A stretch of DNA of 64,000 bases from Verrucomicrobiota bacterium (GTDB lineage: Bacteria; Verrucomicrobiota; Verrucomicrobiia; Limisphaerales; J093): contig JAXGQW010000012.1 in NCBI GenBank assembly GCA_040766265.1, forward strand, positions 7,901 to 71,900, given 5' to 3'. The notes below the pieces were generated by a model, which did not search any database, was not told the origin of the DNA, and was given only the letters and a program-made list of their open reading frames with translations. Positions 1 through 64,000 of this stretch are shown one piece after another (position 1 is the first letter of the stretch; the number at the start of each line of letters is the position of its first letter). The translations under genes were made by a program, and so were the position numbers.

Positions 1-747
1 ATCGCTCGCTATCTCGCGGCGGAGAGCCAGGACGGGAAGAGGTATCGCGTGGTCGATCCGTTGCGTCCGGCGCTCTATCACCCAAGTGACCGCGCGGCGT
101 TCGGTGTGCCGTCGCCGGATGGAGTGGTGTTTCGCGCCGAGAAAAGCGCGAACCGTCCCTCCGATGAACCCCTGGCGGTGTCGTCGCTCATCTCCAATGA
201 CGCCACGAACATCTATCAACTGGCCGACGGCACGTTTGAGATGTGCTCGGTTGCGTTGATACCCGTGCCGAAGAGCGATCCCGCATTCGTCGCGGAGGAT
301 AATGCGCCGGGCTTGCTGCGGGTCATTGACCGCTACACATCGGAAGACGGACTGCGTTTTGAGAACCGCCGACGCGTCATTCAACGCGATGCGAACGACC
401 CGGCTGACCAGCAGTTTTATTACCTGTCGCTCACACACACGCCCAGGGGGCGCGTCGGTCTGCTGGGCCATTACCGGTGTCGGGCGCAGACGATGGATCT
501 GGAGTGGTGTTTCTCGCGCGACGGGGTGGATTGGCGGCGCCCCTGGCGCACGGGCTGGTTGCCGCGCGGTGAGCCGCCTGCGGCGGACTGCTACGGCATT
601 TATGCAGGCAGCCAGCTTGTGGAGCACGACGGGCGTTGGCACCTCTTCTACACAGGCGTGAACAGTAGTCACAACGGCAAGCACGCCTATGGCAAGGCGC
701 GGCAGGTCGTCATGCTCGCCACCACGAACTCGATTTGGGAAGGATAA
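1..747 (+). CDS. beta-propeller glycoside-hydrolase-like protein, C-terminal part (5' end outside window)
   Basis: Frame 1 is open from nt 1, and ORF-track 49..747 is its tail. The C-terminal 'DGRWHLFYTG' and W/D-rich blade-like segments resemble GH32/43/130-type propellers. This rests on motif memory only. Confidence 0.5.
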   Translation: MARYLAAESQDGKRYRVVDPLRPALYHPSDRAAFGVPSPDGVVFRAEKSANRPSDEPLAVSSLISNDATNIYQLADGTFEMCSVALIPVPKSDPAFVAEDNAPGLLRVIDRYTSEDGLRFENRRRVIQRDANDPADQQFYYLSLTHTPRGRVGLLGHYRCRAQTMDLEWCFSRDGVDWRRPWRTGWLPRGEPPAADCYGIYAGSQLVEHDGRWHLFYTGVNSSHNGKHAYGKARQVVMLATTNSIWEG

Positions 748-1088
748 GAACGCGGCCACGGCTGCTCGCTGACGAAGCCCGCCACGTCAGCGCGCACATC
801 GTCCCGTGAAGAAGACACTCACTGCCCGATCGAGCGCCGGGGCGTCGGCGGCCCACAATCTGAAGAAGAGAAGAACCACCAGGCCAATCACGAATGCCAT
901 GATCAGCAGCAGGCCGACGGTCCAGCCTCGACTGGCCCCCGAGGAGTGTCGCCTCTCCTACCCCTTCCGATCACCGGGCGCCGCTGCGAAGTCCCCCGCG
1001 CTTGTGGCCTTGTTCCCCTGCCACCGCTTGGAGTCCAACCTGCGGCGTGCGATCCGCCCGAAACAGCCCCATATGATCCGTGATGGCG

Positions 1089-2432
1089 CTAGGGTGCCTC
1101 ACGCGCACCTGCTACGGCCAGATTCAGTTGGCTCTTGAGAAGGTCGAAGACCTCCTGACACCCGTTGCGGGCCAGGACCAACGCCCGCGACCGCAGGACC
1201 TGCTCGGGCAAGGAATCGCGTCTCAGAAGGGCATCTGGAAGCGCTGTTGTTTCCCGCTTGGCACAGGAATGCGTTTTGACCAGGCGTTTGATCCCACCCC
1301 AGAGAGCGGAGAAGGGATTCGTGTCCTCTGAAACGGGTTCACTGACATCCTCTGATGGCATGACCAGCCTGTTGAGGTCGTTCTCCAGTTCGGTCAGGGT
1401 CCGCTCATCCATGACACCCACCGCCCCGACCATCCGCCGCAGATCTTCGCGTTCCCGTTGGGCCTGCAGCAACCGTAGCTCATCGTCCCGAAGCGCGTAA
1501 CTGGTGAGGGTGATCTCGATGCGGCCCCGGTGCTGGAAACCGCCTCCGTGCGGCTGTTCGGGCGAGGTGCGGAACATCACCTCGATCACCAGTATTGGCA
1601 CCGCGCGTCGAACTCGTTCGCTCGCCAGCCACGAAGACAAAGTGGCGTCCCGGAATTCAGATTCCAGGAGGTCCTGGTTCCTGGCCAGAAGCTCGACCCG
1701 GGAGAGAGCCGTATTGAACGCGTTGACGAGATCCGGTGATCCGGTGGTTCGAAGATGCTTCGCATGGTCTGTCGTGAAAAACGGCCGCAGCCACCGGGCA
1801 TAGGTTCTGAGCGCTTCGACTTCAGAGCGGATGGCGGAGATCAGCAGCGAGCGTCGCATTTGCTGCAGATGATCACGTCTCTCCACCACGCCAGATGGCA
1901 GGGCGGACTCGACCGACACGGCATTTGCAGGTGCCCGGTCATCCTCCATATCACCCACTGTTGCCAGATCCCGCAGAAGGCGAAGCAAGGTCTCGTGGGC
2001 GGCCCGGACCAGGCGGGCAGCGTGCTCCTGCGACTGGATGAGGCTTTCCTCCAGTTGAAGGCCCAGCGCGGAGCCTGACGATGCCGTGATGGCGTCGGAC
2101 ATCTTTTCGAGTTTCCAACCCCTCCCATCGAGGAGTCTCAACAGGGTGAAATAGACGCGCTCTGGCGCCTCTCCTAAAGAATCGACGACGAGTTGGTGCC
2201 GCTCGCACGGGTACTGCTGGGCTGCCAGATCAAACAAACTGGCTCCGGAAAACCGTTCCGCCTCCCCCACGTTACACTCCTTCAATTGGACGGCTGTCAC
2301 GGCCCGCGCGTAAGCGCCGCTCAGGTCGGCCTGGCCCACCTCCAGGAGCCTGCGCACTTCCCGCCGGGAGGATGGTTCGCAGTAGATGTCCGGATTGATT
2401 AGCGCAATGAGTTGGTGAATGTCAGCGGTCAT
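1089..2432 (-). CDS. hypothetical protein (447 aa), no family recognised
   Basis: From ORF-track 1089..2810. I moved the start to the ATG at 2432 because GGAGGA (rc of 2436-2442) lies just upstream. The protein is Arg/Leu/Glu-rich and probably largely helical. Confidence 0.65.
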   Translation of the reverse strand: MTADIHQLIALINPDIYCEPSSRREVRRLLEVGQADLSGAYARAVTAVQLKECNVGEAERFSGASLFDLAAQQYPCERHQLVVDSLGEAPERVYFTLLRLLDGRGWKLEKMSDAITASSGSALGLQLEESLIQSQEHAARLVRAAHETLLRLLRDLATVGDMEDDRAPANAVSVESALPSGVVERRDHLQQMRRSLLISAIRSEVEALRTYARWLRPFFTTDHAKHLRTTGSPDLVNAFNTALSRVELLARNQDLLESEFRDATLSSWLASERVRRAVPILVIEVMFRTSPEQPHGGGFQHRGRIEITLTSYALRDDELRLLQAQREREDLRRMVGAVGVMDERTLTELENDLNRLVMPSEDVSEPVSEDTNPFSALWGGIKRLVKTHSCAKRETTALPDALLRRDSLPEQVLRSRALVLARNGCQEVFDLLKSQLNLAVAGAREAP

Positions 2433-3036
2433 GGCTTCCTCCTTTCCAATCATAGCTGGGGCGATATATAAACCTTTGCCAAGAAGGGCGATCCGTGCAT
2501 GCGGTCTGCTGGGCGTTCTTGGTGGCGGCAGCGCAACACGTGGAGATGCGACGCCTTGAAAAAGCCGGAGATTTGGCGTTGTGAGGGTTGTGCCGCACAA
2601 ACAACCCCGCGCAAAAAACACACTGGTGGGGGTGATCCGCGAGGGGGGGTGGCGCCGCGCAGACGCGATCTCACCCTCATCAAATACCTGGCGCAGCGCC
2701 CGTTCAGAAAGTGCGTCACGGCGCGGCCAGGGATCGGTCAGTGTTGGCAACTCGGTCTCCCGACGAGAATTCGTTGTTTTCTGCTGAGACCCGCAGCCGA
2801 AGCTACGCATGTTGTCCTGCCGTCATAGATTTGCGTGTGGTGCTTAGGGTCTGAAGATCGCCGTTGCCGCCTCTTGCGGCGATGGTAGGCTCGCGGCCTT
2901 TCATGCATGATCGAGCTTCAACGGATGCCGGACGCCTCGAGGATCGCGGGCGGGCGTCGGGCCGAGATTCAGTTTGCCCGGCCAGAGGGAATCGAGCCGG
3001 GCTCGGGCTGTTTGATCGGGATGGAGGGAGTCGGCC

Positions 3037-4770
3037 ATGATCGTGCTCGGTCTGGGAGGGATGGTCGGACACGACCCTGCGGCGGCGCTGGTGGCGGACG
3101 GGCGTGTGGTTGCGGCGGCGGAGGAGGAGCGTTTCCTGCGGGAGAAGCATGCCAAGGGCAAGCAGGCCGAGCATGCGGCGGCGTTCTGCCTGGGATTTGC
3201 GGGGGTGAAAGCGTCGGATGTGCAGGTGGTGGCCATTCCGTTCGCCCCGGTCAGTCTCATGAGCCCCGCCCGCTGGCACTATGCGGTCCGGCACTGGTAC
3301 GCGCCGGATCGGGCGTTCACGGCGCTGTTCAACGGCAACCGGCGCTTTCGGCGCAATGCGCGCCAGGTCTTCGCCGCCCTCGAACGTTTGGGCATTGACC
3401 GGCGCCGCGTCCGGTTCGTGCCTGTCGAGCATCATTTGGCGCACGCCTCGAGCGCGTATCATGTTTCCGGATACGCCGACGCTGCCATTATGAGTGTGGA
3501 CGGAGTGGGCGAGTACTGCACGACGTGGTTCGGGCACGGATCGGGCGGTGAGATCGCCTGTCTCAAGGAGTTTTATGCGCCCGACTCGCTGGGCGGGTGC
3601 TATGGCGCCGTGACGGAGTATCTCGGCTTTGAAATGCTCGATGGCGAGTTCAAGGTGATGGGCATGGCGCCCTACGGCGATCCAGACCGGGCGGATGTGT
3701 CCGGGCTGATCGAGTGGAGCGAGCGGGGCTTCCGGGTCAACACGCGGCTGGTCAATTGCATTGGACTGCGCCGCTACAAACGCGCGGCCCCGGGCGAGGC
3801 GCAGGGCATCGGAACCTACTTCTCGCCCAAGCTGGTCAAGATGTGGGGGCCGCCGCGTGTCGGGGATGAGATTGACCATCCTTACGTGCACATTGCCGCG
3901 GCGGTCCAGCGCCAGCTCGAGCAGATTCTCCTGGCCCTGACGCGGCATTATCTGGGCGGGCACATCGCGCGCACGCGCCGCCTCTGTTACGCCGGCGGCG
4001 TGGCGCTCAACGTGAAAGCCAATCAGCGCCTCATTCAGGCCTTCGCGCCCGACTGCGAGATCTTTGTGCAGCCCGCGGCCAGCGACGCGGGCACGGCGCT
4101 CGGCGCGGCCACGTATGCCGCCCATCGGCTTGGCGACACGATTCAGCCCATGACGCACGCGTATCTCGGGCCGGAGTATTCGGCGGCCGAGATCGAGGAG
4201 GCGCTGTGCAAACGCGGCTGCCGCTATGAGAGGTGCGCGTCGATCACCGACAGGGCGAGCGACCTGCTCGCCAAAGGCCAGGTGGTGGCGTGGTGCCAGG
4301 GCCGCATGGAGTGGGGTCCGCGCGCCCTCGGAAATCGCAGCATCCTGGGCAACCCCGCGGTTCCCGGCGTTGCGGACACCATCAACGCGCAGATCAAGTA
4401 TCGCGAGCGTTGGCGTCCATTCTGTCCGTCTCTGCTCGACTCTGTGGCGCCGGAGATCCTGCAGAGCAGCCACCCGTCTCCCTACATGACGTTCACGTTC
4501 GACGTTGCGCCGGCCTGGCGGACGCGGATTCCGGAAGTGGTGCATGAGGATGGCACGGCGCGCCCGCAGATCGTCACGGCGGAGAGCAACCCGCGCTACC
4601 ACGAGCTTCTGAGGAAATTCGAGGCGAAGACCGGGATCGGGGTGCTGCTGAACACCTCGTTGAATCGCCGCGGCGAGCCGATGGTCTGCTCCCCGGACGA
4701 CGCCCTGAACATGTTCTTCGGGAGCGACCTGCGGAATTTGGCGATCGGGGATTTTCTGATTGCGAAGTGA
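3037..4770 (+). CDS. carbamoyltransferase (NodU/CmcH/TobZ family)
   Basis: 577 aa. The N-terminus 'GLGGMVGHDPAAALVADGRVVAAAEEERF', the length and the overall pattern are typical of this family. Confidence 0.9.
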   Translation: MIVLGLGGMVGHDPAAALVADGRVVAAAEEERFLREKHAKGKQAEHAAAFCLGFAGVKASDVQVVAIPFAPVSLMSPARWHYAVRHWYAPDRAFTALFNGNRRFRRNARQVFAALERLGIDRRRVRFVPVEHHLAHASSAYHVSGYADAAIMSVDGVGEYCTTWFGHGSGGEIACLKEFYAPDSLGGCYGAVTEYLGFEMLDGEFKVMGMAPYGDPDRADVSGLIEWSERGFRVNTRLVNCIGLRRYKRAAPGEAQGIGTYFSPKLVKMWGPPRVGDEIDHPYVHIAAAVQRQLEQILLALTRHYLGGHIARTRRLCYAGGVALNVKANQRLIQAFAPDCEIFVQPAASDAGTALGAATYAAHRLGDTIQPMTHAYLGPEYSAAEIEEALCKRGCRYERCASITDRASDLLAKGQVVAWCQGRMEWGPRALGNRSILGNPAVPGVADTINAQIKYRERWRPFCPSLLDSVAPEILQSSHPSPYMTFTFDVAPAWRTRIPEVVHEDGTARPQIVTAESNPRYHELLRKFEAKTGIGVLLNTSLNRRGEPMVCSPDDALNMFFGSDLRNLAIGDFLIAK

Positions 4771-4851
4771 GGGCGGGGTCGAAAGCCCCGGAGCCGGAGC
4801 GCCGACGTCCTCTCTTTGACAGTCGTTTGAGGATGCGGTATCGGTGCGGGG

Positions 4852-5634
4852 GTGAACACAGGGAGAATGGGCTCGATGCGGCAAGGCCTTTGGCTGAACG
4901 GCCTCGGACGCTTTCTTGCAGCCGCGGCCGCGCTTCTGTATCCGGAGCGTTGTCGGATCTGTGATGTCGAGAGGGCCACGGTCGCCGAGGGCTATGTCTG
5001 TGCACGGTGCCGTTCAGGACGCGATGGCGTGCGTTGGATTCGGCGGCCGTTTTGCGAGCGGTGCGGGCTCCCGTTTGATGGGGCGTTAACGACGCGGTTC
5101 GAATGCGCCAACTGTCGCGGTCTGGGCCTGCATTTCTCGAAGGCCCGGGCGGCGGTCCTGGCGACGGGGGTTGTGCGGGATGCGATTCACCGCTACAAGT
5201 ATTACCGTGCGCTCTGGCACGAGCCTTTCCTCGCCCGTCTGCTCACGGACCAGGCGGTTCCGGAGCTTCTTTGCGAGCGTTGGGACTGGCTGGTGCCGAT
5301 TCCGCTTCACCCCGTGCGCGAGCGGGAGCGCGAGTTCAACCAGGCGCAGCGGCTGGCGAAACGCCTCAGCGCGGCGTGCGGGATTCCGTTGAACGTTCGG
5401 ATGCTTCGCCGGGTCGAACCAACCAAGACGCAAACCCGGTTGACCCGACGCGAGCGGGCGGCGAACATGCGTCGGGCTTTCGCGTTGAGGGCGGGGGTGT
5501 CGGTGTGCGGACAGCGGATTGTGCTGATTGATGACGTGCTTACAACCGGCGCCACGGCGAGCGCCTGCGCTCAGGTCCTTCGGGCCGGGGGGGCGGGCGA
5601 CGTATGCGTATGGACGGTGGCGCGCGGCGTCTGA
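4852..5634 (+). CDS. ComF family protein (amidophosphoribosyltransferase-like)
   Basis: N-terminal Cys pairs (CRICD..CARC, CERCG..CANC) and the C-terminal PRT motif 'VLIDDVLTTGATA'. GTG start at 4852, with in-frame ATG alternatives at 4867 and 4876. Confidence 0.85.
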   Translation: MNTGRMGSMRQGLWLNGLGRFLAAAAALLYPERCRICDVERATVAEGYVCARCRSGRDGVRWIRRPFCERCGLPFDGALTTRFECANCRGLGLHFSKARAAVLATGVVRDAIHRYKYYRALWHEPFLARLLTDQAVPELLCERWDWLVPIPLHPVREREREFNQAQRLAKRLSAACGIPLNVRMLRRVEPTKTQTRLTRRERAANMRRAFALRAGVSVCGQRIVLIDDVLTTGATASACAQVLRAGGAGDVCVWTVARGV

Positions 5635-5651
5635 ATGTTCCTGATGCTTCT

Positions 5652-6599
5652 ATGGCGACATCATTTATCCCCAAGCGATCGATCGGGCTCGAAGGCAAGG
5701 AACCGGCGCCGCCCCCTGAGCCCAAGAGCGCGGCCGGTTTCATCAAGAAACCCAAACTCGGGTCCGGGCGTGCACGCAAGAGGGAGATCCCGGAAGGACT
5801 GTGGACCAAGTGCCCCAAGTGTTCCACGATGATCTATGACAAGGAGCTGGACGACAACCTCAAGGTCTGTCCCCGGTGCTCCCACCACTTCCCGATCGGG
5901 GCCCGGGAACGCATCCATGCCCTTGTCGAGACCTGTTCGTTCGAGGAAATGGATCCCCAGTTGATCAGCGTCGATATCCTCGGGTTCACCGGCGTGGCGG
6001 CTTATGCGGACAAACTCGAGAGTTATCAGAGAAGCACCGGGCTGAAGGACGCCGTGGTGACGGGCATCGGCCGGATCGGCCCCTACCGTGTTGGGCTGGG
6101 CGTGATGGATTTCTCGTTTCTGGGCGGATCAATGGGATCGGTGGTCGGCGAGAAACTGACCCATCTGATCGAATCCGCCACCGACAAGGGGCTCGGCCTG
6201 GTGATCGTTTCGACCAGCGGCGGCGCGCGGATGTACGAAGGGATGTTCAGCCTCATGCAGATGGCCAAGACCGCGGCCGCGCTGGCCTACCATGCCCAAA
6301 GCCGCCTGCCCTACATCAGCGTCCTGACTCACCCCACGACGGCCGGAGTCATGGCCAGCTTCGCCACCCTGGGGGATCTCATCATTGCCGAGCCGGGCGC
6401 CATGATCGGCTTCGCCGGTCCGCGGGTGATCAAGGACACCACGCAGGCCGAACTCCCGCCGGGATTTCAGACGGCGGAGTTCCTTCAGGAACGCGGCTTG
6501 ATCGATTCGATCGTCTCGCGCAAGGAGATGAAGGAACGGCTGATTCAGTACCTCGGCTTTCTGCTGCACAGCCAGCGCCACGGGATCGCGGCGTCGTGA
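5652..6599 (+). CDS. accD: acetyl-CoA carboxylase carboxyltransferase subunit beta
   Basis: Zn-ribbon 'CPKCSTMIYDKELDDNLKVCPRCSHH' followed by a carboxyltransferase domain. I set the start to ATG 5652 (MATSF); the ORF-track start at 5604 would overlap the upstream gene. Confidence 0.92.
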   Translation: MATSFIPKRSIGLEGKEPAPPPEPKSAAGFIKKPKLGSGRARKREIPEGLWTKCPKCSTMIYDKELDDNLKVCPRCSHHFPIGARERIHALVETCSFEEMDPQLISVDILGFTGVAAYADKLESYQRSTGLKDAVVTGIGRIGPYRVGLGVMDFSFLGGSMGSVVGEKLTHLIESATDKGLGLVIVSTSGGARMYEGMFSLMQMAKTAAALAYHAQSRLPYISVLTHPTTAGVMASFATLGDLIIAEPGAMIGFAGPRVIKDTTQAELPPGFQTAEFLQERGLIDSIVSRKEMKERLIQYLGFLLHSQRHGIAAS

Positions 6600-7061
6600 A
6601 AGCCTCTTCTCGCCTGCCCTCCGCCCATCTCGCACCCTGTTTGCGCGCGCGGCGATCGGGCGCCGCACGATGACCTCATCTCTGCATCCGGTGAGCGTAA
6701 ATGGAGCCAAACTCGATGCAGTGGTGGAGACTTTTTCTCTTTTTTTGCTTGAGAGATCGGCTTGGTTGGGCGATAAGAAGCCGCGTCAGGCGGTTGTGTG
6801 AAGTGACCGCGGATCTTTGGCAAACCATGAATTCGACACTGGCTTTACCCTGCCACTGCTCGTGATTAGAAACTAAGTCCTTGAACCGTAGTCTGACCTA
6901 GACACGGAATCCGGATGCCGCACGGTTGCCGACAGGCCTTGACTGGAAGTCGAAGACCGCGGCGAGGGTTCCACCTGTTTCTTACAAGTTCAAAGGAACT
7001 GTTGCACACGGCATTGTGGCGGGGTTCTTTTTTTTACACCCGCCGACCGGTCGCGCGGCCC

Positions 7062-7880
7062 TCAATCTTCGAGTCCGGGTTGCAGCGTGGCCGGGTGCAG
7101 CATCGAGGGCCGGGAGGAGGTCCATCGGGATGCCCGGTCGTAGAAGAAGGGTTCACCGACCAGCGTGACACCATCGGCATACTTGGCCGCCGCGCCGCGC
7201 ATGAGATCGAACGTCTCGACCAGTTCGCGGAACCAATTCGGAAAGCGGTCGGTGAACTTCAGTTCGAGAATCACCTTTTCGCCGAACGGCTTCACTGGAT
7301 TGCGCAGGTGGGTGCTCATTTGGGCGCTGAACTCAGGCGAACAATAGACGTCCCGGTCCATGGTCACGCGGATCGAGTTGCCGTGCGTGCTCATCCAGGC
7401 CTCGCGGGAGTAGGTGACGTGCATTATTGGGCCTGCCCGGATGCCGAGCATCAGGTAGCTGAACCTCTGGAGCGCGACCAGTTCCTTGGGATTCTCCGAC
7501 AGCAGGTGGCGGGGTTCGGGCAAATGACCTGCGAGGAGCCAATCCACGGCGTTGCGGTGCACACCGCCGCGCTGTTTGGAAATGGCGTCGTTCATCCGCC
7601 TCTTGATTTCGAAGAAGACGGGCGAGGAGGGTTGGTCGTCGTAGTACCGCAATCGCAGCTTGTAGCGGTTTTTCAACCCATTGATCGTGTCCCAGTAGGT
7701 CTTGAGCCAATCCGAGTCGAGGTAGAGGCTGTGAATGCGGTACGAGTAATCCGGTTGGTCCTGGGAGTACTCGTCCAAGTCCAGATAGGAGCGGACGTAA
7801 TCCCGGATCGCGAGGGCCTTGTGCTCGCTGATGATGTACTTCAATTCCAGCCGTTGCTGTTGCAGCCGGTCTTGTTTCAT
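7062..7880 (-). CDS. VTC (polyphosphate polymerase, CYTH-like) domain-containing protein
   Basis: 272 aa. 'ELKYIISEHKA', 'YRIHSLYLDS', 'YKLRLRYYDD', 'FFEIKRR' and 'VILELKF' match bacterial VTC-domain proteins. Confidence 0.8.
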   Translation of the reverse strand: MKQDRLQQQRLELKYIISEHKALAIRDYVRSYLDLDEYSQDQPDYSYRIHSLYLDSDWLKTYWDTINGLKNRYKLRLRYYDDQPSSPVFFEIKRRMNDAISKQRGGVHRNAVDWLLAGHLPEPRHLLSENPKELVALQRFSYLMLGIRAGPIMHVTYSREAWMSTHGNSIRVTMDRDVYCSPEFSAQMSTHLRNPVKPFGEKVILELKFTDRFPNWFRELVETFDLMRGAAAKYADGVTLVGEPFFYDRASRWTSSRPSMLHPATLQPGLED

Positions 7881-8071
7881 GGCTGGCCTCCGCGGCGATC
7901 GAAACTCACCGCGATCGGATCACCTCGTTCTCGGCTCCGCTGGTTACTCTCGTCGACCATTTTACCCACCACGATCCGCGGACGGAGCGCAGCCGTCTGG
8001 CCTTCGCGGCTGTTCACCCGCATCCGGATTCCCAACGCTCTGAGGGGCTCCTCGCCTTGCGACACCGTCAT
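7877..8071 (-). CDS. possible small protein (64 aa) translationally coupled to the VTC gene
   Basis: Its TGA overlaps the VTC ATG (ATGA at 7880-7877). About 70% of third codon positions are G/C by hand count. No family recognised, so it may be spurious. Confidence 0.25.
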   Translation of the reverse strand: MTVSQGEEPLRALGIRMRVNSREGQTAALRPRIVVGKMVDESNQRSRERGDPIAVSFDRRGGQP

Positions 8072-8241
8072 GCGCCATCCCGTTAATAACAGCAGGTTTG
8101 GTACCAAAAAAACCGCCTCGGACACCCTCGACCGCGCCGCAGGCGACCGCACGGGCGGGCGATGACACTCGGTGGTTGGCGGCGCAACGCGTCTCTGCCG
8201 GCGCTGGTGTGAGGTGACTGCTGGCCCGGGGCCGCGCATTC

Positions 8242-8314
8242 CCAACCCGCACAGCAGACATGTTGCGCAATCTGACCGCCCTGTGCACTGACGGGGTGTG
8301 AAACATGCGGCTTA
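8242..8314. repeat. 74-nt CTAG-element, degenerate copy A1, split at its 3' TA by the IS630 insertion (last G at 9439)
   Basis: 'ccaacccgcac...ccctgtgcactgacggggtgtgaaacatgcggctta' aligns with the copies at 9602 and 44215. Confidence 0.8.
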
Positions 8315-8360
8315 TTCGATTTCGCTTTCAAGTTGAGACTAAGTATGCGATCATGGGCAC

Positions 8361-9433
8361 ATGGCAAGACCACGAAGAACGGATTTGTCTTTGGTCGTCA
8401 AGGCCCAGGCTGCCGCGGCCCAAGCCCAGGACCTGCAGGAGTTGCGCATGGCGCAGGCGGTGCTTCTGCCAGCGATCGCCAAGCTGACGCTGGAGCAAAC
8501 GGCAACGGCTTTGGGGGTCGGACGGGCGACCGTCGCCCGTTTGCAGACGCGCTTCCGGCGCAGCAGCAACAACATCCTCCCAACCCGCTCTGCCTGGGGG
8601 GGGCGACGCCGAGCTCTCCTGAGCCGGGAGCAAGAGGAGGCGTTTATGGCCACCTGGAAATCGCAGGCAGAGGCCGGCGAGTTGGTGGTGCTCACGCCCC
8701 TGCGGGCGGCGTTGGACCGGCAACTGGGCCGGCGGGTGAAGCCCTCGGTGGTGTATCGCTTGGTCCAACGGCACCGTTGGCGCAAAGTGGCTCCCGACAC
8801 GCGCCATCCGAAGGCCGATCCCGCAGTGCAGGCCCAATGGAAAAAAAAACGCTGCCCGAGAAGTTGGCGACCGTGCTGACGCCCGAAGCCGTGCAGGACC
8901 GCTGCATTCGCCTGATGTTTCAGGACGAGGCCCGTTTTGGGCGGATGGCCCGGATTCGCCGTTGTTGGGCGCCGGCACCGTTGCGTCCGACGGTGCGCAA
9001 TGGCTACGAGCGGGAATTCACTTACGTCTATGGCGCGGTCAGTCCCCGGGAAGGACACTTGGACTGGAGCCTGAGCGCGAAGATGAACACCGCCCAGATG
9101 AACGGTTTCTTGCTTCAGGTCAGTCAAGCGCATCGACAGGAATTCATTGTCATGGTTGTGGACGGAGCCAGTTCGCACAAGAGCAAGGACCTGGTGGTGC
9201 CGGAAAACGTTCGGTTGATTCCGCTTCCGGGGTACTCTCCGGAACTCAATCCCGAGGAACACATTTGGGATGAGGTGCGGGAGAAGGCCTTTCCGAACCT
9301 GGTGCTCGAGCGGATGGAGTTGGTGGTGGAGCGCCTCAAGCAGGAACTGAGCACGCTGGCAGCGGAGCCTGATCGGGTGCGGAGCATAACAGCCTGGCCT
9401 TGGATTGTTAGTCTCAACTTGAAAGCGAATTAG
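8361..9433 (+). CDS. IS630-family transposase, OrfAB produced by -1 programmed frameshift
   Basis: OrfA (8361..8879) has an HTH N-terminus. The downstream frame carries 'MFQDEARFG', 'VVDGASSHKS' and 'SPELNPEEHIWDEV', consistent with a DDE triad. The two frames are joined by a -1 shift on the A9 run. Confidence 0.85.
8841..8849 (+). promoter_or_regulatory. A9 slippery run, putative -1 frameshift site of the transposase
   Basis: 'caatgg aaaaaaaaa cgc'. The upstream frame stops 30 nt later at 8879. The -1 frame continues as KTLPEKLATV... into the DDE domain. Confidence 0.7.
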
Positions 9434-9438
9434 AATTA

Positions 9439-9481
9439 GCCCGGACATTTCACAAAGCTTCGCGGAGTTTCATATCCGGGC
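9439..9481. repeat. 43-nt hairpin module F1 (GCCCGGA...TCCGGGC)
   Basis: Homologous to 15595-15637 (inverted), with the same position and ends as 39199-39242. Confidence 0.75.
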
Positions 9482-9485
9482 TGTG

Positions 9486-9597
9486 GCAAAACCGCGCCCG
9501 GAAAGGGAACCGGAAGCATTCCGTCGCTCCTGAGAGTGGTCTGCCATGGGAACAGTGTGTTGCAGTTCTCTAACTCTCGGACCTGGCGCGGTTTTGC
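9486..9597. repeat. 112-nt module B1 bounded by the 13-bp inverted repeat GCAAAACCGCGCC/GGCGCGGTTTTGC
   Basis: Same arms and same 112-nt length at 15479-15590 (inverted) and 39247-39358. Confidence 0.85.
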
Positions 9598-9601
9598 TTG
9601 T

Positions 9602-9675
9602 CTAACCCGCATGGGAGTCTTCTTGGGAAGTCTGAGTGCCCTGTGCACTATCGCGGTGTGAAACATGCGGGTTAG
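9602..9675. repeat. 74-nt CTAG-element A2
   Basis: CTAACCCGCAT...ATGCGGGTTAG. The right arm contains the TAA stop (9672-9674) of the epimerase gene. Confidence 0.9.
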
Positions 9676-10742
9676 AGCCGCTTCATTTCGCGGGGCCTGA
9701 CACATAGGCCAAGGTGGTCCGGCGCACTGGCAAACGAGAGGAGACCGCGGTCGGCCTTCACCCCGCAGAACGGGTCGTTGGTGACCAGCAAGTTGCCATC
9801 CAGATCGAGGTAGTCGGTCAGGTCGGCAAGGTGCGCGGCCGCCGAGATCAGAACACTCGACTCGATCATGCAGCCGAGCATGGTCTTCAGGCCGGCCTGC
9901 CGGGCCGCGCGCAAGGCCGCGAAACCCGGGGACACACCTCCGACCTTGACGAGTTTCACGTTCACGGAGTGAAACGCCGCGGCGCAGCGCTCGACGTCCT
10001 TGACGGAGACATACGACTCGTCCCCCATGAGGGGCAGGGGCGAACGCGCCTTCAGCCAGACCATGTCCTCGAGATCGGCGCTGGCGGGCATGGGCTGTTC
10101 GACGAACTGGATGGCTCCGTCCTGGGCCAGCCATTCGAGATTCTGCAGGGCAATCTCCTTGGTTTTCCAGGCTTCGTTGGCATCGACGCGGACAGGCTTG
10201 CGCGGGGCTGCCGCGCGCAAGGCCGCCAGGTTGTCGCGATCGTGCGGGCTTCCCAGTTTGAGTTTCAACACCGGATAGGATTCCGCCGCGCGGGTTTTCC
10301 GCGTGATGACCTCGGGCGTGTCGATGCCGATGCTGAACGAAGTGACATGCTTGTTCTCGGCGAAGCCGAGGCCGAGGTGGGTGTGCAACGGTTTGCCGCC
10401 GCGCCGCGCCGCGCCATCGAGCAAAGCAACGTCCAGCGCGCCTTTGGCGGCGAACTGACCCGGCGCGAGACTTCGCAGGTATTCGAGGCTCGATGCCAGG
10501 TCGGCGAAGGAGAGGCGATTGGCGTCCACCCGTTCGAGAAAGGCGACGGCGGCATCGGTTGTCTCGCCGTAGCGGGATGAAGGCGCCGCCTCGCCGAGGC
10601 CGACGATCCCGTCGTTGTCCGTCAGTTCGGCGAAAACCACCTGGCTGGTCGTCTTGCCGCCCGGGCCTCCCGGCTCGAGCCCGCGGGCGATCGTCCAACG
10701 ATGTGCCAACTGCAGGTCGTAACGCCAGATCCGCAACTTCAT
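9672..10742 (-). CDS. dipeptide epimerase (enolase superfamily, L-Ala-D/L-Glu epimerase-like)
   Basis: 'LKLKLG', 'VRVDANEAW', 'FVEQP', 'LMGDES', 'VNVKLVKVGG' and 'LGCMIESS'. I set the start to ATG 10742 (MKLRIWRY). Confidence 0.85.
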   Translation of the reverse strand: MKLRIWRYDLQLAHRWTIARGLEPGGPGGKTTSQVVFAELTDNDGIVGLGEAAPSSRYGETTDAAVAFLERVDANRLSFADLASSLEYLRSLAPGQFAAKGALDVALLDGAARRGGKPLHTHLGLGFAENKHVTSFSIGIDTPEVITRKTRAAESYPVLKLKLGSPHDRDNLAALRAAAPRKPVRVDANEAWKTKEIALQNLEWLAQDGAIQFVEQPMPASADLEDMVWLKARSPLPLMGDESYVSVKDVERCAAAFHSVNVKLVKVGGVSPGFAALRAARQAGLKTMLGCMIESSVLISAAAHLADLTDYLDLDGNLLVTNDPFCGVKADRGLLSFASAPDHLGLCVRPREMKRL

Positions 10743-10879
10743 GGCCGGTACAGAACCCGAAATGGAGCGCCGATGCAACTCCAGAAGCGCGTGTGGCAGG
10801 GCTCGTCCCGGCATCGCGATTCACGGGCTGGGCCGGGCAAACCTTTGACATCACGGGGTGAGGCCCTACACTGGACCAG

Positions 10880-12040
10880 ATGCGAGTTGTGCGAGTGCCG
10901 CTGGGCGAACGGGCCTACTCGATCCGCATCGGAGAGGGCCTGCTCTCCGGTCTGGGTCAGGACTGTGAACGCCTGGGGCTGGGCAGGCGCTGCACCATCA
11001 TCTCCGACAGCAATGTGGCCCCCCTGTATGCCCGACGGGCGGCTCAGAGTCTCGATAGGGTGGGGTTCGAGCCCCGCGAAATCACAATCCCCGCCGGTGA
11101 AACCGCCAAGTGCCTCGCCCGCGTTTCGGATTGTTACCACGAGTTGGCGCGGCATCGGGCAGGGCGGGATTCGTTCATTGTCGCGCTGGGCGGGGGAGTC
11201 GTGGGCGACCTGGCGGGCTTTGTCGCCGCAACCTACCTGCGTGGTTTGCCCCTGGTGCAGGTCCCGACCACTCTGCTGGCCCAGGTGGACAGCTCGGTGG
11301 GGGGCAAGGTGGGGGTGAACCTCAAGGCGGGCAAGAACCTCGTGGGCGCCTTCCACCAGCCGCGTCTGGTGATTTGTGATTTGGCGACGCTCGAGACTCT
11401 GCCGCCGCGCGAGTTGCGGGCCGGTTTCGCGGAGGTCATCAAATACGGGATCATCGCTGACGCCCGGTTGTTCCGGCGGCTCGAGCGGGATGTCGATCGT
11501 CTTCTGCGAAGGGATGGGGATGCGCTCGCCGCGGTGGTGGCGCGCTGCTGCGCCATCAAGGCGGCTGTTGTCGTCCACGACGAAACCGAGCAGGGGCGGC
11601 GGGCTGTTCTCAACTTTGGACACACCGTGGGGCACGCGCTCGAAGCCGTCTCCGGGTACGGCAAGCACCTTCACGGAGAGGCCATAGCGATTGGACAGGT
11701 GTTTGCCGCCCGCCTGTCAGCCCGACTCCTCGGTTTGCCCGAAGGCGACGTCGATCGCATCCGATCCCTTTTCGAACGCGCGGGTCTGCCGACGAGCGTC
11801 TGCCTGAGCCGGCGCCAGTGGGAGGATGTGTCCAGGGCGATGCGGCTCGACAAAAAGACGAGCGCCGGGGAGATCCGGTTCGTCCTGGCCGAGCGCATTG
11901 GACGGGTGATTTGGGGGCGTGCGGTGCCGGCATCCGTGATGCGCGAGGTTTTTGATCTTCTGGCCCGCAAGCCGTCGGGAGGCGGGCGAAAACAGGATGG
12001 CGATGGCTCCCGGGGGGATTGCCGTGTCGCATCGAGTTGA
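10880..12040 (+). CDS. aroB: 3-dehydroquinate synthase
   Basis: 'LGGGVVGDLAGFVAATYLRGLPLVQVPTTLLAQVDSSVGGKVGVN' and 'LNFGHTVGHALE'. Confidence 0.92.
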   Translation: MRVVRVPLGERAYSIRIGEGLLSGLGQDCERLGLGRRCTIISDSNVAPLYARRAAQSLDRVGFEPREITIPAGETAKCLARVSDCYHELARHRAGRDSFIVALGGGVVGDLAGFVAATYLRGLPLVQVPTTLLAQVDSSVGGKVGVNLKAGKNLVGAFHQPRLVICDLATLETLPPRELRAGFAEVIKYGIIADARLFRRLERDVDRLLRRDGDALAAVVARCCAIKAAVVVHDETEQGRRAVLNFGHTVGHALEAVSGYGKHLHGEAIAIGQVFAARLSARLLGLPEGDVDRIRSLFERAGLPTSVCLSRRQWEDVSRAMRLDKKTSAGEIRFVLAERIGRVIWGRAVPASVMREVFDLLARKPSGGGRKQDGDGSRGDCRVASS

Positions 12041-12093
12041 TCGGTGCGAGGAATGCGCGGCACAGAATCAAGTAGCGACTGTCTGTCTGGCCT

Positions 12094-12756
12094 GTGTCCG
12101 TCAGCGAAACCATAGTTCGTGAGTTCTTCGAGTTGCACGGGTTTCTGGTGCATCAGCGGCGGAAATTCGTGACACATTCCTTGCGCGACGAAGAGGAGAT
12201 CGATTTTCTGATCCTGAATCCCCGGCCTGTGGAGGCCCCGGGCGCGCTGCCGGCGGTTCTGGAACCGGACCATCTGAGGCGTGTCGCGCGCGCGATCGTC
12301 GTCGTCAAAGGGTGGCATACCGAGACGTTCGGCCCCGGGCGGCTCGAACGGACGTCGGGTCTTTTCCGATTCGCGGATCCGGACATCGAGAAGCAGGCGC
12401 GCGCGTTTTTCGGCGATGCGGGGGAGATCGACAAGGTGCTGGTTTTGCCTGCGCTGCCGCAGGAGGAGGGGGCGCGCGCGCGGAGTCTGGCGCTGCTCAA
12501 ATCCAAGGGGGTGGACGCCGTGATTCCCTTTCGAACGATGCTGGCGGATTTGATCGCCCACACCGAGCCGAACCGGAACTATCAGAAGTCGGATTTGCTC
12601 CAGACCATTCGGGTTCTTAAACAGTACGATCTGTTCCGGGAGGCTCAAATGGAACTGTTCAAGACCCGGCGCTCCGGCCGGCGGTCCAGCAAACGCTTGC
12701 CAGCGCCGCCGGCGGACTTAACATCCGCCGACGACAGCCCGGGCGGGACGAGCTAA
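12094..12756 (+). CDS. hypothetical protein (220 aa)
   Basis: ORF-track ORF with high-GC codon usage. N-terminal pattern 'ELHGFLV..EIDFLILN..AIVVVKGW'. No family recognised. Confidence 0.6.
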   Translation: MSVSETIVREFFELHGFLVHQRRKFVTHSLRDEEEIDFLILNPRPVEAPGALPAVLEPDHLRRVARAIVVVKGWHTETFGPGRLERTSGLFRFADPDIEKQARAFFGDAGEIDKVLVLPALPQEEGARARSLALLKSKGVDAVIPFRTMLADLIAHTEPNRNYQKSDLLQTIRVLKQYDLFREAQMELFKTRRSGRRSSKRLPAPPADLTSADDSPGGTS

Positions 12757-12805
12757 GGGAATCGACTCGAGCGGCTCGCGCGGGCGCGTCGACGAGGTTG
12801 CGCGC

Positions 12806-13798
12806 ATGGTCCGGTCATTTGCATTCACCACGCAGGGGCGCCTGCACACGAAGGACATTGACGCCTTCCTGATGCCGACGCTGCTTGCCGACACGAACCT
12901 GTTCTTGTGGGTGGATCTCGAGGATCCGACGCCCGAGGAGAGCACGTTCTATCTGGATGGGGTGTTTCATTTCCATCCGCTCTCGATCGAGGACTGCGTC
13001 ACCGAGAGCCCGTCGCCCAAAGTCGAGGAGTACCTGCCCAAGGAGGGCGACCGCTTCACGCCCTATCTGTTCATGGTGATTCACGCGGTTGACTACAGCC
13101 GGAAAGACGGCGTGTTCGCCACCAGCGAGTTGAATTTCTTCCTCGGCAAGAATTTCCTGGTCACCTACCACGTCGTTCCGCTCAAGAGCGTCTCCCTCAC
13201 CTCCGAACGCTGCCTGCGCAGCAACGTCCACATCGCCCGCGCCCCCGACCGGGTGGCGCACACGCTCCTGGACACGCTGGTGGACAACTACAGGCCGGCC
13301 CTCGAAGAACTCTCGATCGAGATCGGCGACCTCGAGGACCAGGTGCTGCATCGCCCCGACGCGGAAACGCTCGATCATATTATCCAGATCAAGAAGGAAG
13401 TGCTGCATCTCCGCCAAATCATCGGCCCGCAGCGCGAAGTGCTGGCCCGCTTCGCCAGCGGCGAGTTCAAACTGATCCGCGCCCATCTGGTGCCCTATTA
13501 CCGCAACGTCTACGACGCCCTCCACCACATCTCCGAACTGGCCCAGAGCTACACCGATTCGGTCACTGGCATTCTGCAGGTCTACCTGAACATCTCGTCC
13601 AACCAGACCGGCGAGGTCATCAAACTGCTCACCCTGTTCACGATTGTGACCACGCCTCTGATGATGATCGGCACGTGGTATGGGATGAATTTCAAGAACA
13701 TGCCCGAGCTCGAAGGCGGTTATTGGATCGTTCTGGGTGTCATGCTCGCGAGCACGGCCGCCACCTACTGGTATTTCAAAAAGCGCAAATGGTTCTAG
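12806..13798 (+). CDS. corA: magnesium/cobalt transporter CorA
   Basis: 'YGMNFKNMPEL' (GMN motif) followed by two C-terminal TM helices. Confidence 0.92.
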   Translation: MVRSFAFTTQGRLHTKDIDAFLMPTLLADTNLFLWVDLEDPTPEESTFYLDGVFHFHPLSIEDCVTESPSPKVEEYLPKEGDRFTPYLFMVIHAVDYSRKDGVFATSELNFFLGKNFLVTYHVVPLKSVSLTSERCLRSNVHIARAPDRVAHTLLDTLVDNYRPALEELSIEIGDLEDQVLHRPDAETLDHIIQIKKEVLHLRQIIGPQREVLARFASGEFKLIRAHLVPYYRNVYDALHHISELAQSYTDSVTGILQVYLNISSNQTGEVIKLLTLFTIVTTPLMMIGTWYGMNFKNMPELEGGYWIVLGVMLASTAATYWYFKKRKWF

Positions 13799-13868
13799 CC
13801 CGCATATGTCACACCCCGTCTGTGCACAGGGCACTCAGACTTCGCAAGAGGACTGCTATGCGGGCTAG
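13795..13868. repeat. 74-nt CTAG-element A3 (inverted relative to A2)
   Basis: CTAGCCCGCAT...ATGCGGGCTAG. The left arm contains the corA TAG (13796-13798). Confidence 0.9.
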
Positions 13869-13940
13869 AGTCCTTGACCCCTTCAACGCATCTCAGAAAG
13901 TTGACTTGTCTGCAACGAGTATGACCGGTCAAGGATTCTA
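13866..13940. repeat. 75-nt element C1 (TAGAGTCCTTGACC...GGTCAAGGATTCTA)
   Basis: Inverted homologue of 15239-15313. It shares the TAG at 13866-13868 with the end of A3. Confidence 0.85.
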
Positions 13941-13957
13941 GAGGCGTCCCGCCGGCC

Positions 13958-15241
13958 ATGCCGTCCCCCAAATCCAGTTTTCTCGACAAGGTCCTCGGAC
14001 GCCTCGGACGCCTCGACACGGCGGACCTGCAGAAGGTGGTCGAGCGATTGGCGCGGGAGCGCAACTTCCTCGAGACGCTCTTCAACACCATCGAGGACGG
14101 CGTGCTGGTCGTCGATGCCGAGGGGCGGGTGGCCTACTGCAATCAGGCGGTCACCCGCCTGCTCGGTTTGGTCCCCGAGAGCGCCGAAGGACAGCCCATC
14201 GCGAGGCTTTTCCCCGAACTCGATTGGGAGAAGATCGCCGCGCTCGATCGCCGCGGCGGCCCGCACGCCACCCGGCACGAACTCGAAGTCAGCTTTCCGC
14301 GGCCGCGCTTCCTGCGGGTCTTGGCGGCTCCGCTCGATGCGGATGCGCAGGGCAGCGCCGGCGTCGCCCTCGTCCTGCACGATGCGACCGAGGCCCGCCA
14401 ACAGACCTTCGAGGCGATCGAGAGTGAACGGCTGCAGGCCCTGACCCTCCTGGCCGCCGGCGTCGCCCACGAGATCGGCAACCCGCTCAACGCCCTCCAC
14501 ATCCACCTTCATTTGATGGAGCGCGAACTCAAGAAGTGGGGGGCGGTGACCGACGCCCCAGCCCCCTCGCGCCCGGGGCGGCGGCGCGCCGCATCGTCCG
14601 CCTCGCCCTCCGGGGGCGAGGCGGCGGAAATTGCCGACCGGATGCACAAATACCTCACGGTGGCCAAGGGCGAGATCGTGCGCCTGGACTACATCGTCAC
14701 GCAGTTTCTCGATGCGATTCGCCCGACGGTTCCCCAGATGCGGCCCGCGTTGCTGAACGACGTGGCCAAGGCGACACTCGACTTGCTCCGCCCGGAACTC
14801 GACAACCGCGGTATCGCCGTCGAGACGCACCTGGCGCGCGACCTGCCTGAGGCGCGATTTGACGCCGCGCAAATCAAGCAGGCCCTGGTGAACCTCATCA
14901 AGAACTCGATGCACGCCATGACCCGGGGCGGCGTTCTCACCATCCGGACAGGCACCGCGGCCGAGGGCGTCTGGATCAGCGTGGGCGATACCGGGACGGG
15001 CATTTCGCAGGAGCGGCTCAGCCGGCTGTTCGAGCCGTTCTTCACGACGAAGAAAAAGGGCACCGGCCTCGGCCTGATGATCGTCTACCGCATCGTGCGC
15101 GAGCACGGCGGGCGCATCGATGTCGAAAGCCATTCGGGCAAGGGCACCGTGTTTCGCCTCTGGTTCCCCCTGCGCGAACGCGGCCCGCGCCTCCTCGAAG
15201 CCGGCGCCGTGGCCGATCAGGAACCGGCCCCAACCGCATAG
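13958..15241 (+). CDS. PAS-domain sensor histidine kinase
   Basis: H-box 'AAGVAHEIGNPLNAL' and an HATPase region 'GDTGTGI...GTGLGL'. Confidence 0.9.
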   Translation: MPSPKSSFLDKVLGRLGRLDTADLQKVVERLARERNFLETLFNTIEDGVLVVDAEGRVAYCNQAVTRLLGLVPESAEGQPIARLFPELDWEKIAALDRRGGPHATRHELEVSFPRPRFLRVLAAPLDADAQGSAGVALVLHDATEARQQTFEAIESERLQALTLLAAGVAHEIGNPLNALHIHLHLMERELKKWGAVTDAPAPSRPGRRRAASSASPSGGEAAEIADRMHKYLTVAKGEIVRLDYIVTQFLDAIRPTVPQMRPALLNDVAKATLDLLRPELDNRGIAVETHLARDLPEARFDAAQIKQALVNLIKNSMHAMTRGGVLTIRTGTAAEGVWISVGDTGTGISQERLSRLFEPFFTTKKKGTGLGLMIVYRIVREHGGRIDVESHSGKGTVFRLWFPLRERGPRLLEAGAVADQEPAPTA

Positions 15242-15313
15242 AATCCTCGACCGGTGAAACATGTTGCAGACAAGTCAAGTTTCTGTGCTGCGTTAAACGG
15301 GTCAAGGATTCTA
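15239..15313. repeat. 75-nt element C2
   Basis: TAGAATCCTCGACC...GGTCAAGGATTCTA. Its first three nt are the kinase TAG stop. Confidence 0.85.
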
Positions 15314-15318
15314 ATGAG

Positions 15319-15400
15319 CGAGGCGCGGGAGAGAAGGGCGGGGAGACACGGGGACACCTCATGGGAAGGGGAGGACTGGATTTGTCTGAGGCGCGCCTCG
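15319..15400. repeat. 82-nt element I1 (CGAGGCGCG...CGCGCCTCG)
   Basis: Inverted homologue of 35480-35560. Confidence 0.8.
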
Positions 15401-15474
15401 CTAGCCCGCATATTGCACACCCCGATGGTGCCCAGGACACTCAGACTTCGCAAGAGGACCACTATGCGGGCTAG
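15401..15474. repeat. 74-nt CTAG-element A4
   Basis: CTAGCCCGCAT...ATGCGGGCTAG, with an A-class interior. Confidence 0.9.
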
Positions 15475-15478
15475 AGAA

Positions 15479-15590
15479 GCAAAACCGCGCCAGGTTCGAG
15501 AGATCGAGAACTGCAACACACTGTTCCCATGACAGACCACTCTCGGGACCGACAGAAAACTCCCGGTTCCCTTTCTGGGCGCGGTTTTGC
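15479..15590. repeat. 112-nt module B2 (inverted copy of B1)
   Basis: Same 13-bp arms. The interior is close to the reverse complement of 9499-9584. Confidence 0.85.
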
Positions 15591-15594
15591 CAGA

Positions 15595-15637
15595 GCCCGG
15601 GTGTCGGACTCCGCGGAGCTTTGTGAAACAACCGGGC
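15595..15637. repeat. 43-nt hairpin module F2
   Basis: Reverse complement aligns with 9439-9481 ('tttcacaaagct.cgcggagt'). Confidence 0.75.
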
Positions 15638-15647
15638 TAGCCCGCAT
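15637..15647. repeat. terminal remnant (CTAGCCCGCAT) of a 74-nt CTAG-element
   Basis: Only the 11-nt arm is present. Its last two nt plus the next G form the queE ATG. Confidence 0.6.
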
Positions 15648-16380
15648 GCCCGATCATCTGACCGTCAACGAGATCTACCTCGGCGTGCAGGGCGAAAGCA
15701 CATTCGCCGGTCTGCCGTGCGTCCTGATCCGGCTCACGGGATGCAATCTGCGCTGCTCGTATTGCGACACCGCCTATGCGTTCAGGCAAGGCCGCCGTCG
15801 GACGCTCGAGGACGTCCGGGCCGAGGTCCGCCGTTTGGCGGCGCCCTATCGCGCCGTTCGCCGGCCGGTCTCGATTCCCTTGGTCGAGTTGACGGGCGGC
15901 GAGCCGCTTCTGCAGCCGGGATCGCTGCCGCTGCTCGAAGCGTTATGCGACGACGGTTACACCGTGCTGCTCGAGACCAGCGGCGCGCTCGACATCGCGC
16001 CGGTCGACACCCGCGTGCGGCGCATCATGGATCTCAAGTGTCCGAGCAGCGGCGAGAGCGCCCAAAACCGATGGGAGAACCTGGCGCACCTGCGGGCGAC
16101 CGACGAAGTGAAGTTCGTGATCGGAACCGAACAAGACTACCGCTGGGCGCGGCAGGTCGTCTCCGAGCGCCGCCTCGATGAGATGTGCCCGCTCCTGTTC
16201 TCCTGGGTTTCGCCGCTCGGAGCCCGGCAGTGCGATCCGTCCCTCAAGTCCTCCCCCCCCGGCCAGACCCCGATCTCGCGGCGCGCTCTCGCCGAGCGGA
16301 TCATTGCGGATGCTCTGCCGGTTCGTTTCCAGGTGCAATTGCACAAGGTCATCTGGCCCGCAGACCAACGAGGCGTTTGA
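15646..16380 (+). CDS. queE: 7-carboxy-7-deazaguanine synthase (radical SAM)
   Basis: 'EIYLGVQGESTFAGLPCVLIRLTGCNLRCSYCDT'. I set the start to ATG 15646, because the upstream part of ORF-track 15529.. is repeat sequence. Confidence 0.9.
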   Translation: MPDHLTVNEIYLGVQGESTFAGLPCVLIRLTGCNLRCSYCDTAYAFRQGRRRTLEDVRAEVRRLAAPYRAVRRPVSIPLVELTGGEPLLQPGSLPLLEALCDDGYTVLLETSGALDIAPVDTRVRRIMDLKCPSSGESAQNRWENLAHLRATDEVKFVIGTEQDYRWARQVVSERRLDEMCPLLFSWVSPLGARQCDPSLKSSPPGQTPISRRALAERIIADALPVRFQVQLHKVIWPADQRGV

Positions 16381-17745
16381 GTGAAGGCCACCCGTCGCGT
16401 TCTCGATCTGTTGCGCGCCTACGAATCGCGCAACGTGACGTTCGTCGCCCCCGACCTCTCCGGGCCGATCGTCTGGGAGCGGGCCCGCGGGGTGCACGTC
16501 TGGGACCTCGAAGGCCGCCGATACCTCGATCTCACCGCGGCGTTCGGCGTGGCGGCCGCCGGCCACGCCAACCCGCGGGTCGTCGCGACCGCCCGGCGCC
16601 AGATGTCCCGTCTCCTGCACGCCATGGGCGATGTGTATCCGCATCGCCTCAAGGCCGCGCTGGCTCGCGAGTTGAGCCGCCTCACGTTCGAGCGCTGGAC
16701 GGGCGGGGCGCGGGGATCGCGGATTTCGGATTGCGGACGCACGATGATCCGCTCGACCCGCCAAACGCTCCGGACCGGCAAAGTGATCTTCGGGAATTCC
16801 GGCTTCGAGGCCGTCGAGGCCGCATTGAAAACAGCGCTGCTGGCCACTGGCAGGGCGGGCGTCGTCGCCTTTCAAGGCGCCTACCACGGCCTCGGGTACG
16901 GCGCGCTCACGGCCACCGAGCGCGCGCATTTCCGGCTTCCGTTTCAGTCCCAGCTCAAGCCGTTTGTGCGGTTCGCGCCTTTCCCTGTTTCCGACGACGC
17001 CGTCGCGCGCGCCTGTGCCGCCGTGCGCCATCACCTGGATTCCGGCCGGATTGGAGCCGTCCTGATCGAGCCTGTGCAGGGGCGGTCGGGCATCCGCGTG
17101 CCGCCGCCGGACTTCCTGTCGCGCGTGCGAGGGTTATGCGACCAGTTCGGCGCGCTCCTGATTGTGGACGAGATCTACACAGGATTCGGACGCACCGGGC
17201 GCTGGTTCGCCTGCGAGCGGAGCGGCGTTGTTCCAGACCTGATCTGTCTGGGGAAGGCATTGACCGGCGGCTTTCCCCTGTCGGCGTGTGTCGGCCGGGC
17301 GGATGTGATGGACCGCGCATGGCCGGAGGCGACGGGCGAAGCCATCCACACAAGCACGTTCCTGGGACACCCGGTCGGATGCGCCATGGCCCTGAGCCAG
17401 ATCGGCGAGATCCGGTCCAGGCGCCTTCCGCGGCGAAGCGAGCGTCTGGGGGCGGTCCTGCGCGCCCGGTTGAGCCGGATGGCGATGCCCGCCGGCCTGG
17501 TCGGCGATGTCCGCGGGCTCGGTTTGATGGTCGGATTCGAGCTGTGCCATCGCGACGGTCGCCCGGCCTGCGACGTTGTGACCGAGATTGTCAGGGTCAT
17601 GCTCGACCGGGGGTTCCTCGTTTTGCCCGAAGGCGAACATGGGAACGTCCTTGCATTCACGCCGCCGCTCGTCATCAGCCAAACCGATCTCGAACGGGCC
17701 GTCGGAGCGATGGAGGGCGCTCTGGCACAACTCGGGCCGGCATGA
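16381..17745 (+). CDS. class-III (aspartate aminotransferase family) aminotransferase
   Basis: 'FGNSGFEAVEAALK', 'LIVDEIYTGFGRTG' and 'GKALTGG'. GTG start directly after the queE stop. Confidence 0.85.
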   Translation: MKATRRVLDLLRAYESRNVTFVAPDLSGPIVWERARGVHVWDLEGRRYLDLTAAFGVAAAGHANPRVVATARRQMSRLLHAMGDVYPHRLKAALARELSRLTFERWTGGARGSRISDCGRTMIRSTRQTLRTGKVIFGNSGFEAVEAALKTALLATGRAGVVAFQGAYHGLGYGALTATERAHFRLPFQSQLKPFVRFAPFPVSDDAVARACAAVRHHLDSGRIGAVLIEPVQGRSGIRVPPPDFLSRVRGLCDQFGALLIVDEIYTGFGRTGRWFACERSGVVPDLICLGKALTGGFPLSACVGRADVMDRAWPEATGEAIHTSTFLGHPVGCAMALSQIGEIRSRRLPRRSERLGAVLRARLSRMAMPAGLVGDVRGLGLMVGFELCHRDGRPACDVVTEIVRVMLDRGFLVLPEGEHGNVLAFTPPLVISQTDLERAVGAMEGALAQLGPA

Positions 17746-18590
17746 CTCTCTCCGAAATGCGTCAGATTCTGACCGCCCGGCACATTCGCCTCACCAAATC
17801 GCTCGGTCAGAACTTCCTCCACGACGGCAACCAGCTCCGCCGCATGGTGGGCCTGGCTGCCCTGCGACCGAACGACCGAGTGATCGAGATCGGCCCGGGC
17901 CTCGGGCCGTTGACCGAACTCCTCCTGGCCGGGGCGCGTGAGGTGTTGGCCATCGAGAAGGACGCGCGTCTGGTCCGTTGTCTCGAGGAACGGTTCGCCG
18001 GAAACCACAGGCTCCGCCTGGTGCACGCGGACGCCCTCGATTTCCTCGCCGGGCATGCTGAGGACTGGGCCTCGTGGAAGCTTGTGGCTGCCCTCCCCTA
18101 CTCGGCCGCGTCGGACATTCTGATGACTCTCGCCCTGGCCCCGACGTGTCCGGAGCGGCTCGTCATCACCCTGCAACAGGAGGTCGCCCAACGCCTGTCC
18201 GCCGGACCGGGATCGCCGGACTATGGCATCCTGACCTTGATCGTCCGCCACAGGTATGCGCCCGCCGCTTCCTTCAGCATCCCGGCCAGTTGTTTCTTCC
18301 CCCCTCCCAAGATCACCACCACCTGCCTGGCTCTGGACCGGAGATCGGGACCTGGTTTCTCCGCGTTCGAACGGCGCACATTCGCAAGGTTGGTTCGGAG
18401 CGCTTTCTCGCAGCGCAGGAAGATGATGTTCAAGCTGCTCAGATCCGGCTGGGACGAAGACGCGCTGCGCGGCGCCTTCGAGGCCCTGGACCTGAGCCGG
18501 ACATGCCGGGCCGAGTCTCTCGATCTGGAGAGATTCGAGGCGCTGGCCCGGCTTCTGACGCCCTCGGGCGGGGATACGCAACGATCGTGA
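17742..18590 (+). CDS. rsmA: 16S rRNA (adenine1518-N6/adenine1519-N6)-dimethyltransferase
   Basis: 'LGQNFLHDGNQLRRMV' and 'VIEIGPGLGPLTELL'. Its ATG overlaps the upstream stop (ATGA at 17742-17745). Confidence 0.9.
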   Translation: MTLSEMRQILTARHIRLTKSLGQNFLHDGNQLRRMVGLAALRPNDRVIEIGPGLGPLTELLLAGAREVLAIEKDARLVRCLEERFAGNHRLRLVHADALDFLAGHAEDWASWKLVAALPYSAASDILMTLALAPTCPERLVITLQQEVAQRLSAGPGSPDYGILTLIVRHRYAPAASFSIPASCFFPPPKITTTCLALDRRSGPGFSAFERRTFARLVRSAFSQRRKMMFKLLRSGWDEDALRGAFEALDLSRTCRAESLDLERFEALARLLTPSGGDTQRS

Positions 18591-18616
18591 TGGAATCGAG
18601 GACCACAACTAATTAG

Positions 18617-21292
<2,676 letters not shown>

Positions 21293-21316
21293 AGCGTTCT
21301 ATCCCCATCGTCCCCT

Positions 21317-23989
21317 ATGCCCGAAGAGAGCCAAACGCCGCCCCCGCCCCCTCCGCCCGAGAGCCCCACGCCGCTCTACGCCGCGAACGAAAAGGTCGAG
21401 AAGATCAACGTCGCCGAGGAGATCAAGAACTCGTTCCTCGATTACTCGATGTCGGTGATCATCTCGCGCGCCCTGCCCGACGTGCGCGACGGACTCAAGC
21501 CGTCCCAGCGCCGCATCCTCTACGCGATGTTCCACGACTTGGGCCTGCTGCCGACCCGCCGACACCTCAAATGCGCCCGCATCGTCGGCGAAACGATGGG
21601 CAAATACCACCCGCACGGCGATCAGGCCATCTACCCGACCCTCGTCCACATGGCGCAGCCGTGGGCGATGCGGGACACGCTGGTCGATGGACAGGGGAAC
21701 TTCGGATCCGTCGAAAACGACCCGCCGGCGGCAATGCGTTACACCGAGGCCCGCATGACGCACCTCGGCGCGGTGTTGATGGAGGATCTGGACAAGCAGA
21801 CGGTCGATTTCGCGGCGACCTACGACGAGGAACACGAGGAACCGGTGGTGCTGCCCGCGGCGTTCCCGAACCTGCTGGTCAACGGCGGCACCGGCATCGC
21901 CGTGGGCATGGCGACCAACATGGCCCCGCACAACCTGGGCGAAGTGGTCGATGCAATCTGCGGCCAGATCGATAACCCGGGCATCACCATTCCCCAGTTG
22001 ATGAAGCACATCAAGGGCCCGGACTTCCCAACCGGCTGCATGGTGTGCGGGCTCGAAGGCATCCGCCAGTACTTCGCCACCGGCCGGGGCAGCGTCAAGA
22101 TTCGCGGGCGGGTCGGGGTCGAGCAGCTTAAGGGCGGACGCGAGCAGATTATCGTCACGGAAATCCCATACAACGTCAATCGAGCGCAACTGGTCGAGCG
22201 GATCGCGACGCTCGTTAATGAAGGCGAACTCAAGGAGTTCAAGGACATCACGGCCGTCCGCGACGAGTCGGACGAGAACACGCGGGTGGTGATCGAGTTG
22301 AAGCGGGATGCCGTGGCGAAGGTGGTGATCAACAACCTCTACCGCCACACGGCGCTCGAAACGAGCTTCGCCGTCAATGCCCTCGCCATCGACCATGGAC
22401 GGCCCAAGACCCTCAATCTCAAGGAACTGATCAATTGCTACATCGAGCACCGACGCGAGGTGATCCTGCGCCGGACCCGATACCTCCTCGGCAAGGCCGA
22501 GGAGCGGGCCGAGGTGCTCGAAGGTTACCTGGCCGCAATCGCCAATCTCGACGAGTTCATCCGGATCATCCGCACCTCGAGAACCCGCGACGAGGCCAAG
22601 GTCAAACTGCTCGCCTTCGAGTGGACCCGGCTCCAGGTCGAAAGCTGGGGAATCCGGATTCGCCAGGAAGCCCGGCTGGTCAACGGCCGATACAGCCTCA
22701 CGGAGCGCCAGGTGGACGAGATCCTCAACCTGCGCCTCTATCAACTGACCGGACTCGAGATCGACAAGGTCGCGGCCGAGTACAAGGCCTTGCTCGAAAC
22801 CATCCACGATCTGCTCGACATCCTGGCCAAGGAAGCGCGCGTGTTCGCCATCATCAAGGCCGAGTTGCAGGCTGTGAAGGCGAAGAATGCCACGCCCCGC
22901 CTGACGGATTTGGTGCCCGACGAGGGCGAGATTGCCATCGAGGATCTGATCGCCAACGAGGGCGTCATCATCACGATGACCCACAACAGCCTCATCAAGC
23001 GCACCGCTATCTCCTCCTACCGCGCCCAGCGCCGCGGGGGCAAGGGTGTGATCGGCATGACGGCGCGCGAGAACTCGGCCGTCGAGGGCGACGCGCCCGA
23101 TTTCATCGAGCGGCTCTTCACCGCCAGCACGCACGATTACCTCATGTTCTTCACCAACACGGGGCGGGTCTACGTCGAGCGCGTGCACGAAATCCCCGAC
23201 ATGGGCCGCGCCGCCAAAGGACGCAGCATCGCCAACCTCCTCGAACTCCAGGCGGGCGAGAAGGTGACCGCGCTCATCCGCATCGAGAGCAAGACCGGGC
23301 CGGCCAAGGAGGATGTCACGTGGCAGCAGCCCGGTTGCATCTTCTTCGCCACCCAGTCGGGCACCGTCAAGAAGACCGCCCTGGCCGAGTTCGCCAACGT
23401 GCGCCGCGGCGGCATCATCGCCATCGGCATCGAGCCCGGCGACACGCTCATCGATGTCCGCTACACCCGCGGCACCGACGAGGTCGTCCTCATCACCCGC
23501 GGCGGCATGAGCATCCGCTTCTCCGAGGAGGACGTCCGTTCGATGGGCCGGCCCGCGACCGGCGTCCGCGGCATCTCCCTCGATCCCGAAGACCGCGTCG
23601 TGGCGGCCGCCGTGGTGGATCCGGAAGCGACCTTGCTCGTCGCGGGCGAGAACGGCCTTGGCAAGCGCACCCGCTTCGAGGAGTACCGCATCCAGTCGCG
23701 CGGCGGCAAAGGCATCATCACCATGAAGACCACCGAGCGCACCGGCGGCGTCCTGGGCGCCCTCACCGTCCGGGAAGCCGACGAGGTCATGCTGATCACC
23801 GCCGGCGGTCAGATGGTGCGGATCGCCGCCAGGGACATCCGTGAGACCGGACGGAATGCGCAGGGGGTCAAACTGATTGACCTCGACGAAAGTGACCGCC
23901 TGCAGGGCATCGCGCCCGTCATCAGCGAGGAGAAGGAAGAAGACGCCGAGGATAACTCGGCCCCGCCGTCAGCGCCACCGACGGACTGA
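21317..23989 (+). CDS. gyrA: DNA gyrase subunit A
   Basis: 'DYSMSVIISRALPDVRDGLKPSQRRILYAM', 'GKYHPHGDQAIY' and C-terminal beta-pinwheel repeats. Confidence 0.97.
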   Translation: MPEESQTPPPPPPPESPTPLYAANEKVEKINVAEEIKNSFLDYSMSVIISRALPDVRDGLKPSQRRILYAMFHDLGLLPTRRHLKCARIVGETMGKYHPHGDQAIYPTLVHMAQPWAMRDTLVDGQGNFGSVENDPPAAMRYTEARMTHLGAVLMEDLDKQTVDFAATYDEEHEEPVVLPAAFPNLLVNGGTGIAVGMATNMAPHNLGEVVDAICGQIDNPGITIPQLMKHIKGPDFPTGCMVCGLEGIRQYFATGRGSVKIRGRVGVEQLKGGREQIIVTEIPYNVNRAQLVERIATLVNEGELKEFKDITAVRDESDENTRVVIELKRDAVAKVVINNLYRHTALETSFAVNALAIDHGRPKTLNLKELINCYIEHRREVILRRTRYLLGKAEERAEVLEGYLAAIANLDEFIRIIRTSRTRDEAKVKLLAFEWTRLQVESWGIRIRQEARLVNGRYSLTERQVDEILNLRLYQLTGLEIDKVAAEYKALLETIHDLLDILAKEARVFAIIKAELQAVKAKNATPRLTDLVPDEGEIAIEDLIANEGVIITMTHNSLIKRTAISSYRAQRRGGKGVIGMTARENSAVEGDAPDFIERLFTASTHDYLMFFTNTGRVYVERVHEIPDMGRAAKGRSIANLLELQAGEKVTALIRIESKTGPAKEDVTWQQPGCIFFATQSGTVKKTALAEFANVRRGGIIAIGIEPGDTLIDVRYTRGTDEVVLITRGGMSIRFSEEDVRSMGRPATGVRGISLDPEDRVVAAAVVDPEATLLVAGENGLGKRTRFEEYRIQSRGGKGIITMKTTERTGGVLGALTVREADEVMLITAGGQMVRIAARDIRETGRNAQGVKLIDLDESDRLQGIAPVISEEKEEDAEDNSAPPSAPPTD

Positions 23990-24040
23990 TACTTGAGTCA
24001 GGTTGCGGCTGTCGATGTTGACCGGGTCTATCTTTGTTTT

Positions 24041-24071
24041 CACCACGAAGGACACGAAGGGCACGAAGAGG
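24041..24071. repeat. inverted partial copy of the TTCGTG-repeat unit
   Basis: 'caccacgaaggacacgaagggcacgaagagg' is the reverse complement of three (C/T)TTCGTG units. Confidence 0.7.
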
Positions 24072-24150
24072 AAAGCAGCGTTGCATGCGAAGCGGTCCGC
24101 TCACTCCCCGGCGACCGGGAACCTGGAGTATGAATGGGATGGTCTCACTC

Positions 24151-24197
24151 CCCCTTCGTGTTCTTCGTGCTCTTCGTGGTAGTTTGTCTTCACAACA
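24151..24197. repeat. 47-nt direct repeat (copy 1), covers the stop codon and 3' flank of the GxxExxY gene
   Basis: 'ccccttcgtgttcttcgtgctcttcgtggtagtttgtcttcacaaca' is 46/47 identical to 24582-24628. Confidence 0.9.
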
Positions 24198-24573
24198 CAA
24201 AGCGTTTGATGCCGTCCTTGAGCAGCGGGACATTGAAGTTGATCAACAGGCCGATATTGAGTTTTGCCAGCTTCAGGTATGTCAGCAGTTGAGCTTCGTG
24301 GATGGGCTCGATGGCGGCGACCGCCTTCAACTCGACAACAATCTTGCGGTCCACGAGCAGGTCCAGCCGATAGCCGCAGTCGATCAGAATGCCCTTATAG
24401 CTCACTGGCATCGGCTTCTGGCGCTCATACGGGATGCCCTGCAAGGTCAGTTCATGCGCCAGGCATTGTTCATATGCGGACTCCAAGAGCCCCGGCCCAA
24501 GTTCCCGGTGGACCTCGATGGCGCAGCCGATAATCTTCTTCGAAAGACCGTCGAACTCAATCGCACCCTTCAT
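24190..24573 (-). CDS. GxxExxY protein (PD-(D/E)xK nuclease superfamily)
   Basis: 'IIGCAIEVHRELGPGLLESAYEQCLAHEL'. A start at ATG 24573 gives about 127 aa with GGAG 8-9 nt upstream. The ORF-track start (GTG 24624) would add a HEEHEEHEG tail encoded by the repeat. Confidence 0.85.
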   Translation of the reverse strand: MKGAIEFDGLSKKIIGCAIEVHRELGPGLLESAYEQCLAHELTLQGIPYERQKPMPVSYKGILIDCGYRLDLLVDRKIVVELKAVAAIEPIHEAQLLTYLKLAKLNIGLLINFNVPLLKDGIKRFVL

Positions 24574-24581
24574 CTCATTCT

Positions 24582-24628
24582 CCCCTTCGTGTTCTTCGTG
24601 CTCTTCGTGGTGGTTTGTCTTCACAACA
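24582..24628. repeat. 47-nt direct repeat (copy 2), immediately 5' of the GxxExxY gene
   Basis: See 24151-24197. The reverse complement begins 'tgttgtga', which looks like the last codons and stop of another GxxExxY-type gene. Confidence 0.9.
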
Positions 24629-24669
24629 AACGGTGAAGATGTGACCCCTCGACGCTTCTTCGCGGTTGG

Positions 24670-25695
24670 TCAGGTCTGTGTATGGAGGTCGCGGAGTTGG
24701 GCCACGGAGGCGGTGCCGGTGGTGCCCAGTTGGTGAATGACAATCGACGCCGCGAGACTGGCCAGTTCGAGCGCCTCGCGCACCGACGCCCCCGCCGCGA
24801 GCGCCGCCGCGAGATTCGCCGTGACGGCGTCGCCCGCGCCCACAATGTCGATGTCGCCCCGCAACGGCAGCGCGGGCACATGCTCGGACGCGCCGTCCGG
24901 GCAGGCGCCAATCATGCCGTGCTCGGCGAGCGTGACAAACACCGGGCGCCCATGACCTCGAGCGAGGGTCAGCGCCGCCTGGCGGACGGACGCAGCGTCC
25001 GCGACATCCGCGGCTCCGCCGGTCAGGGCGGCAAGCTCGCGCGCATTCATCTTGAAGATGACGGGCGGGAAGCCCCGGAGGCCGCGCCGGCTGTCGGCCA
25101 GGATGGGCAACCGGGGGTGGTCCGCAGCCAGTCGGTTTACCGATGCCAGCACGCCGCGCGTGACGACTCCCGTGTCGGCCAGGTCCACCTGGTCGAGCAG
25201 GATCAACGCATCGATTTGTGGCGCCAGGGTTTCAACACTCTCGGCCAGCCGCTCCTCGATGTCGCGCGGCGTCGGCGTCCAGTTCTTGCTGTCGAGGCGG
25301 TTGAGTTCGACCGGCGGGCGTCCGGGTTCGATCACGAGGGGTTTGCAGTAGGTGAACGTGCGGCGCGCGCCTGTCGTCACGAAGAAATCCATCCGCACAC
25401 CGGGCATCCCGGCCAGGGCGCGCCGCAGTTCGAATCCCTCCCCGTCGTCTCCGCAGAACCCGACCGGATAGAGCGTTCCGAGGCCGAGGGCGACAAGGTT
25501 GTTGAGGATGGTGCCGGCGGCTCCCGGTTGGCCGCGCACGCGGACGACGTTGTGCACCGGCAGGCCGGTTTCGAGCGATGTCTCCGTCCGCCCCGGGTCA
25601 ATCTCGAGATAGCGGTCGAGGCAGAAATCGCCCGCGACCGCGACGCGGAGCCCGGAGTAGCGTCCGGTGAGTGTCGAGAACCGATCGGGGGTCAT
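24670..25695 (-). CDS. PfkB-family sugar kinase (RfaE domain I / HldA-like)
   Basis: 'VAVAGDFCLDRYLEIDP...GQPGAAGTILNNLVALGL' and the C-terminal 'DIVGAGDAVTA'. Start at ATG 25695 overlaps the upstream stop (ATGA). Confidence 0.8.
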   Translation of the reverse strand: MTPDRFSTLTGRYSGLRVAVAGDFCLDRYLEIDPGRTETSLETGLPVHNVVRVRGQPGAAGTILNNLVALGLGTLYPVGFCGDDGEGFELRRALAGMPGVRMDFFVTTGARRTFTYCKPLVIEPGRPPVELNRLDSKNWTPTPRDIEERLAESVETLAPQIDALILLDQVDLADTGVVTRGVLASVNRLAADHPRLPILADSRRGLRGFPPVIFKMNARELAALTGGAADVADAASVRQAALTLARGHGRPVFVTLAEHGMIGACPDGASEHVPALPLRGDIDIVGAGDAVTANLAAALAAGASVREALELASLAASIVIHQLGTTGTASVAQLRDLHTQT

Positions 25696-26816
25696 GGTGT
25701 TTTCGTCTTCGGTTTGTCGGCGAGCGCGTGGTAGAGATGATGCAGGAAGGCGACGTTGTCGCACTGGGCGTAATGCATCGTGCCGCCCATGCGCGCGTAG
25801 CTCTTGCAGAAGCGGAGGTAGTAGGCCGGGTTGTCGCGCGGGGGCTCGCCCCGCGTCCAGTCCCAGCGCCCGCCATCCTGCAGATCGACCACGTACAGCG
25901 TGTGTCCCTGGACAATCGGGCGTCCGGCCTGGATTCGAAGATTGTTCACGCAGCTCAGCGTCTTCTCGAAAACCTGCGGCCCCATGATCGCCGATCCGAT
26001 CGACATCACCACGCCGCCATCGAGTCCCTCGACCGCCGTTGCGAACCGGGCAAAATCGATGCCGCCCGCCCGCCCGATCGCCGCCCCATTGAACATGGGA
26101 TGAGTCGCGATGATGTCGTAGCCGATTCCGGGATGGACGGTCAGGGGAATCTCGTGCCGGAAGGCATTGGCCAGCACCGAGGCGTTTCGCCACCGATGCA
26201 GGACCATCAGGGGACCCGACGCAATCCCGAATTGGCGGATGGCGTGCAGCAATTCCACTCGGGCCGGGGTGAGTGGATGGTGCGGGTCGGCGCGCACCTG
26301 CGCCTCGAGATCGTCGGCTTTGGGCACCTGGCCGCCATCCTGGTAAATGAAGCGGCCCAGCGCCTGTCCATACCCTTCGCCCCTGAGCCCGCCCAGCAGC
26401 AGCGCCAGGTGGAGGCAGCGGCCTGTCTCGTCCCACGTGCCGAACGTGCCGGTGGCGACATTGGCGCGGACGCTCTCGGTGGAACGTCCGAGGAACGAGA
26501 ATTCCCAGTCGTGGATGGTGCCTGCGCCGTTGGTGGCCAGGTGGGTGAGATGGCCATGATCGAGCAACTGGACCAGGAGCAACTGCCCGCCATTCTTGAT
26601 GAGGTGGGCGCCGTAGATGAGCATCACGCTCGCCCCGCGTTGCCGGGCCTCGCGGATGCGCGCGGCGCACTCCCGCACCAGCCGCGCATTGGCGTCCGAA
26701 ACGGGCGGCGGATCGTTCGAGGGTTCAACGAGGATCTCATCGAGCCGGCTCAGGCTTTGGCGCTGTTCGAGAGGGAGCACGCGCACGCGGCGCAGGTCAA
26801 GGGTTTCGCCATTCAT
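25692..26816 (-). CDS. deoxyhypusine-synthase-like (DHS-like NAD-binding fold) protein, function unknown
   Basis: 'VMLIYGAHLIKNGGQLLLVQLLDHGHLTHLATNGAGTIHDWE' parallels the DHS segment 'FTSNLISSG..L...VD.LVTTAGG.EED'. The assignment is from memory only. Confidence 0.45.
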   Translation of the reverse strand: MNGETLDLRRVRVLPLEQRQSLSRLDEILVEPSNDPPPVSDANARLVRECAARIREARQRGASVMLIYGAHLIKNGGQLLLVQLLDHGHLTHLATNGAGTIHDWEFSFLGRSTESVRANVATGTFGTWDETGRCLHLALLLGGLRGEGYGQALGRFIYQDGGQVPKADDLEAQVRADPHHPLTPARVELLHAIRQFGIASGPLMVLHRWRNASVLANAFRHEIPLTVHPGIGYDIIATHPMFNGAAIGRAGGIDFARFATAVEGLDGGVVMSIGSAIMGPQVFEKTLSCVNNLRIQAGRPIVQGHTLYVVDLQDGGRWDWTRGEPPRDNPAYYLRFCKSYARMGGTMHYAQCDNVAFLHHLYHALADKPKTKTP

Positions 26817-26847
26817 GGATAGCCCATTCTAGAACGTTGGGCGCAGT

Positions 26848-26921
26848 CTAACCCGCATATTGGACGCCCCGTTCGTGCACAGGGCGGTCTGAATTCGCAA
26901 GCAGACTGCCATGCGGGCTAG
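26848..26921. repeat. 74-nt CTAG-element A6, lying inside the 3' end of the next CDS
   Basis: CTAACCCGCAT...ATGCGGGCTAG with an A-class interior. Confidence 0.9.
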
Positions 26922-28794
26922 ATCCGGGCTCCCCGAGAAGAACCGGAAGCAGTGTCAGGGCGTCCCGGAAGTCCGGGATGACCACGTCCGCGCCCACGCC
27001 CAGCAGGCGCTGCCGCTTCCACTCGTCGAACTGTCCCGAGCCGTTGTTGGCTTCGTCGCTGGCCACGGCGACGGCCAGGCCGCCGACCTCCTTCGTGTTT
27101 TGAATCTCGACGTAGCCGTCGCCGAACGAGAGCAACTGGGCGCCGTCGATACGGTTCTCCCGCAGGATGCGGTCGATCACCATCTTCTTCGAGAACTGTT
27201 TGTAGTCGTCGAGGGCGCCGTAGATGCGTGGGCCGAAGTACTGGGAGAGCCCCAGGGCCGCGGCCTCCTGTTTCACGAACACCTCGTCCGTCCCGCTGGC
27301 CAGGTAAAGCGAGAACCCGCGCCGCCGCAGCTCGTCGAGAAACGGGCGGGCTTCGAAGACGAGCAGATCGTCCGGCTCGAGCGTTCCGCCGGCGAGGGCG
27401 TCGATCCGATGGCGGATGCGGGCATCGAGCCGGCGCAGGTACTCGTGCTTGTACCAGAGCGGTTCGCGCGGCTCGCCTCCGCGCTCACGGATGCGCTCGG
27501 CCAGTTGGATCATCTGGTAGATCGTCTGCTTGCCGTTGAGCCGCATGATGTCCTCGAACGCCAACTGGCGCAGCGCCTCGGGCGTCTCGCCCGGTTGCGC
27601 CGGCAGCATCTCGACGAACATCGGCACCATCACATCCGGCCAGCCCTGCCGGATCAGCGACAGCGTGCCGTCAAAGTCGAACAGCACATGGCTGATGCCG
27701 GGGCGCGGCGCGAACGAGGGCGCGAATTCGACCAAACCGTGAAAAGACCCGCTTGCAGCCTGTTCTGGCGGTGTTGCGGCTTCGGGCTCGGGCCCTGTTT
27801 CCGCAATCTCGAGGTCTCCCGCTGCGGCCTCGGGGGTTTCGTTCGGCTCGATCAGGTGCGTTTCCTGCGGGCTGTCGATTGCCTGCGCCGGGCCGGACGA
27901 GACGCTGTCTCCCGGGGCGGCGGGCTGATCCGGGGAGTCGCCCGCGCTTCGAGGCGGCGATGGCTGGGGCAAGGCCTCGACCGATGACGTTGAGGCTGGC
28001 GCCGCGGCACCAGGTTGAACGGTCACGAGGGCGCGCCGGAGCAACTGACCCTGAAACACATGTCCGACGGCCACGGTCTCGAGCACCGTCGCGCCCTCGG
28101 GGACCGTCGCCTTCGCATCGGGCAACTGGTGCTTCTCGGGGTCGAAGGGCGTGCCCGGGGCGGCCACGATGGGGACCATGCCGACGCGGCGCGCGGCATC
28201 GCGGCAGGCGTTCTGAAACTGGGTGAACTCGTGGATGAGCCCGGCCTGGCCGGACCGCACGCCGGCCAGGTAGAGGGCGTAGACATTGTCCAGGATGCGG
28301 ACGAGGACCTGGAGCCAGTCGCCCTCGGCGCGGCGGAGTTTCGTGGCCTCGAGGCGCAGGTGATGGCGCTCGGAGTCCTCCGCTCTCTGCATGAAGGCCT
28401 GGAAGGCGCGCTGCTCCTCGGTCATGCGATCGATGACCTCGCGCGCCGCGGCGACCGTTTTGCCGGCGTGTTCGTGCGCCGTTTGCCACTGGCCGGTGGC
28501 GGTCTCGATGCGGCCCGCGACATCCTGGACCTGCTCGATTTGCCGGAGGGTGTCGGCCAGGCCATCCATCTCGACGAGCTTGAGTTCGGCGTGGTGCCGG
28601 AGGCGAAAGGGCCACACGGCCAGCATGGCGCCCAGGGCCACGCAGGCGGCAAAAGCGCACACCTCGATGGCTGTCATGGGCCGGTGCGCCTGCTGCCAGA
28701 TCACCAGGGCGGCTGCCACCAGGAGGAGGTCGCCGACAACAAAGGGCAGAAAGAGCTTTGCGCCCAGGTTCACTCGAGTGGTGCGGTCCGTCAT
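26848..28794 (-). CDS. membrane-anchored GrpE-like domain fused to a HAD-family hydrolase
   Basis: Two N-terminal TM helices and a coiled coil, then 'ILDNVYAL...GTPFDPEKHQ...VGHVFQGQLLRRALVTV' (GrpE C-terminal pattern). A Pro/Ala/Ser linker follows, then 'VLFDFDGTLS...ASGTD...SFGDG' (HAD motifs I-IV). Start at ATG 28794; the upstream part of the ORF-track ORF is repeat sequence. Confidence 0.75.
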   Translation of the reverse strand: MTDRTTRVNLGAKLFLPFVVGDLLLVAAALVIWQQAHRPMTAIEVCAFAACVALGAMLAVWPFRLRHHAELKLVEMDGLADTLRQIEQVQDVAGRIETATGQWQTAHEHAGKTVAAAREVIDRMTEEQRAFQAFMQRAEDSERHHLRLEATKLRRAEGDWLQVLVRILDNVYALYLAGVRSGQAGLIHEFTQFQNACRDAARRVGMVPIVAAPGTPFDPEKHQLPDAKATVPEGATVLETVAVGHVFQGQLLRRALVTVQPGAAAPASTSSVEALPQPSPPRSAGDSPDQPAAPGDSVSSGPAQAIDSPQETHLIEPNETPEAAAGDLEIAETGPEPEAATPPEQAASGSFHGLVEFAPSFAPRPGISHVLFDFDGTLSLIRQGWPDVMVPMFVEMLPAQPGETPEALRQLAFEDIMRLNGKQTIYQMIQLAERIRERGGEPREPLWYKHEYLRRLDARIRHRIDALAGGTLEPDDLLVFEARPFLDELRRRGFSLYLASGTDEVFVKQEAAALGLSQYFGPRIYGALDDYKQFSKKMVIDRILRENRIDGAQLLSFGDGYVEIQNTKEVGGLAVAVASDEANNGSGQFDEWKRQRLLGVGADVVIPDFRDALTLLPVLLGEPGSSPHGSLLANSDRPVHERGVQYAG

Positions 28795-28862
28795 GGGGCC
28801 GGAGGTTATGCCGGCGCACCCGCGGCTGGCCACGGAAAAGTTGCGTGAGGGCGGGGCGGGCG

Positions 28863-28995
28863 GTGCATGTGGTTGTTGTCGGTGCTTGTGTCGCCCGGTG
28901 AGGGCACCGGGGCTACACCGGTTGCAGACTCCCGGTGCAGGCCGCGTGCCCCCACGCAGCGCAAACCCGCTCCCCACCGACAATCTCCGATGCTG
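28863..28995. repeat. ~133-nt element E3 (inverted relative to E1/E2)
   Basis: Collinear with 35126-35258 and 51286-51418. Contains hairpins CCCGGTG-AGGG-CACCGGG and GCCGCGTG-CCCC-CACGC(A)GC. Confidence 0.85.
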
Positions 28996-29405
28996 TAGGC
29001 CGCGCCCTCACGCGGCGCGAGGACGACATCGGGGACGCCGGGTGGGACCCGGCCTACAAATGAACGGACACCGATGCTGTAGGCCGCGTGCCCTCACGCG
29101 GCGCGAGGACAGACATCGGTGCGGACGCCGGGTCAGGGGACCCGGCCTACAAATGAACGGACACCGATGCTGTAGGCCGCGTGCCCTCACGCGGCGCGAG
29201 GAGACATCGGTGCGACGCCGGGTCGGGGACCCGGCCTAAGAACGGACACCGGCAGGCCGCGTGCCCTCACGCGGCGCGAGGACAGACATCGGTGCAGACG
29301 CCGGGTCAGGGGACCCGGCCTACAAATGAACGGACACCGATGCTGTAGGCCGCGTGCCCTCACGCGGCGCGAGGGCAGCCATCGGTGCGGACGCCGGGCC
29401 AGGGG
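28987..29405. repeat. tandem array, about 5 units of 84-93 bp, hairpin-rich
   Basis: Unit starts (CCGATGCTGTAGGCCGCG) at 28987, 29071, 29164, 29249 (degenerate) and 29337. Each unit holds GCCGCGTG-CCCT-CACGCGGC and GCCGGGTC-AGGG-GACCCGGC hairpins. Confidence 0.9.
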
Positions 29406-29408
29406 AGA

Positions 29409-30692
29409 TCACTCGTAGCGGAGCGACTCGATGGGGTCGAGATTGGCGGCTTTGTAAGCCGGGTAGGTGCCGAACAGGACGCCGACGACCGAACAGATTG
29501 TGAGCCCGATCACGACCCAATCCAGGGGGATCACGGGCGGGAGCTTGAGGAAGTAAGCGGCCGAATTGCCGCCGAGGATGCCCAAGAGGACTCCGATCAC
29601 TCCGCCCACCTCGCAGAGCACGATCGCTTCCATGATGAACTGGGTCATGATGTTCCGCTTCTTGGCTCCGATCGCGCGGCGAATGCCGATCTCGCGCGTG
29701 CGCTCGGTCACCGACACCAGCATGATGTTCATGATGCCGATGCCCGCCGCCACCAGGGCGATCGAACTGACCACCGCGACGCCGATCCGGACGGTCAGAG
29801 TGAAGCTCTTGAACTGCGCGATCAGGGAGTCGTTCGAGAACACTTCGAAGTCATCCTCCACCCCCGGCTTCACCTTGCGCACCGTGCGCAGGATGCCGCG
29901 CACCTGCTCGACGGTGTCCTCGTACATCGCCTGATTCTGGGCTTGCACGAGAATGGACAGGCTCCGCCACATCCGCCCGTAGCGGTTGAGACCCGTTGTG
30001 AGCGGAATGATGGCGAAGTTGTCCTGGTCGCCCCCGAGCGAGGACCCTTTGGATTCGAGCACGCCGACCACTGTGTAGCCGATGCCGTCGAATTTGGCCT
30101 TCTCGCCCAAAGCCGACCCGTAGGGGAAGAGGATCTTGGCCAGACTCCCTCCCAGCACGCACACATCCTTCGCACTGTCGATATCCGATTCAATCAGCCC
30201 GCGGCCTTCGCCGACGATCCAGTTGCGCGCGGGGAATCCGCCCACGGTGGCGCCGATCAGGCTGACATTGGGCGGCGTCTTGTCGTAGCGCGAGATCGCC
30301 TCGCCGGACCAGAACCCGCTCTGGATGCCGACGGACTGGGCCAGGCTGGCCTTGTCCATCACCGCCTTGCCGTGGGCGAAGGTGATGTCCTTGCGGCGCA
30401 GATACTTTTCGAACCCCTCCGGCCCGCCGAAGTGCACAGCCGGCCATTTGCGGATCTGGAAGGTGTGGCTGCCCAACTGGCTGAGGTCCTTCTCGATTGT
30501 GCTCTGCAACACCCGCATGGATGTCATCACCACGATGATCGAGAACACGCCCACCAGCACCCCCAAAACGGTCAGGCTCGAACGCAGCTTGTGCGTCGTC
30601 AGCGCCCCGATCCCCATGAGGAAACTCTCCTTGACCTCAGCCCAGATCAGGTTGCGGCCGGCGTGCCGAGGGCGTGTCGGGAGAACGGTCAT
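29409..30692 (-). CDS. ABC transporter permease (MacB/FtsX family)
   Basis: N-terminal TM helix, a large periplasmic domain and a C-terminal FtsX 3-TM bundle ('TERTREIGIRRAIGAKKRNI'). Confidence 0.88.
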   Translation of the reverse strand: MTVLPTRPRHAGRNLIWAEVKESFLMGIGALTTHKLRSSLTVLGVLVGVFSIIVVMTSMRVLQSTIEKDLSQLGSHTFQIRKWPAVHFGGPEGFEKYLRRKDITFAHGKAVMDKASLAQSVGIQSGFWSGEAISRYDKTPPNVSLIGATVGGFPARNWIVGEGRGLIESDIDSAKDVCVLGGSLAKILFPYGSALGEKAKFDGIGYTVVGVLESKGSSLGGDQDNFAIIPLTTGLNRYGRMWRSLSILVQAQNQAMYEDTVEQVRGILRTVRKVKPGVEDDFEVFSNDSLIAQFKSFTLTVRIGVAVVSSIALVAAGIGIMNIMLVSVTERTREIGIRRAIGAKKRNIMTQFIMEAIVLCEVGGVIGVLLGILGGNSAAYFLKLPPVIPLDWVVIGLTICSVVGVLFGTYPAYKAANLDPIESLRYE

Positions 30693-30693
30693 G

Positions 30694-31923
30694 TCACTCG
30701 TTGCGCAGCGCGTCCACCGGGTTCATCCGTGCCGCGCGCCATGCGGGCAGGAAACCGGCCAGCACGCCGGTGAACAGTGAGACCAGGAGCGCGAGGCCGA
30801 CGATGGACAAGGAAATGGTCGCGGGCATTACTTTGCGCAGAAGCAGCGTGCCGGGCGCGGCGATGGCCAGGCCCAGGAGCCCTCCCAGGAGACAGATCAT
30901 CGCCGCTTCGAGGAGGAACTGCACCAGGATCGCCCGGCGCTTGGCCCCGATCGCCTTGCGCACGCCGATCTCCTTGGTCCGCTCGGCGACGGACACGAAC
31001 ATGATGTTCATGATGCCGATGCCTCCGACGAAGAGCGATAGTCCGGTGATGAACATGCCCACCGTGGCAATCGTGCCCGTGATCTTGTCGAACGTCTTGA
31101 TGAACTGGTCCTGCTGGTTGATCGCGAAATCGTCGTCCTGGCCCGGCGCCAGGCGCCGCAGCTTGCGCATGATCCCGCGGGCTTCCTCGCGCGTGTCTTC
31201 GAGACTGTCCATGTCGCGGGCCTTGATCTGGATCGAGTAGTCGGGCCGCTGGGTGAAGAGCGATGTGAATTGCCCGATAGGGACGATCACCTGGTTGTCC
31301 AGACTGAACGCGCCCAGGAATTCCCCCTGCGGTTCGAGCACTCCGACCACTTCGAAGGGGTAGCCCCCCACATGGACCCGCACCCCGACAGGCGATTCGC
31401 CCCGAAACAGGTTCGTGGCGGTCTGCGCCCCGAGCACGCACACCGGACGCCCCCCCTCCGCCTCGCCCGCCGTCAGAAACCGTCCGCGGGCAACGCTCGA
31501 TCCGCCGGTGTAGAGGGCTTGATCCGTCGTTCCGATGACCATGACCGACGATGAGCTGCGGTTCTTGTATTTCACCGGGCGCGCGGTGTTGACGGTGGGA
31601 GCGATCGCGCGCGCCGATGTGATCTGCCGCTGGAGTCCGCGGACCTGGTCCCAGGTAATTTCGCGTCGGCGATTCTGGCGGATCCACTCCTCGTGGGAAT
31701 TGATGAACCAGTCGCGGCGTTCGAGATAGAGCACGTCGCTGCCGAGAGCCGAGATGCTCTGGTTGAATCCCCGCTTGAGCCCCTGGATCGCCGTCCCCAT
31801 CAGCGTGACGGTCACAATGCCAATTACGATGCCCAGCGTGGTCAGGCCGGCCCGCATCTTGTTGGCCCGCGTGGCGTCCCAGGCGATCCGCAGCCCCTCG
31901 CGCAGTTCAATCCACCAGTGCAT
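30694..31923 (-). CDS. ABC transporter permease (MacB/FtsX family)
   Basis: Same architecture as the neighbouring permease ('[20 protein letters not shown]'). Confidence 0.88.
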
Positions 31924-32608
31924 GCGGATCCACCCTTTCGTCGCTGGCGATGAGACCGTCGCGAATCCGCAGGATGCGGCGGGAGTGCCGCGCGATCTCC
32001 TCCTCGTGGGTGACCACGATGATGGTGTGGCCCTGATCGGCGAGGGCCTCGAACAGGCTCATGATCTCGGCGCCCGTCTTCGAGTCGAGGTTGCCCGTCG
32101 GCTCATCCGCCAGCAGGATGGACGGGCGATTGACCAGGGCGCGGGCCACGGCCACGCGCTGCCGCTGGCCTCCCGACATCTCCGTGGGCTTGTGATTGAC
32201 CCTGTCAGCCAGGCCGACGTTCGTCAGGGCTTCGAGCGCCAGTTGCCGGCGCTCTTCGGAGGGAATGCCCGCGTACACCAGCGGCAGCTCGACGTTGTGC
32301 AGCGCGGTGGCGCGCGGCAACAGGTTGAACGTCTGGAACACAAACCCGATTTCCTTGTTCCGGACCTCCGCCAACTCGTTGTCGTCCATGTCGCTGACGT
32401 TCGTTCCGTTGAGCTCGTATGTGCCCGAACTCGGCGTGTCGAGACACCCGATCAGGTTCATCAGGGTGGATTTTCCCGAGCCCGACGGTCCCATGATCGC
32501 CACATACTCGGCCCGGCCCACCTCGATGGAGACCTCGCGGAGCGCGTGAATCGTCTCCGTCCCCATCTGATAACGCCGTGAAACCCGGCTGAGACGAATC
32601 AAGCTCAT
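31907..32608 (-). CDS. ABC transporter ATP-binding protein (MacB/LolD-type)
   Basis: Walker A 'GPSGSGKST', signature '[15 protein letters not shown]' and Walker B '[12 protein letters not shown]'. Confidence 0.93.
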
Positions 32609-34038
32609 CTCGTCTCCGTCGCCTTGTCCTTATCCTTGTCCGGCGTGAGAGCGCCGATGCGGACCTTCTTGCCGTCATCGAGTTCCGAGCGGAGGGCCTT
32701 GTAGCTGCCGGAGATGACCTCCTGGCCTTCCGCAACGCCCTCGAGGATCTCGGTATAGGCATCGTCGCTGATCCCAATCTTGACCGGAACCATGCGCGCC
32801 CGGTCGTTCTCCTTCAGAAAGACGACCTCGACATGCTTGGGCGTGTCCCCGGGCTTCTTCGACGCGGTCGCGGCGGTGTCGTTTGTTGCAGAGGGGGCAT
32901 TTGTCGCCTGGGCGGTGTCCGGGGCGGGTGTGTTGGTTCCGGTCTGCGCGGTGCTGTCGGTGGGCGCTCCGGCGTCCTTGGCGGCGGTTGCCGCTTGCGC
33001 GCCCTTGGCGGACGTCTTGCCCTGGACTGGAGGTTTCGGGATGCGTGTCGTCACGCTGGCGATCGGGACGCTCAGCACATTGGTGCGCGAGCGTGTCTCG
33101 ACCTCCGCCGTCACCGTCATCCCGGGCCGGAACGGCTCCTTCTCCCTGATGCGGATCTTGACCTCGAACTTGGTGGCGTCGGTCGATTGGCTGCCGCCGC
33201 CGCTTCCGAACACCAGCCCCTTCGACGAGTTGGCGATCTCGGTGACTGTCCCGTTGAACTTGCGGTCCTTGTAGGCGTCCACCTCGAGCCGCGCGTTTTG
33301 GCCCAACTGAATCAGGACCACATCGATCTCGCCGATGTCGACGCGCGCCTCCATCTCGTTGAGGTCGGCGATCACCATGACCTCGGTCCCGGCCATCATC
33401 GCGGTGCCGACCACCCGTTCGCCCAGTTGCGAGTTGAGCCGGCTCACGGTGCCATCCAGCGGCGACGCGATCGTTGTCTTGGACAGGTCTTCCTCCGCCT
33501 TCTCGAGCGCGGCCTTGGCCATCTCGACCTGATGGATCGCATGCTGGAGTTGGGCCTTGTTGATCTCGCACGTGGTCTGAACGGCGAGGAATTCGGCATC
33601 CGGCAGCAGTTTGCTCTCATGCAGCGCCTCGGCCCGTTGCAGATCGATCTCCGCCTTCTTCACGTTCGCCTCGGCCGTCACCCTGCCCGCCAATGCGCCC
33701 TTGTAGTTTGCCTCGGACGAATCGCGCTGCGCGATGTAGAGGTCCGGCTTGATCTTGAGCAGCAGATCGCCCTTCTTGACCTGGTCCCCCTCTTTCACCG
33801 GCAGTTCGATGATCTCACCGCTCACTTCCGGGCTGATCTTGACCTGGAACACCGGTTGAATCCGCCCGTTCGCCACCACCAACTCCGTGAGAGTCCGCCT
33901 CTCGACCTTCTCGGTCTGCACGGTGATCGCGGCCTCGCGTTTCTTGAAGATCGCGAGGGCGCCCAAGCCGCCCAGAGCCACGACAATCAGGAGCAGGACA
34001 ACCAGCTTCCGCCTCTTCTTCGCCTTAATGTTCGCCAT
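32605..34038 (-). CDS. efflux transporter periplasmic adaptor subunit (HlyD/MacA family)
   Basis: Signal anchor, '[25 protein letters not shown]', a coiled-coil hairpin and a beta-barrel. The C-terminal third has a low-complexity insertion. Confidence 0.88.
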
Positions 34039-34119
34039 CTCGGTATATCGTTAAGACACAACACCCGTCAGTTTGTTTCGGTCCGTCCAGCCCGGACATT
34101 GCCTAAGAAACATGCTTTC

Positions 34120-34192
34120 CTAGCCTGCATGCTGACTTCTCTTGAGAACTCCGGCTTCGCGGTGGCAGAAAGTCGTGATAAATGCAGGCTAG
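34120..34192. repeat. 73-nt CTAG-element H1 (CTAGCCTGCAT...ATGCAGGCTAG)
   Basis: Arms carry a compensatory C>T/G>A change. The interior is related to that of 39126-39199. The right arm contains the TAG stop of the Yip1 gene. Confidence 0.85.
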
Positions 34193-34983
34193 CCGCCGAA
34201 CAGCCGCTGCAGAAAGTGCCCGGCGACGATCCAAAGGCCGGTCCAGAGCAGCCACAGCCCGAACACCCAGGCGGCGCTCTTGGCGAACGTGGCGCCGCTC
34301 AATCGCGACAGGCCGATCGCACGCACGGCGAGCACCCAGAACGCCACGACATCCACGGCGGACATCAAACCGTGCGAGAGGTTGGCCGGATCGAAATCCT
34401 TGACCAACAGCATCGCCAAGTTGGCCCCGGCGTACAAGCTCCCAAAAGCCACCATCATGAGCGTCTTGATCACCGATTCGAGTATCGCCAACATGCCGAT
34501 CAGCCCGGACACCTCGACGGCCTTCATGTACGTGAACTCTCCGCCCAGCGCGTACCTGCCCACCAGAAACGTGATGAGCGCCCACCAGAAGACGAGTCCG
34601 ACGGCCATCAGGGGCGGCGCGGCGAACATCGCCGCCTGCCGCATGATCTTCCCGAACTTCTCGATCGTCGGTCTCTGGGCTTCGAGTTGCTCACGGGTCA
34701 TCCGGCCTTGTTCGATCATCTTCTGGTATTGCGCCTCCTGCAGGTCGCTGATCTGCTGCGTGATCGCCTCCTGGTGAAGCACCAGCCACGCCCCAATCCA
34801 GCCGACCAGCGTCGCCAGCAGCGTCGGCACCAGCCAGTTGGCCGTTCGCGTCGGACTGGCCTTCACCTCGTCGAACACGTCGGCGGGCGTGGCAAAGACA
34901 TTGAGCATCCGCGCCCCCAGCGAGGTCGAGGCGGGGATCGGGGGTGCGTCGTCCGGCGAATCGAGGGGAGCACTGTCGTTCAT
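34189..34983 (-). CDS. Yip1-family membrane protein
   Basis: N-terminal soluble segment 'FATPADVFDEVK' followed by five TM helices. Start at ATG 34983 (MNDSAPLD). Confidence 0.7.
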   Translation of the reverse strand: MNDSAPLDSPDDAPPIPASTSLGARMLNVFATPADVFDEVKASPTRTANWLVPTLLATLVGWIGAWLVLHQEAITQQISDLQEAQYQKMIEQGRMTREQLEAQRPTIEKFGKIMRQAAMFAAPPLMAVGLVFWWALITFLVGRYALGGEFTYMKAVEVSGLIGMLAILESVIKTLMMVAFGSLYAGANLAMLLVKDFDPANLSHGLMSAVDVVAFWVLAVRAIGLSRLSGATFAKSAAWVFGLWLLWTGLWIVAGHFLQRLFGG

Positions 34984-35125
34984 AACGGCAAAGATCCAGA
35001 AATATACTGCGTTTGGCGTCGGCGACAATCTCCGAATGCGCCCGGTTCGTCAGCTACAACCCGACGCCGGGTTTGTACTTCACACCCGGAGTTCGCACCG
35101 GCCTCTTCCAACGCGGTCACACTCA

Positions 35126-35258
35126 GTGCATCTGTCAGTTGTCGGTGGGAATGGAGTATGCGCCGCGTGGGGGCACGCGGCCTACAGCGGGAGTCTCCAT
35201 CCGTTGGAGGCCCGGTGCCCTCACCGGGCGACAGAATGTCGACGACTCACAGATGCAC
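35126..35258. repeat. 133-nt element E1 with 19-bp terminal inverted repeat GTGCATCTGTCAGTTGTCG
   Basis: 17/19 arm match (35126-35144 vs 35240-35258). Internal hairpins GCCGCGTG-GGGG-CACGCGGC and CCCGGTG-CCCT-CACCGGG. Confidence 0.9.
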
Positions 35259-35479
35259 CGGGTCACAGTGAGGGGTGCGCAATGGGGATGACAGGACACG
35301 AGAGACACGGTACAAAACAGTCCAAGAAACGAGCCTGCAAATGACCCCGAATGAAACACGGATGAGGCACCGACCGGTTCGCAGTGCGAGCCTTGCCGCG
35401 AAAGTGCAGAACGGGCGCGGCGCTCGCGCCTCTTCCGCAGTCGCATTTTCCCTGTGCGATCTGCGAAGGCTCTGTCTAA

Positions 35480-35560
35480 CGAGGCGCGCCTCAGACCAAA
35501 TCCAATCCTCTTTTCCACGAGGAGTCCCTGTGTTTCCTCGCCCCTCGCTCCCGCGCCTCG
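35480..35560. repeat. 81-nt element I2
   Basis: Aligns with the reverse complement of 15319-15400. Arms are CGAGGCGCG/CGCGCCTCG. Confidence 0.8.
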
Positions 35561-35561
35561 G

Positions 35562-35644
35562 TAGAATCCTTGCGAAACAGAAGAGATAGGGGTGAGGGCC
35601 AAACTTGACCTGATCACAACATGTTTGGGGTTTCAAGGATTCTA
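35562..35644. repeat. 83-nt C-type element C3 (TAGAATCCTTG...TTTCAAGGATTCTA)
   Basis: C-family arms with a divergent interior. It contains the ATG of the next gene. Confidence 0.7.
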
Positions 35645-36766
35645 GCGGCGCTGTGTGCGCTTGTAGCGCTGTTGTTTTTCAGTCGAGCGAGTTTCGGAGG
35701 AGAAGGCCAACCCGGATTCATCGCCGAGGCCTCTCGGGGTGAAGGCATCGCGCCTTCGAAGGATCCACCATTCTACTCGGACAAGCTGAATCTGTTGTGC
35801 TTTCGGGATGAGGCGGGCCTCGAGCGCCCTGTGCTTGGGACGGCGGATTGGATGAAGCGGCGGGGCCATATTCTTGCCGCGATGGAGCAGGTGATGGGGG
35901 CTCGACCGCCGCTCGAATTCGAAGGTCCGCCCCAGGTCGAGGTGCTCGAGGAGACCCCGACCGCCAACGGCGTGCGCCGGAAGATCCTCTACACCGCGGA
36001 ATCGCCCACGAACCGGGTGCCGGCTTATCTGTTCATCCCGCGGAGCGGCGGCGCCAAGCGTCCCGCGATGCTGTGTCTGCACCAGACAACGCCGGAAGGC
36101 AAAGCCGAGATGGCCGGATTGCGCGGCAGGACGAATCGGCAGTTTGGTCTCGAAGTGGCGCAACGAGGCTACGTCACGCTGGTGCCGGACTACCCGAACT
36201 TCGGCGATTACCGGCGCGACGCCTATGCGGCCGGTTACGCCAGCGCCACCATGCAGGGCATCGTCAACCACCGTCGCGCTCTCGACCTGCTGGCGTCGAT
36301 GCCTGAAGTGGACGCCCGCCGCATCGGCGTGCTCGGTCATTCGTTGGGGGGGCATAACGCGCTGTTTCTGGCCGTGTTCGACGAGCGCGTGCGGGTGGTG
36401 GTGACCAGTTGCGGCTTCAACGCGTTCTCGAAGTATTATGGCGGCAATCTGGCCGGCTGGAGCCATGCCGGGTACATGCCGCGGATTCGTTCGGTGTACG
36501 GCTGCGATCCACGGCGGATGCCCTTTGATTTCACCGAGGTGCTCGCCGCCATCGCCCCGCGGCCCGTCTTCATCAACGCGCCGCTGCATGATGACAATTT
36601 CGAAGTGTCGGGGGTCAAGGACTGTGTCCAGGCCGCCGCCCCGGTCTACCGGCTCCTCGGCGCGGTCGAGGCGCTGGTGGCCGTCTACCCCGATGCGGAG
36701 CACGACTTTCCGCCCGAGGTGCGCCGGCAGGCTTACGCCTGGCTCGACCGGCAACTGGGGCTTTGA
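35621..36766 (+). CDS. secreted alpha/beta hydrolase (dienelactone hydrolase / esterase-like)
   Basis: Signal peptide, nucleophile elbow 'GHSLGG' and C-terminal 'AEHDFP'. Confidence 0.8.
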   Translation: MFGVSRILAALCALVALLFFSRASFGGEGQPGFIAEASRGEGIAPSKDPPFYSDKLNLLCFRDEAGLERPVLGTADWMKRRGHILAAMEQVMGARPPLEFEGPPQVEVLEETPTANGVRRKILYTAESPTNRVPAYLFIPRSGGAKRPAMLCLHQTTPEGKAEMAGLRGRTNRQFGLEVAQRGYVTLVPDYPNFGDYRRDAYAAGYASATMQGIVNHRRALDLLASMPEVDARRIGVLGHSLGGHNALFLAVFDERVRVVVTSCGFNAFSKYYGGNLAGWSHAGYMPRIRSVYGCDPRRMPFDFTEVLAAIAPRPVFINAPLHDDNFEVSGVKDCVQAAAPVYRLLGAVEALVAVYPDAEHDFPPEVRRQAYAWLDRQLGL

Positions 36767-36850
36767 CGTTGCACCTGGATGCGCGGCCCGTCCGGTCGCG
36801 TGCAAAGTCGCGGTCACCGTTGACATGGGAGGGTGACGTGTGGGCGGAGA

Positions 36851-36957
36851 CCATGAACCGGAAACGTTCAACGCTCAACGTTCAACGCTCAACGCTCAAC
36901 GCTCAACGCCCAACGTTCAACGCTCAACGTTCAACCCATCAACCATCAGCCATCAGA
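36851..36957. repeat. G-type element: CCATGAACCG head plus 13 tandem heptamers
   Basis: 36867-36957 is 13 x 7 nt: ten (C/T)(C/T)CAACG-type units then three CATCA(A/G)(C/A) units. The same head occurs at 46578 and 60142. Confidence 0.85.
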
Positions 36958-37950
36958 TCACGCCCGGGGGTGGGCCTGGTCGTACACCCGCTTCAGGCGC
37001 TCCGTCGTGAGGTGGGTGTAAATCTGGGTGGTGGCAAGATGGGCGTGACCGAGCAGTTCCTGAACGCTGCGCAGATCCGCCCCGGCATCGAGCAGATGGG
37101 TGGCGAAACTGTGACGCAGCTTGTGCGGCGTGAGGTGCGGGTCCAGCCCGGCACGCGCAAGATAGCGCTTGAGGCGCATCTGAACCACCCGCGCCGAGAC
37201 CGGACGCGTGCTGTTGGCTTGAGCGAGAAAGACAGGCAGGGATCCGGCGGGCGGCGCCGGGAGCAGGCGCCAATACGCGCGGATCGCTTCGAGCGCCGGA
37301 GCGCCGATGGGAATCTGCCGCTCCTTGCGCCCTTTGCCGCGGACGCGGATGAGTTGATCGTCCCAGGCGACGTCCTCAGCCCGCAAGCCGCACGCCTCGC
37401 TGATGCGCAGCCCGCACGAGTAGATTGTCTCGAGGAGAGCGGCGTCGCGATGGAACTCGTCCGGTCCCGCCGGCGGATCGTCTGCCTGTTCGAGTTGGGC
37501 CAACTCGTCGAGGGGCGCTCGGAGCAGAGCCGCCGCCTGTTCGGCAGTCAGGAAGCGCGGCAGACGGCGCGGCAATCTCGGCAGAGAGAGACTGCGAATG
37601 GGCGTGGTGATGACCACGCCGCGCCGGACGAGGAACCGATAGAAGGAGCGCAGGGCGCTGAAGCGCAGCGCAACGGCTGCCCGGCTCAGTTGGCCGCGTC
37701 CGAGAAAGCGCAGGTAGGCGCGAAAGTCATCCCGTTCGAGGCTGGGCCATGCCGGCGGGGCGCCGCGTTCCTGGCGATGCCAGTGGCTGAACTCGCGCAG
37801 CGCGTGCTGGTAGTTTCGGCGCGTGTACGGCGAGGCCGCCCGATCCACCGCCAGATGCTCGAGGAACTGGGCCACATGCGGGTCGGGCGATTCGTCCGGT
37901 TCCTGCGGGGGGGCGGGGGCGGGGGGAGTGATGGCGGTCTGTGCGCTCAC
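36958..37950 (-). CDS. xerC: site-specific tyrosine recombinase XerC/XerD
   Basis: 'LLETIYSCGLRISEACGL', 'GKGRKERQIP', 'TPHKLRHSFATHLL' and 'LGHAHLATTQIYTH'. GTG start at 37950 overlaps the holA stop (GTGA). Confidence 0.85.
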   Translation of the reverse strand: MSAQTAITPPAPAPPQEPDESPDPHVAQFLEHLAVDRAASPYTRRNYQHALREFSHWHRQERGAPPAWPSLERDDFRAYLRFLGRGQLSRAAVALRFSALRSFYRFLVRRGVVITTPIRSLSLPRLPRRLPRFLTAEQAAALLRAPLDELAQLEQADDPPAGPDEFHRDAALLETIYSCGLRISEACGLRAEDVAWDDQLIRVRGKGRKERQIPIGAPALEAIRAYWRLLPAPPAGSLPVFLAQANSTRPVSARVVQMRLKRYLARAGLDPHLTPHKLRHSFATHLLDAGADLRSVQELLGHAHLATTQIYTHLTTERLKRVYDQAHPRA

Positions 37951-39113
37951 GAGGCGCGGGCGGCCAGGCGACCGGGGCGCCGGCCGGGGGGGCGTCCGAC
38001 GATCTGGACCAGGGCCTGTTGGAGGACGAGAGCTTCCTCGAGTTGACTCGACACGAGGCGGCGGTTGGAGACGAGCAGAACGTCCATCGCCCGCACCAAC
38101 TCCTCGGCCGTGTACTGTCCGGCCTGGGGCAGCGCCTTGAAGAGGACATACGGATGCATGGCAGCCGGGTTGTAGCGCTTGTCGTCGGGCATGGCTTCGG
38201 ACGGCAGCCGTCCCAACTGAGACTTGAAGCGGCTGTAGTCGACGTCCGGCGCGAGCAGGCCGAGTCGGAACATCTCCTTGAGGAGGAGCAGCGTGCGCAC
38301 CTTCGAGATGAGCCCATACAAAAGCCCGATCGCGGTCTTCTGGCGATCGAACTGCATCTCCCACAATTCCTCGTCGAGGCAACGGAGCGCGCGGGGCAGA
38401 TCGCGGTCCCCGAGGGCTTCGCCCAGGGCGAAGGCGCGCGCCTGTTTGTTGCGGCTCACGACCGCATGCACGTCGGCCACGGTGATTTCGGGGCGTCCGG
38501 CGGCGTAGAGCGAGAGCTTCTCGATTTCCTGCGACAACTGGCGCAGGTTGGGGCCCACCGCCGACACCAGTTCGCCGAGCGCTTCATCCGACATCTCCTG
38601 CCGGCGCGTCCGCAATTCGCCTCGGACGAATCGCTCCGCCTGGTCGGCCCAATCCTTGTCGTCGGCCGACAGTCCGGCGAGGGACTCGACGGCCCCCAGT
38701 TTCTCGATGGTTTTCGAGAAGGTTTTCCGGCGGTCGACCTTTCCGGCGGTGATGAGCAGGCGCACGTTGTCCCACGGGAAGCGCTTGAGTTCCTGGGCCA
38801 GGTCGTTCAGGGACGCGGTGACGGCCTGGGCGCCGGCAACACGTTCGTCTCCCAGGAAATTGCAGTGGCGCAACCAGATGACTTTGCCGCTGCCGAAGAA
38901 GGGCAGGGTCTGGAGCGCCTCGCGGAGTTTGGCCAGGGACCGGAGCGCCTCGTGACTGTTCGAGACGGTGGCGTCGATGGTCTCATGGTCCATCCCGCCA
39001 ATCTCCTTGCACCAGTCCGCATACAATTGCCGACCCCGCTGCAGCACGGCGAAATCGTCCTCGCCGCACACGAGCACCAGGGGTGCGGCGGGCTTGGGCT
39101 GGGCTGCCTTCAC
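37947..39113 (-). CDS. holA: DNA polymerase III subunit delta
   Basis: 388 aa. 'LVLVCGEDDFAV', length and helical C-terminus are typical of HolA. GTG start. Confidence 0.75.
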   Translation of the reverse strand: MKAAQPKPAAPLVLVCGEDDFAVLQRGRQLYADWCKEIGGMDHETIDATVSNSHEALRSLAKLREALQTLPFFGSGKVIWLRHCNFLGDERVAGAQAVTASLNDLAQELKRFPWDNVRLLITAGKVDRRKTFSKTIEKLGAVESLAGLSADDKDWADQAERFVRGELRTRRQEMSDEALGELVSAVGPNLRQLSQEIEKLSLYAAGRPEITVADVHAVVSRNKQARAFALGEALGDRDLPRALRCLDEELWEMQFDRQKTAIGLLYGLISKVRTLLLLKEMFRLGLLAPDVDYSRFKSQLGRLPSEAMPDDKRYNPAAMHPYVLFKALPQAGQYTAEELVRAMDVLLVSNRRLVSSQLEEALVLQQALVQIVGRPPGRRPGRLAARAS

Positions 39114-39125
39114 GGGGTGCCCACG

Positions 39126-39199
39126 CTAACCCGCGTGGGTCCGCGTCTTGGAGTCTCCGGCGTCGCGGTGGTCACAACTCGGTGAAACATGCGGGTTAG
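39126..39199. repeat. 74-nt CTAG-element A7 (divergent interior)
   Basis: CTAACCCGCGT...ATGCGGGTTAG, 13 nt upstream of the holA start. Confidence 0.85.
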
Positions 39200-39242
39200 C
39201 CCGGATTTCTCACCACTGCGAAGATGACAAAGAAATCCGGGC
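39199..39242. repeat. 44-nt hairpin module F3
   Basis: CCCGGATTTCT...AGAAATCCGGG forms an 11-bp stem. Confidence 0.8.
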
Positions 39243-39246
39243 TGTG

Positions 39247-39358
39247 GCAAAACCGCGCCGGGAGAGGTGAAAGCCTGGGTCTGGTCGAGCGGGAAGACGC
39301 AGTCGCAAACCGACGCCCCGTTGCCTTCGTCCCTCCCTCCAACCCGGCGCGGTTTTGC
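39247..39358. repeat. 112-nt module B3 (same arms and length as B1/B2, unrelated 86-nt interior)
   Basis: GCAAAACCGCGCC at 39247-39259 and GGCGCGGTTTTGC at 39346-39358. Confidence 0.85.
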
Positions 39359-39362
39359 TTGG

Positions 39363-39436
39363 CTAGCGCGCATGAGTGCACCTTTCGATGACATCGGCTC
39401 CGCGTTGTTCAGAAGTTGTTGAGCAATGCGCGCTAG
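39363..39436. repeat. 74-nt CTAG-element D1 (CTAGCGCGCAT...ATGCGCGCTAG)
   Basis: Near-identical to 63110-63183. The right arm contains the TAG stop of the next gene. Confidence 0.9.
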
Positions 39437-39888
39437 GCGGCGCTCTCCCCGCCGGATTCGCTCATGCGTGCGAGGTATTCGGACATGTCGTCGACCTGGT
39501 CAAGGAGGCTGCGCGTGACGTAGATGGGGCGTTTCTGGGCGGTGGCCAGGGCCAGGCAATCGCTGGGGCGCGCATCGAGTTCCACGATCTTGCGGCCCAG
39601 TTCGTTTTGCTGCTGCAGGATCAGGCGGGCGAAGTAGGTCGCGTTCTTCAGTTCGGTGATCACCACACGCTCGACGCTGATGCCGAACGCGGTCAGGAGA
39701 TGAACGAACAGATCGTGCGTCAGCGGCCGCTCTTTCGGGGTGTCGCGCAGGAACATTCCGATCACCGCCCCCATGTTGTGCTCGACCTGGATGACAAAAA
39801 CCTTCTCGTCGTTGCCGACAAACACGGCGACGCCGTTGTTGGCCGGCAAGATGCCGCGAATCTCGACAGCCGCCACGTCCTGCTTCAT
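39433..39888 (-). CDS. bifunctional nuclease family (BFN/DUF151) protein
   Basis: 'VFVIQVEHNMGAVIGMFL...RPLTHDLFVHLL...ITELKNATYFARL...DARPSDCLALA'. Start at ATG 39888. Confidence 0.8.
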   Translation of the reverse strand: MKQDVAAVEIRGILPANNGVAVFVGNDEKVFVIQVEHNMGAVIGMFLRDTPKERPLTHDLFVHLLTAFGISVERVVITELKNATYFARLILQQQNELGRKIVELDARPSDCLALATAQKRPIYVTRSLLDQVDDMSEYLARMSESGGESAA

Positions 39889-40122
39889 GGGGTCAATGTA
39901 AGAGACCGGACGCAAAAGACAAGCCCACGCCATGACCCGCCAGCAGTCTAATCTGCCGTGTCGGCGTTTTGAGTAAAGACTCCGCTGCGGGAATCGCGAG
40001 GCCCTCTTCGGTGAGGGATGGAACCTGCCCCAGGCTCGATCGCGCCAGATGAGCCACCTGGCCGATCAACCCGCACTTCACGCTCGTCAAACCCGACCCA
40101 TTGGGCTACTTTTCCGGCGTTT

Positions 40123-41265
40123 ATGTGCAGAACGTGGATCTTTCTGCGAGGCGGCCTTGTCGGATGTCTCTGTCTGGCGTCACTCGCCTTTCCAGCCGAT
40201 CCGGCGGGGCGGCCCGCCCCAACACCACCGCCACTGCCGCCGGCACCGCCGGCCCGCGGGACGCCCGCCGGCCCGGTTTCGGCCCGAGCGCCGGCGTCCG
40301 CGGCGTCTGTGTCGACGAACAGCGCGGCGGCTCCTCGCGCGACGCCCGCGCGCGCCGGGACGGTGAATCAGCGGTTCTCGCCCGGGGCCGTCAGCGTCCC
40401 GTTGTCCGATCCGTCCTACATCCCGGGCTTGACCCCGGCGATCGTGGTCGGGCCGCCCGTACCTCTGGCGCCCCAGCAGCCCGGCACGCCGTTCCCGTAC
40501 TCCGCTCCACGGCCCGCGCGCGTCCAGGAGACGGTGTTCGCCTATGACGCTTTGATCAAGGAAACCACGCTCAAGGCGGGCGAGACCTCGGCCTACTTCA
40601 CCTTTCAACTGACGAATACTTCGCCCGAGGCGGTCACCATCAACGCCGTGCGCACATCCTGCGGTTGCGCCGTCGCGAAGTTGCCGTCCGTTCCGTGGCG
40701 AATCGAGCCGCAGGCGAGCGGGGCGTTCGATGTGGTGGTGGACGTACGCGGCTCGAGGGGCGTGGCCACGAAGACTGTGACGATCGACAGCACGGCCGGT
40801 TACCGCTACCTCACGGTGCGTGTGGCGATGCCCGAGTCGGCGTCGCCGATGGCCGCGGCGGACCGCGCGCGGAACCTGCAGGTTGCGTTGGCGGATCGCC
40901 AGGCGGTTTTCAAGGGGGATTGTGCCGCATGCCATTTGCAGCCCGTGATTGCGCAGCATGGGCAGGCGCTGTTCAAGAGCGCCTGCGGCATCTGCCACGA
41001 GGCCCAACGCCGGGCTGCCGCGGTCCCCGACTTGCGGGCCCTGAACAAGCCCACGGATCGGGCCTACTGGTCGGGCTGGATTGCGAAGGGGAAACCGGGC
41101 GGCCTCATGCCGGCCTGGGCTATCGATGAAGGAGGACCGCTGACCGACCGCCAAATCGAGTCGTTGCTCGATTACCTCACAGGCCCTTTCCGAAACGAAC
41201 CGGCTCGCGCGCCGCTGGCGCCGGGGGCCCCGACACGATCCGGCACAACGCCAGCCGTCCGATAG
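40123..41265 (+). CDS. DUF1573 domain protein fused to a di-haem c-type cytochrome-like C-terminus
   Basis: Signal peptide, a Pro/Ala-rich linker, 'FTFQLTNTSPEAVTINAVRTSCGCAVAKL' (DUF1573), then CAACH and CGICH motifs. Confidence 0.75.
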   Translation: MCRTWIFLRGGLVGCLCLASLAFPADPAGRPAPTPPPLPPAPPARGTPAGPVSARAPASAASVSTNSAAAPRATPARAGTVNQRFSPGAVSVPLSDPSYIPGLTPAIVVGPPVPLAPQQPGTPFPYSAPRPARVQETVFAYDALIKETTLKAGETSAYFTFQLTNTSPEAVTINAVRTSCGCAVAKLPSVPWRIEPQASGAFDVVVDVRGSRGVATKTVTIDSTAGYRYLTVRVAMPESASPMAAADRARNLQVALADRQAVFKGDCAACHLQPVIAQHGQALFKSACGICHEAQRRAAAVPDLRALNKPTDRAYWSGWIAKGKPGGLMPAWAIDEGGPLTDRQIESLLDYLTGPFRNEPARAPLAPGAPTRSGTTPAVR

Positions 41266-41371
41266 TCGGTCGAGCAGTCCTCATGCGGGATCCGACCGCC
41301 ACGTCCGGTGACGGAGCGCGAAATCCCTTTTTTCCGTTGACTGGCGGAAGCTGCTTGATCAGGTTTCGCTC

Positions 41372-44110
41372 ATGATACAAAGGATCTCCGAGTTGATTCT
41401 TCTCACAGGGTTGCTGATTGGTTCGCCATCCGTGTGCGCGCGCAATATCGTCCTGTTCATCGGAGACGGCATGGGTTTCGAGCACGTTCAGGCGGGAAGG
41501 CTTTACCTCAATGGAACTGACACAACGCCCTTGTTCATGGAAACCCTGCCGTATGCAGGGGCGGCGATTACGGTGCTGCCAGGTGGAGGCGTGACGGATT
41601 CGGCGACCGCAGGAACCGCTCTCGCCACCGGTTACCAGCATCCGTCCGCCGGCACGATCAGCATGAACGCAGCCGGCTTGCCCGTGACAACGATTCTCGA
41701 ACGGGCAAGAGACGCCGGGCTGCGAACCGGCATTGTCACCACCGACGACATCGTCGGAGCGACACCGGCCGCCTTTGGCGCCCACGAGGCTTCCCGGGAT
41801 AACACTGCGCAGATTCGAAACGACTACCTTTGGGGCGATGCCCTGCACAGCCCGAGTTTGCCGACTGTCTTGTTGGGAGGCGGATACCTCTCGACGTTCG
41901 TAGAGGACGCCGTGTCGCCTGCGCTTGGGTATGCGTTTGCGGGTTCGGCGCAGACGCTCATGGAAATCGCTCCCGATCCTGGACGGGTATTGGGACTTTT
42001 CAAAGCCGGTCCATTGACCCGGGAGAACGATCGTTCGCTCGACAATGCCGAGCCTCGCCTCAGCCAGATGGCCACCGCCGCTCTCGCGTGGCTGACCCAG
42101 GCTCCCGGCGGTTTTTTCCTGATGGTCGAGGGCGCGTTGATCGACAAGATCAGCCACGAGGGCAACACGCCCAACGCGAAGAGCGACCTGCCACCTGAAG
42201 TCGCGCAATTCGACACGGCTGTCGCAGCCGTTTCCCAATGGCTCTCGAGCCGCGGTCTGTTGGGCGACACCCTGATCCTGGTCACCGCCGATCACGAAAC
42301 CGGATTGCTCGATGTGGTCGATGGACAAGAAATCACGCCGGGCACAATCCCGGCCATGACCCTCTACTCGACCGGACACAGCACTCGGAACGTTCCCGTT
42401 TTTGGCTCGTGGCCGCATGCTCTGGGCGGATCCTTGATTGACAACACGGAGACCTTCTTCGTCATGGAAGACTGGCTCATGGGTTTGGCGGGCGCGCCGC
42501 CCATCATCGAGGATCTGGATGTGGTCGAGATCACACGCGCCAGCGCGCGCGTCCGATGGCACACCGTGGAGCCGTCGACGACCCGGCTGGACTGTGGCGG
42601 CTTCGTCTTCGAGGACTTGAACCGCGTCCTGTATCACGAAGTGCTGCTCACCGGCCTCATCGAGGGTTCGTCCTACAGCGTCAACGTGGATTCGACCGAT
42701 CTCGCCGGCTTCACGGGACAAGCCAGCACCGATTTCACGACGGCCGCGCCGGACGTTAATGCCTATGTGCTCGCGGACCCTGTCGGGACGGGAACGCTGT
42801 CGGGATCGTACGGCAGCTTGATGCCTCCCTCCGACGGGCTTGTCCAGACAATCACGGAGGTGCCGGACGGGGTCGGATCGTCGCTCGATGTCGTCTACAC
42901 CCTCGGCACATCGGCTTCTCCCGCCGAGGTGATCTCGATCTCGCTTGACGTGCAGTTGACATGGGTCAACGCAGACCGATTTGCCGACGATCTCACGATC
43001 ATGGTGTGGGACTCCATGAACCAGTCTTTCGACTTCCTCGCATCCAACGCTGGCGGCCTCTTCGCTCTCGGGCCTGGGCATTTGTATTGGAATGACGCCC
43101 GCGGATGTTACTGCATCGATGTGCGTCTGAAAGACAGCGCCTCAATTGCCAAGGAGAAGAAAGGGAAGGTGAGTGTGGACGTCCTCTGGGCGGCGATCGT
43201 TGCTGGAGAACCGGATCTCGATCCCCCCGCGGTTCCATCCGATCTGGTGGCGACCCAGATCACGGACGGGGGCATGGACCTGACGGCCCAATTGGCCTGG
43301 ACAGCGAGTCATCCCAGCGATGTGGCGTATTACAAGATCTACCGGGGTGGGATCACGGTCGGAACATCCGCCACACCCGGTTTTGTCGACCGGGTGACTT
43401 CGGGAGGAACCTACAGCTACACGGTTTCGGCAGTCGATTCGGTCGGGAACGAAAGCGCCCCGAGTCTGGCGGCGTCGGTCTCTCTGGAGAACCTGTACGC
43501 GCCCTCGATTCCGTCCAATCTCACCGCGGTGGCAGGGGATGGTCAGGTGATGCTGGCCTGGAGCCCGAGCAGCGAAGCGGACATCGACGGTTACAATGTC
43601 TACGGCGGGTTGGACGCAGAGGCGATGGTCTGTCTGAACCAAGAACCTGTCTCAGCCAGCTCATACCTGGATGCAGGCCTCGAGAATGGCGTGACATACT
43701 ATTATGCCGTGGAGGCGGTCGATACGGGCGGAAGAATAAGCGGTCTCTCCACCGCGGTCTTCGCGATCCCCAGTTCGTTGCCGACTCTTCTGGCGACCAC
43801 GGACGGTTCTTTGGCCGCGGCGGGCAAGAATTGGAAGGCGGTCGCAAGTGTCGCGGTCCGCGATCAGTCGCAGAGCGCTGTCGCGGGAGTTTCGGTTTCC
43901 GGACAATGGTTCCTGGATTCGGCGCCGCTGCAAGCGCCGGTCGCCGGCGTCACGGATGCAGCGGGCGCCGTCACATTTGCGGCGCCTCTGGTCAAAGCCG
44001 CTCCGGGCCAAGTGTTCCAGTTTACTCTATTGGATGTGCAGTTGGCTGGATACCGATTTGATCTGGAAAACAGCGACGTCGTCTTCAGCGCGACGGTGCC
44101 CGCCAAATAG
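41372..44110 (+). CDS. alkaline phosphatase with C-terminal fibronectin-III-like repeats
   Basis: 'IVLFIGDGMGFEH', 'GGVTDSATAGTALATG' and 'VTADHETG' in the N-terminal ~400 aa. These are followed by repeated 'L.W..S...D...Y.(I/V)Y' FN3-type modules. Confidence 0.85.
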   Translation: MIQRISELILLTGLLIGSPSVCARNIVLFIGDGMGFEHVQAGRLYLNGTDTTPLFMETLPYAGAAITVLPGGGVTDSATAGTALATGYQHPSAGTISMNAAGLPVTTILERARDAGLRTGIVTTDDIVGATPAAFGAHEASRDNTAQIRNDYLWGDALHSPSLPTVLLGGGYLSTFVEDAVSPALGYAFAGSAQTLMEIAPDPGRVLGLFKAGPLTRENDRSLDNAEPRLSQMATAALAWLTQAPGGFFLMVEGALIDKISHEGNTPNAKSDLPPEVAQFDTAVAAVSQWLSSRGLLGDTLILVTADHETGLLDVVDGQEITPGTIPAMTLYSTGHSTRNVPVFGSWPHALGGSLIDNTETFFVMEDWLMGLAGAPPIIEDLDVVEITRASARVRWHTVEPSTTRLDCGGFVFEDLNRVLYHEVLLTGLIEGSSYSVNVDSTDLAGFTGQASTDFTTAAPDVNAYVLADPVGTGTLSGSYGSLMPPSDGLVQTITEVPDGVGSSLDVVYTLGTSASPAEVISISLDVQLTWVNADRFADDLTIMVWDSMNQSFDFLASNAGGLFALGPGHLYWNDARGCYCIDVRLKDSASIAKEKKGKVSVDVLWAAIVAGEPDLDPPAVPSDLVATQITDGGMDLTAQLAWTASHPSDVAYYKIYRGGITVGTSATPGFVDRVTSGGTYSYTVSAVDSVGNESAPSLAASVSLENLYAPSIPSNLTAVAGDGQVMLAWSPSSEADIDGYNVYGGLDAEAMVCLNQEPVSASSYLDAGLENGVTYYYAVEAVDTGGRISGLSTAVFAIPSSLPTLLATTDGSLAAAGKNWKAVASVAVRDQSQSAVAGVSVSGQWFLDSAPLQAPVAGVTDAAGAVTFAAPLVKAAPGQVFQFTLLDVQLAGYRFDLENSDVVFSATVPAK

Positions 44111-44214
44111 CGGCCGCGGCGCAAGAGCGGCCGCAGCATTCGTCCTCGGAGGGATGGCTGGCAGCGCGTCGGACTGCGAGGGTCCGGCGAGCTTGCCGTT
44201 GAGGGTTTGCTTTT

Positions 44215-44288
44215 CTAACCCGCATAGCAGTCCTCTTGCGAAGTCTGAGTGCCCTGTGCACCATAGGGGTGTGAAATATGCGGGTTAG
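44215..44288. repeat. 74-nt CTAG-element A8
   Basis: CTAACCCGCAT AGCAGTCCTCTTGCGAAGTCTGAGTGCCCTGTGCACCATAGGGGTGTGAAAT ATGCGGGTTAG. Confidence 0.9.
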
Positions 44289-44344
44289 GCTGGGATGTCC
44301 CGAGAGTCGCTTGACGGCCGGCAATGCGATGTAGCCTGCCTTCG

Positions 44345-45688
44345 TCATGCGTTGCGGGCCTCCCTCTCCAGCTTGCGCAGCCGATCCGTCAAGGCGGGCG
44401 AAGCTGTGAACAGGATTTTGCGGCCTCGTTTCTTTTGGTCCAAGACGCCGCGCTCGTGGAGGCCGAGCAAATCCGTGCGAGCGGTCTGATACACCACATT
44501 GTGGCTCTTCTGGTGGCTGGCGATGCTGTATTCCTGGAACGGATGTTTGAGGGCGTGCATGATCAACTCTGCCTGCCGGTGGTTGAAAAGGCCCAGCGCC
44601 GGCAGACGCGCCTCCACTTCCCGGACCTCCGTGGTCTTGCGGGCGATGTAGTCGTGCAATTCGACAATCGCCCGGCGGATGACTTTGGTCTGCGCGACGA
44701 GAAAATAGGTGAGGTCGTTATCGTCCGTCTCCGTGTGGAGAAACGAGCGGCCGTAGTCGACCGGGGCTTTGCGCAGGATGTTCGAGATGGAGATGAACTC
44801 AAACAGCCAATAGCCCGCGTGCAGCATGGCCCAGTAAAAGAGCGCCCGAGCCGTGCGTCCGTTGCCATCGACAAACGGGTGATCGTAGGCCAGCCAAAAA
44901 TGCAGCGCGATGGCCCGGACGACCGGGTGGACGAAATAGCCGGGCGACTTTCCGTTGGCGAAGTCACACATGGCCTGGAATCGCGCAGGCAGTTCGGCGG
45001 CCGGTGGCGGCTCGTGAAAAACCTCGCCGAAGTCGTTTCCGACGAGCCGCTTCTCGTCCGGCCGGCGAAAACGCCCAGCCGCTGCTGCATCCTCGAGGGT
45101 CTTCTCCGTAACCAAGCGGTGAATCGCCAGCACCGTCTCGGGCGAGAGCGGCTCCTTTTTCAACTCCGTGATCCGCTGCATGGTAACGTAGTTGTTCAGG
45201 ATCATCTGCTCGCTGGTGTCGCGCGGTGGGCGGCCGGTGCGGATCATCTCCTTGGCGACCTCGCGGGTCGTAACGGCGCCTTCCAACTGGCTGGACGTGA
45301 TTGCTTCTTCGATGAGGGAGCGGATGAGGTAGCGGTCTCGGGTCTGCGGATTGGTGATCGGCTCCGGAATTCCGATGGCGGAACCAGCCCCCACGTCGAT
45401 CTCATGCAACTCCGCTTGCACCGGGTCCGGCACGCAGAAGCTGAATGGCCGCCCCAACTTGTCCAGAAGAGGCAGGGGCTTGGACGCCCCAGTGCGTTGG
45501 AACTTGACCGCCAGCCACCATTCTTCAGAAGTGAACCCGGCGGGCGCAGGTAAATGCCGCAGCTTCTCCCAATGCGGATAGTCTGCGTAAGGCGTGCGGG
45601 ACAACTCCAAGATGGCGTTCAGGCGCTGGTTTGCGTCCTGTTGGCTGAGCAATTCCCGAAATGACGGCGGTTTTTGCGGCATTTTCAT
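44345..45688 (-). CDS. Fic family protein (class II, N-terminal inhibitory helix)
   Basis: Core 'HPFVDGNGRTAR' and an upstream 'SSQLEG' that fits (S/T)xxxE(G/N). Start at ATG 45688, with an alternative at 45682. GC is visibly lower than in the neighbours. Confidence 0.88.
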   Translation of the reverse strand: MKMPQKPPSFRELLSQQDANQRLNAILELSRTPYADYPHWEKLRHLPAPAGFTSEEWWLAVKFQRTGASKPLPLLDKLGRPFSFCVPDPVQAELHEIDVGAGSAIGIPEPITNPQTRDRYLIRSLIEEAITSSQLEGAVTTREVAKEMIRTGRPPRDTSEQMILNNYVTMQRITELKKEPLSPETVLAIHRLVTEKTLEDAAAAGRFRRPDEKRLVGNDFGEVFHEPPPAAELPARFQAMCDFANGKSPGYFVHPVVRAIALHFWLAYDHPFVDGNGRTARALFYWAMLHAGYWLFEFISISNILRKAPVDYGRSFLHTETDDNDLTYFLVAQTKVIRRAIVELHDYIARKTTEVREVEARLPALGLFNHRQAELIMHALKHPFQEYSIASHQKSHNVVYQTARTDLLGLHERGVLDQKKRGRKILFTASPALTDRLRKLEREARNA

Positions 45689-45790
45689 CACCAAATTACT
45701 ACTAATGTATTTCAATTTAGCAGTTTGTTGGCAACTGCCAAATTGACCGAAGTTAGCATTATTAGGGGTCAAACCATAGCCTTGCCTCGA

Positions 45791-45937
45791 TCAATCGTAG
45801 TATTTCGCGCTGGCTTCCCGGTGGTCATGCGTCAGGAACCGGCGCCAGAAGCGCAGCGTCTCGAGCTGCACAATGGTCGCCAGCGTAAACAAGTGGAGGT
45901 GGCGGAATCCGCCGTGCTTGTCGAAAAGCTCAGCCAC
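45791..45937 (-). pseudogene. 48-codon N-terminal fragment resembling four-helix-bundle-suffix / 23S-IVS-type proteins
   Basis: 'VAELFDKHGGFRHLHLFTLATIVQLETLRFWRRFLTHDHREASAKYYD*'. The 'F..L..F.LA..I...T..F..RFL' pattern matches the start of that family, and the ORF is truncated by a stop. Confidence 0.35.
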
Positions 45938-45982
45938 TCAATCACGGCGACCGAACCGGTTTGAGGAATCTGACCTATTGGC

Positions 45983-46540
45983 TCACCGCACCAGGGCGAG
46001 AATCGCCTTGAAATCGTCGGTGCCCGCCTTTTCGAGCAACTCGAACAGGGCCATCTCGTTGGATGCGATCACGGCGCCGGCCTGGCGCATGCGATCCAGG
46101 CCCAGACGCCAGTTCTCGGGTGTGCGCGACGAAACGGCATCGGCGATCACAAACGGGCGGAAACCGTGTTCGAGCAGATCGAGCGCCGTCTGGCAGACGC
46201 AGACATGCGCCTCGATCCCGCAGACGAGCACGTCCTTGATTGTCCGGGCGCGCATCGCATCGATCAAGCCGGGCGCGCCGCAGGCGCTGAAGGCGAGTTT
46301 CTCGAACGGCGCGAACCCGGGGATCGCCTCGGCCACCTGGGGTACGGTCGGCCCGAGCCCCTTGCGGTACTGCTCGGTGGCGAACAGCGGCAGGTCGAGG
46401 ACGCCCGCGCCCCGGATCAGGCGGAGTGTTTCGGCGACGACCCGATCGCGCTCGAAGATTGCTGGCAGCAGCCGTTCCTGAATGTCAACCACCAGCACGC
46501 CGGTGGCAGTCCGATCCAAACGCCATGAGGTCTGGGACAT
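45983..46540 (-). CDS. isochorismatase-family hydrolase
   Basis: 'VLVVDIQERLL', 'VLVCGIEAHVCVCQTALDLLEHGF' and 'VIADAVSSR'. Confidence 0.85.
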   Translation of the reverse strand: MSQTSWRLDRTATGVLVVDIQERLLPAIFERDRVVAETLRLIRGAGVLDLPLFATEQYRKGLGPTVPQVAEAIPGFAPFEKLAFSACGAPGLIDAMRARTIKDVLVCGIEAHVCVCQTALDLLEHGFRPFVIADAVSSRTPENWRLGLDRMRQAGAVIASNEMALFELLEKAGTDDFKAILALVR

Positions 46541-46577
46541 AAGCGACTTTGAGTCAACGATTGAATGCGAGTTGCCC

Positions 46578-46642
46578 CCATGAACCTGAAACGTTCAACG
46601 TTCAACGTCCAACTCTCAACTCTCGACTCCTCGGTTCGTAGG
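46578..46642. repeat. short G-type element (CCATGAACCT head, about 5 heptamers, CGGTTCGTAGG tail)
   Basis: 'ccatgaacctgaaacgttcaacgttcaacgtccaactctcaactctcgactcctcggttcgtagg'. Confidence 0.7.
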
Positions 46643-46809
46643 AAGGTCGGTTTCGTTAGGAGGAGCCATTGCGCCACTGAACCGCCGCGGCCACGTCGCG
46701 CGCGTCAAGCCGGCTGCAAGCCGGCGCTCCGGGGCGCCTCAGGACCTCGCCACCCACGCGCGAAGGGGCGCTTCGCGACCTCGCAGCGCGTGCTGGCGGA
46801 TGCGGGCCG

Positions 46810-47934
46810 CTATTTGACGGAGAACTTGTAGATCGTGGCGGTCCTGTAGGTCTTCTTGGGACGGAGGATGGTGGACGGGAAGTTGGGCTGGTTGACCGAA
46901 TCCGGGAAATGCTGGGTCTCGAGACAGAATCCGTAGTACTGATGGTAGACGGACTTGCCTTTGCCTTCGAGCGTGGCGTCGAGGAAATTCCCGCTGTAGA
47001 ACTGGACGCCCGGTTCTTCGGTGAATGTCTCGAGAACCCGTCCGGTGCCAGGCTCGTACACGGAGGCGGCGAGCCGCATGCCTTTGCCGGCGTCGTTGAG
47101 GGCGTAGTTGTGATCGTAGCCGCGCGGGCTGTTGTTGAGGGACAGCAGGCGCGAGCCAATGGGCATCGGCGTGGTGAAATCCATCACGGTGCCTTTGACG
47201 GGGGCGATCGCACCGGTCGGGATCAGGGTGTCATCGACAGGCGTGTAGTGGTCGGCATTGAGCATGAGGACGTGGTTGAGGATGTCGCCGCCGCCGGCCA
47301 GATTCCAATAGGTGTGATTTGTCAGGTTGACCGGCGTGGCCTTGTCGGTCTTGGCCGTGTAATCAAGACGCAGTTCATCCTTGTCGGTCAATGTGTACGT
47401 GACCGTCGCGGTCAGGGTCCCGGGATACCCCTCTTCACCGTCCGGACTGACGTAGGCGAATCGGACGGCTGCGCCGTTTTTGGCTGAGACGATCTCGGCC
47501 TTCCAAACGACTTTGTCGAAACCGCGAACGCCGCCATGCAAATGGTTGGGGCCGTCGTTCCGGGCCAGCGTGTAGTCGCGGCCATCGAGGGTGAACTTGC
47601 CCTTGGCGATGCGGTTGCCGACGCGTCCGATGGTTGCGCCGAAGTAGGGATGTCCCTTCAGGTAGGACTCGATGTTATCGAAGCCCAGGACGATGTCGCC
47701 GAGCTTGCCCTGCCGATCGGGCACGTGCAGTTCGGTCATGAGCGCGCCGTAGGTGATGATCTTGGCGACGATGCCGTTTGCGTTGGTCAGTGTGTATTGC
47801 TCGATGACCGTGCCATCGGGCATCGTGCCGTAGTTGGATTTCTTGACGCCGGACGGCAGGGTGGCCGCGGCGGACGGGGTCAACGTCAGGAGCATGGTGA
47901 TGCAGGCTGCCAGGGTCGGGATGTGTCTGTTCAT
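46810..47934 (-). CDS. galM: aldose 1-epimerase (galactose mutarotase)
   Basis: Signal peptide, 'NHLHGGVRGFDKVVW', 'TNHTYWNL' and 'GFCLETQHFPDS'. Confidence 0.88.
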   Translation of the reverse strand: MNRHIPTLAACITMLLTLTPSAAATLPSGVKKSNYGTMPDGTVIEQYTLTNANGIVAKIITYGALMTELHVPDRQGKLGDIVLGFDNIESYLKGHPYFGATIGRVGNRIAKGKFTLDGRDYTLARNDGPNHLHGGVRGFDKVVWKAEIVSAKNGAAVRFAYVSPDGEEGYPGTLTATVTYTLTDKDELRLDYTAKTDKATPVNLTNHTYWNLAGGGDILNHVLMLNADHYTPVDDTLIPTGAIAPVKGTVMDFTTPMPIGSRLLSLNNSPRGYDHNYALNDAGKGMRLAASVYEPGTGRVLETFTEEPGVQFYSGNFLDATLEGKGKSVYHQYYGFCLETQHFPDSVNQPNFPSTILRPKKTYRTATIYKFSVK

Positions 47935-47970
47935 GGTCGGATTCGAGTTGTCGACGTCGGGTGGGGGCGG

Positions 47971-48210
47971 TCAAGGATTCTGGCGCGAGCCCGGGCCGCG
48001 GGCGTTGGGCTGGTCCGGACGGTTTTTGGCGCGCCAGGCGAACAGGGCCATGAGGCCTCCGAAGAGCAGGAGGACAAGCCCCCACCAGAGGTTGATGTTG
48101 ATTCCCAGCGAGCGCTGGTAGCTTTCGGGGCCGGAGAGCGCCCCGGTGAGGACCAGGAGGGCTCCGACCAGCGTGAACATGAGACCGATGGGCCAGCGGA
48201 TATCGAGCAT
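47971..48210 (-). CDS. small membrane protein (79 aa, 2 TM) downstream of the symporter
   Basis: Two hydrophobic helices, 27 nt downstream of the symporter stop. No family recognised. Confidence 0.5.
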   Translation of the reverse strand: MLDIRWPIGLMFTLVGALLVLTGALSGPESYQRSLGININLWWGLVLLLFGGLMALFAWRAKNRPDQPNARGPGSRQNP

Positions 48211-48236
48211 AAATCAATTGGAGTGCAGTTTGCGCC

Positions 48237-50171
48237 TTACCAGAAGATGATGTTGAGAACCACGCAGCCGGCCAGGAGCGCCCAGCCGATGGTCGTCGGT
48301 TTCAAATACCAGGCCTGCTCCTCGTCCTTGAGCTTCGGGGTCAGGGAGTAGACCAGGCCCTTGAGTTCCTCGTTCGTCTTGGTTCGCCGCGTGGCGAGCG
48401 AGATGACCAGGGTCAGCAGGAAACAGGCGCTGAACGCGAAGCTGGCGAGCCAGAAATTCTGAGCCATTTCGCTGGGGAAGGTCTGGGCGACGCCCAGGTA
48501 CCCTCCCTTGAGGCCGGGGTTGTTGCCGGCGGCCAGGGTGAGCGAATGGAACAACGCCGAGGTCAGCGTGCCGCCCAGGAGCCCGTAAAAGGCGCCGTGC
48601 GAAGTGGTGCGCGCCCAGAACATCCCCAGCAGGAAGGTGGCGAAGAGGGGGGCATTGACGAAGCCGAACACGAGTTGAACGATGTCCATCGCGTTCGAAT
48701 AATTGCTGGCGAAGTAGGCGCAGGCAATGCTCAGGAGCACGCCCGCCACCGTCACCACGCGCCCCATCCACATGTAGTGCCCATCGCTCTTGTTGGGGCA
48801 GATGTAGGCCTGGTAGAGATCGTAGGTCCAGACCGTGTTGAAGGCGGTCACGTTGCCCGCCATGCCCGACATGAACGACGCCAGCAGGGCGGTCAAGGCA
48901 AGGCCGAGGAGCCCGGACGGGCAGTATCTCTTGACCAGCGAGAGAATCACGCCGTCGTAATCGGTGTCGGCGACGGCGTTCTGCAGATGATTGCGCAGCG
49001 ACTTGTCGTCGAGTGTCGGAGCGGCTTCGAGCAACGCGGCGACGCGATCGGGGAACATCTTCACGCCGGCGGCTTCGCCGATGCGTTTCGCGGCGGCTTC
49101 GGCATCGAGCTTCTGGCTGGCCGCCTCTTTCACGGCCGGGACGGCTTTGGCGTAGGCGCTCTCGACCAGCATCTTGGGCGGGAGCCGATAGCCGTCTTTG
49201 CCCAGCGAGGCCAGGGTCACGGCGATCATCCCCGGCACGATCACCAGGGCGGGGAAGAGCATCTTGGGGAGGGCGGCGATCAGAGGTGTGCGGCGGGCGG
49301 CGGACATGTTCCGGGCCGCCATGGCACGCTGGACCACCAGGAAGTTCGTGCACCAGTATCCGAACGACAGCACGAACCCGAGCCCGAACACCATCGCGAA
49401 GAGATCGACGCCCATCGGATTGGCCGTCGGGCCGCCCAGCAGCGGTTTCCAGGCGCTTGACCATGCGTCGGGGGCGTAGCTGCCGGCGGCCAGTCCGAGT
49501 CTGGCGGGGTCCTGGGCCACATTCGAGAGCGACTGGGTCATCGTCTCCCATCCGCCGACGTCTTTGAGGCCCAGGTAGACGACCGGGGCGAACCCGAGGA
49601 CGATCATGAAGAACTGGAGCACCTCGGTGTAGATGGCCGAGGTGAGGCCGCCTTTGAACACGTAGATGAGCACGACGGCCGAGCAGATCCAGAGGCTCAG
49701 GTTGTAGTCCCAGCCGAGCAACTGGTGCAGCAGCTTGGCCAGCGCGTTCATCGAGATCCCCGATGCGAACAGCGTCATCACGGCGAACGTGATCGAGTTC
49801 AGGCACCGCGTCCGCTCATCGAACCGCATCTTGAGATACTCGGGGACGGACCGGGCCTTCGAGCCGTAGTAGAACGGCATCATGAAGATCGCCAGGAACA
49901 CCATCGCGGGGATCGCGCCCACCCAATAGAAATGGCTGGTGGCGATGCCGTACTTGGCCCCGCTGGCGGCCATCCCGACCAGTTCGAGCGCGCCCAGGTT
50001 CGCCGACAGGAAGGCCAGGCCGGTGATCCAGGCTGGAATCGAGCGGCCGGAGAGGAAGAAATCCTCGCTGCTTTTCATGAACCGTTTGAGGGCAAATCCG
50101 ATGCCCAGCACGAAAAGCGAATAGATGATGAGAATGGAGTAATCGATTCCGCCCAGTTGAATGCTTTGCAT
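48237..50171 (-). CDS. sodium:solute symporter (SSS/SGLT family)
   Basis: About 13-14 TM helices. 'DYSILIIYSLFVLGIGF', 'FFLSGRSIPAW' and 'GGLTSAIYTEVLQ'. Start at ATG 50171. Confidence 0.88.
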   Translation of the reverse strand: MQSIQLGGIDYSILIIYSLFVLGIGFALKRFMKSSEDFFLSGRSIPAWITGLAFLSANLGALELVGMAASGAKYGIATSHFYWVGAIPAMVFLAIFMMPFYYGSKARSVPEYLKMRFDERTRCLNSITFAVMTLFASGISMNALAKLLHQLLGWDYNLSLWICSAVVLIYVFKGGLTSAIYTEVLQFFMIVLGFAPVVYLGLKDVGGWETMTQSLSNVAQDPARLGLAAGSYAPDAWSSAWKPLLGGPTANPMGVDLFAMVFGLGFVLSFGYWCTNFLVVQRAMAARNMSAARRTPLIAALPKMLFPALVIVPGMIAVTLASLGKDGYRLPPKMLVESAYAKAVPAVKEAASQKLDAEAAAKRIGEAAGVKMFPDRVAALLEAAPTLDDKSLRNHLQNAVADTDYDGVILSLVKRYCPSGLLGLALTALLASFMSGMAGNVTAFNTVWTYDLYQAYICPNKSDGHYMWMGRVVTVAGVLLSIACAYFASNYSNAMDIVQLVFGFVNAPLFATFLLGMFWARTTSHGAFYGLLGGTLTSALFHSLTLAAGNNPGLKGGYLGVAQTFPSEMAQNFWLASFAFSACFLLTLVISLATRRTKTNEELKGLVYSLTPKLKDEEQAWYLKPTTIGWALLAGCVVLNIIFW

Positions 50172-50290
50172 ACGGTCCAGTGCCAATGGTGTACCGGCCC
50201 ATCCCCCCCTTGTCAATCAAGCGAGCACTGAGATTTAGCTTGAGCTTTGGGCGCGACTTGTGTGGTTATATGGCCTTTCATTGTCGTGCC

Positions 50291-51205
50291 ATGTCAATTT
50301 CTGCGAAACATTTGCTGAGTCTGGAGAAGATGGATCCGGAGGCCCTCCGGCACATCCTGACCGCAACGACCGAACTCAAGCGCGACCGGGGGCGCGTCTG
50401 CGCGCGCTCGCTGGCCGGGCAGACCTGGGCCTTGATTTTCAGCAAGTCCTCGACCCGCACGCGCGTCTCGTTCGAGGTGGGCATCCGCGAGTTGGGCGGC
50501 CAGGCCTTGTTCCTTTCCGCGAGTGAAATCCAGATCGGGCGCGGCGAGTCGATCAAGGACACGGCGCGCGTGCTGGGGCGCATGATCCAGGGCGCCGTGA
50601 TCCGCACGTATGCCCAGCAGGATGTCGAGGAGTTCGCCCTTTACTCCGGCATCCCCACGATCAATGCGCTGACTGATGCCGAGCATCCGTGTCAGATCCT
50701 GGCTGACGTGTTCACGTTCGAGGAGAAGCGCGGGCCGATTGCCGGGCGGGTGGTGGCGTTTCTCGGCGATGGCGCCTGCAACGTGGCGTCGAGCTGGATC
50801 TGGGCGGCTGCCAGACTCGGTTTTGAATTGCGCATCGCCGCTCCCAAACCCTACCAGCCGCCGGCCGATCTGCTCCGCCGCGCGCATGCGCAGGTCCGGT
50901 GCACGGACGATCCCGTCGAGGCCGTTGCCGGAGCCGACCTTCTCTACACCGACGTCTGGGTGTCGATGGGCAAGGAGGCCGAGGCGTCGGATCGCCTGAG
51001 CCTGCTCAAGGATTTTCAGCTTAACGCGCGTCTGGTCAAAGAGGCGAAGCCGGACGCCCTGGTGATGCATTGCCTGCCCGCCTACCGCGGCAAGGAGATC
51101 GATGCGGCCACATTCGAGGCGAATGCCGCGACGATCTTCGACGAGGCGGAGAACCGGTTGCACACGCAGAAGGCGGTGCTCAGTTGGGTGGTCGGCCCGG
51201 ATTGA
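50291..51205 (+). CDS. argF: ornithine carbamoyltransferase
   Basis: 'FSKSSTRTRVSFE', 'HPCQILAD', 'DVWVSMG' and 'HCLPAYRGKEI'. Start at ATG 50291. Confidence 0.92.
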   Translation: MSISAKHLLSLEKMDPEALRHILTATTELKRDRGRVCARSLAGQTWALIFSKSSTRTRVSFEVGIRELGGQALFLSASEIQIGRGESIKDTARVLGRMIQGAVIRTYAQQDVEEFALYSGIPTINALTDAEHPCQILADVFTFEEKRGPIAGRVVAFLGDGACNVASSWIWAAARLGFELRIAAPKPYQPPADLLRRAHAQVRCTDDPVEAVAGADLLYTDVWVSMGKEAEASDRLSLLKDFQLNARLVKEAKPDALVMHCLPAYRGKEIDAATFEANAATIFDEAENRLHTQKAVLSWVVGPD

Positions 51206-51285
51206 GTGAAGTCCGGCTGCCTGGTCCGCGTCGGGGTTCTCCCCAGTCCCGGCGGTCTGAACGTTGTGAAAGAGAGAAGTGCTGC

Positions 51286-51418
51286 GTGTATCTGGAGGTT
51301 CTCGGTGGGAATCGGGTTTGGGCCGCGTGGGGGCACGCGGCCTACACCGGGAGTGTCGATCCCGTGCAGGCCCGGTGCCCTCACCGGGCGGCATCACACC
51401 GACAACTGGCAGATGCAC
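51286..51418. repeat. 133-nt element E2
   Basis: Collinear with E1 without indels: landmark blocks sit at +15, +45, +85 and +125 in both. Confidence 0.9.
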
Positions 51419-51569
51419 CGAGAAGTGCGGGGGGACGGCGCACGCGCTTGACGCAACCCGGTTCGCTGGTATTGTCGCGCCTCTTTGAGATGGGACGCAC
51501 CCTGCGCAGACCGCGATGGCAACGGGATTTGCCGTGCGGGCCGGGGTGCGGCACAGCGAGCGCATTTGC

Positions 51570-51707
51570 ATGAAACGTCAATACCAACCATCGAAGATTC
51601 GCCGGAAACGCCAGCACGGTTTTCTGGCCCGCAACGCAAGCAAACGAGGCCGGGCGACCCTGGCGCGCCGCCGCCGGGTCGGACGCAAGCGGTTGACCCC
51701 CGTCTGA
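51570..51707 (+). CDS. rpmH: 50S ribosomal protein L34
   Basis: '[43 protein letters not shown]'. Confidence 0.95.
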
Positions 51708-51837
51708 GCCGCGCGCTCCGGCGAGGGGCTGGGGAAGCCGTGCCAGGCGCCGGCTTGGGCGCTGACGCTTCCTCGACGGGGCGAGGTTTCGCCCCGGTCG
51801 CCTCGTCCGGCGCCGGCCAATCGAGTTCTTCGATCGA

Positions 51838-52239
51838 GTGACTGTCCAGAGACCACCGCCTTTGACCTTGCCGCGCAAGGCGCGCCTTCGCCGCCCCGGT
51901 GAGTTCGCCGATGTCCGCCAGCGCGGGCGTCGCGTTGTGCGCGGATGTCTCATCGCGAACTGGGCCGGCCTGCCGGGCGGGGCGCTCTCGAAGCTGGGTG
52001 TGGTGACCGGGCGCAAGGTGGGCAAGGCGGTCGAGAGGTCGCGCGCCCGCCGGCTGCTGCGCGAGACCTTCCGCCTCCATCAGCACGATCTGCGCGTACC
52101 AGTCGCCCTGGTGCTGGTGGCTCGCCCCTCGATTCGGGGCCAAACGCGGATGGCCGTCGAGCGCGATTTCCTGGCTGCCTTGCGTGGCGCCGGACTTCTT
52201 CGCCCGGCGCCGAGCACGGTCGGGCTGCGAACGCCATGA
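51838..52239 (+). CDS. rnpA: ribonuclease P protein component
   Basis: '[16 protein letters not shown]', '[17 protein letters not shown]' and its position after rpmH. GTG start. Confidence 0.85.
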
Positions 52240-52754
52240 ACCCGGCCCAACATCTCGCGGTGGGGGCGATTCGGTTTTACCGATGGGTGGTGTCGCCCGC
52301 CAAGACTGTCCTGTTCGGGCCGCTAGGCCGGTGCCGCTACAATCCCTCGTGTTCCGCGTACGCTCTGGAAGCCGTGCGCACGCACGGAACCCTTCGCGGG
52401 CTATGGCTCGCCCTCCGGCGATTCGGTCGGTGCCATCCGTGGGGGGGCTGCGGTGACGATCCGGTGCCGCCGGCGCGCACCCCGTCCGCCGGCAACCCTG
52501 CATCTGCGCGCCTCACACGCTCCGCCTCGAGGCCTGTCACCGCCCTGTCCGAGGCGCTCACTCCGCAGCGCGGCAGAGCCGCAACCGATGTTACGGCTTC
52601 CTCGTCAACGCCGGGCCCCGACGAACACGCCGGTCGCCGCGCTGCGCTGGCGCTAACGCGCAGTGAGAGGCGTGAAGAAGACGAGGAACCAGGCTCCGAG
52701 TTTGTTCGCAGCCTGCGACCGATCTCAACGATTGTAGCACAGGGTCCCGCCTGA
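52236..52754 (+). CDS. yidD: membrane protein insertion efficiency factor YidD with a long low-complexity C-terminal extension
   Basis: '[12 protein letters not shown]....[36 protein letters not shown]'. Its ATG overlaps the rnpA stop (ATGA). Confidence 0.85.
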
Positions 52755-52763
52755 GTTTCCGTC

Positions 52764-54584
52764 ATGGACCGCAAGTCGATTCTCATTCTTGTTCTCTGTT
52801 TCGTTTTGCTGATGCTCTGGCCCGCGTTGGTGAACAAGATCTTCCCGCCGCCGACGCAGGCCGGGCGCACCAACATCGTCGCGGGCGCCGCATCGACCAA
52901 CCTCTTCGGCCTGACAAACCTCCCGCCCTCGACCAATGGCCTGGGGGGATCGGGTGCGGCCGCGGCATTGCCCGCCATCACCGCCCCCAGCTCGGGCGCG
53001 TTTGCCTGGCAGCCGCCGACAGGCCCCGAGGAAACCGTCAAAGTCGAGTCGACCGATGCGATCTACACATTCACTTCGCACGGGGGCGGTTTAAAAAGGG
53101 TCGAGTTGAAGGGAACAGTCGAGACCGTGCCGTGCGGGCGCGGGAAACGCGCCGATTCCGACAAGTTGGCGACTTTGAATCGGGATGCGCCGGTGCCCGC
53201 GCTGGCTCTTTTTGCCGGGGGTGGTCTCGATGATGCGCGTCCGTTTGCGATGCGCCGGATCGAGGGGGGCGTGACTGCCGAGAAGACGCTGACCAACGGG
53301 TTGCGCGTGGTGAAGGAATTCCTGGTTCAGTCCAATTACATGGTCGCCGCGGCCGTCCGGATCGAGAACCCGGGGAGCGAGCCGATCGCCCTTCCCGCGC
53401 AGGAGCTGGTGATTGGCGCGGCGACTCCGATGGGGCCCTATGACGACGGCACCTACGTGCGACTGGAATGGTACGACGGCGGGCGAACGGTGTCGGCGGA
53501 TCGGAACTGGTTTTCCAACCGGGGCTTCTTCAGTTGTCTGGGTCTGGGCGGCGCGCCGCGCGCCGAGTACCAGAGTCCGGGCGCCAGCAATGTGGTTTGG
53601 GCATCGGTTCAGAACCAGTTTTTCACGATGGTGGCGATTCCTCAACAGGCTCCGCATGGACTGGTGGCGCGTCCGGTCGATCTGCCGCCCCCGAGCAGCG
53701 AGGAGCGGGAACGCGACTCGAGGATCAAGGCCAAGCCGGTCGGATACCAGGCCGCGTTTGTTTATGCGCCTCTGGTGATTCCTCCCGGCCAGGCGCTCGA
53801 TCGCCGACTCGAGGTGTTCGCGGGCCCGAAAGAGTACAACACCCTGGCGAAGCTGGGTCGCAACGTCGATCTGGTGATGGGCTTTGGGGGCTTTTTCGGG
53901 TGGTTCGCCAAGCTGCTGCTCACGTCGATGAACGGCCTTCACAGTCTGGGTTTGTCCTATGGCGCGACGATCATCGCCATCACCGTCATCATCAAGATTC
54001 TCTTCTGGCCGTTGACCCAGGCGAGCACACGGTCGATGAAGCGCATGCAGGCTCTGCAGCCGCAGATGAAGGCGCTCCAGGAGAAGTACAAGTCCGATCC
54101 CAAGAAGATGAATCAGAAGCTGATGGAGTTCATGAAGGAGAACAAGGTCAGCCCGCTGGGGGGCTGCCTGCCGCTCATGCTTCAGATTCCGGTGTTTTTC
54201 GGCTTCTTCCAGATGCTACGCAGCGCGATCGAGTTGCGCGGGGCGCGCTTTCTCTGGGCTTGCGACCTGTCGCAGCCGGACACGGTGGCATTGGTGTTCG
54301 GCTTTCCCATCAACCCGCTGCCGCTGATCATGGGGGCGACCCAGATTTGGCAGATGCGGCTGACCCCGCCCTCGCCGGGTGTGGATCCGGTCCAGCAGAA
54401 GATGATGCAGTACATGCCGCTCATCTTCGTGTTCATGCTGTACAACTTCTCCGCCGGGTTGGCGCTTTACTGGACCGTCCAGAACCTGCTAAGCATCCTC
54501 CAGATGAAACTCACCAAGAGCATGACGCCGGCACAGTCCGCGGCGCCGCCCAAACCGCCGGTCCGGCCGGCCAAGGGCAAGTGA
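52764..54584 (+). CDS. yidC: membrane protein insertase YidC
   Basis: N-terminal anchor, a large periplasmic domain and a C-terminal 'PLGGCLPLMLQIPVFFGFF...YWTVQNLLSILQ'. Confidence 0.93.
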   Translation: MDRKSILILVLCFVLLMLWPALVNKIFPPPTQAGRTNIVAGAASTNLFGLTNLPPSTNGLGGSGAAAALPAITAPSSGAFAWQPPTGPEETVKVESTDAIYTFTSHGGGLKRVELKGTVETVPCGRGKRADSDKLATLNRDAPVPALALFAGGGLDDARPFAMRRIEGGVTAEKTLTNGLRVVKEFLVQSNYMVAAAVRIENPGSEPIALPAQELVIGAATPMGPYDDGTYVRLEWYDGGRTVSADRNWFSNRGFFSCLGLGGAPRAEYQSPGASNVVWASVQNQFFTMVAIPQQAPHGLVARPVDLPPPSSEERERDSRIKAKPVGYQAAFVYAPLVIPPGQALDRRLEVFAGPKEYNTLAKLGRNVDLVMGFGGFFGWFAKLLLTSMNGLHSLGLSYGATIIAITVIIKILFWPLTQASTRSMKRMQALQPQMKALQEKYKSDPKKMNQKLMEFMKENKVSPLGGCLPLMLQIPVFFGFFQMLRSAIELRGARFLWACDLSQPDTVALVFGFPINPLPLIMGATQIWQMRLTPPSPGVDPVQQKMMQYMPLIFVFMLYNFSAGLALYWTVQNLLSILQMKLTKSMTPAQSAAPPKPPVRPAKGK

Positions 54585-54654
54585 CCCGGATACGCTTTGC
54601 GGCCGATGGATGGTTTCGACACGCTTTCTGAACACTCAAACCTCGCCACATTTT

Positions 54655-55104
54655 ATGCCTGCCAATGCCAAAGCGCTCACCGAGGAGTTTCTTCGTCTCC
54701 TGGGGTTCCCATGCACCGTTGAACCGAGCCAACTCGACGACGGAATGCTCGTCGACATCCAATGCGACGACGCCGGGCGGTTGATCGGGCGCCAGGGCCA
54801 GACCCTCAGCGAGATGCAGTATCTGATCAACCGGATGATCTTCCAGCAGGACAAGGAGCATCCCAAGATCACTCTCGATGTCGGCGGGTATCGGTCCCAG
54901 GCGCGCGAGGCGCTGGTGCAGAAAGCGATGGAAGCCGCCGAGAAGGTCCGGCGCTGGGGCGACATCGTCGAACTCGAGCCGATGAATGCGTTCGACCGGC
55001 GCATTGTCCACAACGCGCTCAAGGACGATCCGGGTGTCGAGACGCACAGCGTCGAGGTGGACGGCACCACCAAGAAGGCCATTCTCCTGCGGCCCAAACA
55101 TTAG
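54655..55104 (+). CDS. jag: Jag/KhpB-like RNA-binding protein (KH + R3H)
   Basis: 'GRLIGRQGQTLSEMQYLINR' (KH) and 'MNAFDRRIVHNALKDDPGVETHSV' (R3H). Start at ATG 54655. Confidence 0.85.
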   Translation: MPANAKALTEEFLRLLGFPCTVEPSQLDDGMLVDIQCDDAGRLIGRQGQTLSEMQYLINRMIFQQDKEHPKITLDVGGYRSQAREALVQKAMEAAEKVRRWGDIVELEPMNAFDRRIVHNALKDDPGVETHSVEVDGTTKKAILLRPKH

Positions 55105-55127
55105 CGAGGCGTCGGCTGCCGGCTGCC

Positions 55128-55934
55128 ATGGGCAAGCCTCAGCGCAAGGGAACTGAGGACACGCCTCGTCGGTCTGAGCCGCGGCTCGGGTGTGAACGCC
55201 TCGACGCCGCTCTGGTGCGGCGCAACCTCAGCCCGAGCCGCGACAAGGCCAAGCGCATGGTTCTCGCGGGCCAGGTGCGGGTGGATGGCCAGGTGGCCCG
55301 AAAGCCCAGCGAGCCGGTCCGCGACTCGGCGGCCATCGCGATCGACGCCCCCGAGAAATACGTGAGCCGCGGCGGATTGAAGCTCGAGCATGCGCTCGAG
55401 TCGTTCGGCCTGGGCGTGCGGGGCGCCACCGCCCTCGATGTCGGGGCTTCCACGGGCGGGTTCACCGATTGTCTCCTGCAGCACGGCGCCGCGCGGGTCT
55501 TCGCCGTCGATGTCGGGCGCGGTCAACTGGCCTGGAAGCTCCGTCAGGACCCCCGGGTGCACGCCATCGAGGGCCTGAATGCGCGCCATCTTGCGGCGGG
55601 TTGTTTTCCGGCGCCGTTCGCCCCGGTGGACATGGCGGTGATTGACTGTTCCTTCATCTCGTTGCGGCTGGTCCTCCCGCCCACGGCGGCGCTCGTCCGC
55701 CCCGGGGGCTGCCTTGTGGCGCTCGTGAAGCCGCAGTTCGAGGCCGGTCGGGCCGAGGCGAGCCGGGGCGGCGGGGTCATCACTGATCCGGCAGTGCATC
55801 GGCGAGTCCTCGGCGAGCTCGAAGCCTTCGTCGGCGGCTTCGTCGGTTTGCGCTGGCGTGCGGTGACGGAATCGCCCATTCTGGGGCCGGCGGGCAACAA
55901 GGAATTCTTGGCGTTGATTGAAAAGACTACCTGA
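55128..55934 (+). CDS. tlyA: TlyA-family rRNA (cytidine-2'-O)-methyltransferase
   Basis: S4 domain 'RLDAALVRRNLSPSRDKAKRMVLAGQVRVDG' and 'YVSRGGLKLEHAL..LDVGASTGGFTDCLL'. Confidence 0.88.
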   Translation: MGKPQRKGTEDTPRRSEPRLGCERLDAALVRRNLSPSRDKAKRMVLAGQVRVDGQVARKPSEPVRDSAAIAIDAPEKYVSRGGLKLEHALESFGLGVRGATALDVGASTGGFTDCLLQHGAARVFAVDVGRGQLAWKLRQDPRVHAIEGLNARHLAAGCFPAPFAPVDMAVIDCSFISLRLVLPPTAALVRPGGCLVALVKPQFEAGRAEASRGGGVITDPAVHRRVLGELEAFVGGFVGLRWRAVTESPILGPAGNKEFLALIEKTT

Positions 55935-56802
55935 TTCGATTCGCCGGGTGGGCCTGGTCGGGAATCCGGAGAAAGTTGCCACCCGCAGCGTGGCGCGCAA
56001 GGCGAGGGCGCTGATTGCCGCCGCTGGGCGGGAGGTGCTCGTCGATGCCGGCACGGCCGAGTTTGTCGGGCTTTCCGACGCGCGTTTCGAGTCGGTCAGG
56101 GCACTGGCCAGGGAGTGCGATCTGCTGATTGTGTTTGGAGGGGACGGCACGATTCTCCATGTGGCCCGGCAGGCCGCCGGCTCCGGCACGCCGATCCTGG
56201 GCATCAACCTGGGCCGTCTGGGCTTTCTCACCGCCAGTTCGGCCGCCAACCTGGGCCGGACCCTCGAGGCGGTGTGGTCGGGACAGTGCCACGTCGAGTC
56301 GCGTCCCCTAATCGAGGCCGCGGGGCGGGGACGCCACGGGCCGATCCACGAGGTGGCGCTCAACGACTTTGTGGTCAGCCACGGCATGGTTCCGCGCCTG
56401 ATCGAACTCGAGGTGAAGGTCGACCGTGAAGTGCTGACCAGCTACCGAGGCGATGGCTTGATCGTCAGTTCGCCGACCGGATCGACGGCGTACTCGCTCG
56501 CCGCCGGCGGCGCCGTGGTGAGTCCCCGGGCCGATGTGTTCGCCCTCACGCCCATCTGCCCGCACACACTCTCGAACCGGTCGGTGATCGTGAGCCTGAG
56601 TTCGACCATCGAGGTCCGCCTGCTCAGCGAACGGGTGGACACGTTCCTGGCCGCTGACGGCCAGACCCGCGCCGAACTGCGGGCCGGCGATTGGCTCAAG
56701 GTGCGGCGCAGCCGCAACACGGCGCATTTGGTGCGCTTGCCTGGAAGCTCGTTTTTTGGGACACTGCGGCAGAAACTGAACTGGAGCGGGTCCAGCGTCT
56801 GA
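55918..56802 (+). CDS. nadK: NAD kinase
   Basis: 'LLIVFGGDGTILHVAR', 'GINLGRLGFL' and 'GDGLIVSSPTGSTAYSLAAGG'. The TTG start at 55918 overlaps tlyA; GTG at 55948 is an alternative. Confidence 0.9.
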   Translation: MKRLPDSIRRVGLVGNPEKVATRSVARKARALIAAAGREVLVDAGTAEFVGLSDARFESVRALARECDLLIVFGGDGTILHVARQAAGSGTPILGINLGRLGFLTASSAANLGRTLEAVWSGQCHVESRPLIEAAGRGRHGPIHEVALNDFVVSHGMVPRLIELEVKVDREVLTSYRGDGLIVSSPTGSTAYSLAAGGAVVSPRADVFALTPICPHTLSNRSVIVSLSSTIEVRLLSERVDTFLAADGQTRAELRAGDWLKVRRSRNTAHLVRLPGSSFFGTLRQKLNWSGSSV

Positions 56803-56883
56803 GGAGAGCAGCCGGCGATCAGGCCCGGCCTTGCCCGGGTTCGAGAGCCGCGCGACGCGTCTCCCTCCGCAAGCCGCAATGAC

Positions 56884-57897
56884 ATGGTACGTCTGGTTGA
56901 CATCGCGAGGCAGGCCGGCGTGTCGGTAATGACGGTCTCCCGCGTTTTGCGGGACACGCCGGACATCTCCGCAGCCACCAGGGCGCGTGTGCGCGCCCTG
57001 GCGGAGCAGATGGGCTATGTGCCCAATGCGATGGCCCAGAGTTTGCGCACCCGCAGCACGCGGCTGATCGCCTTTGTCGTGCCAAACGTTGCCGATCCGG
57101 TGGCCACCCGCATCCTGCTGGCCCTCAGCGAGCGGACGCACGATCTTGGACGCGACTTGCTCGTGAGCCAGTCGCTCAATCGGCTCGACCGGGAGGAGAT
57201 CTGCATCCGCCGCGCGCTCGCCCGTCGTGTCGAGGGCTTCTTCCTTCAGCCGGTCTATCGGCTCGATCCCTCCGCCCCCGCCTACGACGAGGTGCGGCGG
57301 CACGGCACGAAGGTGGTCGTCTTGGGGCCCAAACCGCCTTTTTGCGAGCCGTTCGTCAACGTCCAGACCGACGAGGCTCTGGCGGCCGGCGAGGCCACTG
57401 CCCATTTGATCGAGCTAGGCCATCGCCGCATCGCATTTCTGTCCGGCCCGCCCACGTCGCCCGCCGCTCAGAACCGTTTCGAGGGTTATCGCCGCGCCCT
57501 GCGCAAGGCCGGGCTCGAGGTCGATGACGGGCTCATCTTTCATGCCGGGGAATCGATGGAAGACGGGGTGAAGGCGGCCGCGCAGATGCTCGGCGAGAGC
57601 GCCGCCGCCACGGCCGTTCAGGGGGTCAACGACCAGGTCGCCATGGGAGCCGCCACGTTGTTCTTCGACCGCGGCCTGCGGATACCCCAGGATCTTTCGG
57701 TCGTGGGCTGCGGCAACATCCCGTTCAGCGAGTGCTTTCGCGTGCCGCTCACGACGGTGCGGCAGCCCAAATACCAACTCGGTTTGGCCGCCGTTGGCAT
57801 GATGCAGGCGCTGCTCCGCGGCGAATCGGTCAGTTCCCGACTGCTGCCCGGCACGCTGGTTGTTCGCGCCAGCACCGGACCTCCGCGAGCCGGTTAG
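56884..57897 (+). CDS. LacI-family transcriptional regulator
   Basis: HTH 'LVDIARQAGVSVMTVSRVL' followed by a periplasmic-binding-fold domain. Confidence 0.9.
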   Translation: MVRLVDIARQAGVSVMTVSRVLRDTPDISAATRARVRALAEQMGYVPNAMAQSLRTRSTRLIAFVVPNVADPVATRILLALSERTHDLGRDLLVSQSLNRLDREEICIRRALARRVEGFFLQPVYRLDPSAPAYDEVRRHGTKVVVLGPKPPFCEPFVNVQTDEALAAGEATAHLIELGHRRIAFLSGPPTSPAAQNRFEGYRRALRKAGLEVDDGLIFHAGESMEDGVKAAAQMLGESAAATAVQGVNDQVAMGAATLFFDRGLRIPQDLSVVGCGNIPFSECFRVPLTTVRQPKYQLGLAAVGMMQALLRGESVSSRLLPGTLVVRASTGPPRAG

Positions 57898-58144
57898 CCC
57901 GCGAACGACACGAATCCAAGGCAACAGCGAGCCAGGGAATCCCCACACCGATTCAGGGCGGACCACAGATTCCCGAGGAGGACAAAATCGGCTCTCCCCC
58001 CACTCAATCTGTGTTCCGACCCGAATCTGTGTGGAGCCCTCACCGATTCAATGCACGACACGGATCGAGCAGATCCGTGGGTTGCGGCGGTCTGCTTCGC
58101 ACAGGCCATGATCTCACGCCAAGACGCAAAGCCGCCAAGGCCGG

Positions 58145-58903
58145 TTACACCGAGCGGCTCCAGTCCTCGATGGCCGCGCGCATCTGGTCGAAGGCCCGGA
58201 CGCGCGGCGTCACGAACCGCGGGGTGAACCAGGGAAATGTCCCGACCAGGTCATTGACGACCAGGATTTGGCCGTCGCAGTCGGGTCCGGATCCGATGCC
58301 GATGGTCGGGATGGCCACCGCGCGGGTGACTTCGAGGGCAACGGCTGGCCAGACCAGTTCGAGCACCACGGCAAAAGCCCCGGCCTCGGCCAGGAAGCGC
58401 GCGTCTTCGAGCAGGGCCTCGCGCTCGTGCTCGCGTTTGCCCTTGATGTGATAGCCGCCTTCTTCGAGGACATGCTGCGGCAGCATGCCGAGGTGGCCAA
58501 GGAACGGGATCCCTTCGGCCACAATCGCCCGCACCTGGTCCGCGATGGCCAGCCCTCCCTCGGCCTTGACGGCCTCGGCTCCCGCGGCCACGAGCCGGCG
58601 GGCGTTGGTCACCGATTCCGAGGGCGTGCGGTAGCTCCGGGAGGGCAGGTCGGCCGCGAGCAGGGCTTTGGGGCGGGCCCGCGCGGCGGCGCGGGTGTGA
58701 TGCTCCATTTCTTCCATGGTCACCACGGTGGTATCCGGGTAGCCCAGGACGACCATTCCGAGCGAATCCCCGACGAGGATGAGCGGGATGCCGGCTTCGT
58801 CCAGCAGACGGGTCGTCGGGTAATCGTATGCGGTCAGGGCCGGGATTCGTGCCCCGCCTTTGCGGGCCCGCAACTGATCGGGAGTGATCTTCGAGGTATC
58901 CAC
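58145..58903 (-). CDS. panB: 3-methyl-2-oxobutanoate hydroxymethyltransferase
   Basis: 'LTAYDYPTTRLLDEAGIPLILVGDSLGMVVLGY' and 'AVKAEGG'. GTG start. Confidence 0.92.
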   Translation of the reverse strand: MDTSKITPDQLRARKGGARIPALTAYDYPTTRLLDEAGIPLILVGDSLGMVVLGYPDTTVVTMEEMEHHTRAAARARPKALLAADLPSRSYRTPSESVTNARRLVAAGAEAVKAEGGLAIADQVRAIVAEGIPFLGHLGMLPQHVLEEGGYHIKGKREHEREALLEDARFLAEAGAFAVVLELVWPAVALEVTRAVAIPTIGIGSGPDCDGQILVVNDLVGTFPWFTPRFVTPRVRAFDQMRAAIEDWSRSV

Positions 58904-59005
58904 GGACCAAACATGCGTCCTTAGAAGGAGGGAACAAGCGGAAAATGAGATTGGCGATGCCAGGATTGCTTTGAAGTCTTGTCACCCTGCGATTACGCTT
59001 CGGCC

Positions 59006-60106
59006 ATGCATTTGGCCCACCTGCGTTTGCGCGATTTCCGCAACTACGCCCGGCTGGATGCCGATTTTCCGCCCGGTTTCCACCTGCTGCTGGGAAACAA
59101 CGCCCAGGGCAAAACCAACATTCTCGAGGCGATCTACCTGCTGGCCACCCTGCGCTCGTTCCGCGGTGTCGGGGGCGCGCAGATGGTGCGACACGGCCAG
59201 AAAGGGTACTTCGTTGGCGCTTCGGTCGTCGGCCAGGGCACGCGGGAGATCAAGCTGTACTGGTCGGCGTCCGAGCGGCGGATCAGCCTCAACGGACAGC
59301 CGATCCGCCGTTTGACCGATTACCTCGGCGCGGTGCGGGCGGTGGTGTTCTGCACCGAGGACCAGCAATTGGTGAAGGGGCCCGGAAGCCGGCGGCGGCG
59401 GTTTCTCGATCTTCTGCTGTCGCAGACAGCGCCGGCGTATCTGCCGCTGCTGCAGCGCTACCTCAAAGCCCTGCGCTCGCGCAACGCCCTCCTCAAACAG
59501 CGTGTGGCGGACGAAGCCGCCCTGGACAGCTTCACCCGTGAGGTCGTGGCGGCGGGCAACGAGATCATGCGATGGCGACGCGAACTCACGCCGCGCCTCT
59601 CTCCCCTGGTGCGGCTTGCGTATCGCAAGATCTCGAACGGCGCGGAGGATCTCAGGCTCGATTATCAGCCGAGCGCGAAAGCGGATTTCGCGGTCGAGCT
59701 GGCCCAGGCCCGCTCTCGGGAGCGCATCTTCCGGACCACTGTCTGCGGCCCGCACCGCGACGAACTGCGGCTGTTGCTCGACGAGAAGCCGGTGGCCCAA
59801 TTCGCCAGCGAGGGACAGAAACGCACCCTGGCCATCGCCCTCAAGATGGCCCAGGCCGAGTATGTGACGGGTCTGCACGGCGCCCCGCCCGTCCTGGTGA
59901 TCGACGACGTGATGGGCGAGCTGGACGCGAAGCGGCGCAGCGGCCTCTTGCCGTTGATCGAGCGGTCGCACCAGGCAAGCAGCCAGGTGTTCATGACGTG
60001 CACGGAGGAGAACTGGCCGCGCGAACTCGGCCGGCAGCTTCATCGCTGGGAGGTGCGCGCGGGCACGCTGATCCGGATCGAGGACTCGATCCGGGGTCCG
60101 ATGTGA
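59006..60106 (+). CDS. recF: DNA replication and repair protein RecF
   Basis: 'LRLRDFRNY', Walker A 'GNNAQGKTNILEAI', 'ASEGQKRTLAIALKMAQ' and 'VLVIDDVMGELD'. Start at ATG 59006. Confidence 0.92.
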   Translation: MHLAHLRLRDFRNYARLDADFPPGFHLLLGNNAQGKTNILEAIYLLATLRSFRGVGGAQMVRHGQKGYFVGASVVGQGTREIKLYWSASERRISLNGQPIRRLTDYLGAVRAVVFCTEDQQLVKGPGSRRRRFLDLLLSQTAPAYLPLLQRYLKALRSRNALLKQRVADEAALDSFTREVVAAGNEIMRWRRELTPRLSPLVRLAYRKISNGAEDLRLDYQPSAKADFAVELAQARSRERIFRTTVCGPHRDELRLLLDEKPVAQFASEGQKRTLAIALKMAQAEYVTGLHGAPPVLVIDDVMGELDAKRRSGLLPLIERSHQASSQVFMTCTEENWPRELGRQLHRWEVRAGTLIRIEDSIRGPM

Positions 60107-60141
60107 TCGGCCGTGTCGAAACGGTTGAATGCGCGCGGGGA

Positions 60142-60249
60142 CCATGAACCGAATTCTACCGCGCGTAATTGTAATCCGCTGTCGCCGATTGGGATTGAGA
60201 TTACGATTACGATTAGAACGATCAGGATTAGAACTCTTACGGTTCATGG
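60142..60249. repeat. 108-nt G-type element with CCATGAACCG/CGGTTCATGG arms
   Basis: 10-bp perfect inverted repeat. The interior contains GATTAC/GATTAG short tandem units. Confidence 0.8.
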
Positions 60250-60315
60250 AAAGAGAGACTTGCGGGGGCTCGCGTCGCCCTTGCCCAGGAAGGGGGCGGC
60301 GCGCATACTCCGCGG

Positions 60316-61632
60316 ATGCTCGATGTCAAACTGATTCGGGATCAGCGGGACCTGGTCCGGGAACGCCTGGCCAGCCGGGGCGGCGGTGACGAGGCCAAGG
60401 TGGACGAGGTGCTTGGGATCGATGCGCAACGGCGCCAGACTTTGGCGGAGGTCGAGGCTCTCAAGGCGCAGCGCAATCGTGTGTCGAAGGAAATCGGCGC
60501 TCTGATGGGGCAGCGCAAGCTCGCCGAGGCCGAGGCGCGCAAGGCCGAAACGCGCCAGATCGGCGACCGGATTGCCGATCTGGACGGGAAGGTCGCGGCG
60601 CTCGATGAGGCGCGGGATCAGATTCTTCTGCGGCTGCCGAACCTCCCGCACGCGAGCGTGCCGGCTGGCCGGGCCGCCGAGGACAATGTCGTCGTTCGGA
60701 TGTGGGGAGAGAAGCCGGTGTCGGTTTTTCCTCTGCTGCCGCATGTGGACCTCTGCAGTCGGCTGAAGCTGGTCGATTTCGGCCGCGGCGCGAAGCTGTC
60801 GGGGAGCGGCTTTTTGCTCTACACGGGCTGGGGCGCGCGACTCGAACGGGCGCTGACCTCGTTTCTTCTGGATCTGCATACCGGCCAGCACGGGTACACC
60901 GAGGTCTCGCCGCCGTACCTGATCGGGCGGGACTGCATGGTGGGAGTCGGGCAGTTCCCGAAATTCGAGGATCAGGCCTACGCGGTGCAGGAGGGGTTGG
61001 ACAGCTCGACCCTGGGCAAGCTCTACCTCCTGCCGACGGCCGAGGCGCCGGTTGCCAACATCCATCGGGACGAGATTCTCCTGGAGGCCCAGCTTCCGAT
61101 CCGTTACGTCGCCTACAGTCCGTGCTTCCGGGCGGAGGCGGGCGCGGCGGGCGTGGGGACGCGGGGGATGATCCGTGTGCACCAGTTCGACAAGGTCGAG
61201 CTGATCAAGATTGTGCGGCCGGAGGATGGTTACGCGGAGCACGAGAAGATGGTGGCCGATGCGGAGCGGGTTCTGCAACTGCTGGGGCTGCATTATCGGG
61301 TTGTGCTGTTGTGCACGGGGGACATGGGATTCGCCAGCGCCAAGACCTATGATCTCGAGGTCTGGGCTCCCGGGCAGGGCCAGTACCTCGAAGTGTCAAG
61401 CTGCTCGAACTGTGAGGACTTCCAGGCGCGCCGGATGAATTGCCGGTACAAGCTGGCCGACGGCGGCAATCGGTTCCCGCACATCCTCAACGGCAGCGGA
61501 ACAGCCCTGGCCCGCCTCTTTGTCGCGCTGATCGAGACGCACCAGCAGGCGGACGGTTCGGTTCTGATTCCCGAGCCGTTGCGCCCCTACCTGGGCGCGG
61601 ACCGTCTGCCCCTGCCGGCGTGCTCCCCATGA
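60316..61632 (+). CDS. serS: serine--tRNA ligase
   Basis: N-terminal coiled-coil arm and class II motifs 'YSPCFRAEAGAAG', 'RVHQFDKVE' and 'LNGSGTALARL'. Confidence 0.95.
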   Translation: MLDVKLIRDQRDLVRERLASRGGGDEAKVDEVLGIDAQRRQTLAEVEALKAQRNRVSKEIGALMGQRKLAEAEARKAETRQIGDRIADLDGKVAALDEARDQILLRLPNLPHASVPAGRAAEDNVVVRMWGEKPVSVFPLLPHVDLCSRLKLVDFGRGAKLSGSGFLLYTGWGARLERALTSFLLDLHTGQHGYTEVSPPYLIGRDCMVGVGQFPKFEDQAYAVQEGLDSSTLGKLYLLPTAEAPVANIHRDEILLEAQLPIRYVAYSPCFRAEAGAAGVGTRGMIRVHQFDKVELIKIVRPEDGYAEHEKMVADAERVLQLLGLHYRVVLLCTGDMGFASAKTYDLEVWAPGQGQYLEVSSCSNCEDFQARRMNCRYKLADGGNRFPHILNGSGTALARLFVALIETHQQADGSVLIPEPLRPYLGADRLPLPACSP

Positions 61633-63080
61633 GGATTCTACTGGCGAGCAGCGAGGTCTTCCCGTACTCGAAGAGCGGGGGCCTGGCGGACATGGTGGCG
61701 GCGCTGGCCAAGTCCCTGGCCGCGGCGGGACACCAGGTCGGGGTGGTCACGCCGCTCTACGTCGGCATTCGGGAACGTTTTCACGGATTGCGTCCGTTCG
61801 ACTGGCGGATGCAGTTGCCGCTGGGAGGCAACCTGCTGAGCGCGTCGGTCTGGGTGGCCGAGCCGGCGGCGAACCTCACCCTCTACTTCATCGATCAGCC
61901 CGGCTTTTTCCGGCGTCCCGGGCTCTATGGCACGCCGCGGGGGGAGTTTGCGGACAACCCGGATCGGTTTGTTTTTTTTGCGAAGTGCGTCGCGCACCTG
62001 GCTCGATATCTGCCCTGGCATCCGCAGGTCGTGCACGTGAACGACTGGCACACGGCGCTGACTCCGCTGCTGATCAGGCATCAGGCCTTGACCGATGGAT
62101 GGGCCGCGCCGCCGGCCACGTGCCTCACCATCCACAACCTGGCCTACCAGGGGGTCTACCCGGCCCAGACGTTCGCGCTGTCCAATCTCCCCTGGTCCCA
62201 TTTCACCGCGGACGGCGCCGAATTCCACGGACGCTTCAACTGCCTGAAGACCGGCCTGGTCTCGAGCGACGCGATCACGACCGTGAGCCCGAGCTACGCC
62301 GGGGAGATCCAAACCCCCGAGCACGGGTGCGGCCTCGATGGCGTTTTGCGCCTCCGAGCCGGCGCCCTGACCGGGATTCTCAACGGGGTCGATTACGACG
62401 AATGGCGGACCACGGGCAACAGGTTTCTGGCGGCGCCGTATGAGGTCGGCGATCTCTCAGGCAAGGACGCGAACAAGCTCGCCCTCCAGCGCGAGACGGG
62501 GCTTCCGCCGATGCCCGCCACGCCGTTGTTCGGGATGGTGACGCGGCTGGTGCATCAGAAGGGGATTGACCTCGCCCTGGGCGCGCTGGAAGAGATGCTG
62601 GCTGGCGATCTCCAGTTCGTCCTGCTGGGAAGCGGGTTGGTCGAGTTCCAGGAGGCGTTCCTCGAACTCGAAGAGCGCCATCCCCTCAAGGCGGCAATCC
62701 GGCTCGGTTACAATCACGCCCTCGCGCATCGCATCGAGGCCGGCTGCGACTTCTTCCTGATGCCTTCGCAATTCGAGCCAAGCGGCTTGAATCAGATGTA
62801 CAGCCTGCGCTACGGCACGGTCCCGGTGGTGCGCGCGACAGGCGGGCTGATCGATTCCGTCGTGGACATTCGCGAAAACCAGGAGCGCGCCAATGGCATC
62901 AAGTTCCGGGATTACGCGGCCGCGGCACTGGCCAAGGCGATGCGCAAGGCCCTGGCCCTGTACCGCGAGCCGGATCTCCTTCTCGATTATCGGCGCAACG
63001 GCATGCGGGCCGATTTCTCCTGGGACCGGAGCACCGCGCAATACGTCGAGGTCTATCGCCGCATCACACGCCGCGCTTGA
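61629..63080 (+). CDS. glgA: glycogen synthase (ADP-glucose type)
   Basis: 'MRILLASSEVFPYSKSGGLADMV'. Its ATG overlaps the serS stop (ATGA at 61629-61632). Confidence 0.92.
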   Translation: MRILLASSEVFPYSKSGGLADMVAALAKSLAAAGHQVGVVTPLYVGIRERFHGLRPFDWRMQLPLGGNLLSASVWVAEPAANLTLYFIDQPGFFRRPGLYGTPRGEFADNPDRFVFFAKCVAHLARYLPWHPQVVHVNDWHTALTPLLIRHQALTDGWAAPPATCLTIHNLAYQGVYPAQTFALSNLPWSHFTADGAEFHGRFNCLKTGLVSSDAITTVSPSYAGEIQTPEHGCGLDGVLRLRAGALTGILNGVDYDEWRTTGNRFLAAPYEVGDLSGKDANKLALQRETGLPPMPATPLFGMVTRLVHQKGIDLALGALEEMLAGDLQFVLLGSGLVEFQEAFLELEERHPLKAAIRLGYNHALAHRIEAGCDFFLMPSQFEPSGLNQMYSLRYGTVPVVRATGGLIDSVVDIRENQERANGIKFRDYAAAALAKAMRKALALYREPDLLLDYRRNGMRADFSWDRSTAQYVEVYRRITRRA

Positions 63081-63109
63081 TCTCCCGCTGATCCGGGGGG
63101 CGCGCGTGG

Positions 63110-63183
63110 CTAGCGCGCATGAGTGCACCTTTCGATGACATCGGCTCCCCGTTCTTCAGAAGTTGGTGAGAAATGCGCGCTAG
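63110..63183. repeat. 74-nt CTAG-element D2
   Basis: CTAGCGCGCAT...ATGCGCGCTAG, with the same interior class as 39363-39436. The right arm contains the TAG stop of the next gene. Confidence 0.9.
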
Positions 63184-64000
63184 CGGCCTGCAAGAGAGAT
63201 CCACTGGTTTTCTTTGGCCTGGCGTCCGGCGACCACGGCGCCCTCGGCGACGTGCTGTTTGTAATTCTCGCCGACGGTCAGCACTCTCGGTTTTTCGTAA
63301 CCCTCCTCGCCGAGGAGGCGTTCGAGTTCCGGGGCCAGGTGGCGGACGCGGCTGCCGCCGCCGGTGAGGATGATGTTCTGCATCAGTTCGCCCACGCTGT
63401 CGGTCGAGGCCTCGGCGATGATCGCCTTCACGCAGTCCAGGATCTTGAGCAGCAGTTGCTGGCAGGCATCGCCCATGATCTCTCCCAGTTCGAGTTTGCG
63501 CGGTTTGCCGCCGACCAGCACGCTTGCCGTGATCGGGCTGTCGATCTTGCCCACGTAGGAATGGGCTTCCTTGAGTTCGCGGATCTTGAAGAGGGAGAGT
63601 TGGACATCCGGATAGGCCTGGCCGATGGCCGCCTGGAGAAGGGCGTCGACCTTGTCGCCGGCAAACGGCACGCTGATCTGGTCGTCGGCGGTCGGGAAGT
63701 AGCCTTGCACCAGGCAGACATCGGTCGTTCCCGCGCCGATGTCCACAAAAACGGAATTGCGGACCGGGTCGAGATACGCGGGATCGCCGAGCTTTGAAGG
63801 ATCGCGAAACCCGAGCGCGGCCAGGAAAGGCTCCGGGACGAGCAACGCCTTGTGAAAGAAGCCGCCCAGGGCCTCGAGCAGATGCTCGCGGGCGGTCCGA
63901 TCCGCCGAGGCGGGCAACCCCGCCACCACGCGCAGTTCGACCCCCGCGGGCGCGTTGATCAACTGACGCAGATGGCGGATGAAATCGTGCGCGGCCGCCA
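63180..64000 (-). CDS. actin-like ATPase (MreB/ParM/EutJ-like), N-terminus outside window
   Basis: 'VFVDIGAGTTDVCLV' and 'NIILTGGGSRV'. The frame appears open upstream of the listed TTG start to the window edge. The printed last line has one extra base, so coordinates above 63960 are uncertain by 1. Confidence 0.7.
   Translation of the reverse strand, partial: AAAHDFIRHLRQLINAPAGVELRVVAGLPASADRTAREHLLEALGGFFHKALLVPEPFLAALGFRDPSKLGDPAYLDPVRNSVFVDIGAGTTDVCLVQGYFPTADDQISVPFAGDKVDALLQAAIGQAYPDVQLSLFKIRELKEAHSYVGKIDSPITASVLVGGKPRKLELGEIMGDACQQLLLKILDCVKAIIAEASTDSVGELMQNIILTGGGSRVRHLAPELERLLGEEGYEKPRVLTVGENYKQHVAEGAVVAGRQAKENQWISLAGR

Follow-up and report, generated by a model that had tools for sequence, protein, structure and literature searches.

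The 64-kb stretch of DNA analysed here (the window; 64% G+C) belongs to an uncultured lineage of Verrucomicrobiota from anaerobic digesters and wastewater. Its CorA protein is 98% identical to those of the MAGs RA.bin27, ADurb.Bin006 and SRP263991_co1_516 and 92% identical to that of a fourth MAG, with DNA identities between the window and these MAGs of 91–97%. Most public runs that contain window sequence come from digester, sludge or wastewater metagenomes, and a few from soil or manure. Genes were called with our own codon-usage caller, trained on Pfam-confirmed genes.

Elements of the window and the genes they abut

Comparison of the window with itself reveals short repeats at about a dozen places. 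The repeated units are elements of 49–130 nt that are bounded by TA, carry terminal inverted repeats of 8–14 nt just inside the TA, and have no ORFs of their own. They fall into families A, A', D and H, which have mutually related ends and core, and families C, E, F and G. Family A (72 nt) reads TA-G/A-CCCGCAT...ATGCGGG-C/T-TA. Family C (75–83 nt) reads TA-GAATCCTTGACC...GGTCAAGGATTC-TA with an inverted repeat of about 14 nt, and the ends of families E, F and G are unlike those of either the A-type elements or C. Within arrays, adjacent elements overlap by exactly one TA. A scan of the window with the family library finds 20 element copies. The elements of the window and an insertion sequence (IS) are arranged as follows.

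8243–8314, minus strand: old degenerate A copy, orthologous to the single A copy at the epimerase stop in L196 and L199
8313–9438, plus strand: IS630-family IS with terminal repeats of about 30 nt, sitting in a junction TA
9437–9674, minus strand: array G-F-A5; its right TA + A is the TAA stop of an MR/MLE-type 'epimerase' (reverse complement of 9672–9674)
13796–13867, plus strand: A-family MITE (A3), 72 nt from TA to TA; its first TA + G is the corA stop TAG (13796–13798)
13866–13940, plus strand: C-family MITE, 75 nt, with its left TA in common with the A copy
15239–15639, plus strand: five-element array C (15239–15313), E (15312–15403), A (15402–15473), F (15472–15600) and G (15598–15639); its first TA + G is the histidine kinase (HK) stop (15239–15241)
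26849–26920, plus strand: A-family MITE (A6); a GrpE/HAD ORF (26848–28983, minus strand) reads across it to a stop at the reverse complement of 26848–26850
34121–34191, minus strand: H-family MITE; its right TA + G is the TAG stop of a Yip1-like ORF (reverse complement of 34189–34191)
35477–35644, plus strand: E (35477–35563) and C (35562–35644) in the 5' end of an esterase gene, away from stop codons
39127–39435, minus strand: array A' (39127–39198), G (39197–39245), F (39244–39365) and D (39364–39435); its right TA + G is the BFN stop TAG (reverse complement of 39433–39435)
44216–44287, minus strand: A-family MITE between convergent genes, whose stops lie 108 nt and 60 nt away without overlap
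63111–63182, minus strand: D-family MITE; its right TA + G is the TAG stop of an MreB/actin-like gene (reverse complement of 63180–63182)

The HK start codon lies 18 nt past the right TA of the C copy at 13866–13940. The G-F-A5 array is a 239-nt unit that is 85% identical to 15401–15639 in inverse orientation, and the old A copy has been displaced 1.3 kb from the epimerase stop by later insertions in the window. At the Yip1-like stop the same H element is present in L081, a version with the left repeat deleted in L082, and a different element in L083. The convergent gene next to the D copy at 63111–63182 ends in a TGA that is 33 nt away from the left end of the element.

A preliminary description of this DNA had placed the stop codons of seven genes inside element termini. 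All seven coordinates are correct and Pfam confirms the gene identities, with the exception of the 'Yip1' ORF, which has no Pfam match at E ≤ 1e-3; its stop lies where described, and the ORF is coding by GC3 (0.86) and conserved in three relatives. The stop is at the near terminus of the element in six of the seven cases, whereas the GrpE/HAD ORF meets the near CTAG out of frame, passes through 24 codons of A6 and ends on the far terminal TAG, at a distance of −70. The GrpE/HAD orthologue in L081 ends ...TCT TAG just ahead of an element of its own, which is a different one; relative to L081 the window lacks 8 nt or 1 nt here, depending on the alignment. The same read-through geometry recurs at an unrelated site in L272.

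Element copies were identified by their similarity to the window families, in the window itself, in 20 loci of five sister MAGs and in 43 metagenome loci. The L numbers denote loci fetched from relatives or metagenomes, and all relatives are MAG contigs. The metagenome loci were retrieved with a 24-nt pattern internal to family A and hence blind to termini. A first scan of the collection with 15 specified bases returned mostly chance matches in unrelated phyla, with 13 of 110 loci useful. De novo detection of a TA followed by a 13-nt inverted repeat was abandoned, as shuffled sequence gave as many matches (19 versus 18), and all counts therefore rest on family similarity. Copies occur on many unrelated contigs of the five sister MAGs and the metagenomes, and in digester metagenomes the coverage of the element segments is roughly 10–30 times that of the adjoining genes, pointing to tens of copies in each genome.

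The elements have the features of MITEs: they are shorter than 300 bp, noncoding, bounded by inverted repeats and a TA duplication, and present in many copies that are polymorphic between relatives. We rejected an identity as REP or BIME sequences, which are 20–40-nt palindromes without target duplication that are linked to a Y1 (RAYT) transposase, because the elements duplicate TA and their 70-nt interiors are not palindromic; no RAYT gene was found among the window ORFs run against Pfam. A separate GTAGGCCGCG... tandem array at 28860–29395 looks more REP-like. In the A/A'/D/H group the symmetric repeat extends only about 8–9 bp past the TA, with pairing at repeat positions 3–10 in 48–58 of 60 copies. 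Positions 3, 5 and 6 covary across the two arms (G:C/A:T, C:G/G:C and C:G/T:A), as would be expected of subfamilies with matched ends. None of the families (A/A'/D/H, C, E, F and G) appears to have been described before.

The position of the elements at gene ends raises the possibility that the overlap is kept by selection for function, with the elements acting as RNA hairpins at the stop that stabilize mRNA, terminate transcription, provide processing sites or serve as translational-coupling spacers in operons. Each element does fold into a terminal stem, several lie between co-directional genes (corA–HK–queE and BFN–holA), and the same stops carry elements in several species, sometimes from different families. 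Correia and ERIC repeats have likewise been reported to affect transcripts. However, the stem is the inverted repeat alone (z-scores −1.4 to −4.2), the interiors fold weakly, and no U-tract follows the stems. An Rfam scan of the window matches no element to any family, the sole match being a 6S RNA, and we rejected a structured-RNA identity since the repeat stem is the only structure. Presence or absence of elements also varies among close relatives without gene change, elements are found in 5' regions and between convergent genes as well, and the target preference described below predicts the share at stops by itself. Selection for 3'-end function is consequently an improbable explanation of the overlap.

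Target site and empty orthologous sites

At 70 of 81 distinct termini, the host base that adjoins the TA is C, compared with 26% before TA generally (P ~ 1e-29). The first base inside the TA is a purine at 99 of 99 termini (65 G and 34 A), the exception to this rule being one end of family E, which reads TA-C in two copies. Because the element begins with a purine, TA plus this base (R) always forms a stop codon, which bears out the proposal that insertion into a C-TAG stop would rebuild a stop as TA plus A or G.

Among 38 complete distinct copies, 20 have the form CTAG...CTAG, 11 the form CTAA...TTAG, and 7 are arranged otherwise, while the bases just inside the two TAs are complementary in 37. 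The complementarity of these bases, together with the CTAA...TTAG copies, indicates that the R/Y base is part of the inverted repeat and that TA alone is duplicated. The consensus c-TA-R...Y-TA-g, which the preliminary description had given for every 74-nt and 75-nt element, describes most copies and fails for 7 of the 38. Among these seven is the C copy at the HK stop, which reads A-TAG in the window and C-TAG in L002 and L003. A new CTAG arises at both ends of the 20 G-first copies.

These flanks also bear on an origin from the IS5 family, in which the duplication would be the 4 bp CTAG/YTAR and the element proper would start at CCCGCAT. Some IS5-family subgroups generate 2–4-bp duplications at TA-containing targets. 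A precedent is MITEPsy1 of Pseudomonas syringae, a 100-nt IS5-derived element that duplicates 4 nt on insertion at CTAG or YTAA (PMC3189936). The elements described here resemble MITEPsy1 in their CTAG target, and the 20 CTAG...CTAG copies fit either a 2-bp or a 4-bp duplication. In the 11 independent CTAA...TTAG copies, however, the tetranucleotides are inverted rather than direct repeats, which rules out a 4-bp duplication. The flanking tetranucleotides are identical only in the same 20 of 38 copies, all of which fit the TA model as well, against 37 of 38 copies with complementary inner bases. The elements thus differ from MITEPsy1 in having a 2-nt duplication and an inverted first base. At the BFN site, moreover, an empty T-TA-A corresponds to a filled T-TA-G...C-TA-G, and the only transposase seen here is of the DDE_3/IS630 type. 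We regard a MITEPsy1-like, IS5-derived origin as very unlikely.

Duplication of TA is confirmed by orthologous loci in which a single TA (in L002, L082 and L197) corresponds to TA...TA in the window. At the HK stop, L002 reads ...AGCC-TA-GCCCGC-ATG, where the ATG is the queE start codon. The window has ...CGCA TA, the 400-nt C-E-A-F-G array, and then TA GCCCGC ATG, and in L001 other elements lie between the same two TAs. It is doubtful that L002 is a pristine empty site, because its 'empty' sequence CTAGCCCGCATG itself resembles an A-type repeat and a 15-nt repeat-like remnant follows its corA. Elements may thus have been lost from L002, as opposed to never having been there; the argument from its TA count holds in both cases.

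At the BFN stop, only A' is present in L082, where the site reads ...ATGCGGGT TA AGCGGCG (GGGT-TA-AGCGGC) and the TAA stop consists of TA and the A of element A'. In the window, G, F and D have been inserted at that TA, with a second TA ahead of GGCGGCG. In L081 two TAs enclose an unrelated 290-nt element, the G of which makes the stop a TAG. The epimerase stop is unoccupied in L197, which reads ...GGCTC TAA CTGCGCGG (C-TAA), and in L198 the same codon is TGA. One old A copy follows the TA in L196 and L199, and in the window the old A copy is accompanied by A5, F, G and the IS630-family IS, all separated by TA.

One empty site counts against TA duplication: the E + C pair at 35477–35644 is missing in both L081 and L082, whose sequence at this point is CTGTC-TG-GCG, with TG in place of TA. 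Some further differences between relatives were set aside. An insertion in L197 and L001 at window positions 10787–10824 consists of degenerate G-like and H-like copies without intact TAs and is uninformative on the target, and an 86-nt indel at 6607–6694, as well as indels of 2.5–2.8 kb and 3.1 kb near 39.9–44.4 kb, are not TA-bounded elements. Contigs from digester and biogas-fermenter metagenomes aligned with the HK array contain no clean excision joint; the one well-supported contig joint, linking 15392 to 15589, is a deletion between GGCGCG repeats that matches the L003 allele. Overall, the C flank at 70 of 81 termini, the single TA of the empty sites and the 37 of 38 conforming copies uphold the proposal that TA is duplicated within a CTAG target.

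CTAG is scarce in this DNA: base composition predicts 211 occurrences in the window and 19 are present, an 11-fold depletion. Fourteen of the 19 are at element ends. The other five comprise one unoccupied C-TAG stop, one intragenic site and three sites outside called genes, one of which lies inside the 6S RNA. CTAG is also about 13-fold depleted in 478 kb of more distant relatives without the elements, and about 15% of the CTAG sites there lie at the end of a long ORF of high GC3. The criterion behind this share is strict: applied to the window, it detects only four of the five C-TAG stops. Among the sites that existed before insertion in the window (array sites plus free CTAGs), 8 of 14 are at stops.

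Overlap of element termini with stop codons

The distance from an element terminus to the stop codon of the gene reading towards it peaks sharply at zero. Of 74 distinct outer termini with the stop of an inward-reading gene within −90 to +200 nt, a set that still includes orthologous sites, 33 are at distance 0 and no other distance is represented more than four times. Counted by hand over independent array sites, a terminus falls on a stop at about 20 of 41 sites, made up of 6 of 11 in the window, 7 of 13 in genome loci retrieved with the internal pattern and 7 of 17 in metagenome loci. The expected fraction is 0.167 if every TA in tolerated DNA, defined as intergenic DNA plus TAA and TAG stops, is equally likely to be used (binomial P = 2e-6). 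The suspected excess of stop-codon overlap is therefore present across the window and the fetched loci. At two independent sites (L166/L259 and L264/L267/L276), convergent genes end on one and the same A copy, each taking its stop codon from one of the two termini.

Occupancy depends on the base ahead of the stop. In the window, 6 of 8 C-TA-R stops carry elements, against 0 of 8 stops that follow A, G or T (Fisher P = 0.007, or 0.035 when the HK stop is scored by its window base).

Protein ends are preserved at the insertions compared with orthologues, as the preliminary description had anticipated: at the HK, BFN and epimerase stops the C terminus is unchanged between filled and empty orthologues, and the CorA C terminus ...KKRKWF* ends at the same position in about 15 orthologues, with TGA, TAA or TAG as the stop. 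These comparisons, together with the distance spectrum, refute the reading of the overlap as coincidence or an annotation artefact, to which we give almost no credence: although every terminus contains TAG or TAA, so that any sequence ending in CTAG closes some ORF and one third of incoming ORFs would stop there, and although GrpE/HAD, one of the seven, is such a read-through case, the corA, HK, epimerase and BFN stops mark the conserved C terminus of element-free orthologues, ORFs that end deeper in elements are rare (33 at distance 0 against a handful at negative distances), and the ORFs concerned are 166–1218 aa long with Pfam domains or high coding scores.

Mobilization, related systems and the proposed mechanism

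The IS630-family IS at 8313–9438 sits in a junction TA, with the old A copy on one side and element G on the other. It has an ORF at 8385–8879 with helix–turn–helix matches (HTH_33, E = 6e-12, and HTH_23) and a second ORF at 8837–9433, in the −1 frame, with a DDE_3 match (E = 1e-18). An A9 slippery run at about 8841–8849 lies at the frame change, and from its sequence the copy appears to be intact. The IS is absent from L196, L197, L198 and L199. A second copy is L284, a short contig, and a look-up with the DDE_3 ORF gave only a 1.2-kb contig of the IS; a tblastn search of the loci fetched to that point found no further transposase copy.

A DDE_3 (IS630-family) transposase presumably moves the MITEs. 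The ends of the IS, TA|ATTCGATTTCGC... (TA|ATTCGATTTCGCTTTCAAG...), are unlike any MITE end (GCCCGCAT..., GAATCCTTGACC..., GCGAGGCGCG..., GAGAAGCAAAACC... and GCCCGGA...), and the expected match between its terminal repeats and those of the MITEs is lacking. At least six families with unrelated repeats use one common target, which would call for several cognate transposases or for tolerant ones. The A-type symmetric repeat of 8–9 bp is also short compared with the 24 bp protected by the ISY100 transposase.

Integration at TA is familiar from the IS630 group. IS630 itself targets the TA inside CTAG and duplicates it, according to the Tenzen and Ohtsubo references as they are given in PMC2170065, and ISY100 uses almost only TA targets, duplicates the TA and needs only its transposase (PMC2170065). 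The elements described here share with these systems the TA duplication, the CTAG preference (of IS630) and inverted repeats, and a DDE_3 transposase flanked by TA is present in the window. They differ in being noncoding, in their length of 49–130 nt and in having repeats that do not match the IS630-family copy, and their mobilization by such an enzyme is presumed. As elements with TA duplication and CTAG preference they belong among the MITEs.

Several groups of short repeats show parts of the same behaviour. RUP of Streptococcus pneumoniae, attributed to IS630-Spn1, and the plant Stowaway elements are likewise short, non-autonomous, bounded by inverted repeats and inserted at TA. RUP tends to insert into or close to other mobile elements (PMC2229807), a habit comparable to the arrays seen here. 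In contrast to the MITEs of the window, RUP has repeats that match its presumed parent IS, and it is not known to show a strong CTAG context or systematic overlap with stop codons. The BOX element of S. pneumoniae is similar in outcome, since it encodes the stop codon at the extreme 3' end of 36 genes, without evidence of truncation (PMC3049150). BOX is, however, modular (boxA, boxB and boxC) and not defined by TA or CTAG, and PMC3049150 gives no mechanism by which a stop is rebuilt. The Correia (NEMIS) repeats of Neisseria and ERIC are also TA-flanked bacterial MITEs and are often co-transcribed with their neighbours, but they are longer (about 105–155 nt), come from a different phylum and have no sequence similarity to the elements here. 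IHF sites and promoter activity are features of the Correia/NEMIS and ERIC repeats.

We consider it probable that the elements are non-autonomous, IS630/Tc1-mariner-like MITEs that target the TA in CTAG and rebuild stop codons. They would integrate at TA with a strong preference for C-TA-G, leaving the TA duplicated around the insert. Where the target TA is supplied by a C-TAG or C-TAA stop, the R of the element would complete a stop at the same position. With the stop retained in place and the protein unchanged, such an insertion is tolerated, and purifying selection would remove insertions elsewhere. As CTAG is scarce and nearly absent from coding DNA, C-TAG stops would make up a large share of the usable targets, with the result that about half of the arrays abut a stop. 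The enrichment thus follows from a CTAG preference in a CTAG-depleted genome, and recognition of stop codons as such is not needed. Because each G-first copy leaves a CTAG at either end, a site already occupied could be struck again, giving arrays with common TAs and repeated independent use of one stop; we infer the order of nested insertions in these arrays. The interpretation put forward in the preliminary description is supported, as a neat case of known IS630-type behaviour that requires no new principle.

A stronger version, which we think unlikely but worth stating, is that the arrangement is an evolved safe harbour, in which the purine-first repeat and the CTAG specificity have been selected for rebuilding a stop in either orientation. 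With CTAG removed from nearly all of the genome, C-TAG stops would be the only recurrent place to land without harm. If so, the MITE swarm would shape its host by depleting CTAG further. The stop-codon usage of the window would then also reflect the elements, with TAG at 26% of stops and TAA changed to TAG or TGA at occupied sites. Arrays at gene ends would become raw material for 3'-UTR regulation and for C-terminal extensions such as that of the GrpE/HAD ORF.

The IS630-like explanation itself accounts for how small transposons can saturate a compact, GC-rich bacterial genome without breaking genes. It also has consequences for work on this lineage, in which gene ends overlap repeats, some ORFs gain element-encoded tails, and MAG assemblies break up at the repeats. 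The families could be used as strain markers, and could also offer a natural test of mutual influence between CTAG avoidance and transposon targeting.

Sequence at sites of insertion and at an orthologous site without elements

The histidine kinase gene ends at 15239–15241 and is followed in the window by a five-element array of the TA-bounded elements (MITEs) and then by queE. The orthologous locus without the array, L002, comes from the related genomes and metagenomes compared with the window and retains a short sequence in common with it:

Window 15637–15652, L002 4323–4340: residual sequence of the 'empty' histidine kinase site, CTAGCCCGCATG

This sequence is identical to the first 12 nt of the A-type element end, and its ATG is the start codon of queE. 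L002 also carries a 15-nt repeat-like remnant (CTAGCCTGCATGTTT) immediately 3′ of corA, the gene upstream of the histidine kinase gene. The repeat-like sequences at these two positions may be chance resemblances, footprints or the mark of an element drawn to repeat-like targets.

In the region 35477–35672 the esterase gene carries adjoining E and C elements inserted in its 5′ end, and an in-frame ATG inside the C copy (35621) would yield MFGVSRIL- ahead of the hydrophobic leader. In relatives without this insertion the reading frame continues here through CTG GCG GCG...

An insertion sequence occupies a junction TA within a MITE array:

Window 8313–9438: apparently intact IS630-family insertion sequence, comprising a helix-turn-helix (HTH) ORF, an A9 run and a DDE_3 ORF

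The frame changes to −1 at the slippery A9 run (about 8841–8849). The ends of this insertion sequence differ from those of the MITEs, and it is missing from four sister MAGs.

Other repeats, a large indel and a 6S RNA

An additional repeat family, distinct from the MITEs and designated X, is about 140 nt long and has ends CAGTGCATCTGT.../...ACAGATGCAC:

Window 35121–35275: family X copy
Window 51286–51432: family X copy
Window 28889–28988: family X copy

The copy at 35123/35261 has the 9-nt direct repeat GGTCACA(C/G)T on both sides and is missing from the related locus L082, which together identify family X as another type of transposon, with a 9-bp duplication.

The window also contains a tandem array of 93-nt period (28860–29395) whose units have inverted ends GTAGGCCGCG...CGGCCTAC and look REP/BIME-like. 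All 535 nt are missing in the related locus L081, at a junction without TA. The same locus has 18 nt in place of 3.1 kb of the window (41265–44403), and lacks the alkaline-phosphatase/fn3 gene (41372–44110) and an A copy (44216–44287); TA does not bound this indel at its ends.

Runs of the heptamer CG(T/C)TCAA occur in two places 9.7 kb apart (36837–36949 and 46578–46627), both beginning after a common 20-nt lead-in, CCATGAACC(G/T)GAAACGTTCAAC. A 47-nt direct repeat, 98% identical between copies 431 nt apart (24151–24197 and 24582–24628), brackets a small gene (24190–24624).

One of the five CTAGs in the window outside elements, at 6898, falls inside a structured RNA:

Window 6844–7029, + strand: 6S RNA (Rfam RF00013, 55 bits, full length)

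A long ORF on the same strand (6915–8165) is probably not a gene.

Stop codons at element termini

At four termini in the related loci the target TA is now TG:

L192 4687: TG terminus
L260 4292: TG terminus
L262 1045: TG terminus
L242 2738: TG terminus

Here the overlapped stop, formed by the target dinucleotide and the first purine of the element, reads TGA followed by CCCGCA, so that the stop is retained and the duplication is gone. This sequence suggests drift after insertion from TAA to TGA, the preferred stop of the genome. TAG terminates 13 of the 50 called genes in the window (26%). Because the first base of an element completes the TAG in six or seven of these 13, MITEs may inflate TAG usage.

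Follow-up and report, generated by a model that had tools for sequence, protein, structure and literature searches.

Short repeats in the window

The window (the whole 64-kb stretch of DNA analysed) contains three copies of a composite of short repeats, called here copies I, II and III. Copy III occupies the site between the stop codon of a BFN-domain gene and the start of holA. On the forward strand it begins with a 74-mer of the X type (39126-39199, class F, CTAACCCGCGTG...CATGCGGGTTAG). This is followed by module H, a 44-nt hairpin (39199-39242, GCCCGGATTTC...GAAATCCGGGC), the conserved spacer TGTG (39243-39246), module B (39247-39358), a second spacer, TTGG (39359-39362), and module X (39363-39436, 74 nt, class D, CTAGCGCGCATG...ATGCGCGCTAG). 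B is 112 nt long with a terminal stem of 13-16 bp (GCAAAACCGCGCC / GGCGCGGTTTTGC), and its interior belongs to subfamily B2. The terminal CTAG of X provides the TAG stop codon of the BFN-domain gene (39433-39933, minus strand). The leading 74-mer and the H-B-X part (unit III) have TA 39197-39198 in common, and the 74-mer is a separate insertion adjoining the H end of the unit.

Copy I is in two parts, 8242-8314 and 9439-9675, with an insertion sequence (IS) between them. The first part is a degenerate X-type element of class A (forward strand), which adjoined the H end of unit I and is now split off by the IS. Unit I (9439-9675, forward strand) comprises H (9439-9481), TGTG, B (9486-9597), TTGT and an X of class A (9602-9675), and its terminal TTAG provides the TAA stop codon of a minus-strand gene (9672-10814). 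The IS (8315-9436, forward strand) is a member of the IS630 family, with HTH_33/HTH_23 domains encoded by its first frame and a DDE_3 domain by its second; the two frames are joined at an A9 slippery run near 8840, probably by programmed frameshifting. It sits exactly in the TTAG junction between the 74-mer and H. Copy II contains an inverted unit (15401-15637, minus strand), with an X of class A at 15401-15474, B at 15479-15590 and H at 15595-15637. Copies I and II are 85% identical over 239 nt.

The module coordinates given for all three copies in a preliminary description of the window were upheld when the window was re-read, and the modules are real sequence units. That description was also right in stating that B is 112 nt in all three copies, that the distal 74-mer of copy III belongs to a different class (D) and that copy I is split by an IS. 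One assignment has to be withdrawn. What had been taken for the truncated first element of copy II (15637-15648, forward strand, CTAGCCCGCATG) is native flanking sequence: the corresponding site in the sibling genome CAYPUR reads exactly GCC-TAG-CCCGCATG-queE, with no element. This element-like native 12-mer carries the queE start codon, which comes from its CATG.

B and H never occur outside the composites in the window; X also occurs alone. Solo copies of class A are located at 13795-13868 (minus strand; its CTAG is the stop codon of the CorA gene, 12806-13798), at 26848-26921 (unstranded; its end is the stop codon of the minus-strand gene 26848-28983) and at 44215-44288 (forward strand). 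A class E copy (34120-34192, forward strand) and a class D copy (63110-63183, forward strand, 94% identical to 39363-39436) likewise end in the stop codons of the minus-strand genes 34189-35028 and 63180-63962. In total, six genes of the window have their stop codon inside an element end (at 9672, 13798, 26848, 34189, 39433 and 63180). The X classes A, D, E and F align without gaps and have a common core. Just upstream of the class E copy, positions 34093-34119 read CAGCCCGGACATT and then GAAACATGC, resembling an H remnant and an X end after a deletion; the orthologous site in L156 carries a complete H-B-X unit.

Two further repeats bounded by CTAG/CTAA, K (15241-15313) and R (15314-15400), are stacked in the TA between the stop codon of a histidine-kinase gene and unit II. 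Other members of the K family are found at 13866-13946, 35601-35650 and 47939-47988 (...GGTCAAGGATTCTAG), and another of the R family at 35512-35560 (CTAGCGAGGCGCG...CGCGCCTCGCTAG). Both families use TA sites common to X and H-B-X, and several K/R-type copies follow the CorA stop codon in CAWJWM (L190).

The window also includes a full-length 6S RNA gene (6844-7029, forward strand; Rfam RF00013, 55 bits). The CTAG at 6898, inside this gene, is one of the few outside repeats. Tandem repeats of the heptamers CGTTCAA/CGCTCAA, of about 14 units, occupy intergenic positions 36837-36949 and 46578-46627. In a distant relative (L160), the BFN|holA junction carries a similar array of the CAACYATCAAC type.

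Recurrence and geometry of the H-B-X unit

Taking one genome per species, we scanned for two B ends 76-96 nt apart. This yielded at least 72 loci, of which at least 71 come from about six Verrucomicrobiota MAGs; the remaining match listed, in an unrelated genome, is due to chance. Fetching the loci by their exact B ends biases the sample. The recurrence of the B-end pattern is nonetheless far beyond chance. There are at least 77 B copies including those of the window; among the matches listed, 59 are exactly 112 nt long and the others differ by one to a few bases.

Nearly all B copies among the matches listed lie between H and an X-type element, in a single orientation and with the same order and spacing. 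The arrangement is H-4 nt-B-4 nt-X, and complete units among the matches listed measure 232-245 nt with a mode at 237-238. The H/B spacer is TGTG in 37 and TCTG in 13 of the 63 units among the matches listed, and the B/X spacer, TTGG in unit III, is TTTY in most of the copies among them. Exceptions to this arrangement are few: an R repeat holds the X position in L046 and L072, L051 has H on both sides of B, and L064 has X on both sides. B was never found next to ordinary sequence among the matches listed.

The original proposal was of a four-module composite that begins with a 74-mer. The recurrent part proves to be H-B-X. The leading 74-mer is a neighbour and not a component, since an X-like end adjoins H in at most 5 of the 63 units among the matches listed (one of the five being the native queE flank); at the copy III site it also occurs by itself in L153.

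The family was not found in loci from more distant Limisphaerales (0.43 Mb) or in unrelated ones (1.2 Mb). It does occur in JAKQDD, a genome in which the ortholog of a 220-aa protein has only 64% identity, and is confined to a small clade of Limisphaerales-like, uncultured Verrucomicrobiota. The searchable literature yielded no account of these elements.

Across 47 units, H, B and X occur in 20 different class combinations, two of which account for 21 units. The classes of the three modules are nevertheless linked (Mantel r of 0.50 for H-B, 0.47 for H-X and 0.34 for B-X, all with p<0.0005). B adjoins one particular end of X in 56 cases and the other in 3, although the two 12-nt ends of X are identical.

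Inverted ends and a TA target

The ends of the whole unit are inverted repeats of each other. In unit III the left repeat is the first ~20 nt of H (39199-39242) and the right one the last ~20 nt of X (39363-39436). The consensus of the first 20 nt of H (GCCCGGATTTCTCACCACCG) and that of the reverse-complemented last 20 nt of X (GCCCGCATTTCTCACCACCT) are identical at 18 of 20 positions. The two ends also co-vary: their identity within units is 0.668, compared with 0.619 +/- 0.011 for permuted partners, and none of 2000 permutations reaches the observed value. X taken alone has shorter inverted ends, of 9-12 nt, with compensatory changes between classes; its ends match only over these first 9-12 nt (identity 0.88, falling to 0.26 further in). 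H-B by itself lacks inverted ends. Judged from sequence, H-B-X is built like a miniature transposon whose inverted ends are ~20 nt long, and X like a shorter element with the right end in common.

The flanks indicate the target. H is preceded by CTA in 23 and by TTA in 20 of the 63 units among the matches listed. Where the four-base flanks are not palindromic they are inverted (CTAA...TTAG) and not direct, and their inner base pair co-varies, being G..C in 31 units and A..T in 12. Since the flanks are inverted and the terminal pair co-varies, the duplication is TA and not four bases. The units are also of the size expected for MITEs: at 232-245 nt, and at 74 nt for X, they leave no space for a transposase gene. 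They have terminal inverted repeats and a TA duplication (read from one clean filled/empty pair), and they occur as many dispersed copies with unrelated flanks that are present or absent between related genomes.

CTAG itself is rare in the window, with 19 occurrences compared with 211 expected from base composition, an approximately eleven-fold under-representation; 13-14 of the 19 sites are element ends. A TA duplication inside a CTAG-like target is the pattern of IS630/Tc1-mariner elements, and IS630 prefers CTAG and duplicates TA. A transposase of this type may therefore be acting in trans; the link to IS630 would draw on the target and the TA duplication only. The single IS630-family copy in the window (8315-9436) has 28-nt inverted ends (TTCGATTTCGCTTTCAAGTTGAGACTAA) with no relation to those of the small elements (GCCCGCATTTCTCACCAC and GCCCGCATGTTTCACAC). 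A search of 3.3 Mb of fetched loci for an autonomous partner, in the form of inward-facing end pairs 600-4000 nt apart, identified none: the candidate pairs enclosed ordinary genes or repeat debris and no transposase.

These features bear on the idea that the modules are REP/BIME palindromes spread by a RAYT (Y1) transposase or, alternatively, IS5-family MITEs with a 4-bp CTAG/YTAR duplication. Extragenic palindromic mosaics at gene 3' ends are what such systems produce, and the genome does include GTAG-tagged palindromes (28937-29370). The IS5-derived MITEPsy1, moreover, inserts at CTAG or YTAA with a 4-nt duplication (PMC3189936). H, B and X, however, carry neither a GTAG nor a CGTC tag; their first letters are CTAG/TTAG or GCAAAAC, and their lengths of 44, 112 and 74 nt exceed the 20-40 nt of REPs. 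Their CTAA...TTAG flanks are inverted and not direct, so that there is no 4-bp duplication; the fourth base is matched by its counterpart (GC in 31 units, AU in 12), and filled and empty sites differ by a TA. As the duplication is TA only, an IS5-like mechanism of the MITEPsy1 type is excluded, and the likelihood we give to the REP/IS5 explanation as a whole is close to negligible. The GTAG-tagged palindromes (GTAGGCCGCGTGCCCNCACGCGGC) resemble classical REP-type sequences and form a family distinct from the CTAG elements; they are found as a 93-nt tandem array at 28937-29467 and also at 35126-35260 and 51286-51420.

Divergence of the B interiors

The preliminary description considered the 86-nt interior of the third B copy to be unrelated to the others. 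This does not hold. In register and without gaps, the interior of copy III has 44-45% identity to those of copies I and II (44% for I with III), compared with 26 +/- 4.6% for shuffled interiors; none of 5000 shuffles reaches 44% and the excess is seen at offset 0 only. The B copies listed align essentially gap-free, with the motif CAC-N3-GTTGC in common at a fixed position. Because of this in-register identity, shared motif and gap-free alignment, the interiors are diverged homologues forming subfamilies, and the apparently swapped interiors reflect diverged subfamilies of the same modules together with module exchange between units. Selfish spread alone does not account for the constancy of B length (112 nt) across ~55% interior divergence.

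Two possible identities for B were considered and rejected by eye: the motif does not fit an IHF site (WATCAANNNNTTR), and the ends do not fit the RYYYAAC/GTTRRRY of attC-like sites.

Filled and empty sites in sibling genomes

We compared orthologous loci from sibling genomes with 91-96% nucleotide identity. At the copy III site, L157 and the distant relatives are empty, with a stop-to-start gap of a few bases. L156 contains only D and L153 only F. The window carries D-B2-H1-F and L154 D-B3-H2-F (B and H being of other classes), and in L155 an unrelated ~290-nt element accompanies F. At every one of these junctions a TA is common to both sides. The D elements of L154 and L156 have a private variant in common (CTGACGAAC), and B-H is present in L154 only.

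The copy II site, between the histidine-kinase stop codon and the queE start, provides the clearest comparison. L187 is empty there (GCCTAGCCCGCATGTCCGATCAT, that is GCC TA GCCCGCATG-queE). L189 reads GCC TA (X(F)-H) TA GCCCTCATG, with a unit of another class from which B has been lost by a CGG...CGG microhomology deletion. The L187/L189 pair displays a clean duplication of TA and is the only filled/empty pair clean enough to be read directly; other filled and empty sites are blurred by deletions. In the window and in L188, K, R and X-B-H are all found in this one TA. Different complete X-B-H units are thus present in two lineages at a site that is empty in a third. The copy I site is empty in L189, where the IS 8315-9436 is absent too.

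An automated search for empty sites with 30-nt flanks returned a single case, which was unclean, and a metagenome scan for further states of the copy III site returned only two that were already known. An exact look-up of the BFN-domain protein gave no match, and the histidine kinase, used as a query for orthologous loci, gave only distant paralogues among the matches listed.

Other differences between these loci were noted in passing. Upstream of holA in L154 and L156 (about 9930-10000), the ATG of an element end (CATGC..GCTAG) is in frame with holA and has apparently replaced its start codon. L154, L155 and L156 have ~2.5-2.8 kb of extra DNA at the position of 39941-40064 of the window, L154 has ~2.65 kb at the position of 41265-41329 that the window does not have, and 41265-45968 of the window is missing in L155.

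The sibling series has to be weighed against a different account of the unit, which treats H-B (~165 nt) and X (74 nt) as independent elements that never move as one unit, H-B always entering the TA at one end of a resident X-like element. Solo X does exist and is nearly identical to X carried by units, the two being interleaved in clustering. At the BFN|holA junction, D stands alone in L156 and beside B3-H2 in L154 with the same private variant. R, another CTAG-ended repeat, can hold the X position (L046 and L072), and 20 class combinations are present among 47 units. Against this, H-B has no inverted ends of its own, and the same X end lies against B in the same orientation (56 compared with 3) despite identical 12-nt ends. 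Co-variation links the left end of H to the distal X end, B next to ordinary sequence was not encountered among the matches listed, and at a site empty in one lineage two others carry different complete X-B-H units. The state of L156 can also be explained by a deletion between two CTAG-RAA repeats. We consider separate movement of H-B and X unlikely. The missing inverted ends of H-B, the fixed X end, the co-varying ends and the linked classes all favour movement of H-B-X as a single piece. The mixed class combinations may then have arisen by recombination, with units exchanging parts at the invariant spacers and B ends, or else by the use of alternative ends.

RNA structure and possible use by the host

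A structured RNA had been suggested at the outset: the composite would be an ncRNA or a cis-acting RNA element (operon punctuation, stabiliser or terminator) whose spread is secondary. Several properties are compatible with this. Every module forms a hairpin of its own, the 311-nt composite exceeds shuffled sequences in stability (z of -3.8 and -4.6), the H and X stems have compensatory changes, and module lengths are constant across ~55% divergence. Where the neighbouring genes run in the same direction, transcription would read X->B->H in 13 of 16 cases according to a rough GC3-based gene call, and on one strand the terminal stem of B is followed by TTTT.

The structure nevertheless does not extend beyond the module ends. 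RNAalifold applied to 47 units retained the three terminal stems (the B ends being fixed by the search pattern), and applied to all B copies listed, by class and on both strands, it returned the terminal stem only. Averaged pair probabilities also gave only terminal stems, with no interior helix common to the classes. The 86-nt B interior has no excess stability over dinucleotide shuffles (MFE z of -0.6 and -0.4) and the two strands behave alike (p=0.97); the composite as a whole folds equally well on both. At the gathering threshold the sole Rfam match in the window is the 6S RNA elsewhere, and a permissive scan of 39050-39500 gave only miRNA matches at chance level. A pattern scan revealed no terminator-like or sigma-70-like/promoter-like site. 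Finally, since the elements are present or absent at orthologous sites of sibling species, they are dispensable there. The covariation check proposed in the preliminary description revealed compensatory changes in the stems of H and X and no shared structure in the B interior. Taken together, these results make a structured RNA very improbable.

Two other tests on B, of fold-back register and of all columns against each other, were uninformative. A strand asymmetry was also considered: in the outer stem, a G-U/A-C asymmetry gave a hint in favour of the X->B->H strand, but the energies of the whole interior do not differ between strands.

A related possibility is that the host makes use of H-B-X, as intercistronic punctuation, a structured insulator or a processing or termination site, or through B as a binding site for a host or transposon protein that fixes the spacing. 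If true, this would explain the fixed lengths and spacers across ~55% divergence and across genera, the orientation bias and the supply of stop and, apparently, start codons. The bias itself (the outer X end faces a gene 3' end in 35 cases and not in 16, by the rough GC3-based gene call) is the only hint of strand-specific selection. Selection against the orientation that places the B stem and TTTT on the mRNA would explain it without any positive function. On balance, use by the host seems to us a decidedly doubtful proposition.

A probable explanation: mobile elements that rebuild their own target

The explanation we prefer, with a probability of about 0.72, is that the composites consist of IS630-like MITEs that target TA within CTAG, rebuild their own target and stack. 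It builds on what can be read directly: the recurrence and geometry of the units, their inverted ends, the TA shared at junctions, a single clean duplication of TA, and the empty or differently filled state of orthologous sites.

The basic element would be X (74 nt, inverted ends of 9-12 nt, classes A, D, E and F). A transposase recognising the X ends could also carry H-B-X as a whole, because the right end of X reappears, inverted, as the left end of H. Each element would start with G or A and end with C or T, with the duplicated TA outside, which would produce CTAG, CTAA or TTAG at both of its ends. Later insertions would then land in these rebuilt sites and give end-to-end stacks exact to the nucleotide; the extra 74-mer, K, R and the IS630 copy would be instances of such separate insertion into one TA. 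CTAG-like sites are very scarce in the genome and mostly coincide with stop codons, so that the targets left would be the ends of earlier elements and those TAG stop codons that follow a C. The scarcity of CTAG and its rebuilding by the elements would thus account for the exact junctions, for the IS630 copy in a TTAG and for the stop codons within element ends.

Of the three interpretations originally offered for the conserved geometry, two each cover a part of it. That of a single composite mobile unit agrees with H-B-X, in view of its inverted repeats, TA flanks, linked classes and presence or absence between genomes; it does not extend to the added 74-mer. That of very specific end-to-end insertion describes the extra 74-mer, K, R and the IS630 copy, as separate insertions into a TA already in use.

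A simple rule, that elements inserting into the TA of CTAG rebuild CTAG at both ends, would be enough to produce composites of such exactness. On this reading H-B-X represents a new family of mobile elements, ordinary in kind, and not a new RNA, and it reveals no new mechanism. For the annotation of Verrucomicrobiota MAGs, the practical consequence is that this guild of repeats breaks assemblies, sits on stop codons and can provide start codons. For the study of mobile elements, it offers sibling series in which one TA is empty, singly filled or multiply filled, and a 74-nt element that doubles as the end of a longer one.

Comparison with known systems

Duplication of TA is documented for ISY100 (PMC2170065), and bacterial MITEs derived from IS630/Tc1-mariner elements include RUP of Streptococcus pneumoniae and Correia of Neisseria (reviewed in PMC2229807). 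H-B-X elements resemble these in being short and non-coding, in having inverted repeats and a TA duplication, in occurring as many dispersed copies at gene ends and in forming hairpins when transcribed. They differ in being built of three self-contained palindromic modules, of which the right-hand one is mobile itself.

In its modular construction, H-B-X resembles the BOX elements of Streptococcus pneumoniae. These are composites of boxA, boxB and boxC in a fixed order, with stable hairpins, dispersed in intergenic regions, and H-B-X likewise has distinct modules in a set order. BOX elements, however, vary in the number of boxB copies, whereas H-B-X has one copy of each module and a fixed length. 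To our knowledge, TA/CTAG targeting and stacking are not features of BOX.

H-B-X elements also share with the BIMEs of enterobacteria, which are composed of REP units, a mosaic of palindromic units, conserved short spacers and a location at gene 3' ends. REPs measure 20-40 nt, bear a GTAG or CGTC tag and are associated with RAYT transposases (PMC3733652); the H-B-X modules are longer and untagged, and H-B-X duplicates TA. MITEPsy1 of Pseudomonas syringae, a 100-nt MITE derived from IS5, has a CTAG or YTAA target and generates a 4-nt duplication (PMC3189936), whereas the flanks of H-B-X are inverted (CTAA...TTAG) and TA alone is duplicated.

What the first reader, a model, noticed from the sequence alone, without database searches (positions are those of the whole stretch)
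44215..44288. Fixed-length 74-nt element superfamily with covarying CTAG-type terminal stems (11 loci in 64 kb)
Eight full copies are each exactly 74 nt: 9602-9675, 13795-13868, 15401-15474, 26848-26921, 39126-39199, 39363-39436, 44215-44288 and 63110-63183. Copy 34120-34192 is 73 nt. Copy 8242-8314 is degenerate and split by an IS, and 15637-15647 is a terminal remnant. Every copy begins CTA(A/G)C..GCAT and ends with the reverse complement. The 52-nt interiors fall into at least three poorly related classes. The arms differ between classes in a compensatory way (CCCG with CGGG, GCGC with GCGC, CCTG with CAGG). Strict length, a maintained 11-bp terminal stem and free interiors fit a hairpin-recognised mobile element or a structured RNA better than decaying debris. 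I cannot match it to any named repeat or RNA family.
Basis: seen in the sequence. Interest (0 to 1): 0.7.

Follow-up and report, generated by a model that had tools for sequence, protein, structure and literature searches.

The report
Miniature IS1380-family transposon copies at CTAG
The 74-base repeats are real, but they are most likely tiny gene-less derivatives (MITEs) of an IS1380-family insertion sequence that inserts at the rare CTAG site, often at a gene's stop codon, so this is an ordinary kind of mobile DNA rather than a new RNA.

Summary
Eight copies are exactly 74 nt, one is 73 nt and one is degenerate, and all are bounded by CTA(A/G)C..GCAT and its reverse complement (0 expected by chance).

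They are best read as MITEs of an IS1380-family insertion sequence. Full-length elements from Azoarcus, Rhodocyclaceae, a Pseudomonas putida plasmid and an IMG/VR contig encode a DDE_Tnp_1_4 transposase. Their ends read CTAG|CCCGCATTTCTCAC...GTGAGAAATGCGGG|CTAG. On this reading CTAG is the 4-bp target duplication and CCCGCAT... is the inverted repeat. IS1380A itself has CGCGGATTTCTCAC ends with a TCGA duplication.

- One arm of each window copy matches the IS end at 15-18 of 20 positions; the other arm keeps only the outer 11.
- Relatives at about 95% identity differ in presence or absence of some elements, and one empty site holds a single CTAG.
- Hairpins with the same termini occur in more than ten phyla at 59-89 nt, so the fixed length is not general.
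- No conserved interior fold and no Rfam match were found.
- Stop codons sit in the terminal CTAG because CTAG is depleted (19 found, 56 expected) and each insertion restores TAG.

Still open: no transposase was found in this lineage, and the outer 4-mers sometimes change in a complementary way.

The parts
8242..8314 (+). Degenerate class A copy (CCAA...CTTA). Its terminal TTAG is interrupted by an IS630-family IS.
9602..9675 (+). Class A copy, 74 nt, CTAA...TTAG. The right-end TTA supplies the TAA stop of the minus-strand MR_MLE gene (9672-10814).
13795..13868 (-). Class A copy, 74 nt. The left CTAG holds the TAG stop of corA. The right CTAG is shared with a 77-nt hairpin of another family (13865-13941). 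The copy is present in L099 and absent from relatives at 82% amino-acid identity.
15401..15474 (-). Class A copy, 74 nt. It lies inside a 399-nt tandem array of four CTAG/TAG-bounded units (15242-15640) that the close relative L099 lacks.
15637..15647 (.). CTAGCCCGCAT 11-mer identical to an element terminus. It is also present at the empty site of L099, so it is flank sequence or an old relic.
26848..26921 (-). Divergent class A copy, 74 nt, CTAA...CTAG. A minus-strand ORF with a HAD domain reads through it to its far TAG.
34120..34192 (+). Class C copy, 73 nt, arms CCTGCAT/ATGCAGG. The ortholog in L108 has CCTGCGT/ATGCGGG. The right CTAG holds the stop of the minus-strand ORF 34189-35028.
39126..39199 (+). 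Class C copy, 74 nt, CTAA...TTAG. Present in L106 and L108, absent from L107.
39363..39436 (+). Class B copy, 74 nt, arms CGCGCAT. The right CTAG holds the stop of the BFN-domain gene (39433-39933, minus strand). Present in L107, absent from L106 and L108.
44215..44288 (+). Class A copy, 74 nt (the finding's coordinates). It lies between convergent alkaline phosphatase and Fic genes. Its right arm CTAACCCGCATATTTCACACCCCTATGG resembles the transposase-distal end of the IS over about 28 nt.
63110..63183 (+). Class B copy, 74 nt. Read inward, the right arm is CTAGCGCGCATTTCTCACCA. The right CTAG holds the stop of an MreB-like gene.
39196..39247 (+). Mini hairpin with arms TTAGCCCGGATTTCT...AGAAATCCGGGCT. 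These match the CCCGGATTTCTCAC ends of a sister IS1380 clade (L174, L175). The same unit occurs at 9436-9486 and, reverse-complemented, at about 15590-15640.
8315..9436 (+). IS630-family insertion sequence (Pfam DDE_3, about 22-bp inverted repeats, TA duplicated). It is not part of the family but is inserted into its terminal TTAG.

Best explanation
[quoted passage not shown] In this reading the outer CTAG is the 4-bp target-site duplication. CCCGCAT... and its complement are what remains of the transposon's terminal inverted repeats.

A DDE transposase (Pfam DDE_Tnp_1_4) encoded elsewhere would bind the two ends, cut the element out or copy it, and insert it at another CTAG with a 4-bp staggered cut. 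CTAG is rare in this genome and is mostly tolerated where TAG is a stop codon. Copies therefore end up abutting gene 3' ends, and the duplicated CTAG restores the stop.

Each insertion creates a second CTAG. Later insertions of the same or other CTAG/TA-targeting elements can then pile up in tandem arrays that share CTAG borders.

Shown here: identity of the termini with autonomous ISs, CTAG on both flanks, a single CTAG at one empty site, insertion polymorphism among close relatives, and no ORF or conserved fold in the elements.

Inferred: mobilisation by an IS1380-type transposase in this lineage, and tolerance of a weak second end. The left arm keeps only 7 nt of the repeat. One-ended transposition by IS1380-family elements (ISPme1) is described in PMC3281130; the comparable behaviour of ISEcp1 is from my memory.
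For: 1. Full-length elements with a 459-460-aa transposase carry exactly these ends. The transposase matches PF13701 at E=2e-152 and sources name it 'IS1380 family transposase'.
- L154: CTAACCCGCATTTCTCAC...GTGAGAAATGCGGGCTAT.
- L160/L162 (Azoarcus taiwanensis) and L165-L168 (Rhodocyclaceae): CTAG|CCCGCATTTCTCACAC...GTGAGAAATGCGGG|CTAG.
- Pseudomonas putida KF715 plasmid pKF715A: the same ends, 1663 bp including both CTAGs.
- L155: a truncated copy next to the same terminus.
- Sister clades at 63-68% amino-acid identity: CTAG|CCCGGATTTCTCAC (L174, L175) and CTAG|CCCGAATCTCTCA (Rhizobium).
- IS1380A of Acetobacter (52% identity): TCGA|CGCGGAAATCTCACA...GTGAGAAATCCGCG|TCGA. This is a homologous repeat with a 4-bp palindromic duplication.

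2. One arm of every window copy matches CTAGCCCGCATTTCTCACAC at 15-18 of 20 positions. The other arm matches at 11-13 of 20.

3. L099 (about 95% nucleotide identity) lacks the 399 nt at 15242-15640 and has one CTAG there. L107, L106/L108 and the window carry different sets of elements in the BFN-holA spacer. Relatives at 82% amino-acid identity have no element after corA.

4. The distribution is patchy. Elements are nearly absent from 356 kb of other verrucomicrobial loci but present in more than 98 loci from many phyla.

5. Adjacent units share CTAG with a 4-nt overlap.

6. CTAG occurs 19 times against 55.8 +/- 6.2 expected, and 13 of the 19 are at element borders.

7. The only consensus structure is the terminal stem, and there is no Rfam match.
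Against: - No IS1380-family transposase was found in the window or in any fetched verrucomicrobial locus (tblastn). A partner in this lineage is therefore unproven.
- The left arm keeps only CTAG plus 7 nt of the roughly 16-nt repeat.
- A simple 4-bp duplication predicts direct repeats. Three window copies instead have CTAA...TTAG, and other loci have CTGG...CCAG and CCAG...CTGG, which are complementary changes.
- No clean empty site for a single 74-nt copy was obtained. The empty site found is for an array of four units, and it is followed by the repeat-like CCCGCAT.
- Exactly 74 nt across classes that are only 46-69% identical in the interior is not explained by descent alone.
Confidence: 0.85

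Rival explanations
1. MITEs of the IS630/Tc1-mariner type. Here the element proper would be RCCCGCAT...ATGCGGGY, inserted at the TA of a CTAG target with a 2-bp TA duplication.
For: - CTAA...TTAG in three copies fits a repeat whose first base varies (A...T or G...C), flanked by TA inside C-TA-G.
- An IS630-family IS in the window inserted into a terminal TTAG with a TA duplication.
- IS630 and IS870 are known, from my memory, to prefer CTAG.
Against: - Every autonomous element found with these termini encodes an IS1380-type transposase, not DDE_3.
- The inverted repeats of the window's IS630 copy are unrelated to these arms.
- IS1380A shows the homologous repeat with a 4-bp TCGA duplication.
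Confidence: 0.05
2. A structured RNA, either a small RNA or a 3'-UTR element, whose 11-bp closing stem is kept by selection on the transcript. It could act for example as an mRNA-stabilising or terminating hairpin next to the stop codon.
For: - The terminal stem is 99.5% paired, with 4 pairs changed on both sides.
- Single sequences fold better than shuffles, with z from -2 to -4.3.
- By my manual placement against the rough gene calls and the flanks, about 9 of the 10 window copies have the same orientation relative to the upstream gene. I did not run a dedicated test of this.
- One in-situ compensatory change is seen in copy 34120 compared with L108.
Against: - There is no conserved interior structure and no Rfam match.
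- In the verrucomicrobial loci I counted about 7 against 5 copies in the two orientations relative to genes, so there is no consistent bias.
- No T-tract follows the hairpin.
- Presence or absence varies among near-identical relatives.
- The stem sequence equals a transposon repeat plus its target duplication.
- Stem statistics are inflated because most sequences were fetched with a pattern requiring perfect arms.
Confidence: 0.05
3. REP/REPIN-like hairpins mobilised as single-stranded DNA by a RAYT or another HUH enzyme of the IS200/IS605 type, inserting next to a CTAG tetranucleotide.
For: - The hairpin anatomy resembles REPINs, with conserved ends, a freer middle and tandem clusters.
- In the cross-phylum 59-61-nt forms, the stem is complementary beyond the transposon repeat.
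- Complementary changes reach into the outer 4-mers.
Against: - The tetranucleotide is CTAG at both ends, not GTAG at one end.
- The arms are not themselves palindromes.
- No recurrent neighbouring protein family was seen in the 98 loci.
- The identity of the termini with a DDE transposon is sufficient to explain the elements.
Confidence: 0.03

Closest known systems
IS1380 family insertion sequences (IS1380A of Acetobacter pasteurianus; IS1247, ISPme1, ISEcp1)
   Same: The terminal repeat is homologous: IS1380A has CGCGGATTTCTCACAC, against CCCGCATTTCTCACAC in the partner ISs and in one arm of the window copies. The target duplication is a 4-bp palindrome (TCGA in IS1380A, CTAG here). The partner ISs encode a DDE_Tnp_1_4 transposase that is 52% identical to IS1380A.
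   Different: The window elements have no transposase and are 74 nt rather than about 1.66 kb. One arm keeps only 7 nt of the repeat. IS1247 is reported with a 5-bp duplication (PMC3281130, Table 2), and ISEcp1 likewise from my memory, so duplication length varies within the family.
Bacterial MITEs in general (Correia elements, RUP, ERIC, MITEAba12, Tn3-derived TIMEs)
   Same: They are short and non-coding, with terminal inverted repeats matching an autonomous element. They have a target duplication, many copies in intergenic regions, and insertion polymorphism.
   Different: - The parent family is different (IS1380).
- The target is the depleted palindrome CTAG, so copies sit on stop codons and stack in arrays.
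- The same termini occur in more than ten phyla.

I found no paper that names this family.
REP/REPIN-RAYT systems
   Same: Hairpin-forming repeats of about 60-110 nt with conserved ends, clustered near gene 3' ends.
   Different: There is no GTAG. The arms are not palindromic REPs. The termini belong to a DDE transposon, and the distribution is patchy across phyla rather than vertical.
IS630/IS870 targeting of CTAG
   Same: Insertion at CTAG, with a junction that produces a TAG stop (IS870, from my memory). An IS630-family copy in the window used the TTAG end of a copy.
   Different: The transposase family and inverted repeats are different, and IS630 duplicates only TA.

Membership tests
MITE (non-autonomous TIR transposon) | Short, with no coding capacity of its own | tested here: met
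   The elements are 73-74 nt. The only ORFs crossing them belong to flanking genes.
MITE (non-autonomous TIR transposon) | Terminal inverted repeats homologous to those of an autonomous element | tested here: met
   One arm matches the IS end at 15-18 of 20 positions and the other at 11-13 of 20. Autonomous ISs with identical ends were found in L154, L160, L165 and L177.
MITE (non-autonomous TIR transposon) | Target-site duplication, with an empty site holding one copy of it | tested here: inconclusive
   CTAG, or a one-base variant, flanks every copy. The L099 empty site has one CTAG, but that site is empty for a four-unit array and not for a single copy. CTAA...TTAG pairs do not fit a plain direct repeat.
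MITE (non-autonomous TIR transposon) | Multiple copies with insertion polymorphism between close relatives | tested here: met
   There are 10 copies in 64 kb. The window, L099, L106/L108 and L107 differ in presence or absence.
MITE (non-autonomous TIR transposon) | Autonomous partner present in the same genome | not testable with these tools
   Only 64 kb of the genome is available. No DDE_Tnp_1_4 gene was found in the window or in any fetched verrucomicrobial locus.
IS1380 family (as the parent) | DDE_Tnp_1_4 transposase of about 460 aa between the same termini | tested here: met
   PF13701 at E=2e-152. Sources name the protein 'IS1380 family transposase'. It is 52% identical to IS1380A.
IS1380 family (as the parent) | Repeat homologous to that of IS1380, starting with C, and a 4-5 bp duplication | tested here: met
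   IS1380A reads TCGA|CGCGGAAATCTCACA...GTGAGAAATCCGCG|TCGA. The partner ISs read CTAG|CCCGCATTTCTCAC. The family values 'ends CC, DR 4-5 bp' are from my memory of ISfinder. IS1247 with a 5-bp duplication is in PMC3281130.
REP/REPIN-RAYT | Conserved GTAG at the 5' end of an imperfectly palindromic REP of 20-40 nt | tested here: not met
   The ends are CTAG on both sides, and the 11-20-nt arms are not self-complementary.
REP/REPIN-RAYT | A RAYT gene flanked by the repeats | not testable with these tools
   No whole genome is available. No recurrent neighbouring protein family was seen in the 98 loci.
Described structured RNA family | Match to an Rfam covariance model | tested here: not met
   At gathering thresholds the only hit in the window is 6S RNA at 6844-7029. 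The E-value search of 39050-39500 gave only chance-level hits.
Described structured RNA family | Conserved secondary structure with covariation beyond the terminal stem | tested here: not met
   RNAalifold on 37 copies predicts only the 11-bp terminal stem.
IS630-family MITE | Repeats matching an IS630-family element | tested here: not met
   The repeats of the window's IS630 copy (TTCGCTTTCAAGTTGAGACTAA) are unrelated to the arms.
Integron attC site | RYYYAAC...GTTRRRY cores following promoterless cassettes in one orientation | tested here: not met
   Most copies have CTAGC/GCTAG rather than AAC/GTT. They lie between syntenic housekeeping genes on both strands.

The most novel reading that the evidence does not exclude
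The hairpin, and not just the two transposase-binding ends, may be what is maintained. Four observations point that way.

- Complementary double changes reach into the supposed target duplication (CTAA/TTAG, CTGG/CCAG, CCAG/CTGG).
- One orthologous copy shows a compensatory change that arose in place.
- The shortest cross-phylum forms are perfect stems of about 26 bp, well beyond the roughly 16-nt repeat.
- Lengths cluster near 61-65, 74-76 and 84-87 nt.

This would mean one of two things. These IS1380-derived elements could be copied or corrected through a folded single strand. Alternatively, they could have been taken over as stop-codon-adjacent RNA or DNA hairpins whose length is constrained.
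Probability: 0.15. Interest if true: 0.6.

Novelty: new member of a known kind. Interest (0 to 1): 0.35.

Why it matters
- **Annotation.** These repeats, and the same hairpins in many uncultured phyla, can be labelled as IS1380-family MITEs. That avoids calling them RNA genes or terminators, and it explains why contigs break at them.
- **A simple rule.** A transposon that targets CTAG, in a genome that avoids CTAG, lands on stop codons, restores them, and creates its own next target. This produces stacked arrays of small elements at gene ends.
- **Spread.** The near-identical 14-18-nt ends across more than ten phyla suggest wide horizontal spread of this IS clade.
- **Practical use.** The polymorphic arrays could serve as strain markers.

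Tried and rejected
- **Rfam.** Neither the gathering thresholds on the whole window nor the permissive search on 39050-39500 gave a relevant family.
- **BLAST.** The composite and the 61-nt consensus against plasmids and phages gave nothing useful. The one Novosphingobium hit was chance.
- **Literature.** Searching by the terminus sequence, and by IS1380 with MITE or CTAG, found no description of this family.
- **Autonomous copy in the 98 genome loci.** Pairing termini at 0.15-4 kb gave only separate or nested small elements.
- **Neighbouring proteins.** Clustering all ORFs of the 98 loci to find a recurrent neighbour gave none.
- **My first hypotheses.** An IS110 insertion next to the copies was wrong: the shared flank is a 162-nt repeat unit and the IS is of the IS630 family. 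An IS630-type TA model was set aside once IS1380 partners were found.
- **Orientation relative to genes.** It looks biased in the window, but I counted about 7 against 5 in the other verrucomicrobial loci.
- **Verrucomicrobial-type end in viral contigs.** The search gave only one solo terminus.
- **Lookup by exact protein.** The window's corA ORF was not on record.
- **Length periodicity.** It is only suggestive. The range was cut to 59-89 nt by the search pattern, the subfamilies are not independent, and several periods were tried.

Full report
**1. The observation**

Reading the window confirms every coordinate. Eight copies are exactly 74 nt, 34120-34192 is 73 nt, and 8242-8314 is degenerate. 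Each begins CTA(A/G)C..GC(A/G)T and ends with the reverse complement.

The pattern CTARCNNGCAT-N52-ATGCNNGYTAG matches 7 times, against 0.00 in 100 dinucleotide-preserving shuffles. A general scan for YTAR-bounded 11-nt inverted repeats finds 10, against 0-3 in shuffles.

Copies 13795, 15401 and 26848 are reverse complements of the 9602/44215/8242 type. After orientation there are three classes:
- Class A: six copies, 69-90% interior identity.
- Class B: 39363 and 63110, 92%.
- Class C: 39126 and 34120, 62%.

Between classes the interiors are 46-69% identical, with no length difference.

The window is 64% G+C. CorA homologues place it in Verrucomicrobiota.

**2. Surroundings**

The copies lie in intergenic DNA, hard against gene ends. 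The stop codon of the flanking gene lies inside the terminal CTAG/TTAG in five cases:
- 9672 (MR_MLE-type enolase gene)
- 13796 (corA)
- 34189 (ORF 34189-35028)
- 39433 (BFN-domain gene)
- 63180 (MreB-like gene)

Across 104 elements from many genomes, about 59% have an ORF of at least 100 codons ending in the terminal TAG/TAA.

CTAG itself is depleted: 19 sites against 55.8 +/- 6.2 expected. Thirteen of the 19 are borders of these or neighbouring hairpin units.

The copies often sit in tandem arrays with other small inverted-repeat units, and neighbours share the 4-nt CTAG/TTAG:
- 13795-13868 plus a 77-nt unit at 13865-13941.
- A four-unit array at 15238-15640.
- 39126-39199, then a 163-nt unit, then 39363-39436.
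- The same three-part layout at 8242-9675, there interrupted by an IS630-family IS (8315-9436; Pfam DDE_3; TA duplicated).

**3. Relatives elsewhere**

I scanned one genome per species for CTAGCCCGCAT-N37-67-ATGCGGGCTAG. About one match would be expected by chance, by my own estimate.

The hits are from Verrucomicrobiota, where 74 nt is the mode, and from many other groups. These include Gammaproteobacteria (with cultured Thioalkalivibrio), Acidobacteriota (with Acanthopleuribacter), Nitrospira, Planctomycetota, Myxococcota, Chlamydiia, Bdellovibrionales, Hydrogenedentota, Desulfuromonadaceae and Mariprofundaceae. Lengths run from 59 to 89 nt.

Outside Verrucomicrobiota the conserved end is longer, CTAGCCCGCATTTCTCACCA. 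The shortest forms are perfect stems of about 26 bp with a loop such as GTCGCAGTA.

Within Verrucomicrobiota, copies of 71, 72, 75, 76 and 77 nt also exist. Strict length is therefore a feature of the local subfamilies, not of the family.

**4. Mobility**

L099, a metagenome contig with about 95% nucleotide identity, keeps the corA copy with three substitutions. One of these is an uncompensated change in an arm. L099 lacks the 399 nt at 15242-15640. At that place it reads CCGC-CTAG-CCCGCATG, that is, kinase stop TAG followed by the radical-SAM start ATG.

Three other contigs with about 95% nucleotide identity (96-97% amino-acid identity in holA) differ in the BFN-holA spacer:
- L107 has only the 39363 copy.
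- L106 and L108 have the 39126 copy followed by a different MITE of about 290 nt.
- The window has 39126, the 163-nt unit and 39363.

Relatives at 82% CorA identity end corA with TGA and have no element there. In 356 kb of more distant verrucomicrobial loci the family is almost absent. This patchy, polymorphic pattern is what a mobile element gives.

**5. The autonomous partner**

Searching viral contigs for TAGCCCGCATTTCTCAC gave eight loci. One of them, L154, has both termini 1.7 kb apart around a 483-aa ORF. That ORF is a DDE_Tnp_1_4 transposase (PF13701, E=2e-152). L155 has a truncated copy of the same gene at the same distance from the same terminus.

Its homologues are labelled 'IS1380 family transposase'. 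The DNA around several of them shows the same architecture:

| Source | Ends |
|---|---|
| Azoarcus taiwanensis; a Rhodocyclaceae MAG | CTAG\|CCCGCATTTCTCACAC...GTGAGAAATGCGGG\|CTAG |
| P. putida KF715 plasmid pKF715A (1663 bp including both CTAGs) | the same ends |
| Members at 67-68% identity (L174, L175) | CTAG\|CCCGGATTTCTCAC |
| Rhizobium plasmid | CTAG\|CCCGAATCTCTCA |
| IS1380A of Acetobacter (52% identity) | TCGA\|CGCGGAAATCTCACA...GTGAGAAATCCGCG\|TCGA |

So CCCGCAT... is the inverted repeat of this IS clade, and CTAG is its 4-bp palindromic target duplication.

In the window copies, one arm matches CTAGCCCGCATTTCTCACAC at 15-18 of 20 positions. In class A the resemblance to the transposase-distal end of the IS runs about 28 nt. 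The other arm keeps only CTAG plus 7 nt.

The CCCGGAT variant explains the mini hairpin at 39196-39247 and its two other occurrences. The CGCGCAT arms of class B recall the CGCGGAT of IS1380A.

**6. Mechanism**

The best-supported reading is that these are non-autonomous derivatives of an IS1380-family IS, moved by a transposase supplied in trans and inserted at CTAG.

Three features then follow without any special function:
- Copies sit on stop codons because CTAG is avoided elsewhere, and because the duplication regenerates TAG for a gene on either strand.
- Arrays form because every insertion makes a second CTAG next to itself. The window's IS630 copy inserted at the TA of a terminal TTAG, which shows other elements using these borders too.
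- The arms co-vary between classes because both ends must match the same transposase, and because subfamilies descend from IS variants with matched ends.

The weak left arm is compatible with the known looseness of this family about its second end. ISPme1 moves adjacent DNA from a single IS copy (PMC3281130); the comparable behaviour of ISEcp1 is from my memory.

No partner gene was found in this lineage. Present-day mobility here is therefore inferred only from the polymorphism.

**7. The RNA idea**

Individual copies fold better than shuffles, with z from -2 to -4.3. On 37 verrucomicrobial copies, however, RNAalifold predicts nothing but the 11-bp terminal stem.

That stem is 99.5% paired, with four pairs changed on both sides. 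It is the transposon repeat plus the palindromic duplication, and most sequences were collected with a pattern that demanded perfect arms.

Rfam has no match. No T-run follows the hairpin. In the other verrucomicrobial loci I counted about 7 against 5 copies in the two orientations relative to genes.

**8. What remains unexplained**

- **Outer 4-mers.** They sometimes change in a complementary rather than a direct way. Three window copies have CTAA...TTAG, and other MAGs have CTGG...CCAG and CCAG...CTGG. Copy 34120 has CCTG/CAGG where its ortholog in L108 has CCTG/CGGG, which is a compensatory change that arose in place. Possible causes are hairpin-templated correction, selection for the hairpin, or a 2-bp TA duplication with a variable first base. 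I could not separate these.
- **The empty site.** It carries the repeat-like CCCGCAT next to CTAG. This could be an old relic or a target preference.
- **Fixed length.** Three diverged classes share exactly 74 nt, and lengths across phyla cluster near 61-65, 74-76 and 84-87 nt. The statistical support is weak because the range was truncated and the subfamilies are not independent. A helical-phasing constraint on very short elements is a possible, untested reason.

**9. Verdict**

The 'structured RNA' and 'strict length' halves do not.

The elements are a new, apparently unnamed MITE family of a well-known IS family. They are of interest mainly for annotation, for the link between CTAG and stop codons, and for their breadth across phyla.

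Noticed in passing
window 8315-9436: An IS630-family insertion sequence. The ORF at 8333-9433 (+) matches Pfam DDE_3, and the inverted repeats of about 22 bp read TTCGCTTTCAAGTTGAGACTAA. It is inserted with a TA duplication into the TTAG shared by copy 8242 and the next unit. Removing it and one TA restores the junction seen at 39199.
   Followed up: partly
window 9436-9601, 15471-15640 (reverse complement), 39196-39362: A 162-170-nt unit (coordinates include the shared YTAR borders) that always lies between two 74-nt copies, or between a copy and CTAGCCCGCAT. It consists of a mini hairpin with CCCGGAT arms plus a unit with a 13-16-bp inverted repeat, GCAAAACCGCGCC...GGCGCGGTTTTGC. The interior varies, but the span from the start of AAAACCGCGCC to the end of GGCGCGGTTTT is exactly 108 nt in all three. 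The unit is also found in other verrucomicrobial MAGs (L002, L041, L055, L094). Its parent element is unknown.
   Followed up: partly
window 13865-13941 and 15238-15314: A second hairpin family of 77 nt, with ends CTAGAGTCCTTGACC...GGTCAAGGATTCTAG. It shares its CTAG/TAG border with neighbouring units. A related copy is in L103.
   Followed up: no
window 15314-15404; L103 1115-1207: A third small inverted-repeat family with arms GCGAGGCGCG...CGCGCCTCGC, again bounded by CTA/CTAG.
   Followed up: no
L106 and L108, BFN-holA spacer (L108 about 9627-9915): Close relatives carry a MITE of about 290 nt with ends TTAAGGGTTTGTGCAAAA...TTTTGCACAGACCCTAA at the place where the window has the 163-nt unit and copy 39363.
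   Followed up: no
window 15637-15648 and L099 2477-2488: The empty site reads CTAGCCCGCATG. The stop of the PAS kinase, a 7-nt match to the transposon repeat, and the ATG of the radical-SAM gene are packed into 12 nt. Chance, an old relic and a target preference were not separated.
   Followed up: partly
window 26848-28983 (- strand): One long ORF has a GrpE match (residues 181-322) and a HAD hydrolase match (431-635). It reads through the whole of copy 26848-26921 and stops at the copy's far TAG. The element may therefore contribute about 24 C-terminal codons. The ORF is probably two genes in one frame.
   Followed up: partly
whole window: CTAG occurs 19 times against 55.8 +/- 6.2 expected from dinucleotide-preserving shuffles. 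Only 6 of these sites are not at a border of a small inverted-repeat element.
   Followed up: yes
window 41266-44402 compared with L108 5297-5316: The roughly 3.1-kb segment holding the alkaline phosphatase/fn3 gene and copy 44215 is absent from the close relative L108. Conversely, L108 has about 2.5 kb (6629-9122) that the window lacks near 39945.
   Followed up: no
L159 and L157 (IMG/VR contigs): The two ends of the contig are reverse complements of each other over more than 100 nt and start at the IS1380-type terminus. This suggests a long palindromic variant, or an assembly break at the repeat.
   Followed up: no
L155 about 11560-11712: A tyrosine-recombinase (integrase) reading frame ends at the TAG of the terminus TAGCCCGCATTTCTCAC. 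This looks like an IS1380-type insertion into an integrase gene.
   Followed up: no
window 6844-7029 (+): 6S RNA (RF00013, 55 bits), the only Rfam match in the window at gathering thresholds. It contains one of the few free CTAG sites (6898).
   Followed up: no
98 genome loci: Element lengths cluster near 61-65, 74-76 and 84-87 nt, a spacing of about 10-11 nt. The Rayleigh test gives about 1e-3 to 1e-4. The range was truncated by the search pattern and the subfamilies are not independent.
   Followed up: partly
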